Assembly: GCA_963849325.1 (NCBI GenBank)
Contig: CAWKHF010000011.1
Coordinates: 67,762-131,761 of the forward strand
Length of the DNA stretch: 64,000 nt
Direction of reading: 5' to 3'
DNA from: an uncultured Planctomycetota bacterium
GTDB taxonomy: Bacteria; Planctomycetota; Planctomycetia; Gemmatales; Gemmataceae
Shown: one piece after another, positions 1 to 64,000 of the stretch
Layout: each line of letters begins with the position of its first letter
Numbering within the stretch: position 1 is the first letter of the stretch
Made by a program: the position numbers and the translations under genes
Notes under the pieces: model-generated
Told to the model about the DNA's origin: nothing
The model's database searches: none
Seen by the model: only the letters and a program-made list of their open reading frames with translations

Positions 1-609
1 GGGGGACGCCACGACGATGTGATCCGCCAGGAGGGCTTCCTGGTCCTTGCGTCTTAGCCGCCTGCGGGTGTACTCCGCGCGGCAGTCATACGAAACACTT
101 GCCTGGGGGAACTCGGCCAATTCGGTAGCCATGATCTCTCGCCGGGTCGCGTAATGCGGGGTCGGCAAATCGTACAAACACATACGGCCAGCCGATTTCG
201 CGACCTGGAATAAGCGGAGAACAGCGTCTTCGCGACCCATCACGAGCCGGATCCCCCGATCCAGCTGCCGGCTCGCCTCACGGCCTAGCGCGGCCCCCCA
301 GAAGTCACTACCGGCAGGATCGACGCCAACCGCTCCGAGCCATTGACCGAGACGCACCCATGATTCGCTCCAGGGGTGGCAACTCATCGCACCCTTGGAA
401 ATGTTACGCAACACATGGTTCTGGGCGCGAGGAAGGAACCGCGTACCGGCAAACCGATCGAGGAACCCAAGCACCCGTGCGGCCTTCCCTTCCCCATGGA
501 AGGCCAGCGAGCAGACCAACCGGCGCAGCAACCGTCCTTCCACCAGGGCGGAAACATAGTTTCGGACGTCCTGAGACAAAGTAAGGCGCAACACATAAAA
601 CAGATGCAT
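1..609 (-). CDS. putative glycosyltransferase, N-terminal part (3' end lies beyond the left window edge)
   Basis: The minus-strand frame is open from ATG (609-607) to position 1 with no stop, so it is absent from the ORF track. My translation is MHLFYVLRLTLSQDVRNYVSALVEGRLL...RRKDQEALLADHIVVASP. The E..AD.iVv.S-like stretch and the position at the distal end of a glycan operon suggest a GT. Support is weak. Confidence 0.3.
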   Translation of the reverse strand, partial: MHLFYVLRLTLSQDVRNYVSALVEGRLLRRLVCSLAFHGEGKAARVLGFLDRFAGTRFLPRAQNHVLRNISKGAMSCHPWSESWVRLGQWLGAVGVDPAGSDFWGAALGREASRQLDRGIRLVMGREDAVLRLFQVAKSAGRMCLYDLPTPHYATRREIMATELAEFPQASVSYDCRAEYTRRRLRRKDQEALLADHIVVASP

Positions 610-702
610 TCATCGAACGACTTTACGAGTCAAGAATGTTGAGTAACCGTTCACGGGGGACGCGATTCACGCCCGGCATCCACGCCGTCTGAGTCAACGA
701 AC

Positions 703-2110
703 TCAAAACGTCTCGGACTTGGAGGGAAGTTGGGCTTTACCTTTATCCGCATCGAGGAAGAGCATCCGTCCCCTTGCGGTCGGGCCAAATCGGTCTGGTC
801 CCACAAGCAGCCGCGTGCAGACCCTTCGTACCAACTCAGTCTTCGCCTCTGTCATCCAGGCGAGAAAAGCAGCGATACCGAGGGTCAAGGCGATGATCGC
901 CACGTACAAGCTGAAAGAAGTCGGACTGAGCACCCACCGTTCGGCGCCAGGGACGCACCCTCGGCAGAAAACCAAGATCGGCAAATGGACGACATAGAGC
1001 GTAAAGGAGAAACCGGCGATCCGGGCGGCCAGTCGGGAATAAACCGACTCAGGGCAGAGTGAACGGTAGTGAAGGAGGCAATAAACGACGAAAAAGAACG
1101 CGAGAGTGGGCAAGAGTTCCGCTCCGACAAGCCCGGTCAGGATTTTTTGCCGCACCAACATCAGCGCAGGCAAAGGTCAGTATGCTAAGTCCCGTAGCCG
1201 CGCGGAGCCTAGTGGGCTTGCCGGACAAGCACTGGGGCAGCAGAGGCAGGGCGGCCCCTAAAAGCCAAACTAGGAAGTAGAAAACGTGGTTCCGGCCGAG
1301 GAAAACGAGCAGGATAGTCATCAGAAGGAAACCGGCAGCCCGTCTCCACAATGGCAGCGGGAAAACGATCGAAACAACGAGCAGAGGAAAGAGGGCGTAG
1401 TACCAACATTCGTTGCTAAGGCTCCACAGGGCGGAATTCGATCCCAACGGCGGGAACGCCACGGTCTGTAGCGCGCATAGATTGCCGAGCACAATCTGTT
1501 GCCCAAGCCGCGCCTCGACAGGACAGGGCACAGCGTTCGAAAGCGTTCCCTGGTAGACGGGACTGTCGGCGAACAGGAACAGACCCAGCCAGTCGAGGGC
1601 CAGCGTCAGCAACAGGCCAGGAACGAGGACCAGATAGATGCGGCAGCCGCGGTCGATCCCATAGGAAGACCAGGACCAGGCGCCGTCTCTGCACTTTTTA
1701 TATACACTGGCGGAAATGAAAAAACCGCTCAACACGAAGAACACCAAGACGGCCTCGTGCCCAAGACCTGTGACAGCGTAAATGAACTTTCCGACCCAAC
1801 CTACCGGATCGCCTTGGCTGTAGTCACGGAAGAACAAACTGCGGCCGTGGCCGAGGACCACAAGAATAGCAGACACGCCACGGACTGCATTCAGGTGGAT
1901 GGCGACGGCCGTCCCACGCTCGCTGGCGACGATACCGAAGCCGCTCAACAAATTGGGTGAACGCTGTCGCGTCACGTCAGAATCCTCACGCCTCAGTCTC
2001 GAAGCCTGGACGAAGTTCGGATACGGGATCGGACATTGTCGAGTACAGAGATGGCACCCGACGCAGAGCATTGCGGCTGGACGGGCGGATCCTGCCCGCT
2101 TCCACTTCAA
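703..2110 (-). CDS. acyltransferase family 3 (OafA-like O-acyltransferase), interrupted by one frameshift near 1175
   Basis: ORFs 1049..2110 and 703..1173 (same strand, different frames) join into one polytopic protein. Family-typical segments include AIHLNAVRGVSAILVVLGH, VLVFFVLSGFFIS and SLSNECWYYALFPLL, then FTLYVVHLPILVF in the second frame. The tail of the first ORF reads as out-of-frame junk. The true start is uncertain (about 1975-2110). Confidence 0.7.
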
Positions 2111-3399
2111 AGGTCGCCAGGACCATCACTCCGACTGTCCAGGCATAGAAGCAGCCTACATGGTTGAACACCAGCAGATTGCCCACGAAGAAGAAGCCGA
2201 GAGTCAACAGACTGGTCGCTTGTAAATTCGGGAACAGGGAATGAGGTTGAAATCGCTCCCGAATGAAGGCCTGCCAAACCTCCAACAGAAACGCCATACG
2301 TATGATCAACACTCCCAACAATCCCACGAACCCGACCTCGACAATGATCCGCCCATATTCCATTTCAAACAAGGCCTCCTTTGGTAGCTCTCCTGCTCCA
2401 CCCGCACTTTGAGTCTCGCAAGTCTGGCACCGACCGAGGCCGAGTCCGAACGGTGCAACCTCCAGAGCGCCAAAGAAATGATCGATATACATCTGGATCC
2501 GCTGCTCCATCGAATCCGCTTTCGAATGTCGGCGGAAGGTTTCGGTAGCCAGTCCGGGTTCACCGTCCGTGATCGCATCGAAGGAAAGAATCGGCCATAC
2601 CGGAAGGACGAGGGCCACGAAGAGTGCGATGATCCAGGGCCCGCCGCGACTCAGAATGATAGTACCTGCCAGCACGATCAGGGAAGCGAACAGGCCTAGG
2701 CGAGAGATGGCGGCTGCGGCACAACTGAGAGCAGCGACGAGGATGGCGATTCCCAACAGCTTGGACTTCCGACCCGAGAAAAAAAAGGAGCAGGCTGTCC
2801 ACGTCCCAAGCACGGACAAATCCATCATCCCGCCGATGTACACGAATGGCCCACAGGCGCGACACGTGCGAATCGGACTCGAGGACATGGTGCTGGTCAT
2901 CGAGCTGCCGATTCAGAAAGTGGGAAGGCGGGACGTTGAACTGAATCGCGCCAAGCAGGGCGGAGCCGACGCAGAGCACCCCGATCACCTTGCCAAGAAA
3001 CTCCAGGTCGCGGACCTTCCCCACGGCGGGTGCGATGACGAGGGCCAGGAGGGGCATTCCAATCATCGCTTTGAAAGACACGATCCCTCCGATTAGCGCT
3101 ATGTCGAAGAGGTGGCTCAGGATCCCAACCACGATGAGGCCCACCCCCAAAAGAAAGGGCGAGCGCAGCCCGATGACCTGCTCAGACGATTCCCTGTGGC
3201 GCGAGGCGGTCAGCGCTGCCAGGATCCAGAACACGTCCTTGGCAAAATAGGTGATCGCCTGAACCGCTCCTCCCGAATTGGGCAGTACCCACTTCCGCAC
3301 CACTCCGTCCAGGGTGCAGCAAATGAGACCGGCGGCAAGCAACTTGGCCGTCAGGGAAATCGGAACGACCGCGGACGTAGGACCGGATTGTTGCGGCAC
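1986..3399 (-). CDS. Wzy/O-antigen-ligase-like polytopic membrane protein (polysaccharide polymerase), one frameshift near 2880
   Basis: ORF 2560..3399 is credible for about 170 aa of TM helices, then continues in ORF 1986..2900. There are more than 10 hydrophobic segments and one large loop (..RHSKADSMEQRIQMYIDHFFGALEVAPFGLGLG..). The call rests on architecture and operon context. Confidence 0.55.
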
Positions 3400-3405
3400 C
3401 TCGAT

Positions 3406-4566
3406 CTACTCCCTTTTGCATCCTGAACCAGCTTCCCCGTCAACGGCAAAGAGTTGCATTCTCTCCACAGCTTCCCGAGCCAGTCGGTCCCAGCTGCAGG
3501 TTTGCTCCACGTGTCGCCGCAACATTTTTTGCCGGCAGCTTGTTTCCGGAGAACGAACGGACGACCAATCCCACTCTTCCGCCGAAAAGACAGGAAGTTC
3601 CTGGTCGTCCTTATCGACAGGGCCCGGTGGAACAATGACAGCCAGCCCGGCAGCTCCGAATGCCTTGAACGCGGTACTTTTTCCCAAATCACTGCGCGGT
3701 GTGGCGCAAAGGCCAACGTCGCAACACGCCAGGATCTCGGCGACTTCCTTGGTCGGGCGGTAGCCGAGGACCTCAAAGGAGGCCGGGCGGGCGAATTTCC
3801 TACGCCACTCGGAAAACGCTCCCGGGGGCTGAAGGCTGTCGCCGCCGAGGCAGATGATCCGATCCAGTCCGCGGCCGAGGCCGCGCGTTAGCAGATCTTC
3901 AAAAGTCCTCAAAGCCATAAGCTGAGTCCCGAAGGAACCAAAGGCCGCCGCGACAACCTCGCCGTCCTCCCAACCAAGCCTCTTCCGCCCTGTCTGCCGC
4001 TGTTGGGGTGTAGCCGGCTCGATCGGAATGTTGGTGCCGACAGGAAGCAGGAAGGCGCGCTCCGCTGGGATCCCATATTCCGCAATGGCCTGTTCCCGGT
4101 AGCGAGCGATGGAGGCGAAAACCACGTCCCCCAGGCGAGCCACGGTCCCCACGGTGTAACGCTGCCACGGCGACAAAAGCGGCCCCTTGATTCCCAGCTG
4201 ATGAGGACGGCAGTGGGTCTCGTGAAGGTAGATCGCCAGGCGGACTTTTCCCACCGAATGCCTCAATCCGCGCAGGGCCTTCCCGAGCAGATAGGGAGCC
4301 CCCCAGCGGGAATAGCCGTAACCGGAGACCTGGACCCAAAGCCAGTCGGGGTTTTGCCGGTCAACACATTCCCGCAGCGATTTCTTCCCTCCATCCCAGA
4401 AATCCACCTCTCCCTCGGGAAGATCAAACTCCGTTTGTCGATCTTGGTGGATAAACCCAACTCTTACACCCTGACCCAGCATGGTCTCGGCCATCCTTTG
4501 GGTGTGGTCCCCCACGCCGCATACCCGGGGTGGAAAACGCGGGGCCAGAAAGGTTACCTTGATCAT
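3406..4566 (-). CDS. glycosyltransferase, GT-B group 1 (GT4-like)
   Basis: Intact 386-aa ORF. The N-terminus is MIKVTFLAPRFPPRVCGVGDHT. The C-terminal half carries the donor-binding style region ..ILACCDVGLCATPRSDLGKSTAFKAFGAAGLAVIV... There is a 6-nt gap to the Wzy-like gene. Confidence 0.7.
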   Translation of the reverse strand: MIKVTFLAPRFPPRVCGVGDHTQRMAETMLGQGVRVGFIHQDRQTEFDLPEGEVDFWDGGKKSLRECVDRQNPDWLWVQVSGYGYSRWGAPYLLGKALRGLRHSVGKVRLAIYLHETHCRPHQLGIKGPLLSPWQRYTVGTVARLGDVVFASIARYREQAIAEYGIPAERAFLLPVGTNIPIEPATPQQRQTGRKRLGWEDGEVVAAAFGSFGTQLMALRTFEDLLTRGLGRGLDRIICLGGDSLQPPGAFSEWRRKFARPASFEVLGYRPTKEVAEILACCDVGLCATPRSDLGKSTAFKAFGAAGLAVIVPPGPVDKDDQELPVFSAEEWDWSSVRSPETSCRQKMLRRHVEQTCSWDRLAREAVERMQLFAVDGEAGSGCKRE

Positions 4567-4643
4567 GCCTTGTTCCGCTGCCCCATCGACCTCGCCTGGC
4601 TATTCGCGCCGCGACATTTCAAGTGGAACGGCATAGCAGTTCA

Positions 4644-4738
4644 TAAGAGGCTCTAACAAAATGTGGCAACACGTTTTCAACGTGTTGGATTGTACGGCAC
4701 GTTACAAACGTGCCGCCACATTCGGTTCGTGCCTCTAA
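4644..4738. repeat. 95-nt nested-hairpin element, copy A (inverted partner at 11527..11621)
   Basis: TAAGAGGCTCTAACAAAATGTGGCAACACGTTTTCAACGTGTTGGATTGTACGGCACGTTACAAACGTGCCGCCACATTCGGTTCGTGCCTCTAA. Outer stem is AGAGGC/GCCTCT and the second stem is AATGTGG/CCACATT. Two 9-bp hairpins follow: CAACACGTT-TTC-AACGTGTTG and CGGCACGTT-ACA-AACGTGCCG. It lies in the 213-nt gap between two GT genes. Confidence 0.85.
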
Positions 4739-4779
4739 GCGCCACGAAACCGGGCTTGTCGGCAAAACGTGAGGGTCTC

Positions 4780-5908
4780 TTACTTTCGCATTTGGGTCTG
4801 GGCAATTGCGGCGCTCGCGGCCCTCAAGAACTGGTCTGCCGACCGCCTCCAGGAAAATGATCGCGCCTTCTCTCGGGCGGCCGCGCCGAGACGAGCTACA
4901 AGGGCTGGCTCCTCGATGAGTCGGAGGATACACGCGGTCAGGGCATCCGGCTCGCCTGGTTCGACCAGCATCCCATTCTCCTCGTGGCGGATGAAGTCTT
5001 TCATTCCACAGGTGTTCGTGGTCACGAGGGCCAACTCGGCGGCAGCGGCTTCGAGAAGGCTGAGCGGTTGGCCCTCGAACACCGAGGGAAGCAGGAAAAT
5101 GCGATGGACCTGCAGTATCCGCGCCAGTTCCTTATCATCCTGGATCAAGGGGACAACCCGAATGCGATGGTGAAGTTCGCGTGGAAAACATGCAAGGACT
5201 TTCTCGATTGGCACCCGGACCCCGGCCAAGGTCACGGGAGTCGCGGGGTGTTTCTCGAGCACTCGAACGACGGCGGGAACCAGATCGAGGGTTCCCTTTC
5301 GCTCCATCCAGGTAGCGACGAACAGGATGCCCGTCGGAGCGCCATCATCGTCCCGCTTCAGGTCGAACAAGGAAGGAGATGCCGCTCCATGCAGGAAACT
5401 GATTCGCTCGGCGGGAACATGCAGCTGGCACCGTATATATTCCGCGTCCTCCTCCGTTTCGACGGTGATGTGGTCCGCGTGCCGAAGAGCATAATTCGAT
5501 TGCCACAGCACCGGCAAAGAGCCGATCCGCTGCTTGCACGTAATCGGCAACCCCTTCTTGCGCATAAGCGTACATCAGCTTCCGTCCCCGGGCCTCCACG
5601 CCATAGACACACACAAGGAGCGGGGGAAGCGCCCGGTCGAACCGGCGGGCGAAGGCATACGCCGCGGCGATCGGTTCATGGATTTCCACCGCATCATACT
5701 TGTGCCCTCCCGAGAGCCTTTCCCGGACGAGCCGGACGACGGCTCGGGGAAGGGCGAAGCGGCGGAGTCGTCCCGTGGTCCGGCAGGGGATGTGGTCGTG
5801 AAACGCATGGTCGATCCCATGCCCCTCGGCACGAAGTTCATCCGAGACGAAATGGATGTACCGCGACATTCCGCCAAGACGATCGTCCGGGATGTCGGCG
5901 ACGCGCAA
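4780..5908 (-). CDS. glycosyltransferase group 1, one frameshift near 5530
   Basis: ORF 5345..5908 gives the N-terminal half (MRVADIPDDRLGGMSRYIHFVSDEL..). ORF 4780..5565 gives the C-terminal half (..ILFVATWMERKGTLDL.., ..IFLLPSVFEGQPLSLLEAAAAELALVTTNTCGMKDFI.. with an EX7E-type motif). Confidence 0.75.
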
Positions 5909-5950
5909 AAAAATTCATGAAGTCCCCAAAATGTCCGTCTTACATAGCAA

Positions 5951-6791
5951 TCAAAAGGTTGCCCGAGCAGGATGCCAGTAAAGCAAATGACCTTCTTTCA
6001 CCAGGCAGTTTTCTACCCCGTCCAGGTTCTCCACCCGATATCCCAAGTTCGTCAAGCTGGCGAATCGATCTTCCACTTGCTCTCGACTCAGACCGAGTTC
6101 CCGCCAGTAGTGCGGGTGAGTTTCGATGAGGAGGTCCGGGGTAGATCGTTGGATCGTTTCTCGGGCGCCATCAAGCACGTGCCCTTCATATCCTTCGAAC
6201 GTCGATCTTGAGGAACGTGGGGACAATCCCGCGAGACTGACAAAAGGCGTCCACGGTGGTGACGGGGACAAGCTGAGAGTCTCCGCCGGGAACGGCGGAG
6301 GCGGCGACCGAAGCGTGCCCGGGACATTTGGCCGTGTAGTGGAACAGGATCTCTCCGACGGTGTTTCCGACCGCGGACTGGATTACCTCGACTCGATCCG
6401 CTAACTGATTCAGGTTGACGTGATGTCGCAACCTGTCCGCGGTCTGGATCGCCGGCTCGAAGGCAAACACCTTCCCGGCGGCCCCCACCCATCGCGCCAG
6501 AAGCAGAGCGTACATCCCCACGTTCGCCCCCAGATCCAGAACGACCGCTCCCTCGCGAACACGTTTTTTCATGGCACGGAAGCTGCCCTCGTCTTTGTCC
6601 TCGGGAACATCGCGGGCCTGCAGGGAGAAGAACAAGGCCGGCTCGCCGTGAATGTATCGAGGTATCCCTCCGCGGTAGAATAGGCTGAGCAAACGATGGT
6701 ACGCGGGGCGAGTCGTTGCGACCATCCAGCCCAATCCCGTCGAGTTCAACCCCCGCCGCGCCCTCTCGAAGATGCGTTCAACTATATGCAT
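5951..6791 (-). CDS. FkbM-family SAM-dependent methyltransferase, one frameshift near 6200
   Basis: ORF 6186..6791 contains VVLDLGANVGMYALLLA (SAM-binding G-x-G) and ends ..FLKIDV. ORF 5951..6271 resumes ..EGYEGHVLDGARETIQ... Together these restore the FkbM signature KIDVEG.E..VL.G. Confidence 0.75.
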
Positions 6792-6858
6792 AGGTTGTAG
6801 CTACCCGTCGCGGACGCTCCGGTCTAATGAGTTGAGAAATATTCAAGACCGGATATCG

Positions 6859-7464
6859 TCATGCTCCGGCCTGAAGCACGGTGAGAGAATCAACCTCATC
6901 AATGACGGCGAAGCGAGGGTCCAGCCGGATCACTTCTTGCGTATACCGAATGCTATCTTGCGGAACGTCCTTGCCCGAGCACGGGCGACTGTCATGGAGA
7001 GCGATAATCCCGCCGGACCCAACCAGCGAGGACCATCCCTTCCAATCGGCATCGATGCCTGCCCACGTGTGGTCCCCATCAATGAAAATAAAATCGATGG
7101 GCGGTTGGTCCTGTTCGGCGTACCAGGCCGCCGCATCCGCTCCGGTCAGGCGGACGAAGCGAACCGCGCCGTTCGCGGATCGCCCGATCGTGTTCCGGGA
7201 GATCCGTTCATCCAAACAGAAGCCGAGTCGTCCCGGTGGAAACGGGTCCACGGCCCAGAGGATCCCGTCCGAGGCCATGTTCCGGCGAAGTTCCAGGGTG
7301 GTCACACCGTTGAAGACCCCGATTTCGACCAGGCGGCGTCGTCCCGTTGCATGTCGTGCCAGGGTGGCTCGTTCGGCGGAGGTCGTCTGCGTCTGAGGCT
7401 TCAGGAGACCGCAGTACCAAAGCATGGTTCGGACAGCGGTTCGGTGTCTGAGATTCAATTTCAC
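6859..7464 (-). CDS. class I SAM-dependent methyltransferase (Methyltransf_24/CmcI-like)
   Basis: Intact 201-aa ORF with RLVEIGVFNGVTTLEL (motif I) and IDFIFIDGDHTWAGIDADW. Confidence 0.7.
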   Translation of the reverse strand: MKLNLRHRTAVRTMLWYCGLLKPQTQTTSAERATLARHATGRRRLVEIGVFNGVTTLELRRNMASDGILWAVDPFPPGRLGFCLDERISRNTIGRSANGAVRFVRLTGADAAAWYAEQDQPPIDFIFIDGDHTWAGIDADWKGWSSLVGSGGIIALHDSRPCSGKDVPQDSIRYTQEVIRLDPRFAVIDEVDSLTVLQAGA

Positions 7465-7678
7465 GGGAACCTCCGTATGCCATCAGGGGGTGGCCTCATC
7501 CGGGCAGGCTCGACCCGATGAATTCCACAGTGTCCCTCGTCTTGATTGACGGGTGCTGCGATACCCGTCGCTGAAACTCCAGAATGGTGATTCATTCCGT
7601 TAGTCGTTATTATTTCAATTGTCTAACCGGAGAAATATTTGCTATTTATTGTCGATGAAACTTTCCACTTCGCATTTT

Positions 7679-9070
7679 TCACTTCTCGATGTGGATGGAT
7701 GCCGTGGAAGGCGGCGGGTCGAGAACCTGTGTCTGACGTGCAACTCGCAGTCCAAGCCAGGCATCGAGAATATAGATCGGCAGCGGGGCAGCGGCAGTCA
7801 CAAGTCCGAACACTAATATGTCATGAAATCGGCGCAGGTCGAGATAGAGTGCCGCAACCACCTGCAAGCCGAGAATGGCCGGGATGACCCCGAAGGACTG
7901 CACGCGAATCCACGCTCTGGTTAAATTCAAGTGCTGCATGGACACGCCTACTTGAGCCACACATCCTCCAGCTACCACCCAGGTACATTCTTCTCTCAAG
8001 CCCTGGTATTTACCGCCAAGAAGCCACAACAAAGGTTCGGGATAAATCCAGGCAACCAACAGAAGTGGTGTAAGCGCGAGTGAGGTACACACCATCAAAA
8101 TAACATAAAGGCGAGACAATCGTCGAGGATCTTGACACCGGGCAAATCGCGGTCCAATAACATTCAAGAACATTATACTGAAGATTCCGAATAATGTGGC
8201 AAGACGTCCCGGCGCTGTCACGTCCGCAATGCCGGTCGGCGACCCCAACACTGCAAGAATAAATAGGGTGAGTTGGCCTTGCATGCAATAGAATAATGTG
8301 TTGGGAAGAGATTTCACGGAGAGACGCAATAATTCACTGCGGTCATTATAATTGGGCGGTGCGGTATCGTCGGCCTTCTCGCGCGCCCATCGACGGTAGA
8401 CCACGTTTTGCAGGAAGTTGCCGACGACGCCGACGAACACCGCGAGAACGGCGTTTATCCAGGTTACAGCAAGAATGGCAACGAGGCCGAGCCGCAGCAG
8501 CGCCGTTCCGAGGTCGAGCTTCTGATTGCGGCGGTATTCACCATGGAGTAAAGGACTTATGGCCCAAACCGATGAACCCAATATCAGAAACCCTCCCGTG
8601 GCGATGGCAAGGCAAAGAAAGATCGTTTGCCCTGGTGAAGCTCCATTGTGCCACAGCATCCAGGCGGCGATCGGGAGCCAAATACTAAACGAAATGGAGG
8701 CGAACAACTTCCGTAAACCGATCGCCGTATTGAGCAACTGGCCAAAACGATAAGGGTCTCCCCAAACACGGCCCCCAATCGACCGAACACCTATTCCAAT
8801 ACCCAAGTCAGCCATCACGGTGCAATTGGTTAACATGGAGTTTGCTATTGCGAATAGCGCGTATTGAGGCTTGTCAAGATATCGTACCATTATTAATCCC
8901 GTAAACGCTAAAAGAAACTGGACAACCCCTTGAACGGCCCCAAAATTCAGTAGCCGTAAGGCCCATCGGGAGAGCCAGAGAATGTGATTGCCCCACTCCT
9001 GGTTCTTTGAGATAATTGGATTATGTGGAGTTGAATTATTTGTTACCAACATGCATTCGTTTTTTTTCAA
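7679..9070 (-). CDS. Wzx-like oligosaccharide flippase (MOP superfamily polysaccharide biosynthesis protein)
   Basis: Intact 463-aa ORF made almost entirely of hydrophobic helices (about 12-14 TM). It sits inside a glycan operon and has visibly lower GC than its neighbours. Confidence 0.6.
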   Translation of the reverse strand: MKKNECMLVTNNSTPHNPIISKNQEWGNHILWLSRWALRLLNFGAVQGVVQFLLAFTGLIMVRYLDKPQYALFAIANSMLTNCTVMADLGIGIGVRSIGGRVWGDPYRFGQLLNTAIGLRKLFASISFSIWLPIAAWMLWHNGASPGQTIFLCLAIATGGFLILGSSVWAISPLLHGEYRRNQKLDLGTALLRLGLVAILAVTWINAVLAVFVGVVGNFLQNVVYRRWAREKADDTAPPNYNDRSELLRLSVKSLPNTLFYCMQGQLTLFILAVLGSPTGIADVTAPGRLATLFGIFSIMFLNVIGPRFARCQDPRRLSRLYVILMVCTSLALTPLLLVAWIYPEPLLWLLGGKYQGLREECTWVVAGGCVAQVGVSMQHLNLTRAWIRVQSFGVIPAILGLQVVAALYLDLRRFHDILVFGLVTAAAPLPIYILDAWLGLRVARQTQVLDPPPSTASIHIEK

Positions 9071-9151
9071 TGAGCTGCACCCTACCGATCGCGCCGGTAG
9101 TAACGATTCGCCGGCCGGGTTCGAGAACGATGGACACGCGAACCGTGAGAT

Positions 9152-10438
9152 TCAGACCCGTGCCTCCAGGACCATTTCGATCGGGGTCGATGGCTGAACC
9201 GCCGTGGCGCCCTGAGGTAATAGCTGCATCAGTTCGCGGTGCCAGCCGTCCATGACGCGGCTTCGGGAGAAGTGCTCCTGGTAAACGCGCTGACAGTGGC
9301 GTTGCATTTCCGCGAGGGTCTCGGGGGTCGAGGCCACGGAGCGCAGCTGCGCGACGACCTCGCCTTGAGTTTGGGAGTCCAGAACCCAGCCGACCCCATA
9401 TTCCTCGATCCAGCGGGCGATGGCGGCGTCGCGCGGGCCGGCGAAGAGCACCGGCCGACCCGCCGCCAGCGCCCGAAAAACTTGGAGGGCACGACCATCC
9501 CCGACCACTCCGGACGCAGGCTCACCAGGTGAATGTCCGCCGCGGCCAGCCGTTTGCCGAGCATGGACTCGGGCGCGAAGCCCGCCAGACTAATGTTCGT
9601 GTCGTCGGCCCGCAGGGCCGCACGCAACTCCTCGGCCCGATTGCCGCGGACACCGAAGCAGAAGTGGACTCCGTCGCCGCGCAGCCGCCGGGCCAGTTCC
9701 AGAAAATCGTTGAAAGAATGGGCCCGCCCGAAGTTGCCCGAGTACAGCAGTCCCAGAGGCCGATCGCCGAACAACTCGCGGCGAATCGCCGGGTCGGGCC
9801 GATCCAAATGGTCCGGCTCGACCAAGGCCCAAGGAACCAGCGTCACTTTGCGGGCGGCATGGTGGTACGATTCCAGCCGGCGACGCATACAGACTGCCCA
9901 GATCGGCGATCAAATCGCAGGAACCGTAAGCGGCCCGTAGCAGAGGGCGAAGAGCACGGGCCAACCAGCCGCCGGAGGTCATCAGCCCCTCGGCGATGGC
10001 GATCTCCGGGTACAGGTCGAAGCACCAGTGAGCCAGGCGGATGCGCGGACGAAGCTTCCGCAGTACCAGGGCGACCAGCACACTCAGCACCGGGTCGGTG
10101 CCGATGAGCACGACGTCGGGAGCCTTGCGGCGGCTGCGCAGGGCCAGGCGGCACCAGGACGTCAGCATCCACAGGGCGTTCAGCACCCGCCCCACCCCGG
10201 AAGCCTGACGAAGCCGCGGCCTCCAGACCCTGCGAATGGTCAACCCTTTCCAGTCTTCGCGCAGGGGGTAGGAGACGGAATCGTCGCGGCAGCCCCGATT
10301 GCAGGGCAGGGCCTCCACCTGCCAGCCCCGCTCCTGTAAGGCCTCGCAGAACTGCGTCAGGTGCCGGGCGGAAACAACGTCGTCGGGGTGAAAGTAGTGA
10401 TAGAGAACCGCAATCTTCGGCCGACCGTTTGGTCCCAT
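9152..10438 (-). CDS. glycosyltransferase family 4 (WcaI/WbuB-like), two frameshifts (about 9890 and 9475)
   Basis: Three overlapping minus ORFs (9590..10573, 9229..9888, 9152..9508) join as MGPNGRPKIAVLYHYFHPDDVVSARHL.. / ..LGLLYSGNFGRAHSFNDFLELA.. / ..ALAAGRPVLFAGPRDAAIARWIEEYGVGW... ATG at 10438-10436. Confidence 0.75.
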
Positions 10439-10475
10439 TGGTCCCTCGCTCGCGCCCTTGCAACGATGTTCCCGA

Positions 10476-11499
10476 TCAACCCACAAGGCACGATTTCCGC
10501 GCGGCCACCTGGTCGTAAATCCAGGCGTAGGTCTGCTCCAGCCCGTCGCGCGAGGCGCGTCGCCGGCGCCCAAGTCAGCAACGCCTTAATCCGCGTGTTG
10601 TCGCTGTTGCGGCCGTTGACCCCTTTGGGGGCACTGAGGTTGTAACGGCGCTTCAGCTTGAATGCCGGCGATGTCCTCGACCAGATCGACCAGCTGGTTG
10701 ATGGTCACCAGTTCGTCGCTGCCGAGGTTGATCGGTTCGGCGATGTCGCTGTGCGGGATCGTCCTGCGTGCCCTTGATGCAGTCTTCGATGTACATGAAG
10801 CTACGGGTCTGCTGTCCGTCGCCCCAGATCTCGATGTCGCGGCGGCCGGATAACTTCGCCTCGGCCACTTTCCGGCAAATCGCGGCCGGCGCCTTCTCGC
10901 GGCCGCCCTCCCAGGTGCCGTGCGGGCCGTAGACGTTGTGGTAGCGCGCGATGCGGGTGATCACACCAAAATCCTCGCGGAAGTGGCGGCACATGCGCTC
11001 GCTGAACAGCTTTTCCCAGCCGTAGCCGTCCTCGGGCATGGCGGGGTAGGCGTCCTCTTCCCTCAGGGGGACCACCTGGGGAGACGTTTGTTTGTCCGCG
11101 GCGTACACGCAGGCCGACGAGGCGTAGAAGAAGCGGCGCACCTCCTGTCGTCGGGCGGCCATCAGCAGGTGCGTGTTGATGAGGACCGAGAGCATACATC
11201 GGGCCTTGTTGTTTTCGATGAACCCCATGCCGCCCATGTCGGCCGCAAGGTTGTAAACCTCCTCGGCTCCTTGCAAGGCCGCCTCGCAGTCGTCCGCTTC
11301 CTGAAGATCCAACTGCCGGTTGTCTACTTCGGGGAAGAGTTGCCACCACTCTTCCAGGGGCTTGCAGTCCACGGCGCGGATAGGCCGAGGATCTCGGCAA
11401 GAGAGCGGCAACCAGGTGACCGCCGATGAACCCGCCCGCACCTGTCACGACAACCACGTTGTTCTTCTTCACGAGTTTTTCTCCCGCGAACTGGGCCAA
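10476..11499 (-). CDS. NAD-dependent sugar epimerase, GDP-mannose 3,5-epimerase-like; at least 4 frameshifts
   Basis: VVVTGAGGFIGGHLV (Rossmann) at the N-terminus. A long block follows: NLAADMGGMGFIENNKARCM..RRFFYASSACVY..EDGYGWEKLFSE..RYHNVYGPHGTWEGGREKAPAAICRK..IWGDGQQTRSF.YIEDC. It matches plant and bacterial GME nearly motif for motif. By hand translation the C-terminus (PINLGSDELVTINQLVDLVEDIAGIKLKRRYNLSAPKGVNGRNSDNTRIKALL.W.P...LRDGLEQTYAWIYDQV) is recovered only by switching frame near 11400, 10757, 10660 and 10555. Confidence 0.8.
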
Positions 11500-11526
11500 T
11501 CGAATCGACGCAAGTAGGTAATCCGT

Positions 11527-11621
11527 TTAGAGGCACTAACCGAATGTGGCGGCACGTTTGTAACGTGCCGTACAATCCAACACGTTGAAAACGTGTTGCC
11601 ACATTTTGTTAGAGCCTCTTA
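11527..11621. repeat. 95-nt nested-hairpin element, copy B (inverted relative to 4644..4738)
   Basis: The reverse complement is identical to copy A except for 1-2 positions (GGTTAGTGCC vs GGTTCGTGCC). It lies in the gap between the WecA-like gene and the epimerase gene. Confidence 0.85.
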
Positions 11622-11644
11622 CGCACGGGCCAGACCGCAACGGG

Positions 11645-13189
11645 TTACGCCTGGACGCGGACACCCTCGTTGCCCTTCACCGGACAGGTGATGGCGGGCA
11701 ACGCGGCGCGGTCTTGCCGTGCTTCGGCGTTGCTGGCCCCCTCCTCTTTGGGGACAAAGGCTTCGCTGGCCTTGGTGAAATCATCGATGATCGCCGCCAG
11801 GGCGGCCACCTTGCCCCACAGCGGCTCGGAGTCGGGATAGCCGGAAACCAGGAGATGACCAATGATCCGACCTCCCATCTCCAGGGGGATTTCGACCCGC
11901 CAGAGGACGTCTTCGACCTCTTCCTCGAAGCGGTCCCACTGGGCATGATACTCCTCGTGCAGCTGCGGAACACTGACGTCCAGCTGAGCCGTCTGCAGAT
12001 TCAAGTCGAAGGCGCGGACGGCCACCGCGTCCAGCAGCGACTTCCAGTTTCGCGTACCGTGCAGATGCACGTCCGAGCGCTGGAACTGCCCCTCGCCCCG
12101 GCGTTGGAGAAGGGTCAGGAGGAGGCGTCTCAGTCGTGTCTTGACCAGGAGGAACTCCGCGTGCCCGAAGAGCCGGGTGGCGATCAGGATGGCCGCCACC
12201 ATCAGGGCGGTGCCCACGGCGATGAATTCGTTCCGCAGCTGGAGGCTGACGAAGACCCCGGCCACGAGAAGCAAGCACAACGCGGAGGTGACCAGCAACA
12301 CGAGATGGGGATGGGACAGGCGGCGGAGCAGGCAATGATGCAGATGGCCTCGGTCGGTGGTGTAGATGCTTCGTCCGGTCAACTTGCGGCGCAGGATGGC
12401 TGCGGTCGTGTCGAAGATCGGTAGGGCCAGCAGGACTAGCGGTGTTACCAACGCGATTGTGGTGGGGGTCTTGAGTGAACTGTGAATGGCCAGGACGCCC
12501 ACCATCAAGCCGATGAGCATACTCCCCGAGTCTCCCAGGAAGATGCTCGCGGGCGGGAAGTTGAAGCACAGGAAGGCGAGGACGGCGCCGGCCATGGCGA
12601 AGGCCATACAGGCGGTGACGTCTCGACCGGCCACCCACGCCATCACGCCCAGGGCCAGGAAGACGATGAAGGCGATGCTGCTTAAGAGGCCGTCCATGCC
12701 GTCGATGAGGTTGAGCGAGTTGATGGCTCCCAGGAGGATAAAGGCGGTGAAGGGCACCGACACCACCCCCAGCTCGAACTCCCCACCCAGCAGATGGACG
12801 GTGCGGACCTGGACGCCGGAGGTGATAACGATGGTAACGGCGGCGATTTGGCCCATGAGCTTGTGCCGCCCCCGCAGCTGGCCGAAGTCGTCGGCCACTC
12901 CCACGGCACAGATCATCAGGCAGGCCATCAGAAGGCCCACCGGGCGCGGCAACTGGGTCCACACTTGTTCCTGCCAGGGTCCGTCCTGCTGTAACGCCAC
13001 CAGGAAGGCAATGCCGGCGGCGAGGAGGATGGCGGGTCCGCCGGCGACGGGGATGGAGCGGCTGTGCAGCTTGCGCCGTCCGTCCGGCTGATCGACCAGC
13101 CGCAAGGGGTGGGCGAGGGCGCGAACCGCAGGCGTCAGCAGCAGGCAGAGAAGGAAGCTGAGAGCAGCAGCGATCAACATCTCAACCAT
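11645..13189 (-). CDS. WecA/WbpL-like polyprenyl-phosphate HexNAc-1-phosphate transferase (MraY/GT4 PNPT family) with about 180-aa C-terminal cytoplasmic extension
   Basis: Within ORF 11645..13402 the likely start is MVEMLIAAALSF (ATG 13189). PNPT hallmarks are RKLHSRSIPVAGG, VGVADDFGQLRGRHKL, AINSLNLIDGMDGL and FLGDSGSMLIG. Confidence 0.8.
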   Translation of the reverse strand: MVEMLIAAALSFLLCLLLTPAVRALAHPLRLVDQPDGRRKLHSRSIPVAGGPAILLAAGIAFLVALQQDGPWQEQVWTQLPRPVGLLMACLMICAVGVADDFGQLRGRHKLMGQIAAVTIVITSGVQVRTVHLLGGEFELGVVSVPFTAFILLGAINSLNLIDGMDGLLSSIAFIVFLALGVMAWVAGRDVTACMAFAMAGAVLAFLCFNFPPASIFLGDSGSMLIGLMVGVLAIHSSLKTPTTIALVTPLVLLALPIFDTTAAILRRKLTGRSIYTTDRGHLHHCLLRRLSHPHLVLLVTSALCLLLVAGVFVSLQLRNEFIAVGTALMVAAILIATRLFGHAEFLLVKTRLRRLLLTLLQRRGEGQFQRSDVHLHGTRNWKSLLDAVAVRAFDLNLQTAQLDVSVPQLHEEYHAQWDRFEEEVEDVLWRVEIPLEMGGRIIGHLLVSGYPDSEPLWGKVAALAAIIDDFTKASEAFVPKEEGASNAEARQDRAALPAITCPVKGNEGVRVQA

Positions 13190-13486
13190 CCTCGTCCGGA
13201 GAGGGGGAAAGTTGAAGGCGGCGGCATGGCGACAACGCCAGCGACATCGTGTTGGCCGACTTCTCCGGTCAAGCGGCGAGCTCGGCGCACACTCCGTGCC
13301 CGTGGGTTGCGAAAACAACCCTTGCCCGCGAAGGACAAAACGACCACCCGACTCCACGCGAACGCGGAGACAATGGTCGCCGTTCTCCCAATCGGAGAAC
13401 ATCTTAATGGTTAGTAGGGGCCGTCCAACAAAAAGTTCCGAGTTTCACCGTGTCGCGGCGAAACGTAGTTATTGTCGGACAAACCT

Positions 13487-14075
13487 TTACACGCCGGCAG
13501 CGTGCATGGGCCGGTCGCCCAAAGGCTGTAGCATCCAGCCCTCGACCTCGATGGAGGCGCCTCGCTGGATGAAGTTCACCTCAATCACAAAACGCATGTG
13601 TCTGTCACGGCGGATATTTTTTCCCTGGAGTCCAGCGAGAGGTCCAGCGGTCATCACCGCCGACATGCCCGGCTGGAGGCGTTCTCCAGGAGCCACCGGG
13701 GGCGCCGCACTCCATCAGACGGTGAATCCTCGCAAGGTCCATCCGCAGCTGATTCCCGTCGGGAACGGGGCGCATGCGGACCACTTGCTTGGTCTGGAGG
13801 GCTGCCAGGCGGGCGGCTTCATGGCCCCCAGAAAGACGCATCCAGGGAACAGAGGTCCGTGCGCGGCCAGCGGCCGTCCACGGTTCTGCCATTGTTTTTT
13901 GTACAAGGGTAAGGAAGAAGTCGTGACGTAAGTCCAGCAGCTTGCGGGCGAGGGCCTTTTCCGCTCGGGGACGGGAGTGAAGAACCCACCAAGTGCCGGC
14001 CTCCTCGGAACCCCGATCCGGGGTAGCCAGGAGATCGGCAGGGTACACGAACGGTTCCAATGGCAAAAGGGGCAT
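13487..14075 (-). CDS. NusG-paralog transcription antiterminator (RfaH/UpxY/LoaP-like), about 3 frameshifts
   Basis: The NGN domain is WWVLHSRPRAEKALARKLLDLRHDFFLP (ORF 13605..14171), then LYKKQWQNRGRPLAAHGPLFPGCVFL (ORF 13715..13906). The KOW-like C-terminus is PGMSAVMTAGPLAGLQGKNIRRDRHMRFVIEVNFIQRGASIEVEGWMLQPL (ORF 13487..13696). It is the first gene of the glycan operon. The start could alternatively be 14171. Confidence 0.65.
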
Positions 14076-14707
14076 AGGATGGAAGCCTTGGATCCATAGA
14101 CCCCGGGTCCATCCTGGTGACGGGATCGCCTTCTTCTCCCCCTGCGTCCGGGCGGGGAACGCCATCGACAATCGCGAACCTCTCGCGGTCAGTCACGACA
14201 GGGCATCTCGGCTCCGATCGACCATCTAGAAGGCGCAATCGGCGCACATCATCCGCGACAGAAGGAAGTCCCTCCTGCCTTCCATTTCGTTGGAATACCC
14301 TTGCCCGTCAATGACCTTGGTTGGGCAAATGGAACGGTTGCAAAGGACAGGCATAACGTAGCAAGGGAAGGGAGAGGATGTCAAGGATAAAATCGCCTGG
14401 AGGGGTTTTCGGTTTTCGGGGTTTTCGGAACCTTACGTCGAATGCACGGAATTGACAGAGAGTACGGATCGGTGTACCATGCAGCTTCTGAGTTTCCGAA
14501 AAGGCGACCGTGGCGGATCCGGATCGGTTCCGTATCGTTGCTCCCGATGATTCCGTCGTGTTCGCGGATACGCTGCGCCTAGCGTCAGCAGGATCGACAC
14601 AGGATTTGGAGCGTCCGCGAACGGCGCCTTGGCGATGCGCGGGATAAGTTATCTCAAGCCGGATATGCACGTCCGTACAGAACAAGCCTTCGGGAGCGTG
14701 GGGAAAC

Positions 14708-15883
14708 GTGTTATCTAACCCGGTCATCCAGGTCTTACGGGACCACCGCTTTTGGCGCGGGCCGGCCCCCCAGGTGATCCTGCTACTGGCGGTGGCGAAC
14801 GTCGCGGTGCTACATTGGAAAAACAGCATGGCGGAGGAGAGACGTGCGAACCTCACCACGGGGGACGTAAAAGCGTTCGACCGGACAAATCGCTACGATT
14901 ATACGTTCGGCGATGATCTCCTCGCCAGTTGGAACACCATTCCCGACGCTACCAAGTGCCCGCTGGTGGTTGTGTGCGGCATGTCGCAAATGTTTACAAT
15001 CAACGAACCCAAACCGGGCGACCAGCGAATATCGGAGGAACTGGATGATCGGCTGTCACCCCGGGGGGTACGGGTTTATGGCCTTGCTGCTCCCAATCTG
15101 TGTAACGAGGAAGCCCTGTTTCTGCTCCTCGCCTTGCTCGAACAACCACGGACTACGCCGAGGAGCTTTATCTTTGGAGCGTGTTTCGACAAGTTTCGCA
15201 ACATTGATCTCCGGCCCGGCTACGGGAGGTTCCTCCAAGCCAAGCCTGGTTTAGCCGAGTTGTGGAAACGAACAGCGGAAGTACACCGCGAGAAATATCC
15301 TCTAGCCGCCGATAAAATGCTCAGAACACTCCACGATCTTCACGGCGGAGAGGAGGATCGCGACCGGTCAACAAACGGTGTCTGCGAAAACGAGTTACGC
15401 AACTTCGTCAGCGCCGGTCTTCCCGTCGTCGCGGAGCGCAAACAGATGAATGGCTTTCTTCAAAATCGGTTGTTCCTGCTCCGCAACAGTTTACTGGGCA
15501 TCAAGCCCACGTCCAAGCGGCCGATTATCCAAAGCCGCTACGATATGAACCGGGAATTTCTCGAGCTGATGATTGATGTAAGTGAACGAGCCGGCGTGCG
15601 TTTCATTACCTACGTCTGTCCACTGAACCCGCTCGCGGAAAATCCGTACGTCGCGCACGAATACGCAGAATTTAAGACCTGGCTCGAAGGCTTGGCAGCC
15701 GAGCGCCGCGTTCCGTTTACGAACCTGGAAGGTCTTGTGCCGCATGAGGAGTGGGGAACATTCTTGGGCGGTCCTGACTTCAAGCATTTCAAAGGTGCGG
15801 GCCACCGGTTGGTCGCGGCGAAACTGGAGGAAGAATTCGGCCCGCTATTGACGGAATCGGCGGAGTCGGAGGTAGGGCCGTGA
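14708..15883 (+). CDS. membrane-anchored SGNH/DltD-like protein
   Basis: 391-aa ORF (GTG start) with an N-terminal TM (QVILLLAVANVAVLHW). It has a Ser-motif candidate VVVCGMSQMF and a C-terminal D-x-x-H (GGPDFKHFKGAGHRL), as in SGNH/DltD/AlgJ-type proteins. Its stop overlaps the MBOAT start (GTGA). Confidence 0.5.
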   Translation: MLSNPVIQVLRDHRFWRGPAPQVILLLAVANVAVLHWKNSMAEERRANLTTGDVKAFDRTNRYDYTFGDDLLASWNTIPDATKCPLVVVCGMSQMFTINEPKPGDQRISEELDDRLSPRGVRVYGLAAPNLCNEEALFLLLALLEQPRTTPRSFIFGACFDKFRNIDLRPGYGRFLQAKPGLAELWKRTAEVHREKYPLAADKMLRTLHDLHGGEEDRDRSTNGVCENELRNFVSAGLPVVAERKQMNGFLQNRLFLLRNSLLGIKPTSKRPIIQSRYDMNREFLELMIDVSERAGVRFITYVCPLNPLAENPYVAHEYAEFKTWLEGLAAERRVPFTNLEGLVPHEEWGTFLGGPDFKHFKGAGHRLVAAKLEEEFGPLLTESAESEVGP

Positions 15884-17311
15884 TCTTTACCAGCTACACG
15901 TACATCGCTTTCCTGCTCGCCGTCTTCTTATTGCACTGGTCCGTTCCCGTATCCTGGCGCAAGCCGCTGTTGATCGTCGCTAGTTATATCTTCTATTGCT
16001 CCTGGCGCTGGGAGTTCGGCTTTTTACTTTTAGGTGTCAGTTTCTTCAACTGGTCCTATGGTCGGTGGGTACTGCCGCGTTGGCCGTCTCTGTCGATGCT
16101 CTTGCTCGGTGTGGCTGCAAACCTTACGCCGCTTGTCTATTACAAGTATAGCAGTTTCCTGATCCAGAATGCCGCCATCATGACGCACTGGTTCGGCTCG
16201 GATTGGGTTCCGCCGGCCATGAGCATCTTGCTGCCGCTTGGCATTTCCTTTTTCTCCTTTCAAGGCATCGCTTACCTCGTGGACGTGGCCACGGGCGAGG
16301 AACCGCTGCAACGCCTGTCGGATTTCTTGCTGTTCAAGTCGTTTTGGTCGCAGCTGATCGCCGGACCAATCATCCGTCTTCATGAGATGCGTCAGCAGCT
16401 CGAAACGCCGCGTGAACTCGATTACGAGGACTTGGCCATCGGCTGCGAGCGAATCCTGTTTGGGTTTTTCAAAAAAATCGTGCTTGCGGACAACCTCGCT
16501 CCCATCGTGGACCTGGTGTTTTTATCCAAAGGGAATGCCAATGCTCTGGATACCGTAGTCGGCATTCTCGGGTTCGGCATGCAGATCTATTTCGACTTTA
16601 GCGCGTACTCCGACATCGCGATTGGCTCCGCACGCCTATTCGGCTACCGGTTTCCCGAAAACTTCAACTGGCCTTACGCCGCCCACAGCCCGCGCGAATT
16701 CTGGAATCGCTGGCACATGACGCTGTCGAGCTGGATTCGCGATTATGTCTTCACGCCTTTAACGTTTCTTTCTCGTAACCGGCCGGCGCTGGGGATGATG
16801 TGGCTGATCGTGGCGATGGCCCTGTGCGGCTTGTGGCACGGCGCCCAGTGGACGTTCGTGGTCTGGGGCATCTGGCACGGCGTCCTCCTGGTTGCCAACC
16901 AAATCGTTCTCCGAGGCGTTTCTCCCCGACCGGCGGGAGATCGCGGCAATCGGTTCCCACGGGCACCTGCTGGCTGGACCGTTGACCTTCGTACTTGCCA
17001 ATGTGGGCTGGGTGTTCTTCCGCGCCGGGTCGCTGCAACAAAGCTGGTCCATGTTGACCAGCCTCTTCACGCTGCGCGGCGGCATCCGGCCGGCACTTGT
17101 CCGGGAAAACAGTGTCCTGTTTGTGGGAGCGGTCTTCGTCGCCATGATGGTCGCGCAATCCATGCACCCGGCCTGGACCCGCTGGACGCAGCGAGTGGAC
17201 GTCGGACTCCGCGTGGGGGCGACGCTCCGCGCGGTTGTTTACGCGTTCGTCATTTTGAGCGTCATTGTTTTGGATCAAGAGGCCAAGACCTTCGTTTACT
17301 TCCAGTTCTGA
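15880..17311 (+). CDS. MBOAT-family membrane O-acyltransferase (AlgI/DltB-like), one frameshift near 16900
   Basis: The first about 345 aa of ORF 15880..19047 carry AlgI/DltB motifs (FSFQGIAYLVDV, WHMTLSSWIRDYVFTPL, GLWHGAQWTFVVWGIWHG). The genuine C-terminus (..AGPLTFVLANVGWVFFRAGSLQQSW..YFQF*) is in ORF 16892..17311. Confidence 0.8.
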
Positions 17312-17319
17312 GCGTGCTC

Positions 17320-19047
17320 ATGCGGAGTTCGGCAGTGCATTCTTCGTCGGGGGAGCGGCTCGGCGATCGCTGGCGGCATCACGCCACCGTCTCTCCGCAG
17401 GCTGTGGCCGTAACCCACTGGGTCGCCGGTGCCGAGCCCGTGCGCTGGACGTGGGGAGATCTCCTGCGCGGCGCCGACAACGTGGCCGGCTGGCTCGCCG
17501 CGCACGGAGTTCGTCCAGGCCAGGTCTGTGCCCTGATGGTGCGTCACCATCCCTGGTTTTATCCGGTGTACCTGGGAATCAGTTTGAGCGGGGCATTACC
17601 TGCTGTCCTGGCCTATCCCAATGCGCGTACACACCCAGAGAAACTCCGCCAGGGGTTGGAGGGAATGGCTCGTCGCTCGGGGTTGGACTGGGTGCTCACC
17701 GAGCGCGAACTGGAGCCGATGGTTCGCGACCTCATGTTGAGGGAAGGGAGCACTCTGGAGGGACTGCTGTTCCCGCTGGAGTCCGACGTCGCGGCCCCAA
17801 CGAGATTCTACCCGCCCGTGACGCCGACAACTCCGGCCGATAGTCCCTGCCTGCTTCAGCATTCCTCCGGCACCACAGGTTTGCAAAAGGCCGTGATGCT
17901 GTCCCACCGGGCCGTACTGGGGCATCTCGATCGCTATCGCCGCGCCATTGGGCTGACGGCGGACGATAAGATCGTGAGTTGGCTGCCGCCCTATCATGAC
18001 ATGGGACTCATTGCGGCGTTCCATCTGCCGCTGGCCTGTGGCATCCCCCTGATCCAACTCGATCCGTTCGAATGGGTGCAGGCGCCCGTCCTGTTTCTGG
18101 AAGCCGCGGCACGCGACGGCGCGACGCTGGCCTGGCTGCCGAACTTCGCCTATCATCTCATGGCCGAACGCATCCATGAGGAAGATCTGGAGGGACTCCG
18201 GTTTGACCGAATGCGCCTGCTGATCAACTGTAGCGAGCCGGTTCGCGCCGAGGCCCACGAAAAGTTCCTTCAACGCTTTGGTCCCTACGGCTTCCGCGCG
18301 GAAGCGCTGGCGGCTTGCTATGCCATGGCCGAAACTACCTTCGCGGTGACGCAAACGATTCCAGGCCGGCCCCCTTCCCAGCTCACGGTTGATCGGGACG
18401 AGTTGGCACGCGGACAAGTGCGGCTCATCCCGCCGGGTCCGCCAAGCCGGGTATGCGTCTCCTCCGGCGTCCCCATCGCCGACTGTGCCGTGCGCCTGGT
18501 CAATGAGCGGGGCGAGGACTTGCCGGACGATCGGGTCGGGGAGTTGGTCATCCACTCGGCATCGATGTTCGATGGCTATCGCAATTATGCGGAGAAGACA
18601 GCGGAAGTGCTCCAGGACGGCTGGTACTCCAGTGGCGATTATGGCTTCCGGCACCGGGGCGAGTGCTATGTTATCGGCCGGAAAAAGGACTTGATTATCG
18701 TCGCCGGCAAAAACATTTACCCGGAGGACATCGAAGACGCTGCCAATGGAGTATTCGGTGTCCTTCCCGGACGTGTGGTGGCTTTCGGAGTGGACGATCC
18801 GGAACTGGGGACCGAACAGGTGGCGGTAGTTTTGGAGTCCGAGCATCACGGCAGTCCCAAAGCCACGCAAGTGCGCCAGCAAGTCGTTCAGGCTGGCATG
18901 GATATCGGAGTAACCATTAGCGAAGTCTATATCGTGCCGCCGCGCTGGCTAATTAAGAGTTCCGCCGGCAAACCGAGCCGTGGGGCGAATCGTGAACGCG
19001 TGCTGAACGAATTGAGGGTCCAGAGGCGAGGGAAAGGCGATGATTAG
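17320..19047 (+). CDS. fatty-acyl-AMP ligase-like adenylating enzyme (ANL superfamily)
   Basis: ATG at 17320, in the same frame as the long 15880 ORF. Motifs are LLQHSSGTTGLQKAVMLSH, WLPPYHDMGLI (FAAL-typical), YSSGDYGF, GRKKDLIIVAGKNIYPEDIE and KSSAGKPSR. Confidence 0.8.
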   Translation: MRSSAVHSSSGERLGDRWRHHATVSPQAVAVTHWVAGAEPVRWTWGDLLRGADNVAGWLAAHGVRPGQVCALMVRHHPWFYPVYLGISLSGALPAVLAYPNARTHPEKLRQGLEGMARRSGLDWVLTERELEPMVRDLMLREGSTLEGLLFPLESDVAAPTRFYPPVTPTTPADSPCLLQHSSGTTGLQKAVMLSHRAVLGHLDRYRRAIGLTADDKIVSWLPPYHDMGLIAAFHLPLACGIPLIQLDPFEWVQAPVLFLEAAARDGATLAWLPNFAYHLMAERIHEEDLEGLRFDRMRLLINCSEPVRAEAHEKFLQRFGPYGFRAEALAACYAMAETTFAVTQTIPGRPPSQLTVDRDELARGQVRLIPPGPPSRVCVSSGVPIADCAVRLVNERGEDLPDDRVGELVIHSASMFDGYRNYAEKTAEVLQDGWYSSGDYGFRHRGECYVIGRKKDLIIVAGKNIYPEDIEDAANGVFGVLPGRVVAFGVDDPELGTEQVAVVLESEHHGSPKATQVRQQVVQAGMDIGVTISEVYIVPPRWLIKSSAGKPSRGANRERVLNELRVQRRGKGDD

Positions 19048-19276
19048 CGACCGGCTCAAAGGGGTCATCCTGCGCGAGCTGCAACTGGATGACTTTCCCT
19101 TCACGGACCAGACGCTCGCCCCCAATGTCCCCGGTTGGGATTCGCTGAGCCACGTGCGGATTCTCGCGGCGATCGAGAAAGAGTTCGCCATTCGGTTCAA
19201 GACGCTAGAGGTGTTGCGACTGAAGAATGTCGGCGAACTTCAAGCGCTCGTGAGTAAAAAGACCGCGGCTGGCTAG
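19040..19276 (+). CDS. acyl/peptidyl carrier protein
   Basis: 78-aa ORF overlapping the ligase stop by 8 nt. The phosphopantetheine site motif is GWDSLSHVRILAAIEKEF. Confidence 0.75.
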   Translation: MISDRLKGVILRELQLDDFPFTDQTLAPNVPGWDSLSHVRILAAIEKEFAIRFKTLEVLRLKNVGELQALVSKKTAAG

Positions 19277-19295
19277 CTGTTTCGTTTGCGACCCA

Positions 19296-19520
19296 TCAGC
19301 GGACAGGCGTCACCACGATCGATTTGATCTCGATGTCGCCGTCCGCCGACCACACGCGCACCGGCGAGTGAGCAAAGGAGATCGGGCCGTAGTCGGAGAT
19401 GCCAATGATGACGGGGTTACGATGAGTCACCCAGACCGTGAACGTCTCCCGCGTCAGCTGGACGCGGAGTTCCTGCAAGCCGGGAACTTGCCGCGTATCA
19501 CCGAAGACAGTCCACAGAGC
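19296..19520 (-). pseudogene. possible C-terminal fragment of a secreted lectin/DUF1080-like gene
   Basis: Only the last about 75 aa of ORF 19296..19616 look protein-like (..LRVQLTRETFTVWVTHRNPVIIGISDYGPISFAHSPVRVWSADGDIEIKSIVVTPV). There is no credible N-terminus, and it abuts the TnpB remnant. Confidence 0.2.
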
Positions 19521-19606
19521 GCCTCGTTCATCCGGGTCCGAGCGGCCAGCGGAAAGGCCGTAACAAGAACTTCCGCAAAGCGATCTCGCCGTGGACCTAT
19601 CGCCTG

Positions 19607-19765
19607 GTGCGGACACGGATCGATCCGAAGGCGCAGGAGGACCGTGTTCGTCCTGTGAGCTACGATCCCCGAAACACCAGCCGAGAGTGTCCCGCCTGGG
19701 GAACGGTGAGGAAGGACAACCGAAAGGGAGAGCGCTTTTGCTGCCAGTCCTGCGGCACGCAGAGC
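19607..19765 (+). mobile_element. remnant of an IS200/IS605-family tnpB (OrfB Zn-ribbon region only)
   Basis: ..KAQEDRVRPVSYDPRNTSRECPAWGTVRKDNRKGERFCCQSCGTQ.. matches the TnpB C-terminal pattern (YKA...G..V..VdPr.TSq.Cp.CG......R....F.C..CG). No upstream RuvC-I/II or wedge domains are present, and the downstream part is cut off by a hairpin repeat. Confidence 0.5.
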
Positions 19766-19820
19766 ACGAATCACACGAATAAAAAGATGCAAGTTTTGTA
19801 TTTTATTCGTGTGATTCGTG
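19765..19820. repeat. perfect 20-bp-stem hairpin, CACGAATCACACGAATAAAA family
   Basis: CACGAATCACACGAATAAAA-16 nt-TTTTATTCGTGTGATTCGTG. The same arms recur at 38055-38082 and 38233-38271. It sits 14 nt from the PP2C stop codon, so it probably acts as a terminator. Confidence 0.8.
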
Positions 19821-19833
19821 GTGAATCGGGGAT

Positions 19834-20565
19834 CTACGAGAAGGCCACGACGACGCAGGTGACGTTGTCGTTGGAGCCGCGTTCGAGGGCCAACGTCACC
19901 AGTTCGTTGGCCCACTCCTGCGGGTCGGGATAGCGGGCCGCGCCCGTGCGCAGGTCGTCGGGATTGATGTAATTGGTCAAGCCGTCGCTGGCCAGCACGA
20001 GACGATCGCCAGCGTGCGGCGTGAAAGGGCGTACCTCGGCTGATTCCGGCAGGTCGGCACAGCCGAGAAATCTGTAGAGAATGTGGCGATACGGACTTTG
20101 CCGGGCTTGCTCGGGCGTCAGCGCTCCGTTGCGAGCCAACTCTTCGGCCATGGAATGATCGAGGGTGAGCTGTTCGACGTGCTCGCCGCGGATGAGGTAG
20201 GCCCGGCTATCGCCAAGTCCGGCCACGTAAATTCGATCGTCCTGGCGCACGGCCAGAACGGCGGTCGTGCCCATGCGGCGGCCGGCGGCCTGGTGACGGC
20301 TGGCGTCCAGGATGGCCCGATTGGCTTCTCGGAACGCCTCGGTCACGGCCTGGGCGGGGTCGGCGTGGGCATCCAGGCGGACCTGCACCGCGCGCGGAAT
20401 GATCTCCGCCGCCAACCCGCTCGCCCGTTCGCCGGACTCCTGCCCTCCCATACCGTCGGCGACGAGGAACACGTTCCGGCTCGTGTCGGCCACGTAGCGG
20501 TCTTCGTTATTGGGACGCAGGCCGCGGGCCGTGCGGGCGCCTGCGCGTACTTCCAGGGGATCCAT
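19834..20565 (-). CDS. PP2C-family Ser/Thr protein phosphatase
   Basis: Within ORF 19834..20763 the likely start is MDPLEVRAG (ATG 20565). Motifs are RPNNEDRY, FLVADGMGGQESGERAS, ASDGL and GSNDNVTCVVV. Confidence 0.85.
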   Translation of the reverse strand: MDPLEVRAGARTARGLRPNNEDRYVADTSRNVFLVADGMGGQESGERASGLAAEIIPRAVQVRLDAHADPAQAVTEAFREANRAILDASRHQAAGRRMGTTAVLAVRQDDRIYVAGLGDSRAYLIRGEHVEQLTLDHSMAEELARNGALTPEQARQSPYRHILYRFLGCADLPESAEVRPFTPHAGDRLVLASDGLTNYINPDDLRTGAARYPDPQEWANELVTLALERGSNDNVTCVVVAFS

Positions 20566-20819
20566 ACTCGGCTCCAGTGGAAGAGGGGAGTATTGGCATC
20601 GCGAGCACGCCCAATCTCTTCCTCTTCCTCTCATTGTAACCGCCGCTTTCCACGGGCGACAAGCGTAGACATCGGCAAGGACACGGCCCGCACCAGGCCG
20701 GGGCGAGAGGGGAATTGGCATAATCCGCACCCCTCGCAAAATCCGCAGCCGCCGCACCACCATGCCGTTTGCTACAACAGAGGGTGGGTCGGTGGGGGAT
20801 TGGCTGTGAGGATCGGCAC

Positions 20820-21526
20820 ATGGGTTTGTTGAGCCAGCGTCGCCGTCGTCCGGAAATCATGGACCAGCCGGATCTGGCCCCGGACCAGCACGTCCGCGCC
20901 CTGCAAGCCCTGGCCCGCATCAACTTCCTCAGTCACAGTGCCGGCATTCTCTGGCCGGATCTCGCCGCGTTGGCCCATGCCGTCGCGCCGCGCGCCCGCG
21001 CATCCTCGACGTGGCGACAGGAGCGGGCGATGTGCCGCTTCGCCTGTGGCGGCGGGCGCGGCGGGCCGGACTCGACTTCCATGTCGAAGGCTGTGACATC
21101 AGCCCCGTCGCTCTCGAACACGCACGCGCTCGGGCCGCTCGGGCCGGTGCGCCCCTCCGCTTCTTCGAGTACGACGCCGTGTCCGGGCCGACCCTGACGG
21201 GCTATGACGCCCTCACGTGCTCGCTCTTCTTGCACCATCTGGACGAAGCGCCGGCCATCGCGCTGCTGCGGCACATGGGCGAAATGGCGGGGCGACTGGT
21301 GCTGGTCAACGATCTCGAGCGCAGCGGGATCGGCCTGTTGCTGGCGCACGTGGTTGGGCGCCTGCTGACAACCTCGCACGTCGTTCACGTGGACGGCCCG
21401 CGTTCGGTGGAGGGAGCGTTCACGCGCACCGAGGCTCGCGCCCTCGCCGAACGCGCCGGCCTGGCCGGCGCACGGGTCGGCTGGCGTTGGCCGTTCCGCT
21501 GGTTGCTGTCGTGGAGGCGCCCGTGA
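20820..21526 (+). CDS. class I SAM-dependent methyltransferase, one frameshift near 21000
   Basis: ORF 20769..21197 (MGLLSQRRRRPEIMDQPDL..VRALQALARIN) continues in ORF 21011..21526 (..ILDVATGAGDVPLRL.., CSLFLHHLDE). Its stop overlaps the next gene's GTG (GTGA). Confidence 0.65.
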
Positions 21527-22782
21527 CCATCGCGGCCACCACGAGCCTGGAAGAAGCCGCCTCGCGTACCTGGGATGTCGTGATCGTCGGTGCTGGGCCG
21601 GCCGGAGCGATGTCTGCCTACGAGCTGTCTCGCCGCGGATTGGCCGTCCTCCTGGTCGATCGCGCCTCCTTCCCGCGCTGGAAGGTGTGCGGCTGCTGCT
21701 TGAATGCCCGCGCCCTGGCCGCGCTGGCGGAGGCCGGACTCGGCGCGCTGACCGTTCGCTGCGGCGCGGTGTCTCTGGATAGCTTTCAGGTGGCGGTGGC
21801 CGGCCGGGTCGCCCGGCTGGCGATCGGCGGTGCTGTGTCGCTGTCGCGCCAGACCCTCGACGCCGCCCTGGTGACAGCCGCCATCGGAGCGGGCGCCGCC
21901 TTCCTGCCGCGAACACAAGCAGTTCTGAGTTCTGAGTCCCGAGTTCGGAGTGAAGAACACAGCATGACCCCAGCGTCCGGAACTCCGAACTCCGAACTCC
22001 GAACTCCGAACTCCGGAGTTCGCGTCGTGGAGCTGCGACAGGAGCAGAAGGCCAGTCGGATGGCGGCGCGGGTCGTGCTCCTCGCGGACGGGCTGGGCGG
22101 CAAATTGGTCGCTCGGGCCGGAATCAGTGAGGTCGCCACGGCACCGGGCGCACGCATCGGCGTGGGCATGATCGCGGCGAACGCGCCGGCATTCTACGAG
22201 CCGGGCCGCATCTTCATGGCCTGCGGCCGCGAGGGCTATCTGGGACTGGTACGCCTCGAAGACGGACGGCTCGATCTGGCCGCCGCGCTCGATCCAGGAT
22301 GGGTTCGCGCCCACGGCGGACCCGGCCCTGCCGCCGCCGAGATGCTCGCCGAGGTGGGTTGGCCTGCCGTCCCCGACATGGCGGAACACGGCTGGCGAGG
22401 CACTCCGGCGCTGACACGACGGGCGCGGCGCGTGGCCGGTGAGCGCCTGTTTCTCGTCGGCGATGCCGCCGGTTACATCGAGCCGTTCACCGGCGAGGGC
22501 ATGGCCTGGGCGCTGTCCGCCGCAAGGGCGCTGGCGCCTCTGGCCGCGCGGGCGGCCGAGCGCTGGCATCCGCGATGGGCCGGCGAGTGGGGCGCGCTCT
22601 ATCGCCGCCTTCTCGGGACACGGCATCTCGTCTGCCGAACCGTCGCCGCCGTGCTCCGCTCGCCGGGCCTGACGCGGACGATGATCCACTTGCTTTCCGT
22701 TGCCCCTGGCCTGGCCGTGCCGGTGCTGCACGGTTTAGGATTTCATGACAGTCGAAAGCAGGGAATAGGGAATAGGGAATAG
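21523..22782 (+). CDS. FAD-dependent oxidoreductase (geranylgeranyl-reductase/halogenase-like fold) carrying a 35-codon repeat insertion
   Basis: In the frame of ORF 21217..22782. The dinucleotide-binding site is DVVIVGAGPAGAMSAYELSRRGLAVLLVD, followed by RLFLVGDAAGYIEPFTGEGMAWA. The last 6 codons (GIGNRE) lie in the (GGGAATA)n array. Confidence 0.75.
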   Translation: MTIAATTSLEEAASRTWDVVIVGAGPAGAMSAYELSRRGLAVLLVDRASFPRWKVCGCCLNARALAALAEAGLGALTVRCGAVSLDSFQVAVAGRVARLAIGGAVSLSRQTLDAALVTAAIGAGAAFLPRTQAVLSSESRVRSEEHSMTPASGTPNSELRTPNSGVRVVELRQEQKASRMAARVVLLADGLGGKLVARAGISEVATAPGARIGVGMIAANAPAFYEPGRIFMACGREGYLGLVRLEDGRLDLAAALDPGWVRAHGGPGPAAAEMLAEVGWPAVPDMAEHGWRGTPALTRRARRVAGERLFLVGDAAGYIEPFTGEGMAWALSAARALAPLAARAAERWHPRWAGEWGALYRRLLGTRHLVCRTVAAVLRSPGLTRTMIHLLSVAPGLAVPVLHGLGFHDSRKQGIGNRE

Positions 22783-22850
22783 GGAATAGGGAATAGGGGG
22801 AAAGAGGAAGGAATCTCGCATCTATTCCCTATTCCCTATTCCCTATTCCC
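22761..22850. terminator. heptamer-array inverted repeat between convergent genes: (GGGAATA)5 .. (TATTCCC)4
   Basis: 22761-22795 is GGGAATA x5 and 22823-22850 is TATTCCC x4, with a 27-nt spacer. Both arms overlap the 3' ends of the two convergent CDSs. Confidence 0.7.
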
Positions 22851-23659
22851 TGATTCAGCACTTGCCGTACCGCTTCGATGAGCTGATCTCCAGTGTACGG
22901 CTTGCTCAGGAAGCTCCAGCCGGGCGTCCACGCCACCCACGACGGCTCCGGCAAGCCGCCGGCGGTCACCAGCAGAACGCGCACCTGCGGATTCATCGCC
23001 AACAGTCCGTTGATGGTCTCCACGCCCGAGATGTCCGGCAAATGCTGGTCGAGGATGACCAGATCGATGGCCGACTGGTTCTGACGGTAAAGCTGCAGGA
23101 TCTGCCGGCCGGCCTCCGCCGACAGCACCTGGTAGCCGTGCTGCCGCAGGATGGTCTGGGCAAGGAGGCGGATACTCGGCTCCCGGTCGGCCAGCAGGAC
23201 CATCCCACGCGGCGAGGCTGGGGACGGGGCGGGCGTCGCGGCCGCGGCGGCCGGTTTCGTCCACGCTCGAACTTCCAGCTCGCGGAAAAGGCACAGCACG
23301 CCCCGTACCACGCCTTCGCCGTCCCGCACCGGCGCCTTGAGCAGACGCACGCGCAGGGCCAGCGGGCCGCGCGGCCGATCCTCTTCCGCCTCGATCCGTT
23401 CGCCGCGCAGAACGCGCTCGTTCTCGGCGGCGGCCTGGTCCGACCAGGGCGACGGCCAAAAGTCGAAAACCGTGTGTCCCAGGAGTTCGGAGTCCGGCTT
23501 GTCCAGCCAGCGGCAGAAGGCCGCGTTGACCGCGATGCAATGACCCTCCCCGTCGAACAGATAGACACACTGGTCGAGGTTCTCGATCAGCGCGCGGAAG
23601 GCCGCCGCTCCGCCGGAGCGGAGTTCCGCGAATTCCAGTTGACTCAACGGATCGGTCAT
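22829..23659 (-). CDS. PAS-domain / response-regulator receiver (REC) protein
   Basis: The N-terminal part is PAS-like (..CVYLFDGEGHCIAVNAAFCRWLDKPDSELLGHTVFDFWP..). The C-terminal REC is MVLLADREPSIRLLAQTILRQHGYQVLSAEAG..IDLVILDQHLPDISG..LVTAGG..FLSKPY. Confidence 0.75.
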   Translation of the reverse strand: MTDPLSQLEFAELRSGGAAAFRALIENLDQCVYLFDGEGHCIAVNAAFCRWLDKPDSELLGHTVFDFWPSPWSDQAAAENERVLRGERIEAEEDRPRGPLALRVRLLKAPVRDGEGVVRGVLCLFRELEVRAWTKPAAAAATPAPSPASPRGMVLLADREPSIRLLAQTILRQHGYQVLSAEAGRQILQLYRQNQSAIDLVILDQHLPDISGVETINGLLAMNPQVRVLLVTAGGLPEPSWVAWTPGWSFLSKPYTGDQLIEAVRQVLNQGIGNRE

Positions 23660-23692
23660 ATCTTCTTATCCCCCCTGTCCTCTGTTCCACGG

Positions 23693-23738
23693 GCCGCTTG
23701 CGGCTTGGCGGACAGCGTTGAGCGCCAAACCGCAAGCG
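23693..23738. terminator. 17-bp-stem hairpin downstream of 23756..24079
   Basis: CCGCTTGCGGCTTGGCG-12 nt-CGCCAAACCGCAAGCGG (1 mismatch). A related GCTTGCGGCTT/AGGCTGCAAGC palindrome occurs at about 46733-46772. Confidence 0.4.
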
Positions 23739-23755
23739 GCGTTCGCAACGAACCC

Positions 23756-24079
23756 TCAGCGACCCACGACCGTTTCGTGGGTCGCCGCCCGGCCCTGATC
23801 GGCCTGGACTTGCAACATTTGCGAGCATAGCAGCCGCGCCATGCGCGGCGCCGCCCATTCCGGTTTCACGACCTGTCCGGGCGGCGACGCTAACGCCACC
23901 GCCGGCAGGTTTCGCTCCACCCAGTGACGGAGCAGCGGTTGGCCGCGTCCGGTCCGCAGCACACAGCGGATCATCGGCACCAACAACTCCTCCATCTCCT
24001 CCCGGCTCGACACGGAACCGCCGTCAGACCCGTACATCCGTCGAGCCAACGTCTGGACCGCCTCGTCGGTGAAATCCAT
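23756..24079 (-). CDS. hypothetical protein (107 aa)
   Basis: The ORF is 11 nt downstream of the 24091 gene on the same strand. I recognise no motif. Confidence 0.35.
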   Translation of the reverse strand: MDFTDEAVQTLARRMYGSDGGSVSSREEMEELLVPMIRCVLRTGRGQPLLRHWVERNLPAVALASPPGQVVKPEWAAPRMARLLCSQMLQVQADQGRAATHETVVGR

Positions 24080-24090
24080 GATGTTTCTCC

Positions 24091-24720
24091 CTAAACCGGC
24101 ACACTCGTCTCAGCGACATCCGAGGTATCGCCCCACCAATCGACCGCCTGGGCCGTGGCGATACCGCCGTTGCCGCTGCTGACATTGGCGAGAACGCAGA
24201 AGGTGCCATCGGGGTTAACGTTGACCTGCACATTGTTCAGCGCCGGGATACCGCCGAGGTTGACGACCTCCCCTTGCATGGGAGCGCCACTGACGCTGCC
24301 GGTGAACTCCCACGTATTGCCGTCCTCGCAAGTCGCGTTGAAATCACTGATCGCCGGTGTCCCGTTCACCAAGGTGGCCGAGGCCGAGGATCTCCCGTCC
24401 GCACTGGCGGCAGTCAGCTGGCCGAGTTGCAACGCTGTCAGGGTGATGTTGTAGCCGCCCTGGGAGTCGGTTGTCACGGAGCCGTTCACTGCCCCGCCGA
24501 AATTGATTGTCTCGTTGCCAATAGGGTTCCCGGCCTTGGTCAATTGTCCCGTGAGGGTGACTTGCTGGTTCGGGTCGTAGGTGACGGCCAGAGTCAAAAC
24601 CTCCGCGGGGGGACCGAACGTCGGACAGATTCGATCCTCCAGGCTTTCCAGGAATGGCGTCACCGAGCGGGCGGTAACGGGTTTCCGGGAGCGGGCAGAG
24701 CGTGTCCGCAGACAAAACAT
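24091..24720 (-). CDS. secreted hypothetical protein with LExLEDRxxP N-terminal motif and beta-rich (Ig-like) body
   Basis: MFCLRTRSARSRKPVTARSVTPFLESLEDRICPT.., followed by a Thr/Gly/Asn-rich beta-strand-like sequence. It shares the N-terminal motif with 56740..59103. Confidence 0.5.
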   Translation of the reverse strand: MFCLRTRSARSRKPVTARSVTPFLESLEDRICPTFGPPAEVLTLAVTYDPNQQVTLTGQLTKAGNPIGNETINFGGAVNGSVTTDSQGGYNITLTALQLGQLTAASADGRSSASATLVNGTPAISDFNATCEDGNTWEFTGSVSGAPMQGEVVNLGGIPALNNVQVNVNPDGTFCVLANVSSGNGGIATAQAVDWWGDTSDVAETSVPV

Positions 24721-24836
24721 GCTGTACCTCCTTAAAGGACACAGGCGAGTGGTGAGAACGCCATCGTTTGAGGCGCTGACTCTCTGGTGGATTCAGGTGG
24801 GCTGGCAAGCTAGGAGGGTGTCCGGGATTCCCTTCG

Positions 24837-24893
24837 TTTCGCGGCGGTTCGCAGAGGCGCGCATTGAGCGCGCCTCTGCGAACCGCCGCGAAA
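24837..24893. terminator. perfect 26-bp-stem hairpin
   Basis: TTTCGCGGCGGTTCGCAGAGGCGCGC-ATTGA-GCGCGCCTCTGCGAACCGCCGCGAAA. It lies between the kinase stop (25117) and the start of 24091..24720. Confidence 0.45.
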
Positions 24894-25116
24894 TCGAATG
24901 TTTACCGAGGCGAACCCGAGGAAGAAGGAAGGGGCGTCAGAGGGAAGGATCGTGCGGTCCCCTATATATACATCGAAATCGGCGCGAAATCGGACAAGAA
25001 TTCCGGACGTTTTTTCAAGATTTTTTCAAAACCTTGTGAGTAAACCACTTAGAAAGAAAAATTTTTGATGCACGAGAGGCAAAAAATGAGAAAAAAGGAC
25101 GATGGGAAGTATACGT

Positions 25117-27343
25117 TCAATCAGGCAAATCGATCGGGTCGATCAGCCGCAGCTCCAGGTCCGGGACGATGCGCTCCGTCTGCACCTGGCGCAGGGCTGC
25201 AAAAGCCGGAAGCTTATTCACCGTATGCCAGAAGCGGGGATCCTTCAGGATCGCGTCTGCAGGCTGTCCGTTGGCGATGGCCTGCCGGAGATGGAAGAAG
25301 GTTCGTTCGATCCGCTGCTCTCGCACCCGCAAGTGTAGGGACGTCACGATGGGGGCATCGAACCAGACAGGGGCGCGAGCGAGGTCATCGCGGGCAACCG
25401 TGATGTACAAAAGGGCGGCATCCCGACACAGACGCGGGGGGACGGGTCCGAGTTGGATGGCGCGTTCGATGTCGTCCAGGGCCGTGGCGGGGACGGTGTT
25501 CCACTTCTGATTTCCCCGCATGTACAAGGCCAGCATGGCTCGATTGTACAGGACCGCCTGGCAGTTGGGATCGAGTTGGGCCGCCGCGTTCAAATCGTCC
25601 GCAGCTTTGTAGTACTCCTTTCGGAGGAGGTATGTATAAGCCCGATTGTTTAACACCATGACCGGCCGGTAACCGGATCCTTGTATTTGGTTATACCATT
25701 CAATGGCTTGCTTGGGATACTGCTCGCGGCTACGAATATAAGCCTTCACGGCAAGGGTTGGGGCATCATAGGATTCCTCCCCGATCAGATTCACATCCTC
25801 CCAGGCTTGATCGAGTTTATCCTTGGCTTGCTCGCCCGTCAGGTACTTACTCTGCTTCAACCGAGCACAGCCGCGAGCGAAGCGGAGACGCGGATTGCCC
25901 GGCTCGGCGCACGGCCTGATCGAAGTGTTTCTCCGCCTCATCGTAATTGCCGGCCCGGTAGAACGCCACGCCTTGCTGATACTCGCGTTCGCTGTAGGGC
26001 GGCGTGACCGACCAGGCATAGCCGGCGATCGCGGCCGTCAGCGCGAACAAGCAGACGGTGGCCAGGACCATCCGGGGATGGACGGCAATCCATCGACGCA
26101 GTCGGCGAGCCGGAGAGAACTGCCGTCGCAGTTCGGCGGCGACTACCGCGGCGCTCCGTGGCCGGCCGACCGGATCGAGGCTCAGGCAGCGGTCCAGGAC
26201 GGCAGCGACCGGACGCTCCAGCTCGGGACAAACGCCACGAAACGAACGGAAGCCAATCGTCCATCGTTCCAGCAGGACTCGGGCCAGCGGCTTCTCGATC
26301 AGCTCCGGCGAGACCGAACCGTAGGGTTTGTCTCCCGTCAGCAGTTCGTAGACGATCACGCCAAGAGAAAAGAGGTCGGCGCGTTCATCCCACGCGGCCG
26401 TGTTTTCGCCCAGGAAGGCCCGCAGCTGCTCGGGGGCCGCGTAACGCAGGGTGGCGCCCCGAGGAGCGTCGGACTCGAGCGCGCTGCTGGACAGGTTGAA
26501 ATCGAGCAGTAACGGCTTGCCGGACGGATCGAGGAGGACGTTGGACAGCTTCAGGTCGCGGTGGCAGACGCCGCGCTCGTGCAAGAACGCCAGCGCCTCC
26601 GCCAACTGGACGGCCAGATGAATCACGCCGTCGGCGTAGCTCATCGTTCGCAGACGCGGGTCGGGGTCGGCCGGCGGATCCTCCGGCTGAGCGCAGGCGC
26701 GAAGAACGTCGAAGAGGGCGGCCGCCTTCCGCGGCCGCGGCGCGTGTGGGGACGGCAAGAGCCGATCGAGGACGTCTTCCAGGGTGGCGCTGCCCAGGTA
26801 CGGCATGCGCACGACCGTTAGCCCGGTGGCATGGTCTCGCCCGGCCGACAGGATGGGGACGATGTGCGGATGGGACAACCGGCCCATCGTCCGCGCCTCG
26901 ATCTCGCCGCCGCGGGAGAACTTGACGGCCACCAGCCGGCCGCCGGTGGACGTTTCGCGGGCCAGGAATACTCGCGCGAAGGCGCCTCGGCCGAGCTGCC
27001 GCACGATGGTCAGATCGCCCCGCTGTTCGCCCGCGACCGGACAGCCAGCCGTCTCCAGGCCGAAGTATTGCGGGTTCTTCCCTGCGAACAGGTCGATCTG
27101 AAGCAGGTTCTGCAACGCGCTGCGGCAGGAAGGGAAGCTCGCGCAGTAGCTCGACAGGTCGAGCCGTTCTCCTTCCTCCAGCCGGCGATAATACTCTTCG
27201 TAGGCGTGCTCCAGCAGGACGGATTTCGAGACGGGCGGCGCATCGGGGTCGCGGCGAGCCGACGGAGCGATTTCCGTCGGCGGGCCAGTGGCGGAGACGG
27301 CGACGTCCCACGCCTCGGAGGCAGCCTTCTCCGCCGGTGTCAT
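25117..27343 (-). CDS. Ser/Thr protein kinase with TM helix and extracytoplasmic TPR domain, one frameshift near 25905
   Basis: ORF 25847..27502 contains the kinase (LGRGAFARVFLA, VAVKF, HRDLKLSNVLL, DFNLS, YAAPEQ) and a TM (MVLATVCLFALTAAIAGYAW). The TPR-like tail continues in ORF 25117..26019. The ATG at 27343 overlaps the sigma-factor stop (ATGA). Confidence 0.8.
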
Positions 27344-27920
27344 GGCGCCTTGTGCTCTCGGTTCAACTTCTGCAGCACGCGATGGATCATTCGGGGAGGG
27401 ACGCCCAGGCAGTCGGCGATTTCGCGCTGCGAATGTCCCTGGCGCAGCATCCACAGGGCCATACGGACCTTGGGAGGGAGATCCTGCAGCAGGCGCTGCC
27501 ATTCCTCTTCCGCGATGGCCAGTTGACTCGGTGTGGGGTGCGGCCCCGCCGGCTCATTGCCGGGATCGTCTTCCGTCGGCAGCCGCAGCTCCTCCACGTC
27601 CCGATCGTTGTGCTTGGCCGTCTGTTGCCGCTGCCGGAAGGCATCGATGATCTTGCGGTGCGCGAGTCGAACCAGGAAGGAGACGAGTTCCTTGGGATCC
27701 TTGAAGGTGTAGCGCTCCGCCGGAAGGTGCAAGAAGGACGCCCAGGCGTCCTGGGCGAAGTCCATCGAATCGAACTGGGCGCGCAGCGCTCGTCCAGGCG
27801 ACGGCGGACGACCATGTGAATTTCTTTGCCGTAGCGCTCGAAGAGCCTGCCGACCGCTTCCGGGCAGCCCGAGCGGACGGCCTGCATGAGCTGCTCGAAT
27901 TCATTCGTCTCCATGGACAT
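27340..27920 (-). CDS. ECF-type RNA polymerase sigma factor (kinase-linked, ECF43-like context), one frameshift near 27790
   Basis: The N-terminus is in ORF 27387..28079 (MSMETNEFEQLMQAVRSGCPEAVGRLFERYGKEIHMVVRRRLDE). The rest is in ORF 27340..27765 (DFAQDAWASFLH.. region 2; GHSQREIADCLGVPPRMIHRVLQKL region 4 HTH). Confidence 0.75.
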
Positions 27921-28249
27921 ACGGAGCCTCCACTCGGGGAACCGGGCTGTGTCCCTCCGGCGGGACTCCCCCTTCTTCGGCCCGCGAGATCCAAGCTGCG
28001 GGCGGCACAGCGACGCGGCAGATGATACGAGGTATCGCCTAAAAGGGATAGGATAGACCGACTCGCAACGTCGATGCAAGGGAAAAACGGGAGGCGGTCA
28101 GGCACGCCGTCGGCGGCAGCGGCAAATTGCTCTTTACAGCCCCCGTCGTTTGTGGCATAGGCTCTCCCTCTCACGGTTCACAGTCGGAAGGGAGTCGGCC
28201 AGATCGCTGGGGGGCGATCGGCCCAGGGGGATCGGCCGGGAGGGGAGCC

Positions 28250-28825
28250 ATGCGCAGAATGGGGGCGGGGGGGGTGGCAGCGGCCCTGATCGTGGGTCTG
28301 GCAGCAGCCGTCGCGGCGGCGGGGGACATCGACGCCAAACCCGCGCCTCGGGGCATCCTGGCCGGCTGGTTCGGCGACAAAGCCAAGGACAAGGAAGAGA
28401 AGACGATGCCCGCCGAGGAGAAACCCGCGCCGCTGAATACACCCGAAATGGCCGGCATCGAGCAACAGCGACAGATGAACGCCTATCTCCGCCGTGTCGA
28501 GGTTTGTCTTCGGCTCCGCCAAATCGCCGAGCAAACCGGCAACGCCGACCTGCAGCGCCAGGCCGAGGAACTGGACGCGCGAGCCTGGGAGGTCTACCGC
28601 CGGCAGACGGCCCACCTGTCCATGCCCGTGCCGGCGATGCTCTCCGGCACGAAGACCGTGGAGAAGAGGCCGACCGCCAAGCCGAAGACCGGCGCAGGCA
28701 CCAACAAGGTACGCGCCGCGGAATTGCCGGCCCCGAAACGGTCGCCGCAACCTTTGGGTGGGGATTTTGAGCAACAGGAGCAGGGGCTTCTCAACGGCAC
28801 ATTCATGGGGGGGAACAAGCCGTGA
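28250..28825 (+). CDS. hypothetical secreted protein
   Basis: Within ORF 28127..28825 the start is MRRMGAGGVAAALIVGLAAAVAAAG (signal-like). The body is charged and low-complexity. Confidence 0.4.
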   Translation: MRRMGAGGVAAALIVGLAAAVAAAGDIDAKPAPRGILAGWFGDKAKDKEEKTMPAEEKPAPLNTPEMAGIEQQRQMNAYLRRVEVCLRLRQIAEQTGNADLQRQAEELDARAWEVYRRQTAHLSMPVPAMLSGTKTVEKRPTAKPKTGAGTNKVRAAELPAPKRSPQPLGGDFEQQEQGLLNGTFMGGNKP

Positions 28826-29091
28826 CACGCCAAGGATGTTTGGTGCTGGCCCTGGCCCTGGCCGCTTCGGGCTGTTTCAGTCCGCCGACTCGCCTGGACG
28901 AGGAATCGCACAAGGCGCCGTCCTTGACGTCGCTGCCGCTGCCGCCGGCGATCGTCACGCCGGATGAAGTAACGGAGGCCAACGCCGCCGAAAAGGCCCA
29001 GGCGTTGGCCCGCGAACTCGATTACGCCGCCAACGATCACCCAGCGCCGCTGCCGCTGGCGACGTTAAAGGAAGGGCTGACGAAACCGTGA
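28822..29091 (+). CDS. small putative lipoprotein
   Basis: MTRQGCLVLALALAASGCFSPP has a lipobox-like LAASGC. The start overlaps the upstream stop (GTGA). Confidence 0.45.
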   Translation: MTRQGCLVLALALAASGCFSPPTRLDEESHKAPSLTSLPLPPAIVTPDEVTEANAAEKAQALARELDYAANDHPAPLPLATLKEGLTKP

Positions 29092-29203
29092 AATCCGCCG
29101 CTGGCGGCTTGGCGCCAAGCCGTAAGCGGGGCGAAAACGAAGGGTGGGGGACGGCAACAGGGAGCCATGCTCCCCGTTGCTCGTTTTCCCACGGCATCGT
29201 GGC

Positions 29204-30301
29204 TCAGGGCCAGTTGACGACATCGTTGGCGTCGCGGGTGATGAGGGCCTTGAGCGTGGCTTCCGGCGTGTTCGCCGGCAGACTACGAACCGAACCATCG
29301 GCCAAAAGGACGTTGAAGCCGCTGCGAAAATGCGTGCTCAACCGAGGCGCGATGGGTTTGTTCGGGTCAAAGGCAATGTCGTCGGGCTTGGTCCACGGCA
29401 CCGCCTGGGCCGCCTCGACGATCAGGATGGTGTTCGATATGCCATCCTTGAACTCCCCCAGAGGCAGACCGCTTGTCTTCTCGAAGGCGGCGCCGTTGCC
29501 GACGAATACCTGATAGTGCGTGTGATCGGGCGGCGTCTGGTCGTCGTTGGGGAGCTGATAAACCTTTGGCATTCGCGTCAGCAGCTTGATGTTATTGGGA
29601 CCGTCCCACGGCTCATCGAGCTTGAACTGGTTGTAGAGGATCTGCTCCTCAACAAAAGGCAGGAGGGCAACGCGCCAACTCAGCCGAGGTTTCCTCGCCT
29701 TGGGAGGTTGCAGCGGATCGCCAATGGCCGACGGCGGGAAAGTGTTATAAGTGGCGTTGTAATTGTGCATCGCCAGCCCCATCTGCTTGAGGTTGTTCGC
29801 CGATTGCACGCGGACGACGGCCTCGCGTGCCTTCTGTACGGCTGGCACCAGTAGCAGCGTCGGTATCAAGCCGATGCAGGACAGGAGTGTGCCGGCGCAG
29901 GCGGTGCTAATCCCGGCGATGGCCAACCCCCGTCCGCCGAGGCGCTCGCGGCTGCGGCCGATGTCGCGCAGAGCGAGCAAACCGAGGATGAGGGCCGGGA
30001 TTCCGGTCAGGATGTTGCAAAACAAGGAGCAGATGCCGAGGACGAGACTGGCCGTGGCCTTGCCGCTGGTGCCCGTTGGCGCGTCAGCGGTCGGTTCCTC
30101 CTCGAAATCGGGGGCCAGGGCGGGACGTGCCGGCCGACCGGCCGCCGCGGGCTGGATGTCCTCCTCGACCGCCTGGATGGCATCCGCGCCCACGGCTGGG
30201 ACGGTCTGCTGTCGGCCGCAGACGGGGCAAGCGACCCGCTTGCCCGCGTTCTCCTCGCGCACTTGCAGTTGCTTGCCGCACTCACAGACGAAGCGAATCA
30301 T
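29204..30301 (-). CDS. DUF1559 (H-X9-DG-type) protein with N-terminal Zn-ribbon and DUF4190-like TM region instead of a prepilin leader
   Basis: CECGKQ..CPVCG (4-Cys ribbon), then TM segments ([28 protein letters not shown]). DUF1559 core follows: [52 protein letters not shown] and [15 protein letters not shown]. Confidence 0.75.
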
Positions 30302-30543
30302 GGTGGGCCTCGCAGGAACGGGTCGCCGTCGTCGCTCGAATCATGGACCAGTGTAACGGCTGAGAGGGCCCTGTCCAGGGGCCAGGCGGTTGACCGTCCC
30401 CCGGAATACATGCTATAACAGTTGTCCGCGATTTCCTCCGCGCTCCCGGCGCGGCGGAGAGGAATGAAATCTTCGTAACAATCGACTTCGATTCCGGGTA
30501 TTGGTGAACGCTTTCGCGGTTCCGTCGTCTAAGAAGTGGCGCC

Positions 30544-31917
30544 ATGTACGAGCCGGGTCCGCCCCGAAAGGAGACCATGAGTGTCCCGCAGCCCATGGAT
30601 CGAAGGACGTTTCTGGCCAACCTGCGCCAGAGTCAGCTGTTGACGAAGGCCCAGCTCGCCGAGGCGCTGCGCGATCTGCCCGCGACCAACCGCGGCCGGG
30701 CCGTCGCTCGCGCCCTGGTCGAGAAGGAGCTGCTGACGCGCTTCCAGGCCGAGCGTCTGCTGGCCGGTCGCAATACCGGCTTTCTGCTGGGACAATATCG
30801 CATCCTCGACCAACTCGGCCGCGGCGGCATGGGCCGCGTCTTCAAGGCCGAGCACGTCACCATGAAACGCCTGGTCGCCCTCAAGGTGCTGGCCCCCGGC
30901 CTGCTCCAGTCCGAGCGCGCCCGCGAGTTGTTCTTGCGCGAGGTCCGCGCCATCGCTCAGCTCGTCCATCCCAACATCGTCACCGCCTTCGACGCCAGCC
31001 ACGATGCCGGCTGCTATTACCTCGTCTTGGAATACGTGGACGGTCCCAACCTCGACCAGCTGGTGCGCAAGCAGGGGCCTCTGCCGATCGGCCTCGCCTG
31101 CGACTACGTCAAGCAGGTGGCCAACGGTCTGCAAGCCGCTCATGCCGTGGGCATGGTCCACCGTGACATCAAGCCGGCCAACGTCCTCGTGCAGCGCCGC
31201 GGTCTGCAAGAGCACTCGCCCGGCCTAATCAAGATCAGCGACTTCGGCCTGGCCCGGCTGCACTCTCCCGATGTCAGCGCCGACGCGCCCCGCCACGCGG
31301 GCACCATCCTGACCAAGGAAAACACGGTCATGGGCACGCCCGATTATCTGTCGCCCGAGCAGGCCCGCGACCTGCATCGAACCGATATCCGCAGCGATCT
31401 CTACAGCCTGGGCTGCACCTTCTACTTTCTGCTGTCCGGCCGGGTGCCTTTCGCCGGCGGCACCGCCCTGGAGAAGTTGATCCGCCACAACACCGAGTCA
31501 CCAATCCCTATCGGCGACCTGCGCCCCGACGTGCCGGCGCCGGTGGCCGAGATCGTCCGGCGTCTGCTGTCCAAGAAGCCCGACGACCGCTACCAGGCAC
31601 CCCTGGACCTGGCCGCCGTGCTGGAGCCGTATGCCGTGAGTGGACCGACGCCGTGGGCGTCGTTGCCACCGCCGTCCCATCCTTTCCTCGACGCCGCCGC
31701 CACACCGGTGGGCGATGCCGCCGACGCACCGGGCAGCGTCCTGGAGGAGAGTTCGTCCGATCCTTTCTCCGCCCTGTCGAACACGGAGTCGCCGGACCTG
31801 TCGGCCACCGTGGAAGATGAGTCGGAGGAAAGCCCGCTTCTTCGCCGCCGGCGCCTTCTCCGCGCACGGCGGACCGGGCGGTCCTCGTATGGTTTGTCAT
31901 CGTTGCCGCTGCCCTGA
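30544..31917 (+). CDS. Ser/Thr protein kinase (canonical catalytic motifs)
   Basis: LGRGGMGRVFKA, VALKVL, HRDIKPANVLV, DFGLAR, GTPDYLSPEQ. The N-terminal about 75-aa domain contains LTRFQAERLLAGRNTGFLLG. Confidence 0.85.
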   Translation: MYEPGPPRKETMSVPQPMDRRTFLANLRQSQLLTKAQLAEALRDLPATNRGRAVARALVEKELLTRFQAERLLAGRNTGFLLGQYRILDQLGRGGMGRVFKAEHVTMKRLVALKVLAPGLLQSERARELFLREVRAIAQLVHPNIVTAFDASHDAGCYYLVLEYVDGPNLDQLVRKQGPLPIGLACDYVKQVANGLQAAHAVGMVHRDIKPANVLVQRRGLQEHSPGLIKISDFGLARLHSPDVSADAPRHAGTILTKENTVMGTPDYLSPEQARDLHRTDIRSDLYSLGCTFYFLLSGRVPFAGGTALEKLIRHNTESPIPIGDLRPDVPAPVAEIVRRLLSKKPDDRYQAPLDLAAVLEPYAVSGPTPWASLPPPSHPFLDAAATPVGDAADAPGSVLEESSSDPFSALSNTESPDLSATVEDESEESPLLRRRRLLRARRTGRSSYGLSSLPLP

Positions 31918-31957
31918 TCGGCGGCCTTGCCTTGCTGATGTCACTGATGAGTTGATC

Positions 31958-32016
31958 GTAGGTGCCGCGAGCCGAGCGGCACGGCGGAACCGTCCGGCTC
32001 GGCTCGCCGGACCTAC
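31958..32016. repeat. REP-like palindrome, GTAGGTGCCGCGAGCCGAGC family (copy 1)
   Basis: GTAGGTGCCGCGAGCCGAGC-19 nt-GCTCGGCTCGCCGGACCTAC. It lies between the convergent kinase and recQ genes and overlaps the recQ stop. The twin is at 50017..50075. Confidence 0.7.
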
Positions 32017-33906
32017 CGAGAGACGTCCTGATCCAGGCCGCGCACGCGGCATTGCTCCTCGATGAGCGCCAGGAACAGCATCCCGAAGTTGCGCAGACGT
32101 TTATCGCCGACGCCGGGGACCAGGCGCAGGCGCTCCGGTGTCGAGGGGCGCACGCGAGCCAGCTCGCGCAGGGTGCTGTCGGTGAAGACGATGAACGGCG
32201 ACACTTGCCGGTCGGCGGCCAACTGTACGGCGCAGGCGCCGCAGCGCCTCGAACAATTCGCGGTCCACGCCCTCCCACGACGTCGTTTCGACCTTCGATT
32301 TCTCCGGCCGTTCGCCTTTTTTGCGGCGTGCCATCCGCACCAGTCGGATCTGCCGCTGGCCGCGCATCACTTCCCACGAGGCATCGTTGAGTTTCAGCAC
32401 CGGATATTCGTCGCCGACCTGCAACAGCACGCCCTGGCCGATCATCTGATAGATCCAGTCGCGCACGTCCGGCTTGCTGTGGCCCTTGAGGAGACCGAAA
32501 GTCGTCAGCTGATCGTGGCCGCGCTTGCGGACGTTCTCGGTGTTTTCGCCGCGTAGCACGGCGGTAACGTGGCCGATACCGAAGCCCTGTTTGACGCGAG
32601 CCACGCACGACAGGATCTTTTGCGCCGCCACCAGCGCGTCGGGCACTTCCTCGGTGTCGCCCAGGCACAGGTCGCAGGCATTGCAGTACTCCGCCTCGTA
32701 GGGCTGGCCGAAATACTGTACCAGGGCGCGATGACGGCAGAGGGCGCCGCGACAGTAGCGGTCCATGTCGTCGAGATGCTTGAACACGCCCGGCAAGTGC
32801 GTCTCGTTGCCGGCTTCGCGGGCGGATTTCTCCAGCATCGAGCGGAAGGTGTAGGTATCGCCGCCGGAGTAGAGCAGCACGCACTCGGCCTCCAGACCGT
32901 CGCGTCCAGCGCGGCCGGTCTCCTGCTGATAGTGCTCCAGCGATTTCGGCATGGCCGTGTGCAGCACGAAACGGACGTTGGAGCGATCGATCCCCATGCC
33001 GAAGGCCACCGTGGCGACGATCACATCGACTTGCTCGGACGAGAACGCTTCCTGCGCCGCCTGCCGCTCCTCGCTGCTCATGCCGGCGTGATACGGCTTG
33101 GCCTTGACGCCCTTCTTTTGCAGAGCGGCGGCCAACTCATCCACGTCGCGGCGGCGCAGGCAGTAAACGATGCCGGCCTCGCCCTCGTGCCGCTCGAGCA
33201 CTTCCAGCGTCTGCTTCAGCGTCTCATGGCGCGGCAACACCCGATAGGTGAGGTTCGGCCGATCGAAGTTGCCGACCAGCAGCACCGGGTCTTTCAGGGC
33301 GAGTTGGACGATGATGTCCTGACGCACCTGCTCGGTCGCCGTGGCCGTGTAGCCGTGGACGGCGGCCTTGGGGAAGAACTCGCGCAGGCGGCTGAGCTGG
33401 CGATACTCGGGGCGGAAATCGTGGCCCCAGTGGCTGATGCAGTGGGCCTCGTCGATGGCGAAGGCGTGGACGTCGATCTTTTGCAGGACGCGATACAAAT
33501 CGCTTTGCACCAGCCGTTCCGGCGACATGAACAGCAAGCGTACCTCGCCCTGGCGCACGTCCATCTCGTAGGCGAAGCGCTCGCCCGCTGACAACGAGCT
33601 GTCAATCTGCGTCGCCGCGATACCGCAAGCTCGCAGACTATCGACCTGGTCCTTCATCAAGGCGATCAGCGGCGAGACGACGACGGTGGTGCCGCCGCGG
33701 AGGACGGCCGGCGCCTGGTAGCACAGCGATTTGCCGCCGCCGGTCGGCAGGACGACCAGCGAATCGCGGCCGTCGAGCACGGCCTGCATGGCCTGGTCCT
33801 GCAACGGCCGCAACGTGCGGAAACCCCAGTGACGGACGATGATCTCTTGCAGCTCCGCCAGGGACCAGGTTGAGTTTGGGGAAGACATCGGCTGGGACTC
33901 CTGCAA
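32013..33906 (-). CDS. recQ: ATP-dependent DNA helicase RecQ, one frameshift near 32220 (HRDC domain)
   Basis: [34 protein letters not shown], the Zn-binding CRH..L..YF and RQC region. The HRDC C-terminus (..[40 protein letters not shown]..) is in ORF 32013..32222. Confidence 0.9.
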
Positions 33907-33969
33907 TCCCGTACATCATGCGCGATGAAGGAGGGATTGAGAAGCCCAGTCGTCCGCATTCGGTTCCGC

Positions 33970-35505
33970 TTATTTCTTCCGAAGTCGCAGGTAGACGATG
34001 AGCACGTCCGCCTTGGGGTTTTCTTCGAGGAGTTCGGGCACCGTATTCCAGAGGCCGAAGGGTTTGGGTACTGCGCCTGGAGCAATCCTCTCCTGCCTTC
34101 GGTTGCGAATCACCCACAACATCGGCGTCTCCGTCGCGGAGCCAGCTCCACGAGAGAACGAACCACTGCTGCCCCCGTCGCTGAAGTCAAATAATTCCTT
34201 CGGCACGTCGGCGCCCCCCGCACCCGTCATAAACCACTTGTGCCATCGGTTTCCACCGATTGCCAACTGCACTTGCATCCGGCAGTGTCCCTTCCGCGCC
34301 CCCGCCAGCGGAAGGTAATCCAGGTCCGCCGCGAGTAGAGCGACCTTCGCGCGACGGAATAGGCTCTTATCCTCGGACAGTTCCGTAAAGATCCTGCCGT
34401 TGATGTCCGGCAAGGCCCAATTCGTCTTCTGTTTCTTTCCGTCCTTGTACACGTCGATGTCCACGCCAAGGGCCGTGAGCGGTCCCTCCGGTCGTAGTTC
34501 GACCTCCCTCACCTCTTTGAAGATATGGAGCAGCGACGCCACATCCCCACCATCGTCCTCGGGGTGTGTGATTTTCATCGCCAGGGTTTCTTTCGCGGCA
34601 GGCTCGGCCGCCGGTTTCGGCTCCGCCGCCGGCTTTTCCTCCGCCGCCCGCATGGGGGCGAAGAAGGAGGCACTCAGCACGCCCAGCACGCCCACCGTCG
34701 CCAGGAACGCCGTCAGGAGCTTCACTTTCGTCAGAAGCATCATTTGCAGTACCTCTTTCATGAGGAAGGCCGCCGGGGTCGTGACGGTTTGTCCCGCCGC
34801 GACCCGCAGGGCGTCGCCGGCCGTCGAAACAAGCAAAGAAGGCGATACCCAGGCGGATGCCGTCTCGCTCGACAGCGCCCCCGACAGCATCGCCGCCGAA
34901 ATCGCCAGATGGTGCCGAGCCAGTCGCTTCGCCAGCATTTGCCGAGCCGTCGCCAACCGGCTGGACAGAGTACCCTCGGGCAGACCGAGCTGCCGCGCGA
35001 CCTCCTGGCGCGATCGTCCTTCCAGATGGCACAGGACGATGGGCGTTCGATAGCGTTCCGGCAAGCGGCTCAGTTCGCGCTCCAGCAAGGGGCGCCAATC
35101 CTGCGGCTCGGCGGGCGGCACTTCGGCGGCTGTCGCCGCCTCCAAGGGCGCCTCCCGAGTGCGGCGCCGGGCGATGCTCTTGCGAGCTTGCAGGGCGGTA
35201 CGATACGCCACGCCATACAGCCAGTTCCCTATCGCCTCGCCGTTGCGCAGAGTAGGGGGCTTGTGCGCCAGCACGAGAAAGACGGCCTGGAAGGCGTCCT
35301 CCGCATCCTGGACGTGGCCCAGCACTCGCCGGCATACGGCGAACACCATGCCGCCATGACGGCGCACCAGGGCCGCAAACGAGGCTTCATCCCGGCGAGC
35401 GACGAAGCAGGCCAGGAGCTGTCCATCCGTGGCAGCCCCCTCGGCGCCGGGCGGAAGCGCTCGGTGAAGGTGCGCGAGGACTTCTTTCAGTCGGCCGCGG
35501 AGCAT
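33970..35505 (-). CDS. ECF sigma factor fused to a TM helix and about 250-aa C-terminal extracytoplasmic domain
   Basis: Region 2 is DAEDAFQAVFLVLA and region 4 is GRSRQEVARQLGLPEGTLSSRLATARQMLAKRL. A TM follows (LLTKVKLLTAFLATVGVLGVLSASFF), then a PAAEPK linker and a globular C-terminal domain of unknown family. Confidence 0.75.
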   Translation of the reverse strand: MLRGRLKEVLAHLHRALPPGAEGAATDGQLLACFVARRDEASFAALVRRHGGMVFAVCRRVLGHVQDAEDAFQAVFLVLAHKPPTLRNGEAIGNWLYGVAYRTALQARKSIARRRTREAPLEAATAAEVPPAEPQDWRPLLERELSRLPERYRTPIVLCHLEGRSRQEVARQLGLPEGTLSSRLATARQMLAKRLARHHLAISAAMLSGALSSETASAWVSPSLLVSTAGDALRVAAGQTVTTPAAFLMKEVLQMMLLTKVKLLTAFLATVGVLGVLSASFFAPMRAAEEKPAAEPKPAAEPAAKETLAMKITHPEDDGGDVASLLHIFKEVREVELRPEGPLTALGVDIDVYKDGKKQKTNWALPDINGRIFTELSEDKSLFRRAKVALLAADLDYLPLAGARKGHCRMQVQLAIGGNRWHKWFMTGAGGADVPKELFDFSDGGSSGSFSRGAGSATETPMLWVIRNRRQERIAPGAVPKPFGLWNTVPELLEENPKADVLIVYLRLRKK

Positions 35506-35595
35506 ACGACGTTCCTCTACTACTTACTGGGTCGCCAGCGTTCCGCGCGTCGATCTTTTTTCGGAATTCCGTAGCGAAAAGAAGCGTCCGCGTCA

Positions 35596-35646
35596 GAGCC
35601 CGCAGCGTCAGCGAGGAGCCATTTCCCTCGCTGACGCTGCGGGCTC
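35596..35646. terminator. 21-bp-stem hairpin ending the Hsp70/TPR gene string
   Basis: GAGCCCGCAGCGTCAGCGAGG-9 nt-CCTCGCTGACGCTGCGGGCTC, 22 nt downstream of the stop at 35668. Confidence 0.5.
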
Positions 35647-35667
35647 CGAGAAAGGAAGAGCCCGCGA

Positions 35668-36207
35668 TTACTTTTTGTCGTTGGCAGGTTTGCCCGCTTG
35701 TTCTGGCTTCTTGTCCTTGTCCGGTTTCTCGAATTTCGTGTCCGTCGCCCCGGAGTCAGACGGCGGCAGAGAACTGCGTACTCCAATGACGTAGCCGACC
35801 ATGAGGGCGCCGAAGATGAGCAGGAACCACAGCAGACTGTTGAGCAAACCCGTCGTCGCGTCGCCGTCCGGGTTCCAGTTGGCCATCCAGCGGCGAAAGC
35901 GCGTCTGCTTGCGCAGCTTCTGGAGCCAGCGACGGCCCGGCGCGGTCTGATCGAACTGGCGCACGGCCGTGGCCACCTTGCCGACCTGCCGCCGTGCCGT
36001 GGCGTTGTCCGGATCGACTTCCAGCACGGCCAGGTATGCCCACACGGCCTCGCCCAGTTCGCCGGCGCGGGTCAATGCCTCCGCCTGAGACAGCCCCTCG
36101 CGAAGGTCATCGACGTAGTGGACCAGCAGCGACACATCCGTGCGGCAGTTGAGGCACTCCTTCTCCAGCCCGCGCAGCTTTTTCTTGCACATCGGGCACG
36201 TCAGCAT
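35668..36207 (-). CDS. Zn-ribbon / TPR-like / single-TM protein
   Basis: MLTCPMCKKKLRGLEKECLNCRTDV (4 Cys), then a TPR-like helix pair (AEALTRAGELGEAVWAYLAVLEVDPDNATARRQ). A TM follows (LLNSLLWFLLIFGALMVGYVI), then a Lys-rich tail. Start 36207 is preferred because 36229-36285 is a REP copy. Confidence 0.5.
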   Translation of the reverse strand: MLTCPMCKKKLRGLEKECLNCRTDVSLLVHYVDDLREGLSQAEALTRAGELGEAVWAYLAVLEVDPDNATARRQVGKVATAVRQFDQTAPGRRWLQKLRKQTRFRRWMANWNPDGDATTGLLNSLLWFLLIFGALMVGYVIGVRSSLPPSDSGATDTKFEKPDKDKKPEQAGKPANDKK

Positions 36208-36228
36208 GGGTGGCGTCCTTGAGTGTCC

Positions 36229-36285
36229 ATCCGAGCCGCGACCGTTAGGGAGCGGAGACACCGCTCGCTAACGCTCGCGGCTCGG
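36229..36285. repeat. REP-like palindrome, ATCCGAGCCGCGACCGTTNGGGAGCG family (intergenic copy)
   Basis: ATCCGAGCCGCGACCGTTAGGGAGCGGAGACACCGCTCGCTAACGCTCGCGGCTCGG. A near-identical copy at 41909..41966 lies inside a CDS. Confidence 0.7.
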
Positions 36286-36297
36286 CTCGCCAGCAGG

Positions 36298-38036
36298 TCA
36301 CAGCAAATAGGCGTAATTGAGCAAGCGATCGTTGAGCGTGGCGCTGGCGTCTTCCATCTTCTTGCGATCGCCCGAACCCATCGCCTGGCGCACGATCCGG
36401 CACAGTTCCTCCAACTCCTTGCGATCTTCCGGGTTGTCGATGCGCGGGATGACGTCCTGCTCCGTCTTCTTGAGCACCTCAATGGCGTCCTTGTACTCCT
36501 GCGTGCTCTCCAACTCCAGCGTGCGATTGACCAGCTCTTCGTTGATGCGCTTCAGCTTGATGAGCTGCGAAGCGTCCATCTGATCCTCGCCGGCCTGCTG
36601 GATGGCGAAGCGCTTTTTCTGGCCGGCGTAGGGATCGTGGATTTGCACGGTCAGAATGCCGTCGTCGCCGTACTCGAACGACACGTCGAGTCCGCCGTCG
36701 CGTTGCGGCCGCGGCGGCTTGAACTCCCAGGGGATTTCCGCCAGCTTGACGTTCTCCGGCGAATCCGGGTTGTCGTACAGGTCGCCTTCGTAGACGCTGA
36801 TGAGCACGCGGTCGGCGGGGTCGGCCACCGGATAATACATCTTGCTGAACGAACACGGAATGTCCGAGCCGCGCTTGATGATCGGATCGAGAAAGACGCG
36901 ATTGGTGCGCTGATCGACCGGGTTGGCGCACAGCGAATGCTCCAGCTTGACGCTGTAGGCGTAATTGTCCAGGCCGGGCGCCCCTGCAGGATGGCCGACA
37001 CGATGGCGGCGCCCTGGGCGACGCACGTCATCGGATCGACGCGATCGAACCCCTCCGGCTCCTTGCCGGCCAGTTTTTCCGCGACGTAACGACGGACCAG
37101 GGGAATCTTGCTGGTGCCGCCGACGAGCAGCACGCGATCGATGTCGCGCGGCCGCAGCTTGGCCAGCTTCATCGCCTCGTCGATGGCCGTGCCCGACTTG
37201 ATGACCAGCGGCATGATGAGACGCTCGAACTCGCCTCGGCTAAGTTCCTCTTCCAGGCTCAGGTGTCGCTCCGGCACCAGCTCGGCCTTGCGAGCGACGG
37301 CCATCTGCTCCGCGGACAGGTCGATCTTGGCCCGCTCGACGGCGAGCATGAACTGTTGCCTGTATGGCGAATTGAGGATGTCGAAGCCGGTCTTGTCGTG
37401 GAAGCGCTCGGCCAGCACCTTGGCGAGAATGGCGTCGAGGTCGTCGCCGCCGAGCTTGCCGATACCCTTGCTGGCGACTTCCTCGAAGATGCCGTGATGG
37501 ATCTTGAGGACCGTCACGTCGAGCGTGCCGCCGCCGAAGTCGTAGACCAGCACGGTTTGATCGTCCTGGGCATTGAGTCCATAGCAGATGGCGGCGGCGG
37601 TCGGTTCGTTGATGAGCGTCAATACCTGAAGACCGGCGGCGCCGGCGCATAGCTTCGTGGCGTGGCGCGCCAGACCCTTGGAGTTGGCCGGAATGGTCAC
37701 GACGGCCTTGGTGAAGCTCTCGCCCAGGACCGACTCGGCGTCTTTCTTGAGCAGGCTGAAGAGCATGACGGCGATCTGCTCGGTGCGCAGGTTCTGGCCG
37801 ACCAGCGGCACGCGCTCCGGCGTGCCGAGGATGCGCTTGATGGAGCGAATCGAGCGCTGCTCGTCGAAGTTTTCCTTGGCTTCCTGACCGAAGGCGAGGG
37901 TGCCGTCGCGGCGCAGCGTGACGATGGAGGGCGTCCACTTCAGCCCCTCGTGATTGGGCACCACCTCGGCCTGACCGTACTGGAAGTTGGCCACCACCGA
38001 ATTGCTGGTCCCGAAGTCGATGCCGATGTAGGGCAT
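36298..38036 (-). CDS. Hsp70-family ATPase (non-canonical DnaK paralog), one frameshift near 36985
   Basis: IGIDFGTSNSVVA, VVTIPA, LINEPTAAAICYG, VYDFGGGTLDVTVL and VLLVGGTSKIPLV in ORF 36651..38063 (ATG 38036). The substrate-binding-like and helical C-terminus is in ORF 36298..37026. Confidence 0.85.
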
Positions 38037-38054
38037 GGAAGCTACCTCATGAAG

Positions 38055-38271
38055 AAAAACCACGAATCACACGAATAAGAAGCTGTAACTTTTTGGCGAG
38101 CGGGGGGCGTAAGCCCCCTGTTTTTCGCCGTCAACAGGGGGCTTACGCCCCCCGCTCGCCTATTTGGGTAGTGCCTCTAAGACAAATAACCGTGCCACCG
38201 GCGCCTTGCCCACTTCTTATTCTTTTTCTCTTCTTCTTTATTCGTGTGATTCGTGTGATTCGTGGTTTTTT
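38055..38271. repeat. nested inverted repeats filling the grpE-like/hsp70 spacer
   Basis: The outer arms are AAAAACCACGAATCACACGAATAAGAAG (38055-38082) and CTTCTTTATTCGTGTGATTCGTGTGATTCGTGGTTTTTT (38233-38271). The inner perfect 26-bp palindrome is GGCGAGCGGGGGGCGTAAGCCCCCTG-14 nt-CAGGGGGCTTACGCCCCCCGCTCGCC (38095-38160). Confidence 0.8.
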
Positions 38272-38278
38272 GTCTTTC

Positions 38279-38884
38279 TTATTCGGAAACGATGACCTTG
38301 GGCCGGCGCAGGACGAATTCGGGTTGCTGGCTGGCGTAGCCGCGCTCGATCTGTTCGGCGACGAGCAGCGGTCCCATGCCCTCGACGCGCTTGCTGCCGA
38401 CGCGCTCGTGGATGGCCGGGTTATACGCGGCGCTGATGACGGCGTCATACGGCTGAATACCGTGCCGCAGCAGGGCGGCGTCCACCTTGCGCGACTCGAC
38501 CTCGACCGCTTCGATCCAGCGCTTCACCGCCTCCAGGTCATCCAGCGACGGGCGGGCGGCGACGATGGCCCGCAAATCGTGAGCGGTTTCGATTAACTCG
38601 TTGAGCAGGGCCAGGCTGACGCGCTTCTCGCCGTGCGTCTCCTGCCGCAGCTGTTGGTAGGCGCGCTGCGTGTCGGCCGCGAAGCTGTTGAAGCTCGTCT
38701 TCAGCTCGTCGCGGACCTTGTTGAGCGTCTGCTCCAGAGAGCGCAGCTGGCGCTTGTCGTACTCGCGCAGGGCGATGACTTCCTCGCACAGCTTGTACAT
38801 CGTGGAGGAGCCGAGCGTATCGAGATCGCGGGAGGTCCCCGGTTCGGAGTTGCCGGGCACGCCCTGCAAAAAATCAGCGCTCAT
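38279..38884 (-). CDS. GrpE-like nucleotide exchange factor
   Basis: ATG 38884 (MSADFLQG..) within ORF 38279..39415. A coiled-coil region is followed by the GrpE C-terminal pattern ..HGIQPYDAV..YNPAIHERV...V.EQIERGY....EFVLRRPKVIVSE. Confidence 0.65.
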   Translation of the reverse strand: MSADFLQGVPGNSEPGTSRDLDTLGSSTMYKLCEEVIALREYDKRQLRSLEQTLNKVRDELKTSFNSFAADTQRAYQQLRQETHGEKRVSLALLNELIETAHDLRAIVAARPSLDDLEAVKRWIEAVEVESRKVDAALLRHGIQPYDAVISAAYNPAIHERVGSKRVEGMGPLLVAEQIERGYASQQPEFVLRRPKVIVSE

Positions 38885-38894
38885 TTCGGTAGTC

Positions 38895-39415
38895 CTAGTT
38901 CGGAATTCGGACTTCGAGTTCAATGGCCCAGGGATCCAGCGGTTGTTGTACGAGACGTTCGAGCAGCAGCGGCACGGCCGGCACCTCTTCGGGCACCTTG
39001 GGCACGACCAGGGCGGCACGGACGGCGTTGACGTTCGGGCACTTCGGCGGAGGGCCGGTAGTCGGCCAGCGCCTTCTCGCTGTCCTGCGGCTGCCACAGG
39101 CGACCGGCCTGGCCGTCTTCCACGCCGTAGCGCCGCGAACTGCGCCAGCACGCCGTCGCTGGTGTCGGCGTTGAGGCTGGCGGCGTCGGCCCGGATGCGC
39201 CGCTCGGTATCGTGCAGGACCTCGCGGGCCCAGTTGATGTCCTCCAGCGGGACCTTGGATTGTCCCTTCCGCGCCCACTTCAGACGGTCGGCCCAGTGGG
39301 CGTCGATGGCCTTCTGGTCCGCCGCCTTGTCGAGACCGAGCAGCAGAAACGGCCCCACCTGCTCGCGCGGCAGCGTGGCCAACTCCAGCACAACGGGTTC
39401 CGGACTTCGACCCAT
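38895..39415 (-). CDS. J-domain-like protein lacking HPD, two frameshifts (about 39130 and 39050)
   Basis: GPFLLLGLDKAADQKAIDAHWADRLKWARKGQSKVPLEDINWAREVLHDTERRIRAD has J-domain helix II/III spacing, but the loop reads ARKGQS instead of HPD. The C-terminus is recovered from two other frames (..YGVEDGQAGRLWQPQDSEKALADYRP / PPKCPNVNAVRAALVVPKVPEEVPAVPLLLERLVQQPLDPWAIELEVRIPN*). Confidence 0.4.
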
Positions 39416-39429
39416 AATGTCCTCTCATT

Positions 39430-39548
39430 TCACCGCAGAGGACGCAGAGAGCGCAGAGAGAAGACAGACAAATACCTTGCTCCGTCTTCGATTCTTTCAG
39501 GTTTCTCTCCTTTTCTTCTCTTTGCGCTCTCTGCGTCCTCTGCGGTGA
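39430..39548. repeat. 34-bp-stem hairpin (GCAGAG-rich arms) in the gap between the TPR and J-like genes
   Basis: TCACCGCAGAGGACGCAGAGAGCGCAGAGAGAAG-51 nt-CTTCTCTTTGCGCTCTCTGCGTCCTCTGCGGTGA (1 mismatch). Confidence 0.8.
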
Positions 39549-39557
39549 ATCTTTATT

Positions 39558-41226
39558 TTACGCGCCCATCGAGCGGCACGCTTCCATCTTTTTATCGATA
39601 TGCTCGGCCAGGTCACGCACGATGCGGCGATGTTCGTCGTTGCTGACCAGCGGCAGGCATTTGCCGGTGATACGGCGGAGCTTCTGAAACTCGCGGAGCA
39701 GGTCGCGCATCACCTCGCGCACCGCCGACCAGTTAATCTGGTAATTGGGCAGGTTGCGCACCTGATCGATGACCTTGCTCATCTGGTCGGTCAGTTGATC
39801 GCATAGGTTGCCCATCAGCGGAATGACGTTGCCGACCATGCTGATCGCCCGCTCCTCGACGCGGGTGTCGTTGGGGTAGCGCTTGAGGATGCGGTCGATG
39901 TCGGACAGCAGTTTTTCGATGTCGTTGAGTCCCTTGACCTCGATGAGGTCGAGTTCGTACAGCTCGTACTGCGGTTCGCCGGGCCGCAAGCGTCGCAGCT
40001 GCTTCCAGGGTGCGGCGGGCGTCCTGCGGCCGCTTGGACTGATTATACAGGTGGAAGAGGCGTTCGAGCGTGTCCGGGTCGTTGGGCCGCAGATGGGCGG
40101 TGCGCTGGACGTAGCTGAGGGCGCTGGACCATTTCTCTTTCTCGCCGTAGCGCGACGCGAGCCGGCCCAGGCTCTCGTAGGCCAGGTGCTCGATGTACTT
40201 CGGGATGTCCGGCGGGGCCGGCACGCCATCGTCCAGCAGGTCGAAATAGCGGTTCCAGTACGGATCGGCCTGAGCCAGTTCGCCCTTGAATTCGTAGATG
40301 AGGGCCAGGTTCTGGTGCAGGCGGGCATCGTTGGGGGCCAGTTTGATCGCCGCGGCGAAGTGCTTGATGGCGTCATCGAATTCGTGCGTCATGCCGGCGC
40401 AGCAGCCGAGCAGGTTGAGCAGGGCGACTTGCGTGGCTCGGCTGCCGCTCCGTTCGCGGGCCAGCGGACGCAGCAGCAGCTCGGCGTCGGTCCAGGCGCA
40501 GCGATCGATTAGCTCCTTGGCCTTGACGAGCACCGCCTCCAGGTACGCCTCGCGCACCGCCACGCTGCGCGGCCGGGCCTCGGTCAAGGTCTTCAGCAGG
40601 ACATGCACGGTGTCGAGCTGGCCGAGGCTGCGAACGACCTGGAGCAGGCGCTGCTCATCGTCGGAGGTCAGCTCGGCCAGGAGCGGCACGTCCGGCGGCG
40701 CGCCGTTCGCCTGGCGGCACGCCTGCAACAACGCCTGCAAGACCAGCAGGAAACGCCGTTCCTCCCGCGTCTCGCCGGGACGATGGGCCAGCAGTTCGAT
40801 GGCGTTGGGGATGAGGGCGAGACAGTCCTCGACCTTGCCGAGCGTGAGGCGCGTCAGCAGCAGGTTGTGACAGATTTCGTAGGAACCGGGGTCCATCTGC
40901 CCGGCGCGGGCGAACTCGTCCTCGGCCTGGGCCAGCTGATTCTCTTGCAGCGACAGCAGGCCCATTTGCAGGACGACGTTGGCGTCGGGCCGCTGGATCT
41001 TGCGCAGGGCGTTGCGGGCCTCGGTGAGCTTGCCCTGCCGTTTGTGGGCCAGGGCCAGCATGTATAGCACGTTGGCGTCCTGGCAGCCGGACTGGACGGC
41101 ACGTTCGAGGACCTGAGCCGCCACCTCGTAGGGCGACAGGATTGGCTCCGCAATGGGGATTACTTCGGACACAAGGCTCTCCAGTTCTGAGTTCTGAGTA
41201 ACAGAAGCACGTCGATTGTTTTTCAC
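39558..41226 (-). CDS. TPR-repeat protein (about 555 aa), one frameshift near 40010
   Basis: ORF 39733..41226 (GTG start) has multiple TPR-like A/L/Y-rich helix pairs (..ANVLYMLALAHKRQGKLTEARNAL.., ..ARLHQNLALIYEFKGELAQADPYW..). The C-terminal 150 aa are in ORF 39558..40376. Confidence 0.65.
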
Positions 41227-41241
41227 TCAGAACTCAGAACT
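41183..41241. repeat. heptamer-array hairpin (AGTTCTG)2AGT / ACT(CAGAACT)2 spanning a stop codon and the next start codon
   Basis: AGTTCTGAGTTCTGAGT-25 nt-ACTCAGAACTCAGAACT. The stop of 41234..44022 (TCA at 41234-36) lies in the right arm. The GTG start of 39558..41226 (41226) lies at the loop/stem edge. Confidence 0.8.
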
Positions 41242-44022
41242 TACTGAATACAGCAAGTCGCTGCCCGGCCCGCACCAGGGCGAGGGTCATCAACGGCCCC
41301 AGGCGGCGATCGCGCAGGCCGAGCTTGCCGGCCTCGCGGAAGCGGTCGGCCGCCTGCTCGAAGCGACCATTCTCGTAGGCCAATAGCCCCGACAGCAGCA
41401 CCGTCTGCCGCAACGGCTCGTCGAATTGCCACTCGCCCCGCCTGGGAGGATCGACGCTATTCCACCACTTGATGGCCTCGTCGTAGGCGCCGCGGTCGAA
41501 GCTCAAACGGCCCAGCATGGCGCGGGCGTAGACCGCCGACGGACTTTTCTCGACCGCGGCCACCTTCAGCAACGCTTGCTGAGCGGCAGCAACATTGTTC
41601 TGGTGCAAATAGGCCCAGGCCATCAAGAACTGACTTTCCACGGCCAGCGCCTCGTCCTCGGCGGCCCGCTGGCTCAATTCGAGGACGGTCCCGTAATTGT
41701 TCGCGGCCAGGTGGCAGACGGCGCCGAGGTAGTGGAAGCGCGGATCGCGCACCTCGGGGCGATTCATCGCCGGCGCCTGCGCCGCCAGGCCGGCTCGATC
41801 GCCCAGGACCGAGCGCACCGCCGCCAGACACCACAAGGCATCGATGTGGTTCGGATCGTCGCGCAGGCATGTCTCCAGCAAGGTCAACGAGGATGCCAGC
41901 GAGGAATGATCCGAGCCGCGACCGTTCGGGAGCGATTGCCCCCGCTCGCTCACGCTCGCAGCTCGGTTGTTGCCCAAGGTCTCGCGCAAGGCCAGCCGAG
42001 CGCCCAGGAAGGCGATGGCGGCACGGAGCGGGCCGCGGCGTCAGCCCCAGGGCGCGGTCGATGGCCTTGGCACGACGGTCGGCGTTGCCGCGCTCCTGCT
42101 CGATGATGGCCTGGCGCACCAGCGGCCAATGATCGGTCGGGGCCAGGCGGTGCCAGCCGGTGAGGAGGGCCACGGCCCCATCCATGTCGCCACGACGGTA
42201 GTTCAGGCACGCCAGCCGATCGTGTCCGGCGATGCTCGACGGGTCCAGGCGGAGCAGCACCTCGACGCAGACTGCGCCGGCTCCTGGTGCCCCGACTCCT
42301 CCTGCGCGGCGCGAGCGCTCCAGCAGGAACGATTCGCCGTGGGCCGCGTAACTGCCGCCGAGCACGCCAGGGTACTGTCCCGGCGCGCTCAGCGGCGCTG
42401 CGCTCCAGGTAGGCGTACTCGGCGTCGTCGAAGCTCCACTGCTGCTGCTCGAAGTAGGCACGGGCAGCGCCGGACTCGGCGAAGGTGCGGGAGAACAGGT
42501 CGAGATCACGGTCACTGCTGGAGCCGTGGACGGTGGCCGCCCGCACGTACAGGAAGGCGTGCCGCGGCCGGACGGCGTCGGGGAACGTGCGCGGCCAGGT
42601 GAGCGTAGGCGTCGGCGGCCTGCGGGTCGGTGGCGTGAACCGAGGCGAGCACGTCGCACAACTGGAGCTGCTCGTCCTTGCCCAGCGTCATGTTCAGCCG
42701 CCGGGCCTCGGCGTGGACGGCGCGATGAGGCCGGCCCACTCGGCGTTGTCGAAGACGGGATAGCGGGCCAGCAGGCGGATGGCCCAAGCGACGTTGCGCG
42801 GCTTGTCCTCGGGGTTGGTTGGCTTGCCCAGGGCGCCGCACAGGCCGAGATAGCCGGCCGTGAAGGGATCCTTGGGTTCTTCTTGTTCCAGGGCGATGCG
42901 CAGGTGCTTGTAAGCCTGGTCGTAGCGGCCGCAGCGGGCCAGGGACAGGCCCAGACCGCGCAGCAGCGGCACCGTGGGAGGACTGTCTTGCAGAAGCTTG
43001 GCGAAAAGGTCGGCCGCTTCCGGGAAGTCGCCGTGACGGTAATGCGCCTGCGCCATGGCGAACCGCCCCTGCCGCAGAATGACGGTCAGGTCCGGACCGA
43101 GGACGGGGCAGACGTAGGGATACTTGTTGGCCAAGCGGCGAACGTAGGAGTGTGCTTCGGGAAAGGCTTCGACCCAGGCGCGCTCCGGCCGGGCCGTCCA
43201 CAGCCCGAAGCCGCGCGGCCCCAGGGCGCGTTGCAGGGCGCGCAGGGCGAGTCCGCTATCGCCGCCCGCCGCGACGAGGGAGGCACCCATCTGGCAGGTC
43301 ACGAACGGACAGCTCGCCTCGACGCGGTTGGCCTCAGCGAGATAACGCAAACTCTCCTGCGCCTTGCCTTGCCGATAGAGCAGCACACCGAGATAGAACG
43401 CCGGATCGAGATAGTGTTTGCCGGCCTGTTCGTGCGCCGTCGCCAGGGCGGCCATCGCCTCCTCGATCTTTTCCTGGCGGACCAGGCACAACCCTTTCCA
43501 GAAGGACGCTTCCGGGCACGGCGGCCGCACGGCGAAGATGCGTTCCAGCAGGTGCAGGACGGCTTGCGTGTCTTCCCCCTCACCCCTTCCCCTCTCCCCC
43601 CCAGGGGGGAGAGGGGTTAGGGGTGAGGGGGTGGCGGCGAACAGGCGCCGCGCCTCGGCCAGCATCGCCTCGACGATGCGCGTGCGCTGTTCGTCCTGGT
43701 CCAGTCCGAGGCGAGCGCCTGCTTCGAGAGCGTGTCGCAGAGCTTCCTCGAAGTTTTTTTCCTTGAGCATCTGCTCGGCGCCGCGCTGGTGGCACTCACC
43801 GGCGACGACGCGGAGACGATCTTGCCAGACGGGCGGCAGCCGCGGCTCGGCCAGCAGGGCCGTCACGATGTCCAGCGCGGGCTGCCAGTCGCCTTGTTCG
43901 AGCAGGCGCTGAGCGTGGCGGAAGGCGCGATGGCGGCGCGGCCCGCGCCCCAGCAGCAACCACAGGCACAGCGCCAGCGAGAGCACGAAGACGGCGACAA
44001 GGAGGAGGATCTTAACAGTCAC
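41234..44022 (-). CDS. large membrane-anchored TPR protein (about 930 aa), at least 4 frameshifts (about 42725, 42585, 42378, 42035)
   Basis: The N-terminal TM is MTVKILLLVAVFVLSLALCLWLLL (ORF 42694..44022). The TPR-like sequence continues through fragments of ORFs 42512..43201, 41950..42546, 41457..42659 and 41234..41989 without in-frame stops once frames are switched. Confidence 0.6.
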
Positions 44023-44079
44023 AGCGGTCGTTTCCTTCGCGGTCCAATCCGCTCGGCGTGCAGGGGCGATCTCTCCTCA

Positions 44080-46716
44080 TTATGGCGGATTCCATCGCCG
44101 AAGGGCAGCTTTTGCTTCGCGTGTTTCGGGCGTCAGGGCGCCGTCGGCGAGTTTCTCCAGGATGCACCGCGCCTCCGACGTGCCGATGCGTTCGAGCACG
44201 GCGATGGCCCGCAGCGTCCGCAGGGCTTCCTTCGACGGCCGCCTCGGTTGGGCGAGAAGGGCCTCCAGTCGTCGGCGCATCTCCAGCGAGGGCCGGCCTT
44301 GCAATGCCCGTCGCAGCAGAGGCTCGGCTTCGTAGCATGTGCGGCTCAACTCCTGAGAAGCTGCCTCGCGCGTCCGGAACGAATCGTCATCGAGATCGGC
44401 CAACAGTTTCTCGATGTGTTGGACTTTCTTATTCGACGCCGGCTCCAGATTCGTGCGCAGCAACGGCACAGCTTGCTCCGGTGTGGCTGCCAGCGTGTGG
44501 AGGGCGCGAGAAGCCTTGCGGGCATCGCCGGCCAGATCGGACCATAGCGACGCCAACCCCTTCGGACCAAGCTCTCGCTTCGGCTTGTGGCCCGACCATG
44601 TCGAAACTTCCAGATCCCAGAGGAGAATATCTCCCTCCGCCATGCTCGCGGCGACACGACCGCCCGGCAGGGCGACCAGGGAAGGAACGTAGGGCCAGCC
44701 CAAATCGTCCAACGTCTTTGCGATGCTGTCCGGCCACGCCACCTGATGCAATTTCTCACCCGTGACTGTATCCCAGACACACAGGTTCTTATGATCCGAC
44801 ACGATCAGGGCGCGACTATCTGGGCTGAAGGCAATGGTATTGGGAGCTGGCAAGTTCAGGCGGACAACCTCCTCGCCCGTCGCCATCTCGATCAACGACC
44901 GCACCTCGATACCTTCATGCTCCGGATCTCCATCCTTCGCCGACCGGATCAACGCGGCGAGAAGTCGTCCATCGGAGGAAAAAACCAGCGGACTCTTTAC
45001 CTCCCTGGGCAACTTCGCCAGCAAACAGCCGGTCGAGACTTCCTCTATCCCCAACCGCTTGCCCAGCCAGACGCTTAACCGCTCGCCGCCCGGCGCCAAG
45101 TCCGCATGGCCGTCGCCGATTAGTCCATCGACTTCGCCGCGGATCTTAAATTGGTAGGGTCGTTGACTCAACCGTTTCCCGGAGTCCGCGTCCCAGACGA
45201 CGAGTTGCCCGGGCGGATCTTCCTCCTTCGAGTAGACCCCCGCAAAGTATTTGCCATCGGCGGAAAGGGCCGCCGTATGCAGACAAGCAATTTTCCCCTT
45301 GCCCTCCCCGTCGATGATCCGTCCCAGCGGCTTGCCATTGGTCACATTCCAGACATGAAAAGTGAAATGAACTCCGCCGGACCACTCCATGGCTCCCAGG
45401 TTTCCGGCCGCGACGCGCTGACCATCGCTGGAAAGGAAGCAGTCGGTGATGAAAAGGTTCCTTTCCTGCCATTTCCGGAGTTGTCTGCTCGTGGTGGCGT
45501 CCCACAGGCGCAGAACCCCATCGTGGTCCCCGGAGGCGATGATCTTGCCATCGGGGGAAGCGGCCAGCGCCAATCCGATCTGGTCGTGTCCGGGCCGATG
45601 GTGCAGGGAGCGACCCGAAGAGGTGTCATAAAGGCGAATGGCGCAGCCGTCATGGCAGGCGAGCGTTTTGCCGTCGGGCGCGAACGTAAGCCGGCTTCCG
45701 TGGCGTGCCGGCAATTGTTGCATTTGCTGCGCCTTCGATAGATCCCAGAGGAGTATGTGATGGGGTATCTCGAAAGTGAACCCGTGCGGGAGGTATCGGC
45801 GCGTGCCCCAAATCGCAGCAAACCATCGCCCATCCGGAGAGAAGGTAGGCTCATGGACAAAGTTTGCGGCGGCCATCGACGGTGCTCGCAACCGCGACTT
45901 CTCCTCCAGGGTATCTGCCGCCAAGAATCGAACTACCGCCTCGTCGCGTCCACCCACAGTCAGCGTCTTGCCGTCGGGCGAAAAAGCCATTGAGCCGGCA
46001 TCGATCCGGCGAAGGTTTTTCCTCGCGCGGAGCGATTGACCCGTGGTCGTGTCCCAGAGAGAAAGATCAAAACGCGAATCGACGGACGTTCCGGGGATTG
46101 TCTCGGATCTCGGCGATCCCAGCCAATCGTTTGCCATCGGATGTGAAAACAACATTCGACAGCTGGATCTCAGGAGGAGTTGCCAATGTTTGATGGAGTT
46201 GAATCGTTTCTACATTCCATATTTGTGTGACGTACTTCCGAGCGCTCGAGCACATCTGGAGCATTAAGAATTTGCCGTCCGTGGAGAATTTCATGAGTTG
46301 ATGAAGAAGGGCGGTGCCAAGGCACGGGATCCGGCCCCGTTCTCTGCCTGTACTGGTGTCGTACAGATATACCGTCTCGCCGTCCCAAGTCGCCGCCATG
46401 GTCCCGCCGGGCGACAAGGACACGGCCACGAACCGCTTATCCTTTCGCGGTTTTCCGGGCAACTGTTGTCGCCACACCAGCTTCCCCGAGGCAACGTCCC
46501 AGATGCGGATTTCGCCATCGCGGTCACAGGAGATCAACTGGCTACCGTCCTTCGAAAATACTACCTTGGCGCCGGCGTGCCGCAACCGCACCGTGCCCAG
46601 GCGAGCTACGGCGCCGGGCGGCAGCGGATCGCCATACAAATCCACACGCGGCGCCTCCCCCTTGAGAGAGCCGTGCTTCCCAGCAGCATGAGAGTGGTGA
46701 ATACCGTGCGATTCAT
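44080..46716 (-). CDS. secreted WD40 beta-propeller protein with C-terminal helical (HEAT-like) domain, 2 frameshifts (about 46655 and 46100)
   Basis: The signal-like N-terminus MNRTVFTTLMLLGSTAL was found by hand (ATG 46716). ORF 46067..46645 follows (DLYGDPLPPGAVARLGT.., DGEIRIWD), then ORF 44080..46155 with many repeats (FSPDGKTL, SPDGKIIASGDHDGVLRLWD, ..). Confidence 0.8.
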
Positions 46717-46773
46717 GACCGAATCTCCGTCAACCGCTTGCAGCCTGGCGTACTCCGTTAAGCCGCAAGCGTC

Positions 46774-49467
46774 TCAGAACGACCCTTCCAATAACCCGGC
46801 GTCATCGCCCGGTGTTAACCGTCGATTCTGAAGCAGGTTCGCCACCTTCTCGACCTCCGTCCCCAGCCGGTTCGTGTCGCGCAGCACGGCCAGCGGCTCC
46901 GTCTTGATGCGCTGACTCAGTCCCCGCGCCTGGGCGGCGATTTCGGTCAGGCGCGTCTCCAGGTCGGCGCGTTGACGTTCGCGCACCTGCTTCCACACGG
47001 AGGACAGGTAGGCGCGGAAGCGTTCGAGTTCGGCGCGGGCCTCTTCCTCGGGCGGACGGCTCGGTCGCGGCGGACGCGGCAGCGTGTCGCGCAACAGCTG
47101 CGTCAGATAGCCGCCGTACTTCTCCAGGTTCTCGTGACACTCGCGGTACAGGGCTTGGTTGTGCTCCTCGTAAGCCTGCTCGGCGTAGCGCTCCTGGGCG
47201 CGGATGTGCTCGCTCAGTTCGTCGCGGTCGCGGCCGGTCTTGTCGGCGACCTCGGCGGCCAGATCGAGGCAATGATGCACCAGCTGGACGAAGCGCGGCC
47301 AGGGTGGATCGAGTGTCTGACCGTGGCTCGTCTCCAACTGCTGCAAGAGCTCGCGCAGCTCGGCCATGCGCTGGATGGCCTTCGGCTCGTCGTCGTAGCG
47401 CAGCGCCTCGAAGAGATCCTGACGGATTTGCTGCGCCCTGGCCCGCAGGCGCGTGCGGAAGCTGCCGCTGAACTGCGGTAACAGATCGTCAATTTGCTTC
47501 TGCACCTCGTCGATGTCGGCGCGGGTCGGCCGTCGCGGCGGCGGCGGCGCCTCGATGGTCGCCGTCTCGCAACGCTCGTAGGAATTGGACAGGCGGAGGC
47601 GCACGCGCACCTCAATGACGTGCTTGACATCGATGGCGAACTCGACCTCGACCGGCGAGCCGACCGGCAGGCTCGGATCGAGGTCTTCGATCACCATCTG
47701 TTTGACGACGCGGTTCTCCTCGAAGATGGGCACGACGATGCGGCCGGCCTGGTCGTGTGTGCGGCAGATGCACTGAAACACACCCGGCAGTGTCGCGCCG
47801 ACGGGCGCCACCACCTGCTTGACGCGCTGGCCGCCGCGCGACAGCACTTCGATTTGCAGCGGCTTGGTGATGAGCTGCGTCGGCAGTACGGCCTGGCCCA
47901 GATGCCGCGCCTCGCTCTGATGCCGCACGACTACGACGACGCGGGCCGTCTCCTGTCCGGAGCCGTCGCAAACCGCGAACTCCAGAGCGTTGTCCGTCTC
48001 CGCTTGCAGCTCCAGCTCGTGGGCGAACGTGCCGCGCTCGTCGAGAAATGCCTCCTCCGTCAGCCCCGTCGCCAGCGCCCGGATGCGCACCGAGCCGCCC
48101 TCCAGCGTGGCCTCCGTCGATTCCAGTCGCACAACGCCGGTTGCCTGGTAAGCAAGGTCACGGGTGTTGACCGGACTGGTCAGGTGCAGTCCGATGCCGG
48201 GGAAGAGATACTGTGTCCCGTGGGTCGCGGCCCGGAGGGCGGCGCCGTAAGCGACGCACAGGTCCGGCTCGTGCAGCAGCGGGTCGAGACAGCGGACGTG
48301 CTCGGGCAGTTCCGGGTTGCAGAAGGCGGCGCGGACGGTGTCGCGGACCAGGGGGACGCGGCTGGAGCCGCCGACCAGAACGACGTAATCGATGTCCGAC
48401 AGGCCCAATCCCGCTCGCTCCCGAGCGCGGGCCAAGGCGTCGCGGCAGCAATCGATGGTTCGGTCCACCTTATCGCGGATGAGACGTTGAAAGACGCTTC
48501 GCTCAACGCTCGTCTCCAGCGTGATGCCCCGGCCGTCGGCGTCGCGGACCAGGTCGGGCAGATAGCGCTCGACGCGCTCGGCATCCGTCAAGGCGATCTT
48601 GATGCTCTCGGCGGCCTGCACCAGCCCGACGAAGTTCCCCGCGCCGGCCGGCGTCGAGAGGTCGAAGAGCGCCGAGAGCGTCTCGGCCGGGACCGGCGCT
48701 GTTCGCTCGCCTTCCCGACCCGCGAACCACGAGCTATTCTCCACGAGATGCGTGGCCAGCAGGCGGTCGAAGTCGTCGCCGCCGAGAAAGGGATCGCCGC
48801 TGACCGACAGCACTTCGTAGTCGTCGAAGCGGCGGCGGATGATCGATACGTCAAAGGTGCCACCACCGAGGTCGTAGACGAGGTAAGTGGCGTCGCCGTG
48901 GCCGCCGATCCAGGAGTAATAGATGGCGGCGGCGGTCGGCTCGTGCAGCAGTTCGACCACCTCGAAGCCGGCCCGTTCGCCGGCCTGCCGGGTCGCCTCG
49001 ATCTGATTGTGATTGAAGTACGCCGGCATTGTCAGGATGGCCGAGTCGATCAGCCGGCGCGGATCGTTCAGCGTGCGGGCCAGCATGTCGCGTAGAAGGC
49101 CCAGGATGCACGCCGACACCTCCGGCGGCGTCAGCCGCTGCGGCCCCAGGGCAAACTCGCGCGGCAGACCCATGAAGCGTTTGACCGAGGCCAGCGGCAG
49201 CTGGGTGGAGGGTGCTTCTTCTCCCTCCACTCTCCACCCTCCACCCTTCACCCGTTGGGCGGCGCGGCCGGCGACGAGGCGGTCATGCTTCGGGTGATAG
49301 CCGACCAGCGAAGGGAACGTGCGATGGCCGTGTTCGTCCTGTCCGGTGAGAATCGTGCTGTCGGTGGGATCGAGCAGGGCGATGACGCTGTTGGTGGTGC
49401 CCAGGTCGATGCCGACCGTTTTGCGGATGCGGAGAGGCGATGAGGAGAGAGGAGAGGTGTGCGGCAT
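46774..49467 (-). CDS. long Hsp70-family protein (about 897 aa) with about 330-aa helical C-terminal extension
   Basis: Intact ORF; the likely start is MPHTSPLSS (ATG 49467). Motifs are VGIDLGTTNSVIA, ILTMPAYF, LLHEPTAAAIYY, VYDLGGGTFDVSII and VVLVGGSSRVPLV. A beta-rich middle is followed by a long Arg/Glu/Leu-rich helical tail. Confidence 0.8.
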   Translation of the reverse strand: MPHTSPLSSSPLRIRKTVGIDLGTTNSVIALLDPTDSTILTGQDEHGHRTFPSLVGYHPKHDRLVAGRAAQRVKGGGWRVEGEEAPSTQLPLASVKRFMGLPREFALGPQRLTPPEVSACILGLLRDMLARTLNDPRRLIDSAILTMPAYFNHNQIEATRQAGERAGFEVVELLHEPTAAAIYYSWIGGHGDATYLVYDLGGGTFDVSIIRRRFDDYEVLSVSGDPFLGGDDFDRLLATHLVENSSWFAGREGERTAPVPAETLSALFDLSTPAGAGNFVGLVQAAESIKIALTDAERVERYLPDLVRDADGRGITLETSVERSVFQRLIRDKVDRTIDCCRDALARARERAGLGLSDIDYVVLVGGSSRVPLVRDTVRAAFCNPELPEHVRCLDPLLHEPDLCVAYGAALRAATHGTQYLFPGIGLHLTSPVNTRDLAYQATGVVRLESTEATLEGGSVRIRALATGLTEEAFLDERGTFAHELELQAETDNALEFAVCDGSGQETARVVVVVRHQSEARHLGQAVLPTQLITKPLQIEVLSRGGQRVKQVVAPVGATLPGVFQCICRTHDQAGRIVVPIFEENRVVKQMVIEDLDPSLPVGSPVEVEFAIDVKHVIEVRVRLRLSNSYERCETATIEAPPPPRRPTRADIDEVQKQIDDLLPQFSGSFRTRLRARAQQIRQDLFEALRYDDEPKAIQRMAELRELLQQLETSHGQTLDPPWPRFVQLVHHCLDLAAEVADKTGRDRDELSEHIRAQERYAEQAYEEHNQALYRECHENLEKYGGYLTQLLRDTLPRPPRPSRPPEEEARAELERFRAYLSSVWKQVRERQRADLETRLTEIAAQARGLSQRIKTEPLAVLRDTNRLGTEVEKVANLLQNRRLTPGDDAGLLEGSF

Positions 49468-50016
49468 GGGTTGTCCCGCTCGTCCTTCTTCCGCTGGGGA
49501 AAAAGGAAACCCGTGGCTCGGCCGGATCGGTAGGTAGCTTATCGGGCCCGCTGAGGTGTGGAACAAATCCCGGCTTGCAAGCAAGCCGCAACGCTCAGCA
49601 CCGTATCAGCCGAAATCCAGCCAGGCAACGGGTTTCGCGGAAACCATGTGGCGTTTCGACTGGGACACCTCCTGTTTACCTCGGCCAGGAGTCGGCTTGC
49701 GGGAGACGGGATCGGGGAACACGAAATCGTTCTTTTTGGGGGAGGGCGTTGGCCACCCAAATCCGTATGTGCCGAAATCCCCTCGAGCAAACCTCCTCGT
49801 TGTTGCCCGCCCTGCGGCCCAGAGCCAGCAGAGCTTCCCGACCCACAGGCCGCGAGAAGAGCAGATGAGACGGCCTACGGGCCAGAATCTTGAAGTGCGC
49901 CTTCTAGTGCTCAACGCCTCGCGGCGTCACTGGGTGAAGTAGTCTACAACCTCACCTTATACCCCCGTACCCCCAAGTTGTCAACCATCAAATTTCTTTT
50001 TTTCGGCGCGGCGAAA

Positions 50017-50075
50017 GTAGGTGCCGCGAGCCGAGCAGTATTTGGAGGCCGACTCGCTCGGCTCGCGGGGTCTAC
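50017..50075. repeat. REP-like palindrome, GTAGGTGCCGCGAGCCGAGC family (copy 2)
   Basis: GTAGGTGCCGCGAGCCGAGC-19 nt-GCTCGGCTCGCGGGGTCTAC in the divergent intergenic region upstream of DUF1501. Confidence 0.7.
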
Positions 50076-50175
50076 CGCCGGCTGGTTATTCTTCTTCCGT
50101 GTCCCGATCACGGGCGTTAGGATCAAGACAGTGGCAAAGGTTCGTTTGGGGGCCGTTCGTCGAAGGAGAATCCTG

Positions 50176-51561
50176 ATGAGCCATCAGGGGGCGCTCACCC
50201 GGGTTGTGCCGATTCGCGCCGGCAACTCACGCCGAATCGCCGGAGTTTCCTGAAAGCCGGTGTCCTCGGCAGCGCCGGACTCAGCCTTGGCGAACTTCTG
50301 CGTCAGGAGGCGCGAGCGGTCATCTCCACCACCTCCGGGCGCAAACCGTCGGTCATCATCCTGTGGATGCGCGGCGGTCCCAGCCACATCGACATGTGGG
50401 ACCCCAAGCCAGACGCCCCGGTCGAGTATCGCGGCGAGTTCGGCGTTACGCCGAGCAAGGTGCCCGGCATCCTCCTGGGCGACCTGCTGCCGATGTCCGG
50501 CCGGATCATGGAGAAGTGGTCCATCGTCCGCAGCCTCCACCACCACGACGCCGGCCACTCCACCGGCGATCAGATTTGCTTCACCGGCTATCCCTCCGGC
50601 CCCAACCCGGACGAGAACGTCCATCCCAGCTGCGGCTCGATCGTCGCCCGGCAGCTCGGCCACGAAGATCCGCGTCTGCCGGCCTACGTGATGATCCCGC
50701 GCATGGTGCCGGGGACGGGGCCGGCCTATCTCGGCGTGGCGAACAAGCCGTTCGAGACGCTGGCCGATCCGGCCCAGCCGGGCCCGTTCCGCATGCCCAA
50801 TTTCGCTCTGCCGGCCGGCCTGACCCTGGAGCGTCTCGGCGAACGTCGCCAGCTGCTCGGCGAGCTTCGATCGCCTGCGCCGCGACGTGGACGCCGGCGG
50901 ACAGATGAACGCCCTGGACCGCTTCCATCAGAAGGCGTGGGACATCCTCACGTCCGCCGCCGCACGCGATGCCTTCGACCTGGACAACGAGCCGATGGCC
51001 GTCCGCGAGCGTTACGGCTTTCTGCCGCCGTTCGATCCCGGCGCGTCCAACCGCTGCGGCGCGCCGGCGTGGAGCCAGCGCATCCTGCTGGCCCGCCGCC
51101 TCGTCGAGGCCGGCGTGCGCCTGGTCACGGTCGATCTGCGCTGGTGGGACACGCACGTCAAGGGCTTCGAGTCGCTGCGTCTGGGCTTCCTGCCGCGCTT
51201 CGACCGGGCGTACACGGCGCTGATCGAGGACCTGGAGCAGCGCGGCTTGCTGGAATCGACGCTGGTGATCGCCTGGGGCGAGTTCGGCCGGACGCCGCGC
51301 GTCAACAACGACGCCGGCCGCGATCACTACCCCAACGTCTTCAGCGCCGCCCTGGCGGGCGGCCCGGTCAAGGGCGGCCGGGTGGTCGGCGAGTCCGACG
51401 CGAAGGGGGCGTTCCCGAAGACGAACCCCAAGACGCCGCAGGACGTGCTCGCCACGCTGTATCAGCACCTCGGCGTCGATACCGAGCAGCAATACCTCAA
51501 CAACACCGGCCGTCCCATCTCCGTCCTGCCCAGCGGCAAGCCGATCGAAGAGCTGACCTAG
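50176..51561 (+). CDS. DUF1501 (sulfatase-fold) protein with Tat-like signal, 2 frameshifts (about 50190 and 50865)
   Basis: ATG 50176, then RRSFLKAGVLGSAGLSLG (by hand, +3 frame). ORF 50367..51701 has MRGGPSHIDMWDPKP. ORF 50887..51561 has ..VIAWGEFGRTPRVNNDAGRDHYPNVFSAALAGGPVKGGRVVGESD... Confidence 0.85.
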
Positions 51562-51583
51562 GACCAATCGAAAAACGCATTCC

Positions 51584-51650
51584 CGTTTCGCCGCGACGCG
51601 CAGCGGAGCGCGGGGCAATCCCGCGCTCCGCTGCGCGTCGCGGCGAAACG
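51584..51650. terminator. perfect 31-bp-stem hairpin between convergent genes
   Basis: CGTTTCGCCGCGACGCGCAGCGGAGCGCGGG-GCAAT-CCCGCGCTCCGCTGCGCGTCGCGGCGAAACG, between stops at 51561 (+) and 51661 (-). Confidence 0.55.
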
Positions 51651-51660
51651 AAAAGCCGAG

Positions 51661-53112
51661 CTACCATCCTATCTTCGGAAGGCGCTGGGCGAGCGAGATG
51701 AGGAAGTAGGCGGCGATACCGGCGAGGATGGCCAGCATGATAATGCCCAGCGTGCCCATGCGCTGAAGGGTCGTGGCGGGCGCCGGCGCGGGCGTTTCAA
51801 CCGTGGCCTCGTCGGCGTGCGCGTCCTCGAACTCGACTGGCGCCGGGAGCGGCGGTGCGGGAGCGTGTACGGCCGGTTTTTGGGCGTGCTCCGAGCGCGG
51901 CAGCTTGCCCGCCGGCACCGGCGGTCGCGGCGGCGACAACGAACCGCCGCGCGGGCGCGGCAACTCCCGCGGCGCCGACGGTGCCACGGGTGGCGTGGCC
52001 GCGTCGAGCCGGCCGCCTTCCGGTCGCGGCAGCTTGACCCGCGGCATCGCCATCGTCGCCCGCCGTACCGGCACCGAATTGGCGCCGGCGAACGGTCGCA
52101 GCGCCTCCAGCAGCTCGGCGCAGCTGACGTAGCGGCTGGACGGCGACTTCTGCATCAGCTTCTCCACCACCTCGATCAAACCGTCCGGCACGTCCGCGTT
52201 CAGTTCGCTGATAGGCGTTGGCTGCTTGTGCTGGTGGCTCATCATCTTTTCGACCGCCGTGCCGTCGGGGAACGGATAGCGGCCGACCAGGCAGTAATAC
52301 AGCACGCAGCCGAGACTGTACTGGTCGCCGATCGGCGTCAAGTTGGTCGGGTCCATGATGCTTTCGGGACTGGCGCAATCCAGACCGCTATTGACCGAAT
52401 TGGCCGTGGACATGGTATCGACCAGCGATTCGCCCTCGGTCTCGGCCAGGAGGCAGCCGATACCAAAATCGAGGATGCGCACCTGGCCGTCGGTGCCGAC
52501 CATGAGGTTCGACGGCTTGAGCAGACCGTGAAACAGCCCTTGCTGATGGCACTGCTCCAGCCCCTCGGCCGCTTGCAGGAGGTACTGAGCGGCCTGCTCG
52601 GGGCTGAGCCGGCCCTCGCGTTCGACGACCTTGTCGAGCGTCTCGCCCTCGACGAGCGGCCAGGCCAGGTAGTGCATGCCGCCGGAGGTGCCGACGTCCA
52701 CGAACGGTACGACCGACGGATGTTTGCACTGCTCGAAGGCGCGGACCTTGCGGCGGGCGATGCGCACGTTCCACATGCTGCGCCGCGGCAGCACCTTGAC
52801 GGCGTACCAACCGCTGTCCGTCTTGGACTGCGCCTTGTAGACGGTGCCCATGCTGCCGCTGCCCAGGGCGTCCTTGAGGGTGAACGGCCCGAGTACGAAG
52901 CCCTGCGTCTTGCCTTGCAGCAGGCGCTCGGCCTGGAACTCCGTCAAGACGCCCTGACCGATCAGGTACTCGGCCAGGGCCGGCGGCTCGGCGCCGGGGT
53001 TTTTGTTGAGGAACTCCCCGATGACCTGGTCGAGCTGGCCGCGATCGATCAAGTTGCTGCGGCGCAAGTCCCACACAAACCATTCGCAAGCCCCAAGGTC
53101 CGTTGTCAACAT
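51661..53112 (-). CDS. Ser/Thr-kinase-fold protein lacking the catalytic Asp (predicted pseudokinase) with C-terminal TM anchor
   Basis: LGSGSMGTVYKA, YAVKVL and ILDFGIG are present, but the catalytic loop reads LFHGLLKPSNLMV (HRD becomes HGL). The N-terminal domain has LTEFQAERLLQGKTQGFVLG. A Pro-rich linker is followed by a TM (LGIIMLAILAGIAAYFLISL). Confidence 0.8.
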   Translation of the reverse strand: MLTTDLGACEWFVWDLRRSNLIDRGQLDQVIGEFLNKNPGAEPPALAEYLIGQGVLTEFQAERLLQGKTQGFVLGPFTLKDALGSGSMGTVYKAQSKTDSGWYAVKVLPRRSMWNVRIARRKVRAFEQCKHPSVVPFVDVGTSGGMHYLAWPLVEGETLDKVVEREGRLSPEQAAQYLLQAAEGLEQCHQQGLFHGLLKPSNLMVGTDGQVRILDFGIGCLLAETEGESLVDTMSTANSVNSGLDCASPESIMDPTNLTPIGDQYSLGCVLYYCLVGRYPFPDGTAVEKMMSHQHKQPTPISELNADVPDGLIEVVEKLMQKSPSSRYVSCAELLEALRPFAGANSVPVRRATMAMPRVKLPRPEGGRLDAATPPVAPSAPRELPRPRGGSLSPPRPPVPAGKLPRSEHAQKPAVHAPAPPLPAPVEFEDAHADEATVETPAPAPATTLQRMGTLGIIMLAILAGIAAYFLISLAQRLPKIGW

Positions 53113-53353
53113 AGCGCGGCGTCCTTTGTAGGAATACGGAAGATCGGCGCGGGCGTACCAAATCCAAATTGCAGCGCGCTCGATGGCAGGGGATCGAGGG
53201 AACGGGACTGCAATGGGGTTGCCACTTCTCTAGCCGAAGAATGGGACACAAACGCGGCAGTGTCAAACGAGGCGGCGCTTCCCGCTCGCGGCGACATCTG
53301 CTATCTTGACCGCAACATTCGATCACCCGGTCCTGACTAACAAGAAGGTCGTC

Positions 53354-54793
53354 ATGGCACAAGATCCCTACGAGCCGTGTACCTGCGGCAGCGGCAAGAA
53401 GTTCAAGTGGTGCTGTCAACCGATCTTCGTCGGCATCAACCGGGCCTGGGAGCAAGAGGCCGCCGGCCAGCATGAGGCCGCCCTGCGCGTCCTGGATCAG
53501 GTCGTTCAGGAGCACGAGGGCAACCCGGAGGCGTGGGGCCAGAAGGCGCGTCTGCTGTTCAGCCAGGGCAAGGTCGAGGAGGCCGAGAACGCCTTGCAGA
53601 AGGCGTTCGACCTCAATCCGAACTACCCGGCCGGGCTGCTGCTGTGCGCCACCTTTCGTTTCCAGGAAGGCGAAGTGCCGGGCGCTTTGCTGCTGGCTCG
53701 GCGGGCCGCCGAAGCCTACGATCCCGAGGCGAGATCCTACCTGGCCGAGGTCTATTACCTCATTTTCGAGTGCGAAATGCGCCAGAACCGGCCGGTAGCC
53801 GCCCGCGCCGCCCTGCGGTTAGTGGCGCACCTGGCGCCGGCGGAGGAAGACCTGCGCAAGTCCTTCGAGTCGCTGTTCGGTCCCGAGGGGCGGTTGCCGG
53901 CCGCGGCGCGGCGCGAGTACACCTTCCACAGTCCGGCCGCGGCGGCCGGACCAAAGCGGGCCGCCTGGGACCGGGCGCTGCACGACGCCGACACGCCGCG
54001 CCTGGGCGACCTCGTGCGCGTCTTCGAGCCGCTGACCCGCAACGACCCTGCCGACACGCCCGCATGGTTCAATCTCGGTCTGTCCCACGCCTGGCTGGGC
54101 GATAACCGAGCGGCGCTGGAAGCGCTGCGGTCCTACGTCGAGAGGGAGACCGACGAGAACGCCGCCGGCGAGGCGAGCGCCCTCATGGAAGTGCTGCGCT
54201 GTGGTCAGGGGTTGGAGGACGAGTGCGACTATCACGAGTACGCCTTCGGCCACCAGTTCCGCGATCCGCAGCCGGTCGTCAATCTCTTGCAGGAGTGGGA
54301 CCGGACTGGCCGACTCGTCGCCCTGCCCAGCCAGCAAGAGGGCATGTTCATGGGCCTGGTGCTGGAGATGACGACGGCGGCGCTCATCACCGTGGGGGCG
54401 CCGCCGGCCGACGCCGGCCGGCTGGGCGGTTACGTCGTCCTCATCGGCAATCTGCTGCAAGTGACCAGCCCGTTGAAGGAGCCGTTCGACCGCCTCCGCG
54501 ACGAGGTGCGTCAGCGCCTGGCGCTGGGCCTGACCGATCTGCCGGATCGGCGGGCGCCGATTCAGTTTCAGGACGTGGTGGCCGACGCCCTGCTGTTCCC
54601 GCTTCAGCGCGCCGACGACAGCGCCGAGCGCGTGCGGACCCACGCGCAGAAGCACTACGAAGAGATGTGGATTCACAAGCCGCGCCGTTCGCTGGCCGGC
54701 AACACGCCCGTGGACGCCGCCGCCCATCCGGTGCTGCGCAAGCACCTCCGCGGCGTCGTTCAGTTCATCCAGGATTGCGCCACGGTGGTATGA
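53354..54793 (+). CDS. SEC-C-motif / TPR protein
   Basis: MAQDPYEPCTCGSGKKFKWCC (SEC-C metal-binding motif), followed by TPR-like repeats. Confidence 0.7.
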   Translation: MAQDPYEPCTCGSGKKFKWCCQPIFVGINRAWEQEAAGQHEAALRVLDQVVQEHEGNPEAWGQKARLLFSQGKVEEAENALQKAFDLNPNYPAGLLLCATFRFQEGEVPGALLLARRAAEAYDPEARSYLAEVYYLIFECEMRQNRPVAARAALRLVAHLAPAEEDLRKSFESLFGPEGRLPAAARREYTFHSPAAAAGPKRAAWDRALHDADTPRLGDLVRVFEPLTRNDPADTPAWFNLGLSHAWLGDNRAALEALRSYVERETDENAAGEASALMEVLRCGQGLEDECDYHEYAFGHQFRDPQPVVNLLQEWDRTGRLVALPSQQEGMFMGLVLEMTTAALITVGAPPADAGRLGGYVVLIGNLLQVTSPLKEPFDRLRDEVRQRLALGLTDLPDRRAPIQFQDVVADALLFPLQRADDSAERVRTHAQKHYEEMWIHKPRRSLAGNTPVDAAAHPVLRKHLRGVVQFIQDCATVV

Positions 54794-55482
54794 TCGCCGA
54801 CTACGACTTCGACCGGCTGCGCCGCAAGCTCGGTCTGCTCGATGGTGGGACCGGCGTCTCGCCGGTCGAGAAACAACAGACTGACGGGGCGCCGGTCCCA
54901 GCGGGCGCTCCCACCTTCGACGTTGCCGGCATGGGCAGCGCCGAATTGGCCGGCCTGGACGCGGCCAGCTTGACCGACGAGCAGCTGGAGCACGCCTACC
55001 AGGCGGCGGTCAAGCTCGACGCCGAGGAGTTGGCGGCTCATTTCGCCAAGAACCTGATCGTCCGGCCGCCGCGCCCCGAGCATACGGATCGCTTCCCCTG
55101 GTACTCGTACTTGACGCAGTACGCCTTGAAGACCGGCGACAAGGACGCGGCACTGGATTACGTCAATGAGGGCGAGAAGGTGGACTGTGAGCATAACGAG
55201 GGGCGTCGCCGCAACGATTACGAACTGCGTCGCGGCCAGGTCCATGTCAAACGCGGTGAGGCCGAGGCGGCGGCCGACGTGTTCGGACGGCTGATCGAGC
55301 GTGTGCCCACTAACTTCCGCTTTCGCGGCAGCGCCGCCGAGGCCATGCTGTCACTGCGGCAGGGCGACAAGGCGCTGCGCTTCGCCGAGGAAGGCGTGGC
55401 AGCAGCCCGGCAGGCCAACGACCGCGACTCCGAGCAATACTTGTTGGAGCTGGCGGCGGCGGCAAAGAAACAGATGGGGTAG
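54790..55482 (+). CDS. hypothetical helical-repeat protein
   Basis: ATG 54790 overlaps the upstream stop (ATGA), in the frame of ORF 54223..55482. Only the part from MIADYDFDRLRRKLG onward looks protein-like. Confidence 0.45.
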   Translation: MIADYDFDRLRRKLGLLDGGTGVSPVEKQQTDGAPVPAGAPTFDVAGMGSAELAGLDAASLTDEQLEHAYQAAVKLDAEELAAHFAKNLIVRPPRPEHTDRFPWYSYLTQYALKTGDKDAALDYVNEGEKVDCEHNEGRRRNDYELRRGQVHVKRGEAEAAADVFGRLIERVPTNFRFRGSAAEAMLSLRQGDKALRFAEEGVAAARQANDRDSEQYLLELAAAAKKQMG

Positions 55483-55554
55483 AGAAAAGCCGCTGGCGGC
55501 TTGGTATTCTCCCCAGCCGCCAGCGGCGCCGAAAGACCTCTCACGGGACGAGAG

Positions 55555-56391
55555 ATGCACCCCTTACGCGGCAAGGTCGTCCTCATCACCGGCGGCTCGT
55601 CCGGCATCGGCCGGGCGACGGCCCTGCGCCTATCTTCTTTCGGCGCGCGCGTCGCCCTGGCGTCGCGTACCCCGGACGCCCTGGAGGAAGTCGCTCGGCA
55701 GATCAAGGCGCTCGGCGTTGAGGCGCTGACTGTACCCACGGACGTGACCGACGTCGAGCAGTGTCGCCGGGCCGTCGAGAGGACCGCCGACCATTTTGGC
55801 CGTCTCGACGTGTTGTTGTGTTCGGCGGGCGTATCCATGCGCGGCATGTTCGCCGACGCGGAGCCGGCCGCCCTCGAACACGTCATGCGCGTCAACTTCT
55901 TCGGCACTCTCTATCCGACGTATTTCGCCGTGCCGCACGTCAAGCGCTGGCGCGGCTCGCTGGTGGCTATCAGCAGTCTGACCGGCAAGCGCGGCACGCC
56001 ATCCTATGCCATTTATGGGGCCAGCAAGTTCGCCGTGCGCGGCCTGTACGACAGCCTGCGCCTGGAGTTGGCCTCCGACGGCGTACACGTCGGCGTCGTG
56101 TCGCCGGGCTTCGTGGCCACGCCGCTGCGTCAGCGCGTGCTCGACGCCAGCGGCCGGCCGTGGCCTAGCCCGCCGGTGCCGCCGTTCCGCGTTTGGCCGC
56201 TGGAAAAATGTGTCGATCGCGTTGTGCGTCTCCTCGTCAAGCGTCAGGCGCAGGCACTGCTGCCCGGATTCGTCGGCCCTTTGCTGGCCCTGGATGAAGT
56301 GACCGGCGGAAGGCTGGGCGACTGGTACCTGGGCGGCAAGTTCGACCCCGCCGATGCCACGCCTCCAGAAGATGATACGGTGAAACGGTAG
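55555..56391 (+). CDS. short-chain dehydrogenase/reductase (SDR)
   Basis: VVLITGGSSGIGRATA (TGxxxGIG), CSAGV (NAG-type position) and YGASKFAV (YxxxK). Confidence 0.85.
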   Translation: MHPLRGKVVLITGGSSGIGRATALRLSSFGARVALASRTPDALEEVARQIKALGVEALTVPTDVTDVEQCRRAVERTADHFGRLDVLLCSAGVSMRGMFADAEPAALEHVMRVNFFGTLYPTYFAVPHVKRWRGSLVAISSLTGKRGTPSYAIYGASKFAVRGLYDSLRLELASDGVHVGVVSPGFVATPLRQRVLDASGRPWPSPPVPPFRVWPLEKCVDRVVRLLVKRQAQALLPGFVGPLLALDEVTGGRLGDWYLGGKFDPADATPPEDDTVKR

Positions 56392-56739
56392 GAATACCTC
56401 TCGGAGTCCACAGCGTAACAGCCGCTGGAATCGGCTCGCGTACCCCGCGGAATAATTATCTTTCCGTCAACTATTCGCTTGCCTTTCGGTCCTGGGCCTG
56501 CTACAACCAGACGCATTCCGGAGAAGGCCTTCGCCATTCTCGTATCCGTTAACACGATCGATTACACGTCCTGTCGTCGGGACGTGGCCTGGCTTCCGGA
56601 GTCACCCCAAGGAGACGCCTCATGTTCGCCTGGCTGAAGACACGCACTTGCACCATCCGCAAAGACGCAAATTGCGACATTACCCCCCCCAACTCCTTTA
56701 TTCTTTGGGCGCATCTCGTGGTCCGGATGGCTGCGGAGA

Positions 56740-59103
<2,364 letters not shown>

Positions 59104-59109
59104 GGGTTC

Positions 59110-59136
59110 GGCGGGGCCGGTTCCACCGGCCCCGCC
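59110..59136. terminator. 12-bp GC hairpin between convergent genes
   Basis: GGCGGGGCCGGT-TCC-ACCGGCCCCGCC immediately after the stop at 59103. It abuts the stop of the minus-strand gene at 59136. Confidence 0.5.
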
Positions 59137-59735
59137 TATCTGGCCCACTGGATCACAATACGCTGCTTCAGACGGGCAATTTCAGCGCGACAGGCCGGGA
59201 TTCGGACGGAACGCAGGTAGTTGATCCCCTCCCGATAGGATGCGGCTTCCTGACGATCTCGACTGGTTTTAATGCGCTTTTCGAGATCGAGTATGCATTT
59301 TTCATGTATATGGACGCATTCCTCGCCCCACTTGATACCCTCCTCGCCGCCGCGGAGGCTCTCGCGGAGAAAGGCGTTGATGATAGTCACGCTCTCATCG
59401 CGCGTGCCGGCCCGAAAGGTAAAGCGGATGCGGCGTTCTTCGCCTTCTGCCGTGATGCGAATGTTTTTCGTCAGCCACGGGCGGGCATTCTCCATGCGAG
59501 CGACCGAGGGCAGCCTTCGCACCTCGGGAGAGGACATCCCGCACGTCGAAAGGGGGTGAGTCTGGGCCGCGATCACCCTCTGGCGATATTGTTCCGCCGT
59601 CTCCCCCTTGGGTGGCGGTCCGATGTCCAGGATCGCGTAAGGCTCGGGAGCCGGCGCGGCCAGCACGCTCATCAGTGGCAGCATGGCGAACAGCACCAAG
59701 GCGAACAGCATCAAGGCGGCAAGGCGGTAACGCAT
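59136..59735 (-). CDS. hypothetical secreted protein
   Basis: Signal peptide MRYRLAALMLFALVLFAMLPLMSVLAAPAP. I recognise no domain. Confidence 0.5.
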   Translation of the reverse strand: MRYRLAALMLFALVLFAMLPLMSVLAAPAPEPYAILDIGPPPKGETAEQYRQRVIAAQTHPLSTCGMSSPEVRRLPSVARMENARPWLTKNIRITAEGEERRIRFTFRAGTRDESVTIINAFLRESLRGGEEGIKWGEECVHIHEKCILDLEKRIKTSRDRQEAASYREGINYLRSVRIPACRAEIARLKQRIVIQWAR

Positions 59736-59913
59736 GGCGGATCCTCCGGTAGAGAGACAAATTGATCCCCCTGCTTGTACCCGGACGTTCTTGCGCTGTC
59801 AACCGTTGTGCGGACCTGCCTTCCCGAAGGCCGACAGCCGGCGTCAACCGGCTGATAGGGTCGGCCAGCCGGCTCATGCAGAAAGCTGTCCGCGAGAGAA
59901 AGTCCACCTTCGC

Positions 59914-60357
59914 TTACGCTTCCGGCTCGGATGAAATGGTTTTTTCCGCTGGGATGCCGGCCGCCGTCAACGAGGTCCACGACGGCGGATCGCTGGCGGG
60001 GAACGAATCCACCGAGGCGTCGTCCACCCGGCTTGCGTCTGTGCCGGATGCCGGCGACGAACCTTCCTGATTCTGCCGCACCGCCCGCATCAAGTCATCG
60101 GCCACGCGATCCAGGGCACCCTGGACATCCGCATCGCCCGCCTCGGCCGTCAGCGTCGCGGAAGGCAGAGGCAGGACCGCCCTCACTTCATAGCGATTCG
60201 CCTCCGGCCGATGCTGGACCCGGAGATCGAGCCGCGGTTGCTCTGGAGCTTGCGGCCCGAGCAATTCCTCCAGCCGAGATTGCTTCGGCTGCCAGTAATT
60301 CCGCACCTGGGTCTGTACATTTTCCGCGCAACTCTGAAACACAGCTGTCGTGTACAT
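59914..60357 (-). CDS. HPF/RaiA-like (S30EA fold) small protein with acidic tail ending in a DSFPASDPPSW motif
   Basis: From MYTTAVF.., the segment ..RLDLRVQHRPEANRYEVRAVLPLPSATLTAEAGDADVQGALDRVADDLMRAVRQ follows the RaiA beta-alpha pattern (hv.l....Ae....D...AiD...d.L.rql). The assignment is moderate. Confidence 0.4.
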   Translation of the reverse strand: MYTTAVFQSCAENVQTQVRNYWQPKQSRLEELLGPQAPEQPRLDLRVQHRPEANRYEVRAVLPLPSATLTAEAGDADVQGALDRVADDLMRAVRQNQEGSSPASGTDASRVDDASVDSFPASDPPSWTSLTAAGIPAEKTISSEPEA

Positions 60358-60543
60358 GATTATCCTCCCGAGGTCGTTCGCTTCCATTCCGAAAGTTTGC
60401 GAAAACCCCCTCTCTTTCTTGCAATCGGGATGCCGAGATTCGGCGAACGGGGCAAACCGCGACGCTTGCGCGGCCTGCGCGGCCCTCGTCCGGCTCGGGA
60501 TGGTGCGGGTGGGGCGCTTTGACCGCCTGTCGCCTTCGCGCCG

Positions 60544-63500
60544 TTGCCGAAACTACCTCCAGCGCGGCCCCGTCCGCAGGAGCAGATGGCGGGGGCGTCT
60601 TTCCGAGTCCCGAGCAGGATGCACACCATGGGTCTCTTCCCGCGAGCGCGCACCGACCCGAACAGCCCTCCCCCGCACGGAAGCAAGTGGAAGCGACGGC
60701 TGCTCGGCGCCTTCGTTGCGTTCCTCCTGCTGGCTCTCTTGTCGCCGATCCTCATCGCCCGGACGCCGCTGCGCAACTGGATCGCCGCGAAGGCGCTGGC
60801 GCGGCTCCAGGGCGAGGTGCGCATCGGCGGCGCCTCGCTGTGGTGGTTCTCTCCACCCACGTTCACCGACATTGAGGTCCGCGACGCAGCGGGGCGGACC
60901 CTGCTCCGCGCTCCGCGGGCCGAAGGCGGCAAGTCCCTGGTCGCCCTGTTATGCCACCCTCTCGACCTTGGCGAATTCCGCATCACGCAGCCGGACCTGC
61001 ACGTCGTTTGCTCGCGCGATTCGACCAACGTGGAGACGGCCCTATCCTACTGGCTGCAAAAGAAGGACAACCAGGAGGATGCCGGGTTGGCGCTGCAGGG
61101 CATCGCGGCCCGCGCCGAACTCACCGAGGGCCGCCTGTCCGTCGAAGATGAGGACACCGGCCGAACCTGGACGCTCGACGCGGTGAATGTTTCCGTCGCG
61201 GTCCCGCACGACCGCCGCACGCCGCTCCAGCTTCGGCTGAGCGCCGCCGTGGCGGATGCGCAGCAGCCTGGCCACCTGAATGCGGAACTGGCCGCGAGGC
61301 TAGTCGAGGCGTCCGGAGCCGCCCCGCGTCCGCGGGTCGAGGGCGAGTTGCACGCGGAGGGCGTTCCCCTGGCGGCGGCCGAGCCGTTCCTGCGCCGTTT
61401 CGAGCCGCACCTCAAGCTCGATGGCCGGCTCGGCATCAACCTGACGCTGCGGCAGGGCGACGGCCAGGCCGGCGCGCCGGACCTGCGGCTGGAAGGCGAC
61501 GTTTCTCTCTCGACCCTGGCGCTGGGAGATCCCTTGATGGGACCGGACGTCCTGCGGTTGGCACGGGTGCAGGCGCCGTTCCGCCTCACCCTGAACGGCA
61601 ACCGACTGGTCGTCGAGCAGGTCGAGATCCAGTCCGACGTTGGCCAGGCGAGCCTGGCCGGCACGGTGGACCTGACCCGAGACCCGCGCGAGGCGCTCAC
61701 TCAACCCGGCCATCGCGTCGATGCCTCGCTCGACCTGGCTCGACTCGCGGGGCTGGTGCCCAACACCCTGCGTCTGACGAAGGACACGCACATCGCGTCG
61801 GGCACGCTGTCGCTGCGCGTCCGCAGCTCGGCCCGGCCCGACGGCGTGCTGTGGGAGGGCGACCTGCGCACCTCCGACTTGCAAGGGCTTTACCAGGGGC
61901 AGCATTTGACCTGGAAGGAGCCGCTCGCCGTCGTCTTCGCCGTGCGCCAGGAGGCGAACGCCTGGCCGGTGGTCGAGCGCTTCCGCTGCGATTCCGACTT
62001 CTTGCGTCTGGAAATGTCCGGCTCGCTGGACGAATGGACGGCCCGCGCCGGCTTCAACCTCGGTCGGCTGAGCGAGCACCTGGCCGGCTTCGTCGATCTC
62101 GGCCCTGTCCGTCTGCTCGGCGAAGGTTCGGCGCGGCTGTCGGCCAAGAGGAACCTGCGCGGCGGCTGCCGCCTGCAAGGCGACGTCCAGGTCGCTCAAC
62201 TCCAGTTGACCGACGGCGGCCAGGCGTGGCGTGAAGATAATCTCACCGTGCGCCTGGATCTGGTCGGCGAGCCGATGGGCGGCTCCTATCGCGTCAACGC
62301 CGGCGGACTGCACGTCCTGGCCGGCGACGACGGCATCGACCTCGACCTGCTCGAACCGATCGCCAACGTCACGGCCGCCAGCGCCGCCAGCGCTCGTGCT
62401 GCGCGTCCACGGCGACCTGGCTCGCTGGCACGGCCGGCTCGCTCGCCTGATCGGCGCCCTCGACGGCGTACAAGTCGCCGGGCAAATCGAACTGGACGGC
62501 CGGCTGCGCTACGAGGGAGAAGCCATTCGCCTTGACGATGTCAAAGTAGCGGGCCGGACCATCCGGCTGCGCGGTTACGGCCTGTGCGTGGAGGAGCCGA
62601 CGCTGGATTTCACGACCTCGGGCCGCTGGCTGGCGGCGCGGGAGGCGTTGGAGCTGCAGCAAACACGGCTGTGCTGCCCGACCGTCACGGTCCAGGCGCC
62701 GGCCGTGTCGCTGACGACGGACCCGGCGGGGGCGTTGCAGATCACGGCCAGCGCGGCCGTGCAGGGCGACGTGGCGCGTCTGCACCGCTGCGTGTTCGCC
62801 TCGACGGCGAACACGCCGGATTCGCTCGGCGGCGCATTCGCCGGCCGCATCGACCTGCGTCCCGACGAGGGCCGGCAAGTCGTGCAGCTGGATGCGAACG
62901 TCTTGAACCTGGCCTTTGGAGCGCCGGCGGCGCCGGCCTGGCGCGAGCCGCGCGTCCACCTCGCCGCCCACGTCGTCTACGACTTCCTCAAGGACTCGGT
63001 ACAGATCGTGCAGCTGCACCTGGAAAGTCCGACGCTGGGCTGCGACGCCGCCGGCCAGGTCGCCGCCCTTCGCGGTGACATGGAGTTGTCACTGGAAGGA
63101 AAGCTCAGCTGCGACCTGGAGAAGCTGGAACCGCAACTGCGGCCGTACCTGGGTCCGGGCGTGAAGCTGTCCGGCCGCGACGTTCGCCCCTTCCGCATCG
63201 CCGGCGCACTGGCGCCGCCGGATCTCCTCGGCCACCTGCGCGGCGAGGCTGGCCTGGCCTGGCAATCCCTGCAAGCGATGGGCTGTCAGGTCGGTCCCGC
63301 CGATCTGCACGGCCGATTGGCCGATGGCTGGTTCCGTGTCTCGCCCATCGACACGACGCTGAACCAGGGCCGCCTGCACCTGGAGCCGAGTCTGCGCCTC
63401 GATCCGGTCCCGCTCGAAGTCCAGCTGACGAAAGGCCGCGTCGTCGAGCACGCCCGCCTGACGCCGGCCGCTTGCGCCAGCGCCCTCGGATTCGCCCTGC

Positions 63501-64000
63501 CGGTCATCGCCAACGTGGCCCAGGCCGAGGGCGAGCTGTCGTTGGACCTGGACGCCGGCCGGCTGCCGCTGACCGAGCCGACCCGCGCCGAGATGGCCGG
63601 ACGGATCACCATTCACTCGGCGCAGGTCAGCCCCGGTCCACTGGTCCAGGAACTGAGCGTGCTGCTCAAAGGCCCAGCCACGCTCACGCTGGCGCGCGAC
63701 AACGTCGTGCCCATCGTGATGAAGAATGGCCGCGTCTACCACAGCAATCTGGAGCTGCACTTCCCCGAGCTGACGGTGCGAACGGCCGGCTCGGTCGGCC
63801 TGGACGGCAGCCTGGCCCTGGTCGCCGAGATGCCGGTGCCGCCGAAATGGCTCGGTTCGGGCCGCCTCGCCAGCGCCGTCGCCGGGCAGACCATTCGCCT
63901 GCCCATCGGTGGCACCCTCAGCAGCCCGAAACTGGATCAGCAAGCGCTGCGCGCCGCCGCCGCCCAGTTCGCGCGGGAGACAACCGAGAACGTCCTTCGG
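60544..64000 (+). CDS. AsmA/TamB-like large envelope protein (partial, continues past the right edge), one frameshift near 62385
   Basis: N-terminal TM (LLGAFVAFLLLALLSPILI), then over 1000 aa of beta-rich repetitive sequence. After about 62385 the reading frame shifts to +2 and stays open to 64000 (hand translation ..LVLRVHGDLARWHGRLARLIGALDG...GRVYHSNLELHFPELTVRTAGSVGLDGSLALVAEMP..). The start could be 60544, 60586 or 60619-60628. Confidence 0.55.

Follow-up and report, generated by a model that had tools for sequence, protein, structure and literature searches.

Do four adjacent genes that resemble the machinery for D-alanylation of teichoic acids serve, in an uncultured member of the Planctomycetota, as a single module for acylating a glycan? 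The window, that is the whole stretch of 64,000 nucleotides analysed here, carries genes for an SGNH-fold protein, an MBOAT, an adenylating enzyme and an acyl carrier protein (ACP) (Table 1), which a first-pass annotation had read as the Dlt parts list assembled around an enzyme of the fatty-acyl-AMP-ligase (FAAL) type. That parts list is borne out: Pfam finds the MBOAT, AMP-binding and PP-binding domains, and the SGNH protein is recognised by its fold. The gene coordinates and the junctions also stand: the SGNH gene ends in a TGA that overlaps the MBOAT start codon, the GTG at 15880 (GTGA), an 8-nt gap separates the MBOAT stop from the ligase ATG at 17320 (an alternative GTG start lies at 17314), and the ligase and ACP genes overlap by 8 nt. 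What does not stand is the description of the MBOAT as one intact gene, which is interrupted by a frameshift. Scans for regulatory RNAs, tRNAs and promoters returned nothing above background.

Table 1. Coordinates of the cassette genes and of the neighbouring glycan genes in the window.
Feature	Position (nt)	Strand	Remarks
Divergent glycan-biosynthesis genes	1049..13402	-	Pfam; several frameshifted by homologue mapping
WecA-like phosphoglycosyl transferase (Glycos_transf_4)	11645-13402	-	Pfam
SGNH-fold protein gene	14708..15883	+	391 aa; DltD-like, membrane-anchored, putative acyltransferase
MBOAT N-terminal part, frame 1	15880..16956	+	~360 residues; Pfam MBOAT, 2e-22
Frameshift site inside the MBOAT gene	16957..16966	+	context CCACGGGCAC
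MBOAT C-terminal part, frame 2	16967..17311	+	~115 residues; ends FVYFQF, stop 17309-17311
FAAL-type adenylating enzyme	17320..19047	+	575 aa; Pfam AMP-binding
Acyl carrier protein (ACP)	19040..19276	+	78 aa; Pfam PP-binding

Frame 1 continues without a stop into the ligase gene, so the ORF listing gives a single 1055-aa ORF (15880-19047), a chimera of MBOAT and ligase; as sequenced, the MBOAT would be without its last helices and the shuttle tyrosine described below. The periodicity of GC3 also shifts at the frameshift, following frame 2 after 16950. The closest intact MBOAT homologue, at locus L022, is 86% identical to the window MBOAT in the N-terminal half and 69% in the C-terminal half, without internal stops, and tblastn maps its residues 1-359 to frame 1 and 364-477 to frame 2. 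DNA alignments with this homologue place 10 nt in the window where 12 are expected, so that the window is 2 nt short, equivalent to a 2-nt deletion or a 1-nt insertion. Deleting any single base in 16950-16974 restores a 476-aa MBOAT. Among ~55 related loci with an MBOAT spanning the frameshift point, the gene runs in a single frame, the sole exception (L096) being a short, incomplete contig that is truncated at its end. A genuine MBOAT-ligase fusion or a programmed frameshift was considered and rejected on the basis of these ~55 single-frame relatives, the GC3 phase in frame 2 and a read-through peptide that has no matches.

At least six further frameshifts fall in unrelated genes of the window, including one of the Hsp70 family, which makes an assembly indel the likelier cause of the MBOAT frameshift. 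Most probably, therefore, the frameshift is an assembly indel and the cassette is probably intact in the organism. The alternative, in which the frameshift is real and the cassette is a true pseudogene in a decaying glycan island of lower GC with several broken genes, we consider rather unlikely. It would account for the break at 16957-16966 together with those that the island shows in its GT4 genes, in the epimerase and in a membrane protein, and it agrees with the GC content of the island (0.57-0.60 vs 0.64-0.70 elsewhere) and with a related locus (L021) that is clearly a deletion remnant. However, the split Hsp70-family gene lies 20 kb away, outside the island, and thus indicates a general indel problem in the assembly; furthermore, both MBOAT halves are highly conserved without in-frame stops, and one change of 1 or 2 nt restores the full-length protein. 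A near-identical intact MBOAT from the same population was sought: an exact match to the ACP led only to a contig of 1.2 kb holding the 3' end of the ligase gene and the ACP gene, and a protein search with the C-terminal 183 aa of the MBOAT gave nothing above 59% identity.

The adenylating enzyme is of the FAAL type, as the first-pass annotation had proposed, rather than a DltA or an ordinary CoA ligase; sequence, fold and a characteristic insertion agree on this point. The protein carries the motif LPPYHDMGLI (nt 17983-18012; SWLPPYHDMGLI) and the A10 lysine in SSAGKPSR. Its top NCBIfam matches are a long-chain-fatty-acid ligase model and FAAL models, and it stays below the curated FAAL cut-offs (NF006624, 293.6 vs 600; NF005850, 324 vs 572; NF004509, 203 vs 775). 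Judged by its sequence, the ligase is a distinct FAAL subfamily. The best PDB sequence matches are LpFAAL, the olefin-synthase (Ols) FAAL, EcFAAL and FadD32, with E-values of 3e-58 to 1e-40 for FAALs compared to 1e-23 or worse for CoA ligases. Likewise, the top 29 Foldseek matches are all FAALs (TM 0.72-0.85), and CoA ligases appear only from E 1e-36. Relative to the canonical acetate-CoA-ligase-like (Acs-like) enzyme of a related locus, L073, the protein has an insertion of ~22 residues after motif A5 (aa ~355-380, nt 18382-18459), a segment that aligns to LpFAAL, the Ols FAAL and EcFAAL with gaps of at most 1-2 residues. We take its position to be that of the FAAL-specific insertion (FSI), as reported in Arora 2009 and PMC8460268. 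The closest relatives by both sequence and fold are thus FAALs, not acyl-CoA synthetases, and the ligase is predicted to load the adjacent ACP rather than CoA.

An amino-acid ligase of the DltA/AlmE type was rejected, the amino-acid adenylation model scoring 110 bits vs a cut-off of 317. No DltA model is found among the best 25 NCBIfam matches, and no DltA structure among the best 60 PDB sequence matches or the top 50 fold matches. In the predicted acyl pocket, the clues to substrate chain length are Ala335, discussed below, and Ile242, which occupies the position mutated (A229I) in Ols FAAL structures. In favour of a fatty substrate, the FAALs that are structurally closest to the ligase were solved with C12-C20 acyl adenylates.

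The carrier had been noted as a small protein with a DSL serine, and this description holds: Ser35, the phosphopantetheine-attachment residue of the PP-binding domain, lies in GWDSLSH (nt 19136-19153). The motif GWDS[LM]xH is invariant in 18 aligned cassette ACPs, and the ACPs of variant cassettes keep GWDS[LF]SH. NCBIfam matches the protein with weak generic ACP models only, and it is not a DltC equivalog. Its best PDB match is 2LML, a 'putative acyl carrier protein' (E 8e-11), with which it has in common both WDSLSH and a C-terminal LKNVGDL segment. We take 2LML to represent the GmACP3 family of Geobacter metallireducens. ACPs of this WDSLxH, GmACP3-like family have a large hydrophobic cavity; the family was reportedly defined by its WDSLxH/N motif in work by Ramelot and colleagues from 2011, where a role in LPS biosynthesis is said to have been proposed.

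For the MBOAT, the proposed AlgI/DltB-like identity stands as far as homology to DltB is concerned, and a DltB-like architecture does not. DltB structures (6bug, 8jem; E 1e-35) are the only solved MBOATs that match by sequence, and His320 (nt 16837-16839) aligns to DltB His336, the catalytic, universally conserved histidine; the frame-1 part also contains WNRWH with His279. The NCBIfam DltB model TIGR04091 gives 162 bits vs a cut-off of 375, and relatives of the protein are automatically annotated as 'AlgI'. Compared to DltB, the window MBOAT has ~70 extra C-terminal residues with TM-like segments; its C-terminal part comprises three such segments and finishes in FVYFQF (nt 17291-17308, Tyr codon 17297-17299), which in the window the frameshift puts out of frame with the catalytic core. 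This ending corresponds to the FXYXXF 'acyl-shuttle' tyrosine motif, which PMC12148441 defines and for which it gives the experimental basis in PatA and DltX. In all 17 genome-contig loci whose MBOAT homologue was read as far as the stop, the protein finishes in F[VI]Y[FQ]QF, and the MBOAT C-terminus is the only F.Y..F followed by a stop in all six frames of the window, where a separate DltX-like microprotein carrying FXYXXF was not found. The fused motif makes the architecture AlgI/PatA-like and not DltB-like. Such fused architecture is known from acyl-CoA-using MBOATs (PatA; PMC12148441), which speaks against a carrier-fed module.

The protein encoded by the first gene answers to its earlier description as SGNH-like and membrane-bound, with a probable resemblance to DltD. 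It has one N-terminal TM segment (aa 17-37), a catalytic Ser93 in GMSQM (nt 14984-14986), and Asp357 and His360 in DFKH (nt 15776-15787). Across 24 SGNH homologues, this triad is invariant, as are Gly125 (block II) and Asn130 (block III). Pfam Lipase_GDSL_2 matches 21 of the 24 family members; the DltD models of Pfam and NCBIfam do not match the window protein, and the family sequence profile finds no meaningful match in the PDB, leaving the fold search as the informative one. The AF2 model (pLDDT 85.9) adopts an SGNH fold in which the catalytic serine and histidine are present. With this model, Foldseek retrieves SGNH hydrolases, PatB among them, and the best full-length matches are DltD (TM 0.39-0.43, 11-14% identity).

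The glycan context is equally apparent. Minus-strand glycan genes lie upstream of 14708, so that the cassette is indeed head-to-head with a glycan operon. Besides the WecA-like transferase, they encode an AT3 acyltransferase, GT4 glycosyltransferases, FkbM-type and other methyltransferases and an NAD-epimerase, and they likely make the acceptor polymer. The head-to-head orientation is peculiar to the window; in relatives, the cassette is co-directional inside the glycan operon. The genes that flank it are in every case glycan genes: GT4s, carbamoyltransferase, FkbM methyltransferases, epimerases, sulfotransferases and WecA- or Bac_transf-type initiators. A search beside the cassette for a conserved fifth gene, whether a PPTase, a thioesterase or a fatty-acid-modifying enzyme, found none; only glycan-decorating genes recur, notably carbamoyltransferase.

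A survey of co-occurrence shows the four-gene cassette to be widespread. The order SGNH-MBOAT-FAAL-ACP is found in ~35 loci from at least eight phyla, always in glycan clusters: in 14 of the 15 genome loci for which the sequence suffices (Zixibacteria, Verrucomicrobiota, Planctomycetota, Omnitrophota, Acidobacteriota, Myxococcota, Gemmatimonadota and Pseudomonadota), in 21 of the 29 informative metagenome loci, and also in L022 and L025. Junctions are overlaps or gaps of less than 25 nt, and each named relative belongs to a diderm phylum. The recurrence of one gene order in different phyla puts the arrangement far beyond chance. Five loci have SGNH-MBOAT-ACP without a ligase in the slot, and L073 has its Acs-like enzyme in the place of the FAAL. 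Since the ACP is kept when the ligase is missing or replaced, it is the ACP that constantly accompanies the MBOAT/SGNH pair, and the ligase is exchangeable.

Some relatives lack both genes. In a close relative from Geomesophilobacter (L008), whose SGNH protein is 45% and whose MBOAT is 56% identical, neither a FAAL nor an ACP lies within 8 kb, and the more distant SGNH-MBOAT pairs L026, L028 and L030 are likewise without them, suggesting that the SGNH-MBOAT pair can work without a dedicated carrier. Small ORFs beside the distant relatives were considered as carriers and found not to be. These loci are compatible with two independent functions, in which the MBOAT/SGNH pair would be an acetyl-CoA-dependent O-acetyltransferase (PatA/PatB- or AlgI/AlgJ-like) and the FAAL/ACP pair would feed some other reaction, such as a lipid anchor or an N-acyl sugar. 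The fused FXYXXF, typical of acyl-CoA users, would fit as well, as would the statement that non-Dlt MBOAT/SGNH pathways have no carrier protein (PMC12148441, 2025); in the prevailing view, only Dlt uses one. We nevertheless regard this division of labour as quite improbable, given the fixed order and tight junctions across phyla, the position of the ACP directly after the MBOAT even where the ligase is missing or replaced, and the finding that no alternative acyl-ACP-using transferase, or indeed any other acyltransferase, is conserved beside the cassette.

We consider it reasonably likely that the four genes constitute one module that esterifies an extracytoplasmic glycan with a carrier-borne acyl group. 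From the observed protein families, conserved catalytic residues, synteny and glycan context, we infer each transfer step, which acyl group is carried and what accepts it. More specifically, the FAAL-type ligase would adenylate a carboxylic acid, in all likelihood a fatty acid of medium or long chain, and would load the acyl group not on CoA but on the phosphopantetheine arm that Ser35 of the ACP carries. The acyl-ACP would dock at the cytoplasmic face of the AlgI/DltB-family MBOAT, where His320 would catalyse transfer of the acyl group across the membrane to the tyrosine of the protein's own C-terminal FVYFQF. Ser93 of the SGNH protein, as part of the Ser93/Asp357/His360 triad and held at the membrane by the single N-terminal helix, would accept the acyl group, and the SGNH protein would then hand it on to a hydroxyl group on the polysaccharide whose synthesis the adjacent glycan genes encode.

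The same relay could carry a non-fatty acyl group, so that the glycan ester would be formed with a short-chain, hydroxy-, keto- or amino-acid; we hold this to be unlikely. FAAL-fold enzymes can select non-fatty acids: the next structural neighbours of the ligase after the true FAALs are the keto-acid-selecting A domain 6ulx and McyG, which selects phenylpropanoids. Moreover, Ala335 (at least 90% conserved) replaces the pocket glycine of the FAAL YGxAE motif, an Acs-like ligase takes the same slot in L073, and only acetyl and D-alanyl groups are established for bacterial MBOAT/SGNH systems (PMC12148441). Against these points, the top 29 structural and all best sequence matches are fatty-acid-activating FAALs, a signature of amino-acid-type adenylation was not found, and the ACP belongs with carriers that have a large hydrophobic cavity. 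The fatty acyl relay, taken as a pathway, would have a FAAL, a WDSLxH ACP, an AlgI-like MBOAT with a built-in tyrosine shuttle and a DltD-like SGNH protein lipidate surface polysaccharides; that such an unstudied and widespread diderm pathway exists is an idea that we put forward tentatively.

MBOAT/SGNH pairs are a general bacterial machinery for acylating cell-envelope polymers. To our knowledge, their donors are of two types only, acetyl-CoA (PatA, AlgI, WssH) and D-alanyl-DltC. Dlt (DltA, DltB, DltC, DltD, DltX) follows the same logic as that proposed here, from adenylating enzyme to carrier, MBOAT, FXYXXF tyrosine, anchored SGNH triad protein and polymer, and in Dlt letters the gene order of the cassette is D-B-A-C. 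The two differ in the ligase (DltA there, FAAL-type here) and in the shuttle motif, which is on the microprotein DltX in Dlt and is fused to the MBOAT on extra helices in the cassette. Furthermore, no Pfam or NCBIfam Dlt model reaches its cut-off with the cassette proteins, and the Gram-positive teichoic acid of Dlt contrasts with diderm phyla and glycan clusters whose flanks have no teichoic-acid genes.

PatA/PatB, AlgI/AlgJ/AlgX and WssH/WssI are acetyl-CoA-dependent MBOAT-SGNH O-acetyltransferases. With the PatA/AlgI type, the cassette has in common an MBOAT of ~476 aa, its own C-terminal FXYXXF and a separate extracytoplasmic SGNH partner for a polysaccharide; those systems have neither ligase nor carrier (PMC12148441), whereas here a WDSLxH ACP is the constant neighbour, usually together with a FAAL. 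The known FAAL-ACP systems (FadD32-Pks13, the Legionella and E. coli FAALs, the olefin synthase loading domain) resemble the cassette in fold, FAAL motifs, insertion and adjacent carrier. Known bacterial FAALs are described as always occurring in PKS or NRPS contexts (PMC8460268), in contrast to the putative MBOAT partner in a glycan cluster seen here. The words MBOAT and SGNH are absent from two FAAL surveys, a 2010 paper in Biology Direct is silent on carrier proteins, and a literature search on combinations of MBOAT, FAAL, ACP, SGNH, DltD and AlgI found no description of the cassette.

The cassette is a real, uncharacterised variant of a known mechanism, with a chemistry that is predicted. 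A FAAL and a dedicated ACP joined to an AlgI-type MBOAT would break the dichotomy between acetyl-CoA and D-alanyl-DltC and, if the proposal is true, would represent the first carrier-protein-dependent MBOAT/SGNH system outside Dlt. The exchangeable slot (FAAL, Acs-like or none) would then mean that the ligase sets which acyl group is attached. The predicted outcome is a glycan modification of a new class, in which fatty acyl groups are probably attached as esters; such groups would alter hydrophobicity, surface attachment, phage and immune recognition, and the emulsifying properties of exopolysaccharides or O-antigens. The cassette also gives FAAL biology a context outside PKS and NRPS, in a module that reaches across Verrucomicrobiota, Planctomycetota, Acidobacteriota, Myxococcota, Gemmatimonadota and candidate phyla.

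The eukaryotic enzymes HHAT, PORCN and GOAT move medium- and long-chain acyl groups to extracytoplasmic or luminal acceptors, a movement that the cassette would reproduce if its substrate is a fatty acid. They use acyl-CoA and acylate proteins directly, without an SGNH partner or a tyrosine shuttle. If the fatty acyl relay is correct, the MBOAT of the cassette would be the first in bacteria shown to transport acyl groups of long chain, and the cassette lends itself naturally to testing whether the tyrosine shuttle carries bulky acyl groups.

ORF listing and translation place four densely packed coding regions on the + strand at 14708-19276, encoding in order an SGNH protein, an MBOAT, a ligase and a carrier protein (ACP). 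Together with Pfam matches, these analyses bear out the genes, positions and junctions proposed in the first-pass annotation, which had read the region as a Dlt-like acylation cassette. For the ligase, a GTG at 17314 is in frame and provides an alternative start.

Cassette genes and further frameshifted genes in the window (positions in nt).
Feature	Position	Strand	Remarks
SGNH ORF, 391 aa	14708-15883	+	TGA stop overlaps GTG start of MBOAT at 15880
MBOAT	start 15880, stop 17309-17311	+	Pfam MBOAT
Ligase	ATG 17320, stop 19045-19047	+	8 nt after MBOAT stop; Pfam AMP-binding
ACP ORF, 78 aa	19040-19276	+	ATG overlaps ligase stop by 8 nt; Pfam PP-binding
Membrane protein	1986-3399	-	frameshift; homologue mapping
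GT4 gene	4780-5908	-	frameshift; homologue mapping / split Pfam domains
Second GT4 gene	9229-10573	-	two frameshifts; homologue mapping
NAD-epimerase	10653-11499	-	frameshift; homologue mapping / split Pfam domains
Hsp70-family gene	36298-38063	-	frameshift; 20 kb from glycan island; split profile match

The MBOAT, previously taken to be one intact gene, changes coding frame within the gene. More specifically, ORF listing gives a single 1055-aa ORF (15880-19047) that opens at the MBOAT start in frame 1, crosses an out-of-frame stretch free of stops and continues into the ligase, and translation places the genuine MBOAT C-terminus (GWVFFRAG, then terminal FVYFQF) in frame 2. The third-position GC signal follows frame 1 up to about 16900-16950 and frame 2 beyond. 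Mapping of the intact MBOAT from L022, the closest intact relative, gives the same division, with aa 1-359 on 15880-16956 in frame 1 (86% identity) and aa 364-477 on 16967-17308 in frame 2 (69% identity). At the switch the window has 10 nt against 12 expected from L022, and removal of any one base nearby restores a 476-aa MBOAT. Frame 1 remains stop-free for 118 codons past the frameshift, and a purely automatic ORF call consequently merges the two genes into a chimeric 'MBOAT-AMP-binding fusion' of 1055 aa. A protein database search did not return the window ligase as a separate 575-aa protein, which is consistent with a source annotation carrying the fusion.

In about 55 related loci with MBOAT sequence across the switch point, the gene is in one frame; the sole exception, L096, is a short partial contig with its end cut off. 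This rules out a programmed frameshift or a natural MBOAT-ligase fusion and leaves a lesion or an error to account for the shift. The 64 kb hold at least seven frameshifts including that of the MBOAT. The Hsp70-family gene, for example, matches profile positions 102-377 in one ORF and 403-590 in an overlapping ORF. The affected genes are unrelated and the two halves of each are still well conserved, a pattern that suggests an indel-prone assembly rather than cassette-specific decay. GC content is 0.57-0.60 at 1-10000 and 14000-20000 (glycan genes and cassette) versus 0.64-0.70 in the remainder, a composition that would fit a surface-polysaccharide island acquired by horizontal exchange. Real decay of this lower-GC island, to which the distinct composition lends some credit, is an unlikely explanation given the conservation of both gene halves and the frameshift in the Hsp70-family gene outside the island. 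An independent near-identical copy of the frameshifted MBOAT stretch was sought and none was found; judged from the context within the window, an assembly indel is the more probable cause.

The ligase (575 aa) is best matched in NCBIfam by PRK07768, a model named long-chain-fatty-acid--CoA ligase, followed by the FAAL models PRK09192, MbtM, FadD32 and FadD21; these models cover the protein end to end, with every score under its cut-off. In a sequence search of the PDB, the top match is the Legionella FAAL 3kxw (3e-58), and the other leading matches are the Synechococcus olefin-synthase FAAL domain (7r7e/f/g), the E. coli FAAL (3pbk) and FadD32/FadD23. CoA ligases appear only from 1e-23, and DltA is absent among the best 60 matches. 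An AlphaFold model (pLDDT 82.1) searched with Foldseek retrieves FAAL structures for all of the top 29 matches (TM 0.72-0.85), many of them solved with C12-C20 acyl adenylates, and then a keto-acid-selecting NRPS A domain and McyG ahead of CoA ligases. Relative to a canonical Acs-like ligase that occupies the same cassette slot in another locus (L073), BLASTP reveals an insertion of about 22 residues (aa ~355-380) right after motif A5, and the inserted segment aligns with three FAAL structures with gaps of at most one or two residues. It is at this site that the FAAL-specific insertion reportedly lies (Arora 2009; discussion in PMC8460268). Since sequence, fold and insertion all place the ligase with FAALs, the grouping with ordinary acyl-CoA synthetases that would have undermined the original proposal is not what we find. 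The ligase family is highly conserved: environmental homologues share about 60% identity and carry only generic automatic names. Ile242 (nt 18043-18045) aligns with the A229I mutation site of an olefin-synthase FAAL structure, which holds palmitoyl adenylate, not stearoyl adenylate, and Ala335 (nt 18322-18324), at least 90% conserved, stands in place of the YGxAE Gly. Both residues may restrict acyl chain length.

The only solved relatives of the MBOAT by sequence are DltB structures (1e-35), and DltB His336 aligns with His320. Compared with DltB, the cassette MBOAT has about 70 extra C-terminal residues comprising TM-like segments and ending in FVYFQF. All MBOAT homologues read to the stop codon (17 genome-contig loci) end in F[VI]Y[FQ]QF, and across six frames FVYFQF before a stop is the only C-terminal hexapeptide of its type in the window. 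In PatA, the tyrosine of such an FXYXXF motif was shown experimentally to be auto-acylated before the acyl group passes to the SGNH partner, while in Dlt the motif resides on a separate microprotein, DltX (PMC12148441).

A Pfam search with the SGNH protein of the window gave no significant match; 21 of 24 homologues touch Lipase_GDSL_2. Their alignment contains invariant GMSQM (Ser93), Gly125, Asn130 and D357-x-x-H360, and the protein has a single N-terminal TM segment. Foldseek matches to its structural model (pLDDT 85.9) are SGNH hydrolases; the best full-length ones are DltD (6pfx, 3bma, 7dxm and 6o93), with modest TM scores of 0.39-0.43, and PatB is also among them. Because Ser93, Asp357 and His360 are invariant and the model has an SGNH fold, the catalytic Ser/His, on whose presence the first-pass annotation had staked its reading, are retained.

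The ACP has a PP-binding domain with Ser35 within GWDSLSH. GWDS[LM]xH is invariant across 18 aligned cassette ACPs, and ACPs of variant cassettes retain GWDS[LF]SH. The closest solved relative is 2LML, a 'putative acyl carrier protein' (8e-11). We take WDSLxH/N to be the defining motif of the GmACP3 family, a structurally characterised ACP of Geobacter.

To survey co-occurrence, a pattern scan with the SGNH alignment was applied to 185,579 species genomes, and returned 20 loci from Zixibacteria, Verrucomicrobiota, Planctomycetota (Tepidisphaeraceae), Omnitrophota, Acidobacteriota, Myxococcota, Gemmatimonadota, Pseudomonadota and Geomesophilobacter. The proposed four-gene association is upheld: the order SGNH-MBOAT-FAAL-ACP is kept in 14 of the 15 genome loci with enough downstream sequence, and the cassette is complete in 21 of 29 informative loci among 70 further ones from metagenomes. 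The closest relatives, L022 (SGNH 75% identity) and L025 (63%), carry the same four genes, co-directional and surrounded by glycan genes (GT4/GT2 transferases, sugar-nucleotide enzymes, carbamoyltransferase, sulfotransferases, methyltransferases and AT3).

Some loci depart from this order. In five of the 29 metagenome loci (L065:7096-10586, L071, L076, L078 and L083) the ligase slot is empty and a carbamoyltransferase comes straight after SGNH-MBOAT-ACP; the ACP motif there is GWDSFSH. L073:8595-10477 (metagenome contig Ga0247842_10001888) has the acetate-CoA-ligase-like enzyme in the FAAL slot (679.6 bits against the equivalog PRK04319, cut-off 729) and then a WDSLSH ACP, which may point to an exchangeable ligase slot and to a variant that acetylates by way of a carrier protein. 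Geomesophilobacter sediminis (L008:7971-12460), the one cultured organism among the loci, has the SGNH-MBOAT pair and then a carbamoyltransferase, and neither a FAAL nor an ACP lies within 8 kb; its MBOAT is 56% identical and ends in FVYFQF, and a second MBOAT (36% identical) lies 6.5 kb upstream. Two loci are damaged: in the deletion remnant L021:6251-7648, SGNH (aa 9-278) abuts the last ~110 FAAL residues and the MBOAT is deleted, and in L048:6760-8115 the match to the FAAL is split in two and lacks about 60 residues.

Clustered at 50% identity, the orthologues of the SGNH protein (E <= 1e-30) make up about 34 clusters within a wider family of about 430. In sampled wider-family members (~30% identity) an MBOAT follows too, and the two read to their end both terminate in FIYF[NQ]F; fetched flanks of these loci contain no FAAL/ACP, with appreciable sequence downstream of the MBOAT in L028 only. 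Taken together, SGNH/MBOAT pairs of glycan clusters form a broad class, within which one clade has gained an ACP of its own and, in most cases, a FAAL.

The best-supported reading of the cassette is a Dlt-like relay built from PatA-like hardware. The FAAL would make acyl-AMP and then acyl-S-ACP; the acyl group would pass via MBOAT His320 to the tyrosine of FVYFQF, from there to Ser93 of the SGNH protein, and finally to a glycan hydroxyl. We regard the ACP as functionally tied to the MBOAT/SGNH pair because gene order is fixed and junctions are tight, because the ACP persists where another ligase or none fills the slot, and because there is no other conserved acyl-ACP consumer. The weakest step is the substrate, which would be fatty given the FAAL placement of the ligase; from gene context, we infer that the acceptor is a glycan.

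The cassette would work as Dlt does, yet among the features defining Dlt the dedicated carrier protein is the only one clearly present: the ligase is not of DltA type, the MBOAT has its extra C-terminal segments, no separate DltX was found in six frames, and the SGNH protein, with its anchor and triad in place, resembles DltD modestly in fold. It has the structural features of the PatA/PatB-type MBOAT/SGNH class but breaks that class's 'no carrier protein' rule, pathways other than Dlt being explicitly described as lacking one (PMC12148441). A PKS/NRPS context has been called universal for bacterial FAALs (PMC8460268); unlike the known ones, the cassette FAAL lies outside it. A full-text literature search found no description of a FAAL/ACP/MBOAT/SGNH cassette, though an earlier mention is possible, and the words 'MBOAT' and 'SGNH' are both absent from two recent FAAL surveys. 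The cassette is real, widespread and uncharacterised, and its chemistry is what we infer.

A NodU/CmcH-type carbamoyltransferase (Carbam_trans_N/C) recurs beside the cassette in many phyla, as do FkbM methyltransferases and sulfotransferases in its flanks (L002, L006, L007, L008, L010, L025, L065 and L073), which suggests a heavily decorated glycan. In the window, 1.3 kb (13403-14707) separate the cassette from a divergent WecA-like gene, a stretch with no Pfam-recognisable ORF, homologue in related loci or Rfam match; a promoter-like site at 14452-14480 does not score above background. The downstream regions 19834-27502 and 39558-44022 are signalling-rich, with a PP2C phosphatase, a PAS-response regulator, a Ser/Thr kinase with TPR repeats and several large TPR proteins, and a RecQ helicase gene is intact at 32101-33906 on the - strand.

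Follow-up and report, generated by a model that had tools for sequence, protein, structure and literature searches.

A string of eight co-directional minus-strand genes (35668-49467) in the window, the 64,000-nucleotide stretch of DNA from an uncultured Planctomycetota bacterium of the Gemmataceae analysed here, contains a conserved unit of six genes encoding two TPR proteins (TPR930 and TPR555), a J-like protein, a GrpE-like protein, an Hsp70 (Hsp70S) and a zinc-ribbon TPR protein (ZnR-TPR), often with a gene for a second Hsp70 (Hsp70L) directly upstream. We propose with moderate confidence, from sequence-level evidence, that these genes encode a specialised, self-contained Hsp70 chaperone module that would operate on the cytoplasmic side of the inner membrane. 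While dedicated Hsp70/GrpE/J sets have precedents, we found no description in the literature of this gene combination; an earlier interpretation made from the letters alone (the sequence-only reading) likewise knew of no described function for it.

Composition and conservation of the gene cluster

Pfam searches, together with tblastn searches using intact homologues, bore out the order and domain content that the sequence-only reading had given for the eight genes, which are as follows from the 5' end:

46774-49467, minus strand: Hsp70L, an intact, non-canonical Hsp70 of 897 aa (Pfam HSP70, 1.5e-63)
44080-46716, minus strand: WD40, a beta-propeller protein of ~879 aa with a signal-peptide-like N-terminus (MNRTVFTTLMLLGSTALS); Pfam WD40 matches in two frames
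41234-44022, minus strand: TPR930, ~925 aa, Pfam TPR; N-terminal TM anchor (1-26), then a basic stretch
39558-41226, minus strand: TPR555, a TPR protein of ~545-555 aa; frameshift at ~40002, tblastn matches in two frames
38895-39415, minus strand: J-like, ~170 aa, N-terminal J-domain-like fold without HPD; frameshifts at ~39133 and ~39035
38279-38884, minus strand: GrpE-like, 201 aa, an intact nucleotide exchange factor by homology (Pfam GrpE 46.8 bits against a cut-off of 25.8)
36298-38036, minus strand: Hsp70S, 579 aa, NBD, SBD and lid; Pfam HSP70 match split over two frames, located by tblastn
35668-36207, minus strand: ZnR-TPR-TM, 179 aa, tail-anchored according to the TM scan; weak Pfam TPR_11 match

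Synteny was assessed in 47-48 species-level Gemmataceae MAG loci, and the resulting figures are conditional on the C-terminal domain of TPR555, since that one gene was used to recruit all the loci. Genes of the six-gene core were adjacent in 88-97% of testable cases: TPR930 was followed by TPR555 in 39 of 42 loci, TPR555 by J-like in 38 of 39, J-like by GrpE in 34 of 37, GrpE by Hsp70S in 30 of 33 and Hsp70S by ZnR in 23 of 25. The Hsp70/GrpE-like/J-like/TPR core therefore co-occurs as the sequence-only reading had supposed, also in distant lineages. Its view of all eight genes as one unit stands for the six, but not for Hsp70L, which was found upstream of TPR930 in 16/35 loci, or for the lineage-specific WD40. 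The genes flanking the module were not conserved across loci, which implies that the unit is self-contained; a sigma-like gene and adjoining kinase in the window show no synteny elsewhere.

Distant versions are known at 35% to 72% GC. Two low-GC loci (L051/L052, 35% GC) encode in turn an SH3b-TM-TPR protein, a TPR protein, a TPR-C-terminal domain protein, J-like, GrpE and Hsp70S (57% identity), and the TM-TPR protein carries four SH3b domains that are predicted to be periplasmic. J-like, GrpE and Hsp70 occur together in L053, and in L057/L058 a single gene encodes TPR930 and TPR555 as a 1428-aa fusion, with the J-like gene next in line. Broken modules were also seen: Hsp70S is absent after GrpE in L026, L035 and L043, no module gene follows TPR555 in L020, and in L001, a related 9.3-Mb genome, the cluster is interrupted, leaving Hsp70L alone beside a transposase.

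Two non-canonical Hsp70s with divergent putative co-chaperones

The Hsp70s reached 229 and 323 bits, far under the NCBIfam DnaK/HscA cut-offs (648 bits for the DnaK equivalog), in agreement with the earlier view that this is not a housekeeping dnaK-grpE-dnaJ operon. A residue table, for which the E. coli DnaK reference was entered by hand (as were the J-domain sequences of alignment A3), indicates that the ATPase residues D8, K70, E171, D194 and T199 are kept in both Hsp70 families, while R167 is replaced by E in Hsp70L and by T in Hsp70S. In Hsp70L the NBD (1-415) is followed by an extra beta domain (418-516), SBD-beta (537-638) and a 9-helix tail (649-880), and the end of the protein is disordered, so that the unusual tail noted previously is indeed present; its linker is not VLLLD, and the protein ends after the disordered tail in a GLLEG motif that is invariant in 17/17 loci. 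The top PDB matches of its AlphaFold 2 model (pLDDT 87.2) are full-length DnaK. Hsp70S, at 82-95% identity, is better conserved than any other module gene; it has the linker APGLD and an invariant C-terminus, LLNYAYLL.

The HPD motif is normally essential in J proteins. As the sequence-only reading had noted for this one protein, HPD is absent, and the family alignment extends this to every J-like member examined. The residues at the equivalent position are RKG by an ungapped Pfam-style alignment, whereas hhalign places a gap there, making the mapping ambiguous. By hhalign, the protein matched a J-domain profile with 92.8% probability, and distant members reach 26.4 bits against Pfam DnaJ, whose gathering score is 27.8. 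The family is small (99 cluster representatives among 1.84 billion) and has a conserved C-terminal LDPW motif. The GrpE-like protein, for its part, scores far beneath the NCBIfam GrpE equivalog cut-offs.

The module thus shares with the canonical DnaK-DnaJ-GrpE system its co-encoded Hsp70 (with NBD, SBD-beta, lid and ATPase residues), GrpE fold and J fold, and differs from it in that its Hsp70s lack R167 and VLLLD, its J-like protein lacks HPD, the Zn-finger and the C-terminal client-binding domains, and the set is enlarged by another Hsp70, of 897 aa, and by three TPR proteins, of which two have a membrane anchor.

TPR proteins, membrane anchors and a lineage-specific WD40 gene

The last 147 aa of TPR555 form a highly conserved 5-helix bundle, 86-88% identical to L002/L003. 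An AlphaFold 2 model of TPR555 (pLDDT 88.7) had no significant match in the PDB. Its true start probably lies near 41180, downstream of a hairpin at 41183-41241; TPR930 contains a 57-nt palindrome (43575-43631) in frame. ZnR-TPR-TM combines an N-terminal CPxC...CxxC zinc ribbon, TPR-like helices, a TM segment (119-147) and a short Lys-rich tail. Within the cluster, the TM scan found segments only in TPR930 (1-26) and ZnR (119-147); the zinc ribbon and TM segments described earlier are present. By the positive-inside rule, both proteins are predicted to face the cytoplasm.

Apart from the window, WD40 was found in its nearest relatives alone (L004-L007, 39-49% identity) and is missing at L002, L003 and most other homologous loci; its codon-usage signal is weak. 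Judged by this sequence distribution, it is a lineage-specific insertion outside the conserved module. Thus, while the N-terminus of this protein does resemble a signal peptide, the idea of a secreted WD40 partner does not extend to the conserved unit, and the earlier suggestion of scaffolds on both sides of the membrane, for which WD40 was the basis, is not supported, TPR930 and ZnR being placed by their sequence topology on the cytoplasmic side.

A proposed chaperone module at the membrane and its alternatives

In the mechanism that we favour, Hsp70S would be the ATP-driven engine, reset through nucleotide exchange by its dedicated GrpE-like protein, and the J-like protein, whose gene directly follows the part encoding the TPR555 C-terminal domain, would be the adaptor for targeting and coupling, working through a remodelled interface between J and Hsp70, HPD having been lost on one side and R167 and the VLLLD linker on the other in both Hsp70s. 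Alternatively, with HPD and R167 gone, these Hsp70s may not be targets of the J-like protein in the first place. TPR555 and the two membrane anchors (the N-terminal TM of TPR930 and the C-terminal TM of ZnR) would form a TPR platform docking the C-terminal peptides LLNYAYLL of Hsp70S, GLLEG of Hsp70L and LDPW of J-like, a scheme modelled by analogy on eukaryotic EEVD-TPR docking. Hsp70L, which has the extra beta domain and the long helical tail, might serve as a second partner of holdase type or Hsp110-like. The client, presumably a membrane-associated protein or complex, would be assembled, remodelled or disassembled; no client gene was found within the cluster or conserved beside it. In this scheme we infer the physical contacts, the roles of the partners, the membrane-face topology and the existence of a specific client, and an envelope-associated client or a signalling role is pure hypothesis.

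Eukaryotic counterparts of such an arrangement are Hsp110, the TPR co-chaperones Hop, CHIP and Sgt2, and HPD-less J-like proteins such as Pam16. The likeness (a long Hsp70 with enlarged SBD and tail next to one of standard size, possible TPR-docking C-terminal peptides and an HPD-less J fold) is one of functional analogy only, as we found no specific sequence or structural relation to that set: in the PDB, Hsp70L is matched best by DnaK rather than Hsp110, the C-terminal motifs are GLLEG and LLNYAYLL instead of EEVD, and the J-like gene has no neighbour encoding a J partner with HPD.

Precedents for a dedicated Hsp70 set come from bacteria. In cyanobacteria, DnaK1-DnaJ3-GrpE connects polysaccharide secretion with type IV pili (McDonald et al. 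2022, PMC9239167; review PMC12288463). At the superfamily level the two resemble each other as non-housekeeping Hsp70 sets having their own J partner and GrpE, with TPR repeats accompanying the J partner; the cyanobacterial set acts at a membrane machine, as the module is inferred to do. There, however, one protein, annotated as a DnaJ homologue, carries both TPR and J-domain, and the genes lie near pilBTC, whereas the module has J-like and TPR on separate proteins, has lost HPD and has two Hsp70 paralogues, and no pil genes were found flanking the cluster. In Myxococcus xanthus, SglK (MxDnaK2) forms a bicistronic unit with its own GrpE (MXAN_6672; PMC11019930); heat does not induce it, and the traits on which it acts are surface-related (PMC8265645). 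The likeness of SglK/StkA lies in a specialised Hsp70 that has a GrpE of its own encoded alongside, but SglK belongs to the PRK00290 class of DnaK and complements E. coli dnaK (PMC8265645), the module's Hsp70s fall below that class cut-off, and no TPR or J-like genes are reported in the SglK unit.

These precedents also lend themselves to a different, though in our judgement unlikely, explanation, in which an Hsp70 cycle on the membrane TPR platform senses or relays envelope state and governs an output further downstream. Most of the known specialised Hsp70s of bacteria work in this way, the models being the Hsp70-like StkA and SglK of Myxococcus and cyanobacterial DnaK1/DnaJ3, which act on exopolysaccharide and motility (PMC9239167, PMC8265645). 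The four periplasmic SH3b domains of the low-GC TM-TPR protein would fit a link from wall or periplasm to a cytoplasmic Hsp70, and weak Pfam matches to TPR-S ("sensor") occur in the window's cluster. However, Gemmataceae TPR930 has practically no extracytoplasmic part, and neither the cluster nor its surroundings contain a conserved output domain or regulator (kinase, sigma factor or cyclase), the sigma-like gene and kinase of the window being without synteny.

Less probable still is a role in conflict or defence, as one of the NTP-dependent systems that Kaur et al. 2020 described; TPR arrays would then sense an invader and Hsp70/GrpE/J would give thresholded activation. GAP1-N2 GTPase neighbourhoods likewise bring together HSP70, GrpE, a second HSP70-family protein and DnaJ-/TPR-containing partners (PMC7159879), and the module is patchily distributed (carriers among the 47 loci were MAGs only, with no cultured Gemmataceae), has variable flanks and spans lineages across the GC range given above. 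Yet the systems of that paper have a GAP1-N2 GTPase and an FNIII-repeat protein as their defining members, belong mainly to actinobacteria and firmicutes, and have a second HSP70 without a peptide-binding domain (PMC7159879), all unlike the module. No GTPase, FNIII protein or effector domain (nuclease, protease, TIR or pore) was found in the cluster, and PADLOC was negative save for one marginal match to a TPR stretch (PDC-M71B, E = 1.7e-4). Moreover, the genes diverge in parallel, as under vertical descent, and Hsp70S keeps its 82-95% identity where Hsp70L and TPR930 have diverged to ~45-70%, which argues for strong purifying selection and not arms-race diversification.

Frameshifts, intergenic hairpins and a candidate promoter

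In the window, three of the eight genes (Hsp70L, GrpE-like and ZnR-TPR-TM) are intact ORFs. The remaining five are disrupted by at least 10 small frameshifts within 13.8 kb, which the gene lengths of the sequence-only reading silently spanned: two in WD40 (~46660, within a G5 run, and ~46090), four in TPR930 (~42730, ~42590, ~42380 and ~42035; the intact 917-aa L002 homologue matches three frames by tblastn), one in TPR555 (a 1-nt insertion relative to L004), two in J-like and one in Hsp70S (~36981, where alignment to L004 DNA reveals one missing base, CAGGG-GCG). These shifts are most likely long-read assembly errors, because a DUF1501 gene flanking the cluster is frameshifted too and the homologous loci from short-read assemblies (MEGAHIT, SPAdes) have intact genes, each in a single HSP; split genes recur in other long-read loci (Nanopore-type "MFD"/ENA assemblies; rows P0130 and P0180 are garbled). 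That the shifts are real and the cluster a decaying pseudogene array is very improbable, despite their number and the transposase that breaks the L001 cluster after Hsp70L, given that they are 1-2-nt indels by DNA alignment to L004, several of them in G/C runs, that 60-88% identity to homologues and a strong GC3 coding signal flank each one, and that DUF1501 and the long-read assemblies show the same defect.

The intergenic gaps measure, in gene order, 57, 57, ~7-55 (depending on the start codon), 142, 10, 242 and 90 nt, three of them exceeding the 7-58 nt given by the sequence-only reading. Hairpins and a candidate promoter were located as follows:

39429-39549: hairpin in the 142-nt TPR555-J-like gap, 36-bp arms (MFE -80.1 kcal/mol, z = -12.7)
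38046-38270: nested hairpins in the 242-nt GrpE-Hsp70S gap (MFE -120.2 kcal/mol, z = -12.1)
36224-36292: hairpin in the 90-nt Hsp70S-ZnR gap (-52.9 kcal/mol, z = -4.7)
35593-35649: 24-bp hairpin (inverted repeat) just past the last gene, among the terminator-like sites
49956-49984, minus strand: sigma-70-like promoter candidate, TTGACA-17-TATAAG, ~490 nt upstream of the Hsp70L start

In the 242-nt gap, CACGAAT heptamer repeats build the outer stem, and the inner is a perfect 28-bp stem (38095-38160); an upstream alignment showed a conserved GAGGT ribosome-binding site before the Hsp70S ATG. The hairpin-filled gaps reported earlier are thus real by folding energy and z-score, but nothing about them is specific to the cluster and they are uninformative on operon structure: since intergenic palindromes of equal length are scattered through the whole window, and hairpin presence and position vary among homologous loci, the long hairpins are a trait of the genome and not part of the machine. 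The hairpin at 35593-35649 is a possible end of the transcription unit. At its other end, boxes similar to the promoter candidate (TTGACA-N17-cAGAAT) are found upstream of Hsp70L in L003, L017, L018, L020 and L037.

Gene content and reading frames of the cluster

The sequence-only reading had placed eight genes on the minus strand at 35668-49467, and Pfam scans of the ORFs on this strand recovered all of the domains it had listed: an Hsp70 in a 936-aa ORF, WD40 repeats, two TPR-rich proteins, GrpE, a second Hsp70 and a small TPR-like protein. The gene lengths it had given, on the other hand, did not match the ORF map, in which several genes run on in another frame. These frame changes were traced using a GC3 frame plot together with tblastn searches, for which two related contigs (L002 and L003) supplied intact homologues. 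Three of the eight genes are intact in the window, and site-by-site inspection identified at least 10 frameshifts within the cluster.

Genes of the cluster, in order of transcription
46774-49467, minus strand: Hsp70L, the long Hsp70; intact, 897 aa
Minus strand: WD40, a beta-propeller protein; frameshifts at ~46660 (in a G5 run) and ~46090
Minus strand: TPR930, a TM-anchored TPR protein; frameshifts at ~42730, ~42590, ~42380 and ~42035
Minus strand: TPR555, a TPR protein with a C-terminal helical bundle; frameshift at ~40002
Minus strand: J-like, a J-domain-like protein; frameshifts at ~39133 and ~39035
38279-38884, minus strand: GrpE-like, an exchange-factor-type protein; intact, 201 aa
Minus strand: Hsp70S, the second Hsp70; frameshift at ~36981
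35668-36207, minus strand: ZnR, a Zn-ribbon/TPR/TM protein; intact, 179 aa

Taken at face value, these interruptions would mean that the cluster is genuinely pseudogenised in the window genome, a reading to which we assign a low probability. Compared with L004, the closest homologue from short reads, every frameshift amounts to an indel of 1-2 nt; conservation is high on both sides of the shifts, with Hsp70S for example reaching 88% identity in one frame and 86% in the other by tblastn; and the GC3 coding signal continues unbroken across each one. In addition, a DUF1501 gene outside the cluster and divergent from it (50367-51561, plus strand) is split in the same manner, with profile positions 9-180 in one frame, positions 186-389 in another and a break near 50865-50900, which shows that indel errors also occur outside the cluster. 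When 47 related loci were compared, those assembled with MEGAHIT or SPAdes gave a single tblastn segment for each gene, whereas in the long-read 'MFD' loci the genes are split in the same way as in the window, and pieces of these genes in the protein database contain garbled stretches. On the basis of indel size, flanking conservation, GC3 signal, the DUF1501 split and this contrast between short-read and long-read loci, the frameshifts are probably not real, and we treat the cluster genes as presumably functional. For frameshift detection across the whole window, a GC-frame heuristic proved too noisy and was replaced by a codon-model Viterbi method and Pfam split tests.

Conservation of gene order across related loci

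Related loci were collected by scanning one genome per GTDB species with two peptide patterns from the highly conserved C-terminal domain of TPR555. The scan yielded 47 loci, all of them from MAGs and none from a cultured strain, mostly labelled Gemmataceae, Gemmatales or Planctomycetota; the few other taxon labels look like binning or annotation errors. Either the module is absent from cultured Gemmataceae genera, or these were missed by the two peptide patterns. Gene order was then counted at those loci where the contig permits evaluation, so that the fractions below are conditional on the presence of the TPR555 C-terminal query domain.

Gene adjacency at evaluable loci
TPR930 then TPR555: 39/42 loci
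TPR555 then J-like: 38/39 loci
J-like then GrpE-like: 34/37 loci
GrpE-like then Hsp70S: 30/33 loci
Hsp70S then ZnR: 23/25 loci
Hsp70L directly upstream of TPR930: 16/35 loci

The WD40 gene is confined to the window and its nearest relatives (L004-L007) and, being missing from most loci, was ruled out as a component of the module, while the genes that flank the cluster are not conserved among loci. Because of these adjacency counts, the sparse WD40 gene and the variable flanks, the sequence comparison indicates that the conserved unit comprises six genes, from TPR930 to ZnR, with Hsp70L as a frequent seventh and the WD40 gene as an insertion. Close relatives of Hsp70L are numerous and labelled Gemmataceae. 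A link to the neighbouring ECF-like sigma factor (33970-35505), RecQ, Ser/Thr kinase or DUF1501 genes was likewise ruled out, since these neighbours are conserved in the closest relatives only.

Downstream of an Hsp70L 81% identical to that of the window, the 9.33-Mb contig of a closely related genome (L001, 10001-13762) has a DDE transposase and unrelated genes. Upstream of this Hsp70L are kinase and DUF1501 genes more than 90% identical to those of the window; the remaining module genes were not found within 10 kb of it. The gene directly downstream of the cluster in the window (33970-35505, minus strand) encodes a protein of 511 aa: ECF-type sigma-70 regions 2 and 4 fall within the first 190 residues, and a C-terminal extension of about 320 aa follows. 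This gene is not syntenic with the cluster elsewhere.

Two divergent Hsp70s

Members of the Hsp70 superfamily (PF00012) combine an actin-fold nucleotide-binding domain (NBD) carrying the catalytic residues with a beta-sandwich substrate-binding domain (SBD). Both proteins belong to this superfamily (Pfam E = 1.5e-63 for Hsp70L, and 4.2e-84 plus a piece of the SBD for Hsp70S), and all five of the catalytic residues corresponding to DnaK D8, K70, E171, D194 and T199 are retained in both families. Neither is a canonical DnaK equivalog, with scores of 228.8 (Hsp70L) and 323.1 bits (Hsp70S) against an NCBIfam cut-off of 648 (PRK00290/TIGR02350), and both fall far below the cut-offs of the HscA models. 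These cut-offs, together with the gene content, rule out a housekeeping dnaK operon.

The differences extend to the positions through which DnaK responds to J proteins. DnaK R167 is the contact residue for the aspartate of the J-domain HPD motif. In alignments to a manually entered E. coli DnaK reference, this position is T in all aligned Hsp70S and E in all aligned Hsp70L sequences, and the interdomain linker 389-VLLLD-393 is missing from both, being APGLD in Hsp70S and different again in Hsp70L. Neither protein thus has the R167 and VLLLD linker of a J-responsive canonical DnaK.

A confident AlphaFold 2 model of Hsp70L (pLDDT 87) has DnaK as its best structural matches, and its predicted layout consists of the NBD, an additional beta domain, the beta part of the SBD, a nine-helix tail and a disordered end. 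In the model, the enlarged SBD region and long helical tail resemble Hsp110/Grp170, which are Hsp70-derived nucleotide exchange factors for an Hsp70; the likeness appears to be one of architecture only, the top structural matches being to DnaK. Both proteins have invariant motifs at the C-terminal end: GLLEG lies among the last residues of Hsp70L, and Hsp70S ends in LLNYAYLL.

J-like, GrpE-like and TPR proteins

The J-like protein of the window gave no match to Pfam DnaJ (PF00226) even at E <= 1. A profile of its family nevertheless aligned with the J-domain profile at an hhalign probability of 92.8%, two distant members scored 26.4 and 20.3 bits over the full length of the Pfam DnaJ model (gathering score 27.8), and PDB matches were weak and to DNAJC5 only. 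At the level of sequence profiles, the domain is probably homologous to J-domains. The His-Pro-Asp motif between J-domain helices II and III is needed for stimulation of the Hsp70 ATPase; it is found in none of the 38 locus-derived J-like sequences nor in the distant representatives, which have RKG-like residues at this position. We make no claim of a charge swap, with a J-like K/R facing Hsp70L E172, since the alignment at the HPD position is ambiguous between the hhalign and the ungapped Pfam-style registers. The protein ends in a conserved LDPW motif.

The GrpE-like protein is a member of the GrpE family (PF01025; 46.8 bits against 25.8, profile positions 13-165) and lies far below the NCBIfam GrpE equivalog cut-offs, which marks it as a divergent member. 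The C-terminal domain of TPR555 is confidently predicted as a five-helix bundle; assignment to a known fold was dropped, as the domain had no sequence match in the PDB and Foldseek gave nothing significant (best E = 0.08). In a word-index homologue search, this domain returned fragments alone and a second query, P0296, returned only itself. Only TPR930, at its N-terminus, and ZnR, close to its C-terminus, have TM segments. By the positive-inside rule, the basic residues flanking these segments suggest that the bulk of both proteins is cytoplasmic.

Distant versions and a gene fusion

An exhaustive HMMER search of 1.84 billion proteins with the J-like N-terminal domain returned 99 cluster representatives, none of them a canonical DnaJ, and even the most distant members retain the context of the module. 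In contigs of 35% GC, a TM-TPR protein with four periplasmic SH3b domains is followed by a TPR protein fused to an acyl-carrier domain, and then by the C-terminal part of TPR555, J-like, GrpE and an Hsp70 57% identical to Hsp70S. In one of this lineage (L051), the TM-TPR gene with its four periplasmic bacterial SH3 domains occupies 2-3271, and the N-terminal part of TPR555 is a separate gene fused to the phosphopantetheine-binding (acyl carrier) domain at 3315-4748. A contig of 64% GC has the order J-like, GrpE, Hsp70.

In contigs of 72% GC, TPR930 and TPR555 form a single 1428-aa fusion followed by J-like, such a fusion being a classical sign that the two TPR proteins act together. The fusion (~1428 aa) lies at 1958-6244 in L057 and at 3-3944 in L058; J-like is followed by an SBP_bac_10 protein, after which neither GrpE nor Hsp70 occurs within the contig.

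Comparison with known systems and proposed role

The reading with the best support sees the module as a specialised Hsp70 system that is complete in itself and that TPR scaffolds tether to the membrane on its cytoplasmic face. The GrpE-like protein would serve as its private exchange factor, J-like could act as an adaptor working through a remodelled interface, and the conserved terminal motifs would probably dock on the TPR domains.

Dedicated Hsp70/J/GrpE sets are already known (PMC9239167, PMC11019930). The cyanobacterial DnaK1/DnaJ3/GrpE set is linked to pilBTC and has a TPR-bearing DnaJ homologue, whereas here the J-like and TPR proteins are encoded by separate genes and no pil genes were found in the examined flanks. 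By analogy with StkA, SglK or DnaK1, a rival reading is that the module may be a regulatory switch.

Alternatively, the module might be a conflict system, HSP70-GrpE neighbourhoods having been catalogued in GTPase-centred systems of this kind (PMC7159879), but the cluster lacks the two proteins that define these, a TRAFAC-class GAP1-N2 GTPase and an FNIII-repeat protein (Kaur et al. 2020, PMC7159879). No GTPase or FNIII domain was found in the eight genes or their immediate flanks; any effector is missing; PADLOC-DB v2 defence models gave a single marginal TPR match (E = 1.7e-4) and none for Hsp70L, Hsp70S, J-like, GrpE-like or ZnR; and Hsp70S is under strong purifying selection. While Hsp70/J/GrpE sets and HSP70-GrpE neighbourhoods are thus known, our literature search found no description of the module's architecture, and a 2026 review terms DnaK derivatives of this kind unexplored (PMC13580251).

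Beyond the tethered Hsp70 system, a bolder proposal, which we think improbable, is that the module has abandoned the universal J-activation through HPD, R167 and linker, and that J-like, the TPR platform and two co-evolved Hsp70 paralogues constitute a new form of membrane Hsp70 control. Gemmataceae are bacteria with elaborate internal membranes, and one possible role for such control would be the remodelling or uncoating of membrane-associated assemblies. If so, the module would be functionally analogous, in bacteria, to Hsc70 acting together with a membrane-targeted J protein.

The interest of the module lies in a J-like protein that lacks HPD and is locked in synteny with a private GrpE, as well as with Hsp70s missing the corresponding R167 and linker. 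Within so tightly syntenic a set, the concerted loss of HPD, R167 and linker is what most deserves testing: a co-evolved natural set could reveal how the Hsp70 cycle is controlled when canonical J stimulation is lacking, and how bacterial Hsp70s are brought to membranes by TPR platforms. The carriers found so far are all uncultured; the J-like family is small and clean, and the gene fusion and invariant terminal motifs make the interaction hypotheses directly testable in vitro.

Intergenic hairpins, palindromes and candidate promoters

Gap lengths were computed with gene starts set by homology.

Gaps between cluster genes
Hsp70L / WD40: 57 nt
WD40 / TPR930: 57 nt
TPR930 / TPR555: 7 to ~55 nt (start uncertain)
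TPR555 / J-like: 142 nt
J-like / GrpE-like: 10 nt
GrpE-like / Hsp70S: 242 nt
Hsp70S / ZnR: 90 nt

The long hairpins reported earlier in the larger gaps were borne out: the folding energy is -80 kcal/mol for the gap of 142 nt and -120 kcal/mol for that of 242 nt, in each case about 12 SD lower than for shuffled sequence. Palindromes of similar or greater length, many built from heptamer repeats, are spread across the window, and at homologous loci the hairpins vary in sequence, size and position and are absent from some genomes. The hairpins are a genome trait; their window-wide occurrence, lineage-variable heptamers and differences among loci rule them out as cluster-specific regulatory elements.

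Long near-perfect intergenic hairpins in the window, in addition to those in the cluster gaps
19765-19820
21921-22013
22756-22855
24837-24893
31958-32016
51584-51650

The arms in many cases consist of tandem heptamers and their complements, such as (AGGGAAT)n, (GAGTTCT)n and (CACGAAT)n. Unrelated sites in the window share these heptamer families, and homologous loci carry different heptamers at equivalent gene junctions. Searches of the window found no Rfam matches, no tRNAs and no excess of terminator-like sites, and a GAGGT ribosome-binding site is the sole conserved element upstream of Hsp70S.

A different, G/C-rich palindrome of 57 nt lies in frame within the TPR930 coding region (43575-43631; CCCCCTCACCCCTTCCCC.../...GGGGTGAGGGGG) and encodes ...SPLTPLPPGGERGRGEGE... 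within the protein. A near-identical palindrome in L004 (9179-9231) is inserted inside the TPR555 gene, a different site. From these two copies, it has the look of a mobile palindromic element whose insertions into genes are in frame, recalling the palindromic elements of Rickettsia.

A candidate sigma-70-type promoter (near-consensus TTGACA-17-TATAAG; 49956-49984, minus strand) precedes the start of Hsp70L by about 490 nt, which would imply a long leader, and TTGACA-N17-cAGAAT boxes occur directly upstream of Hsp70L at five other loci (L003, L017, L018, L020 and L037). At the far end of the window, positions 1-15000 have a G+C content of 0.58-0.60, against 0.62-0.70 elsewhere, and almost no coding signal under a codon model trained on the cluster; these first ~15 kb may be foreign or otherwise atypical DNA.
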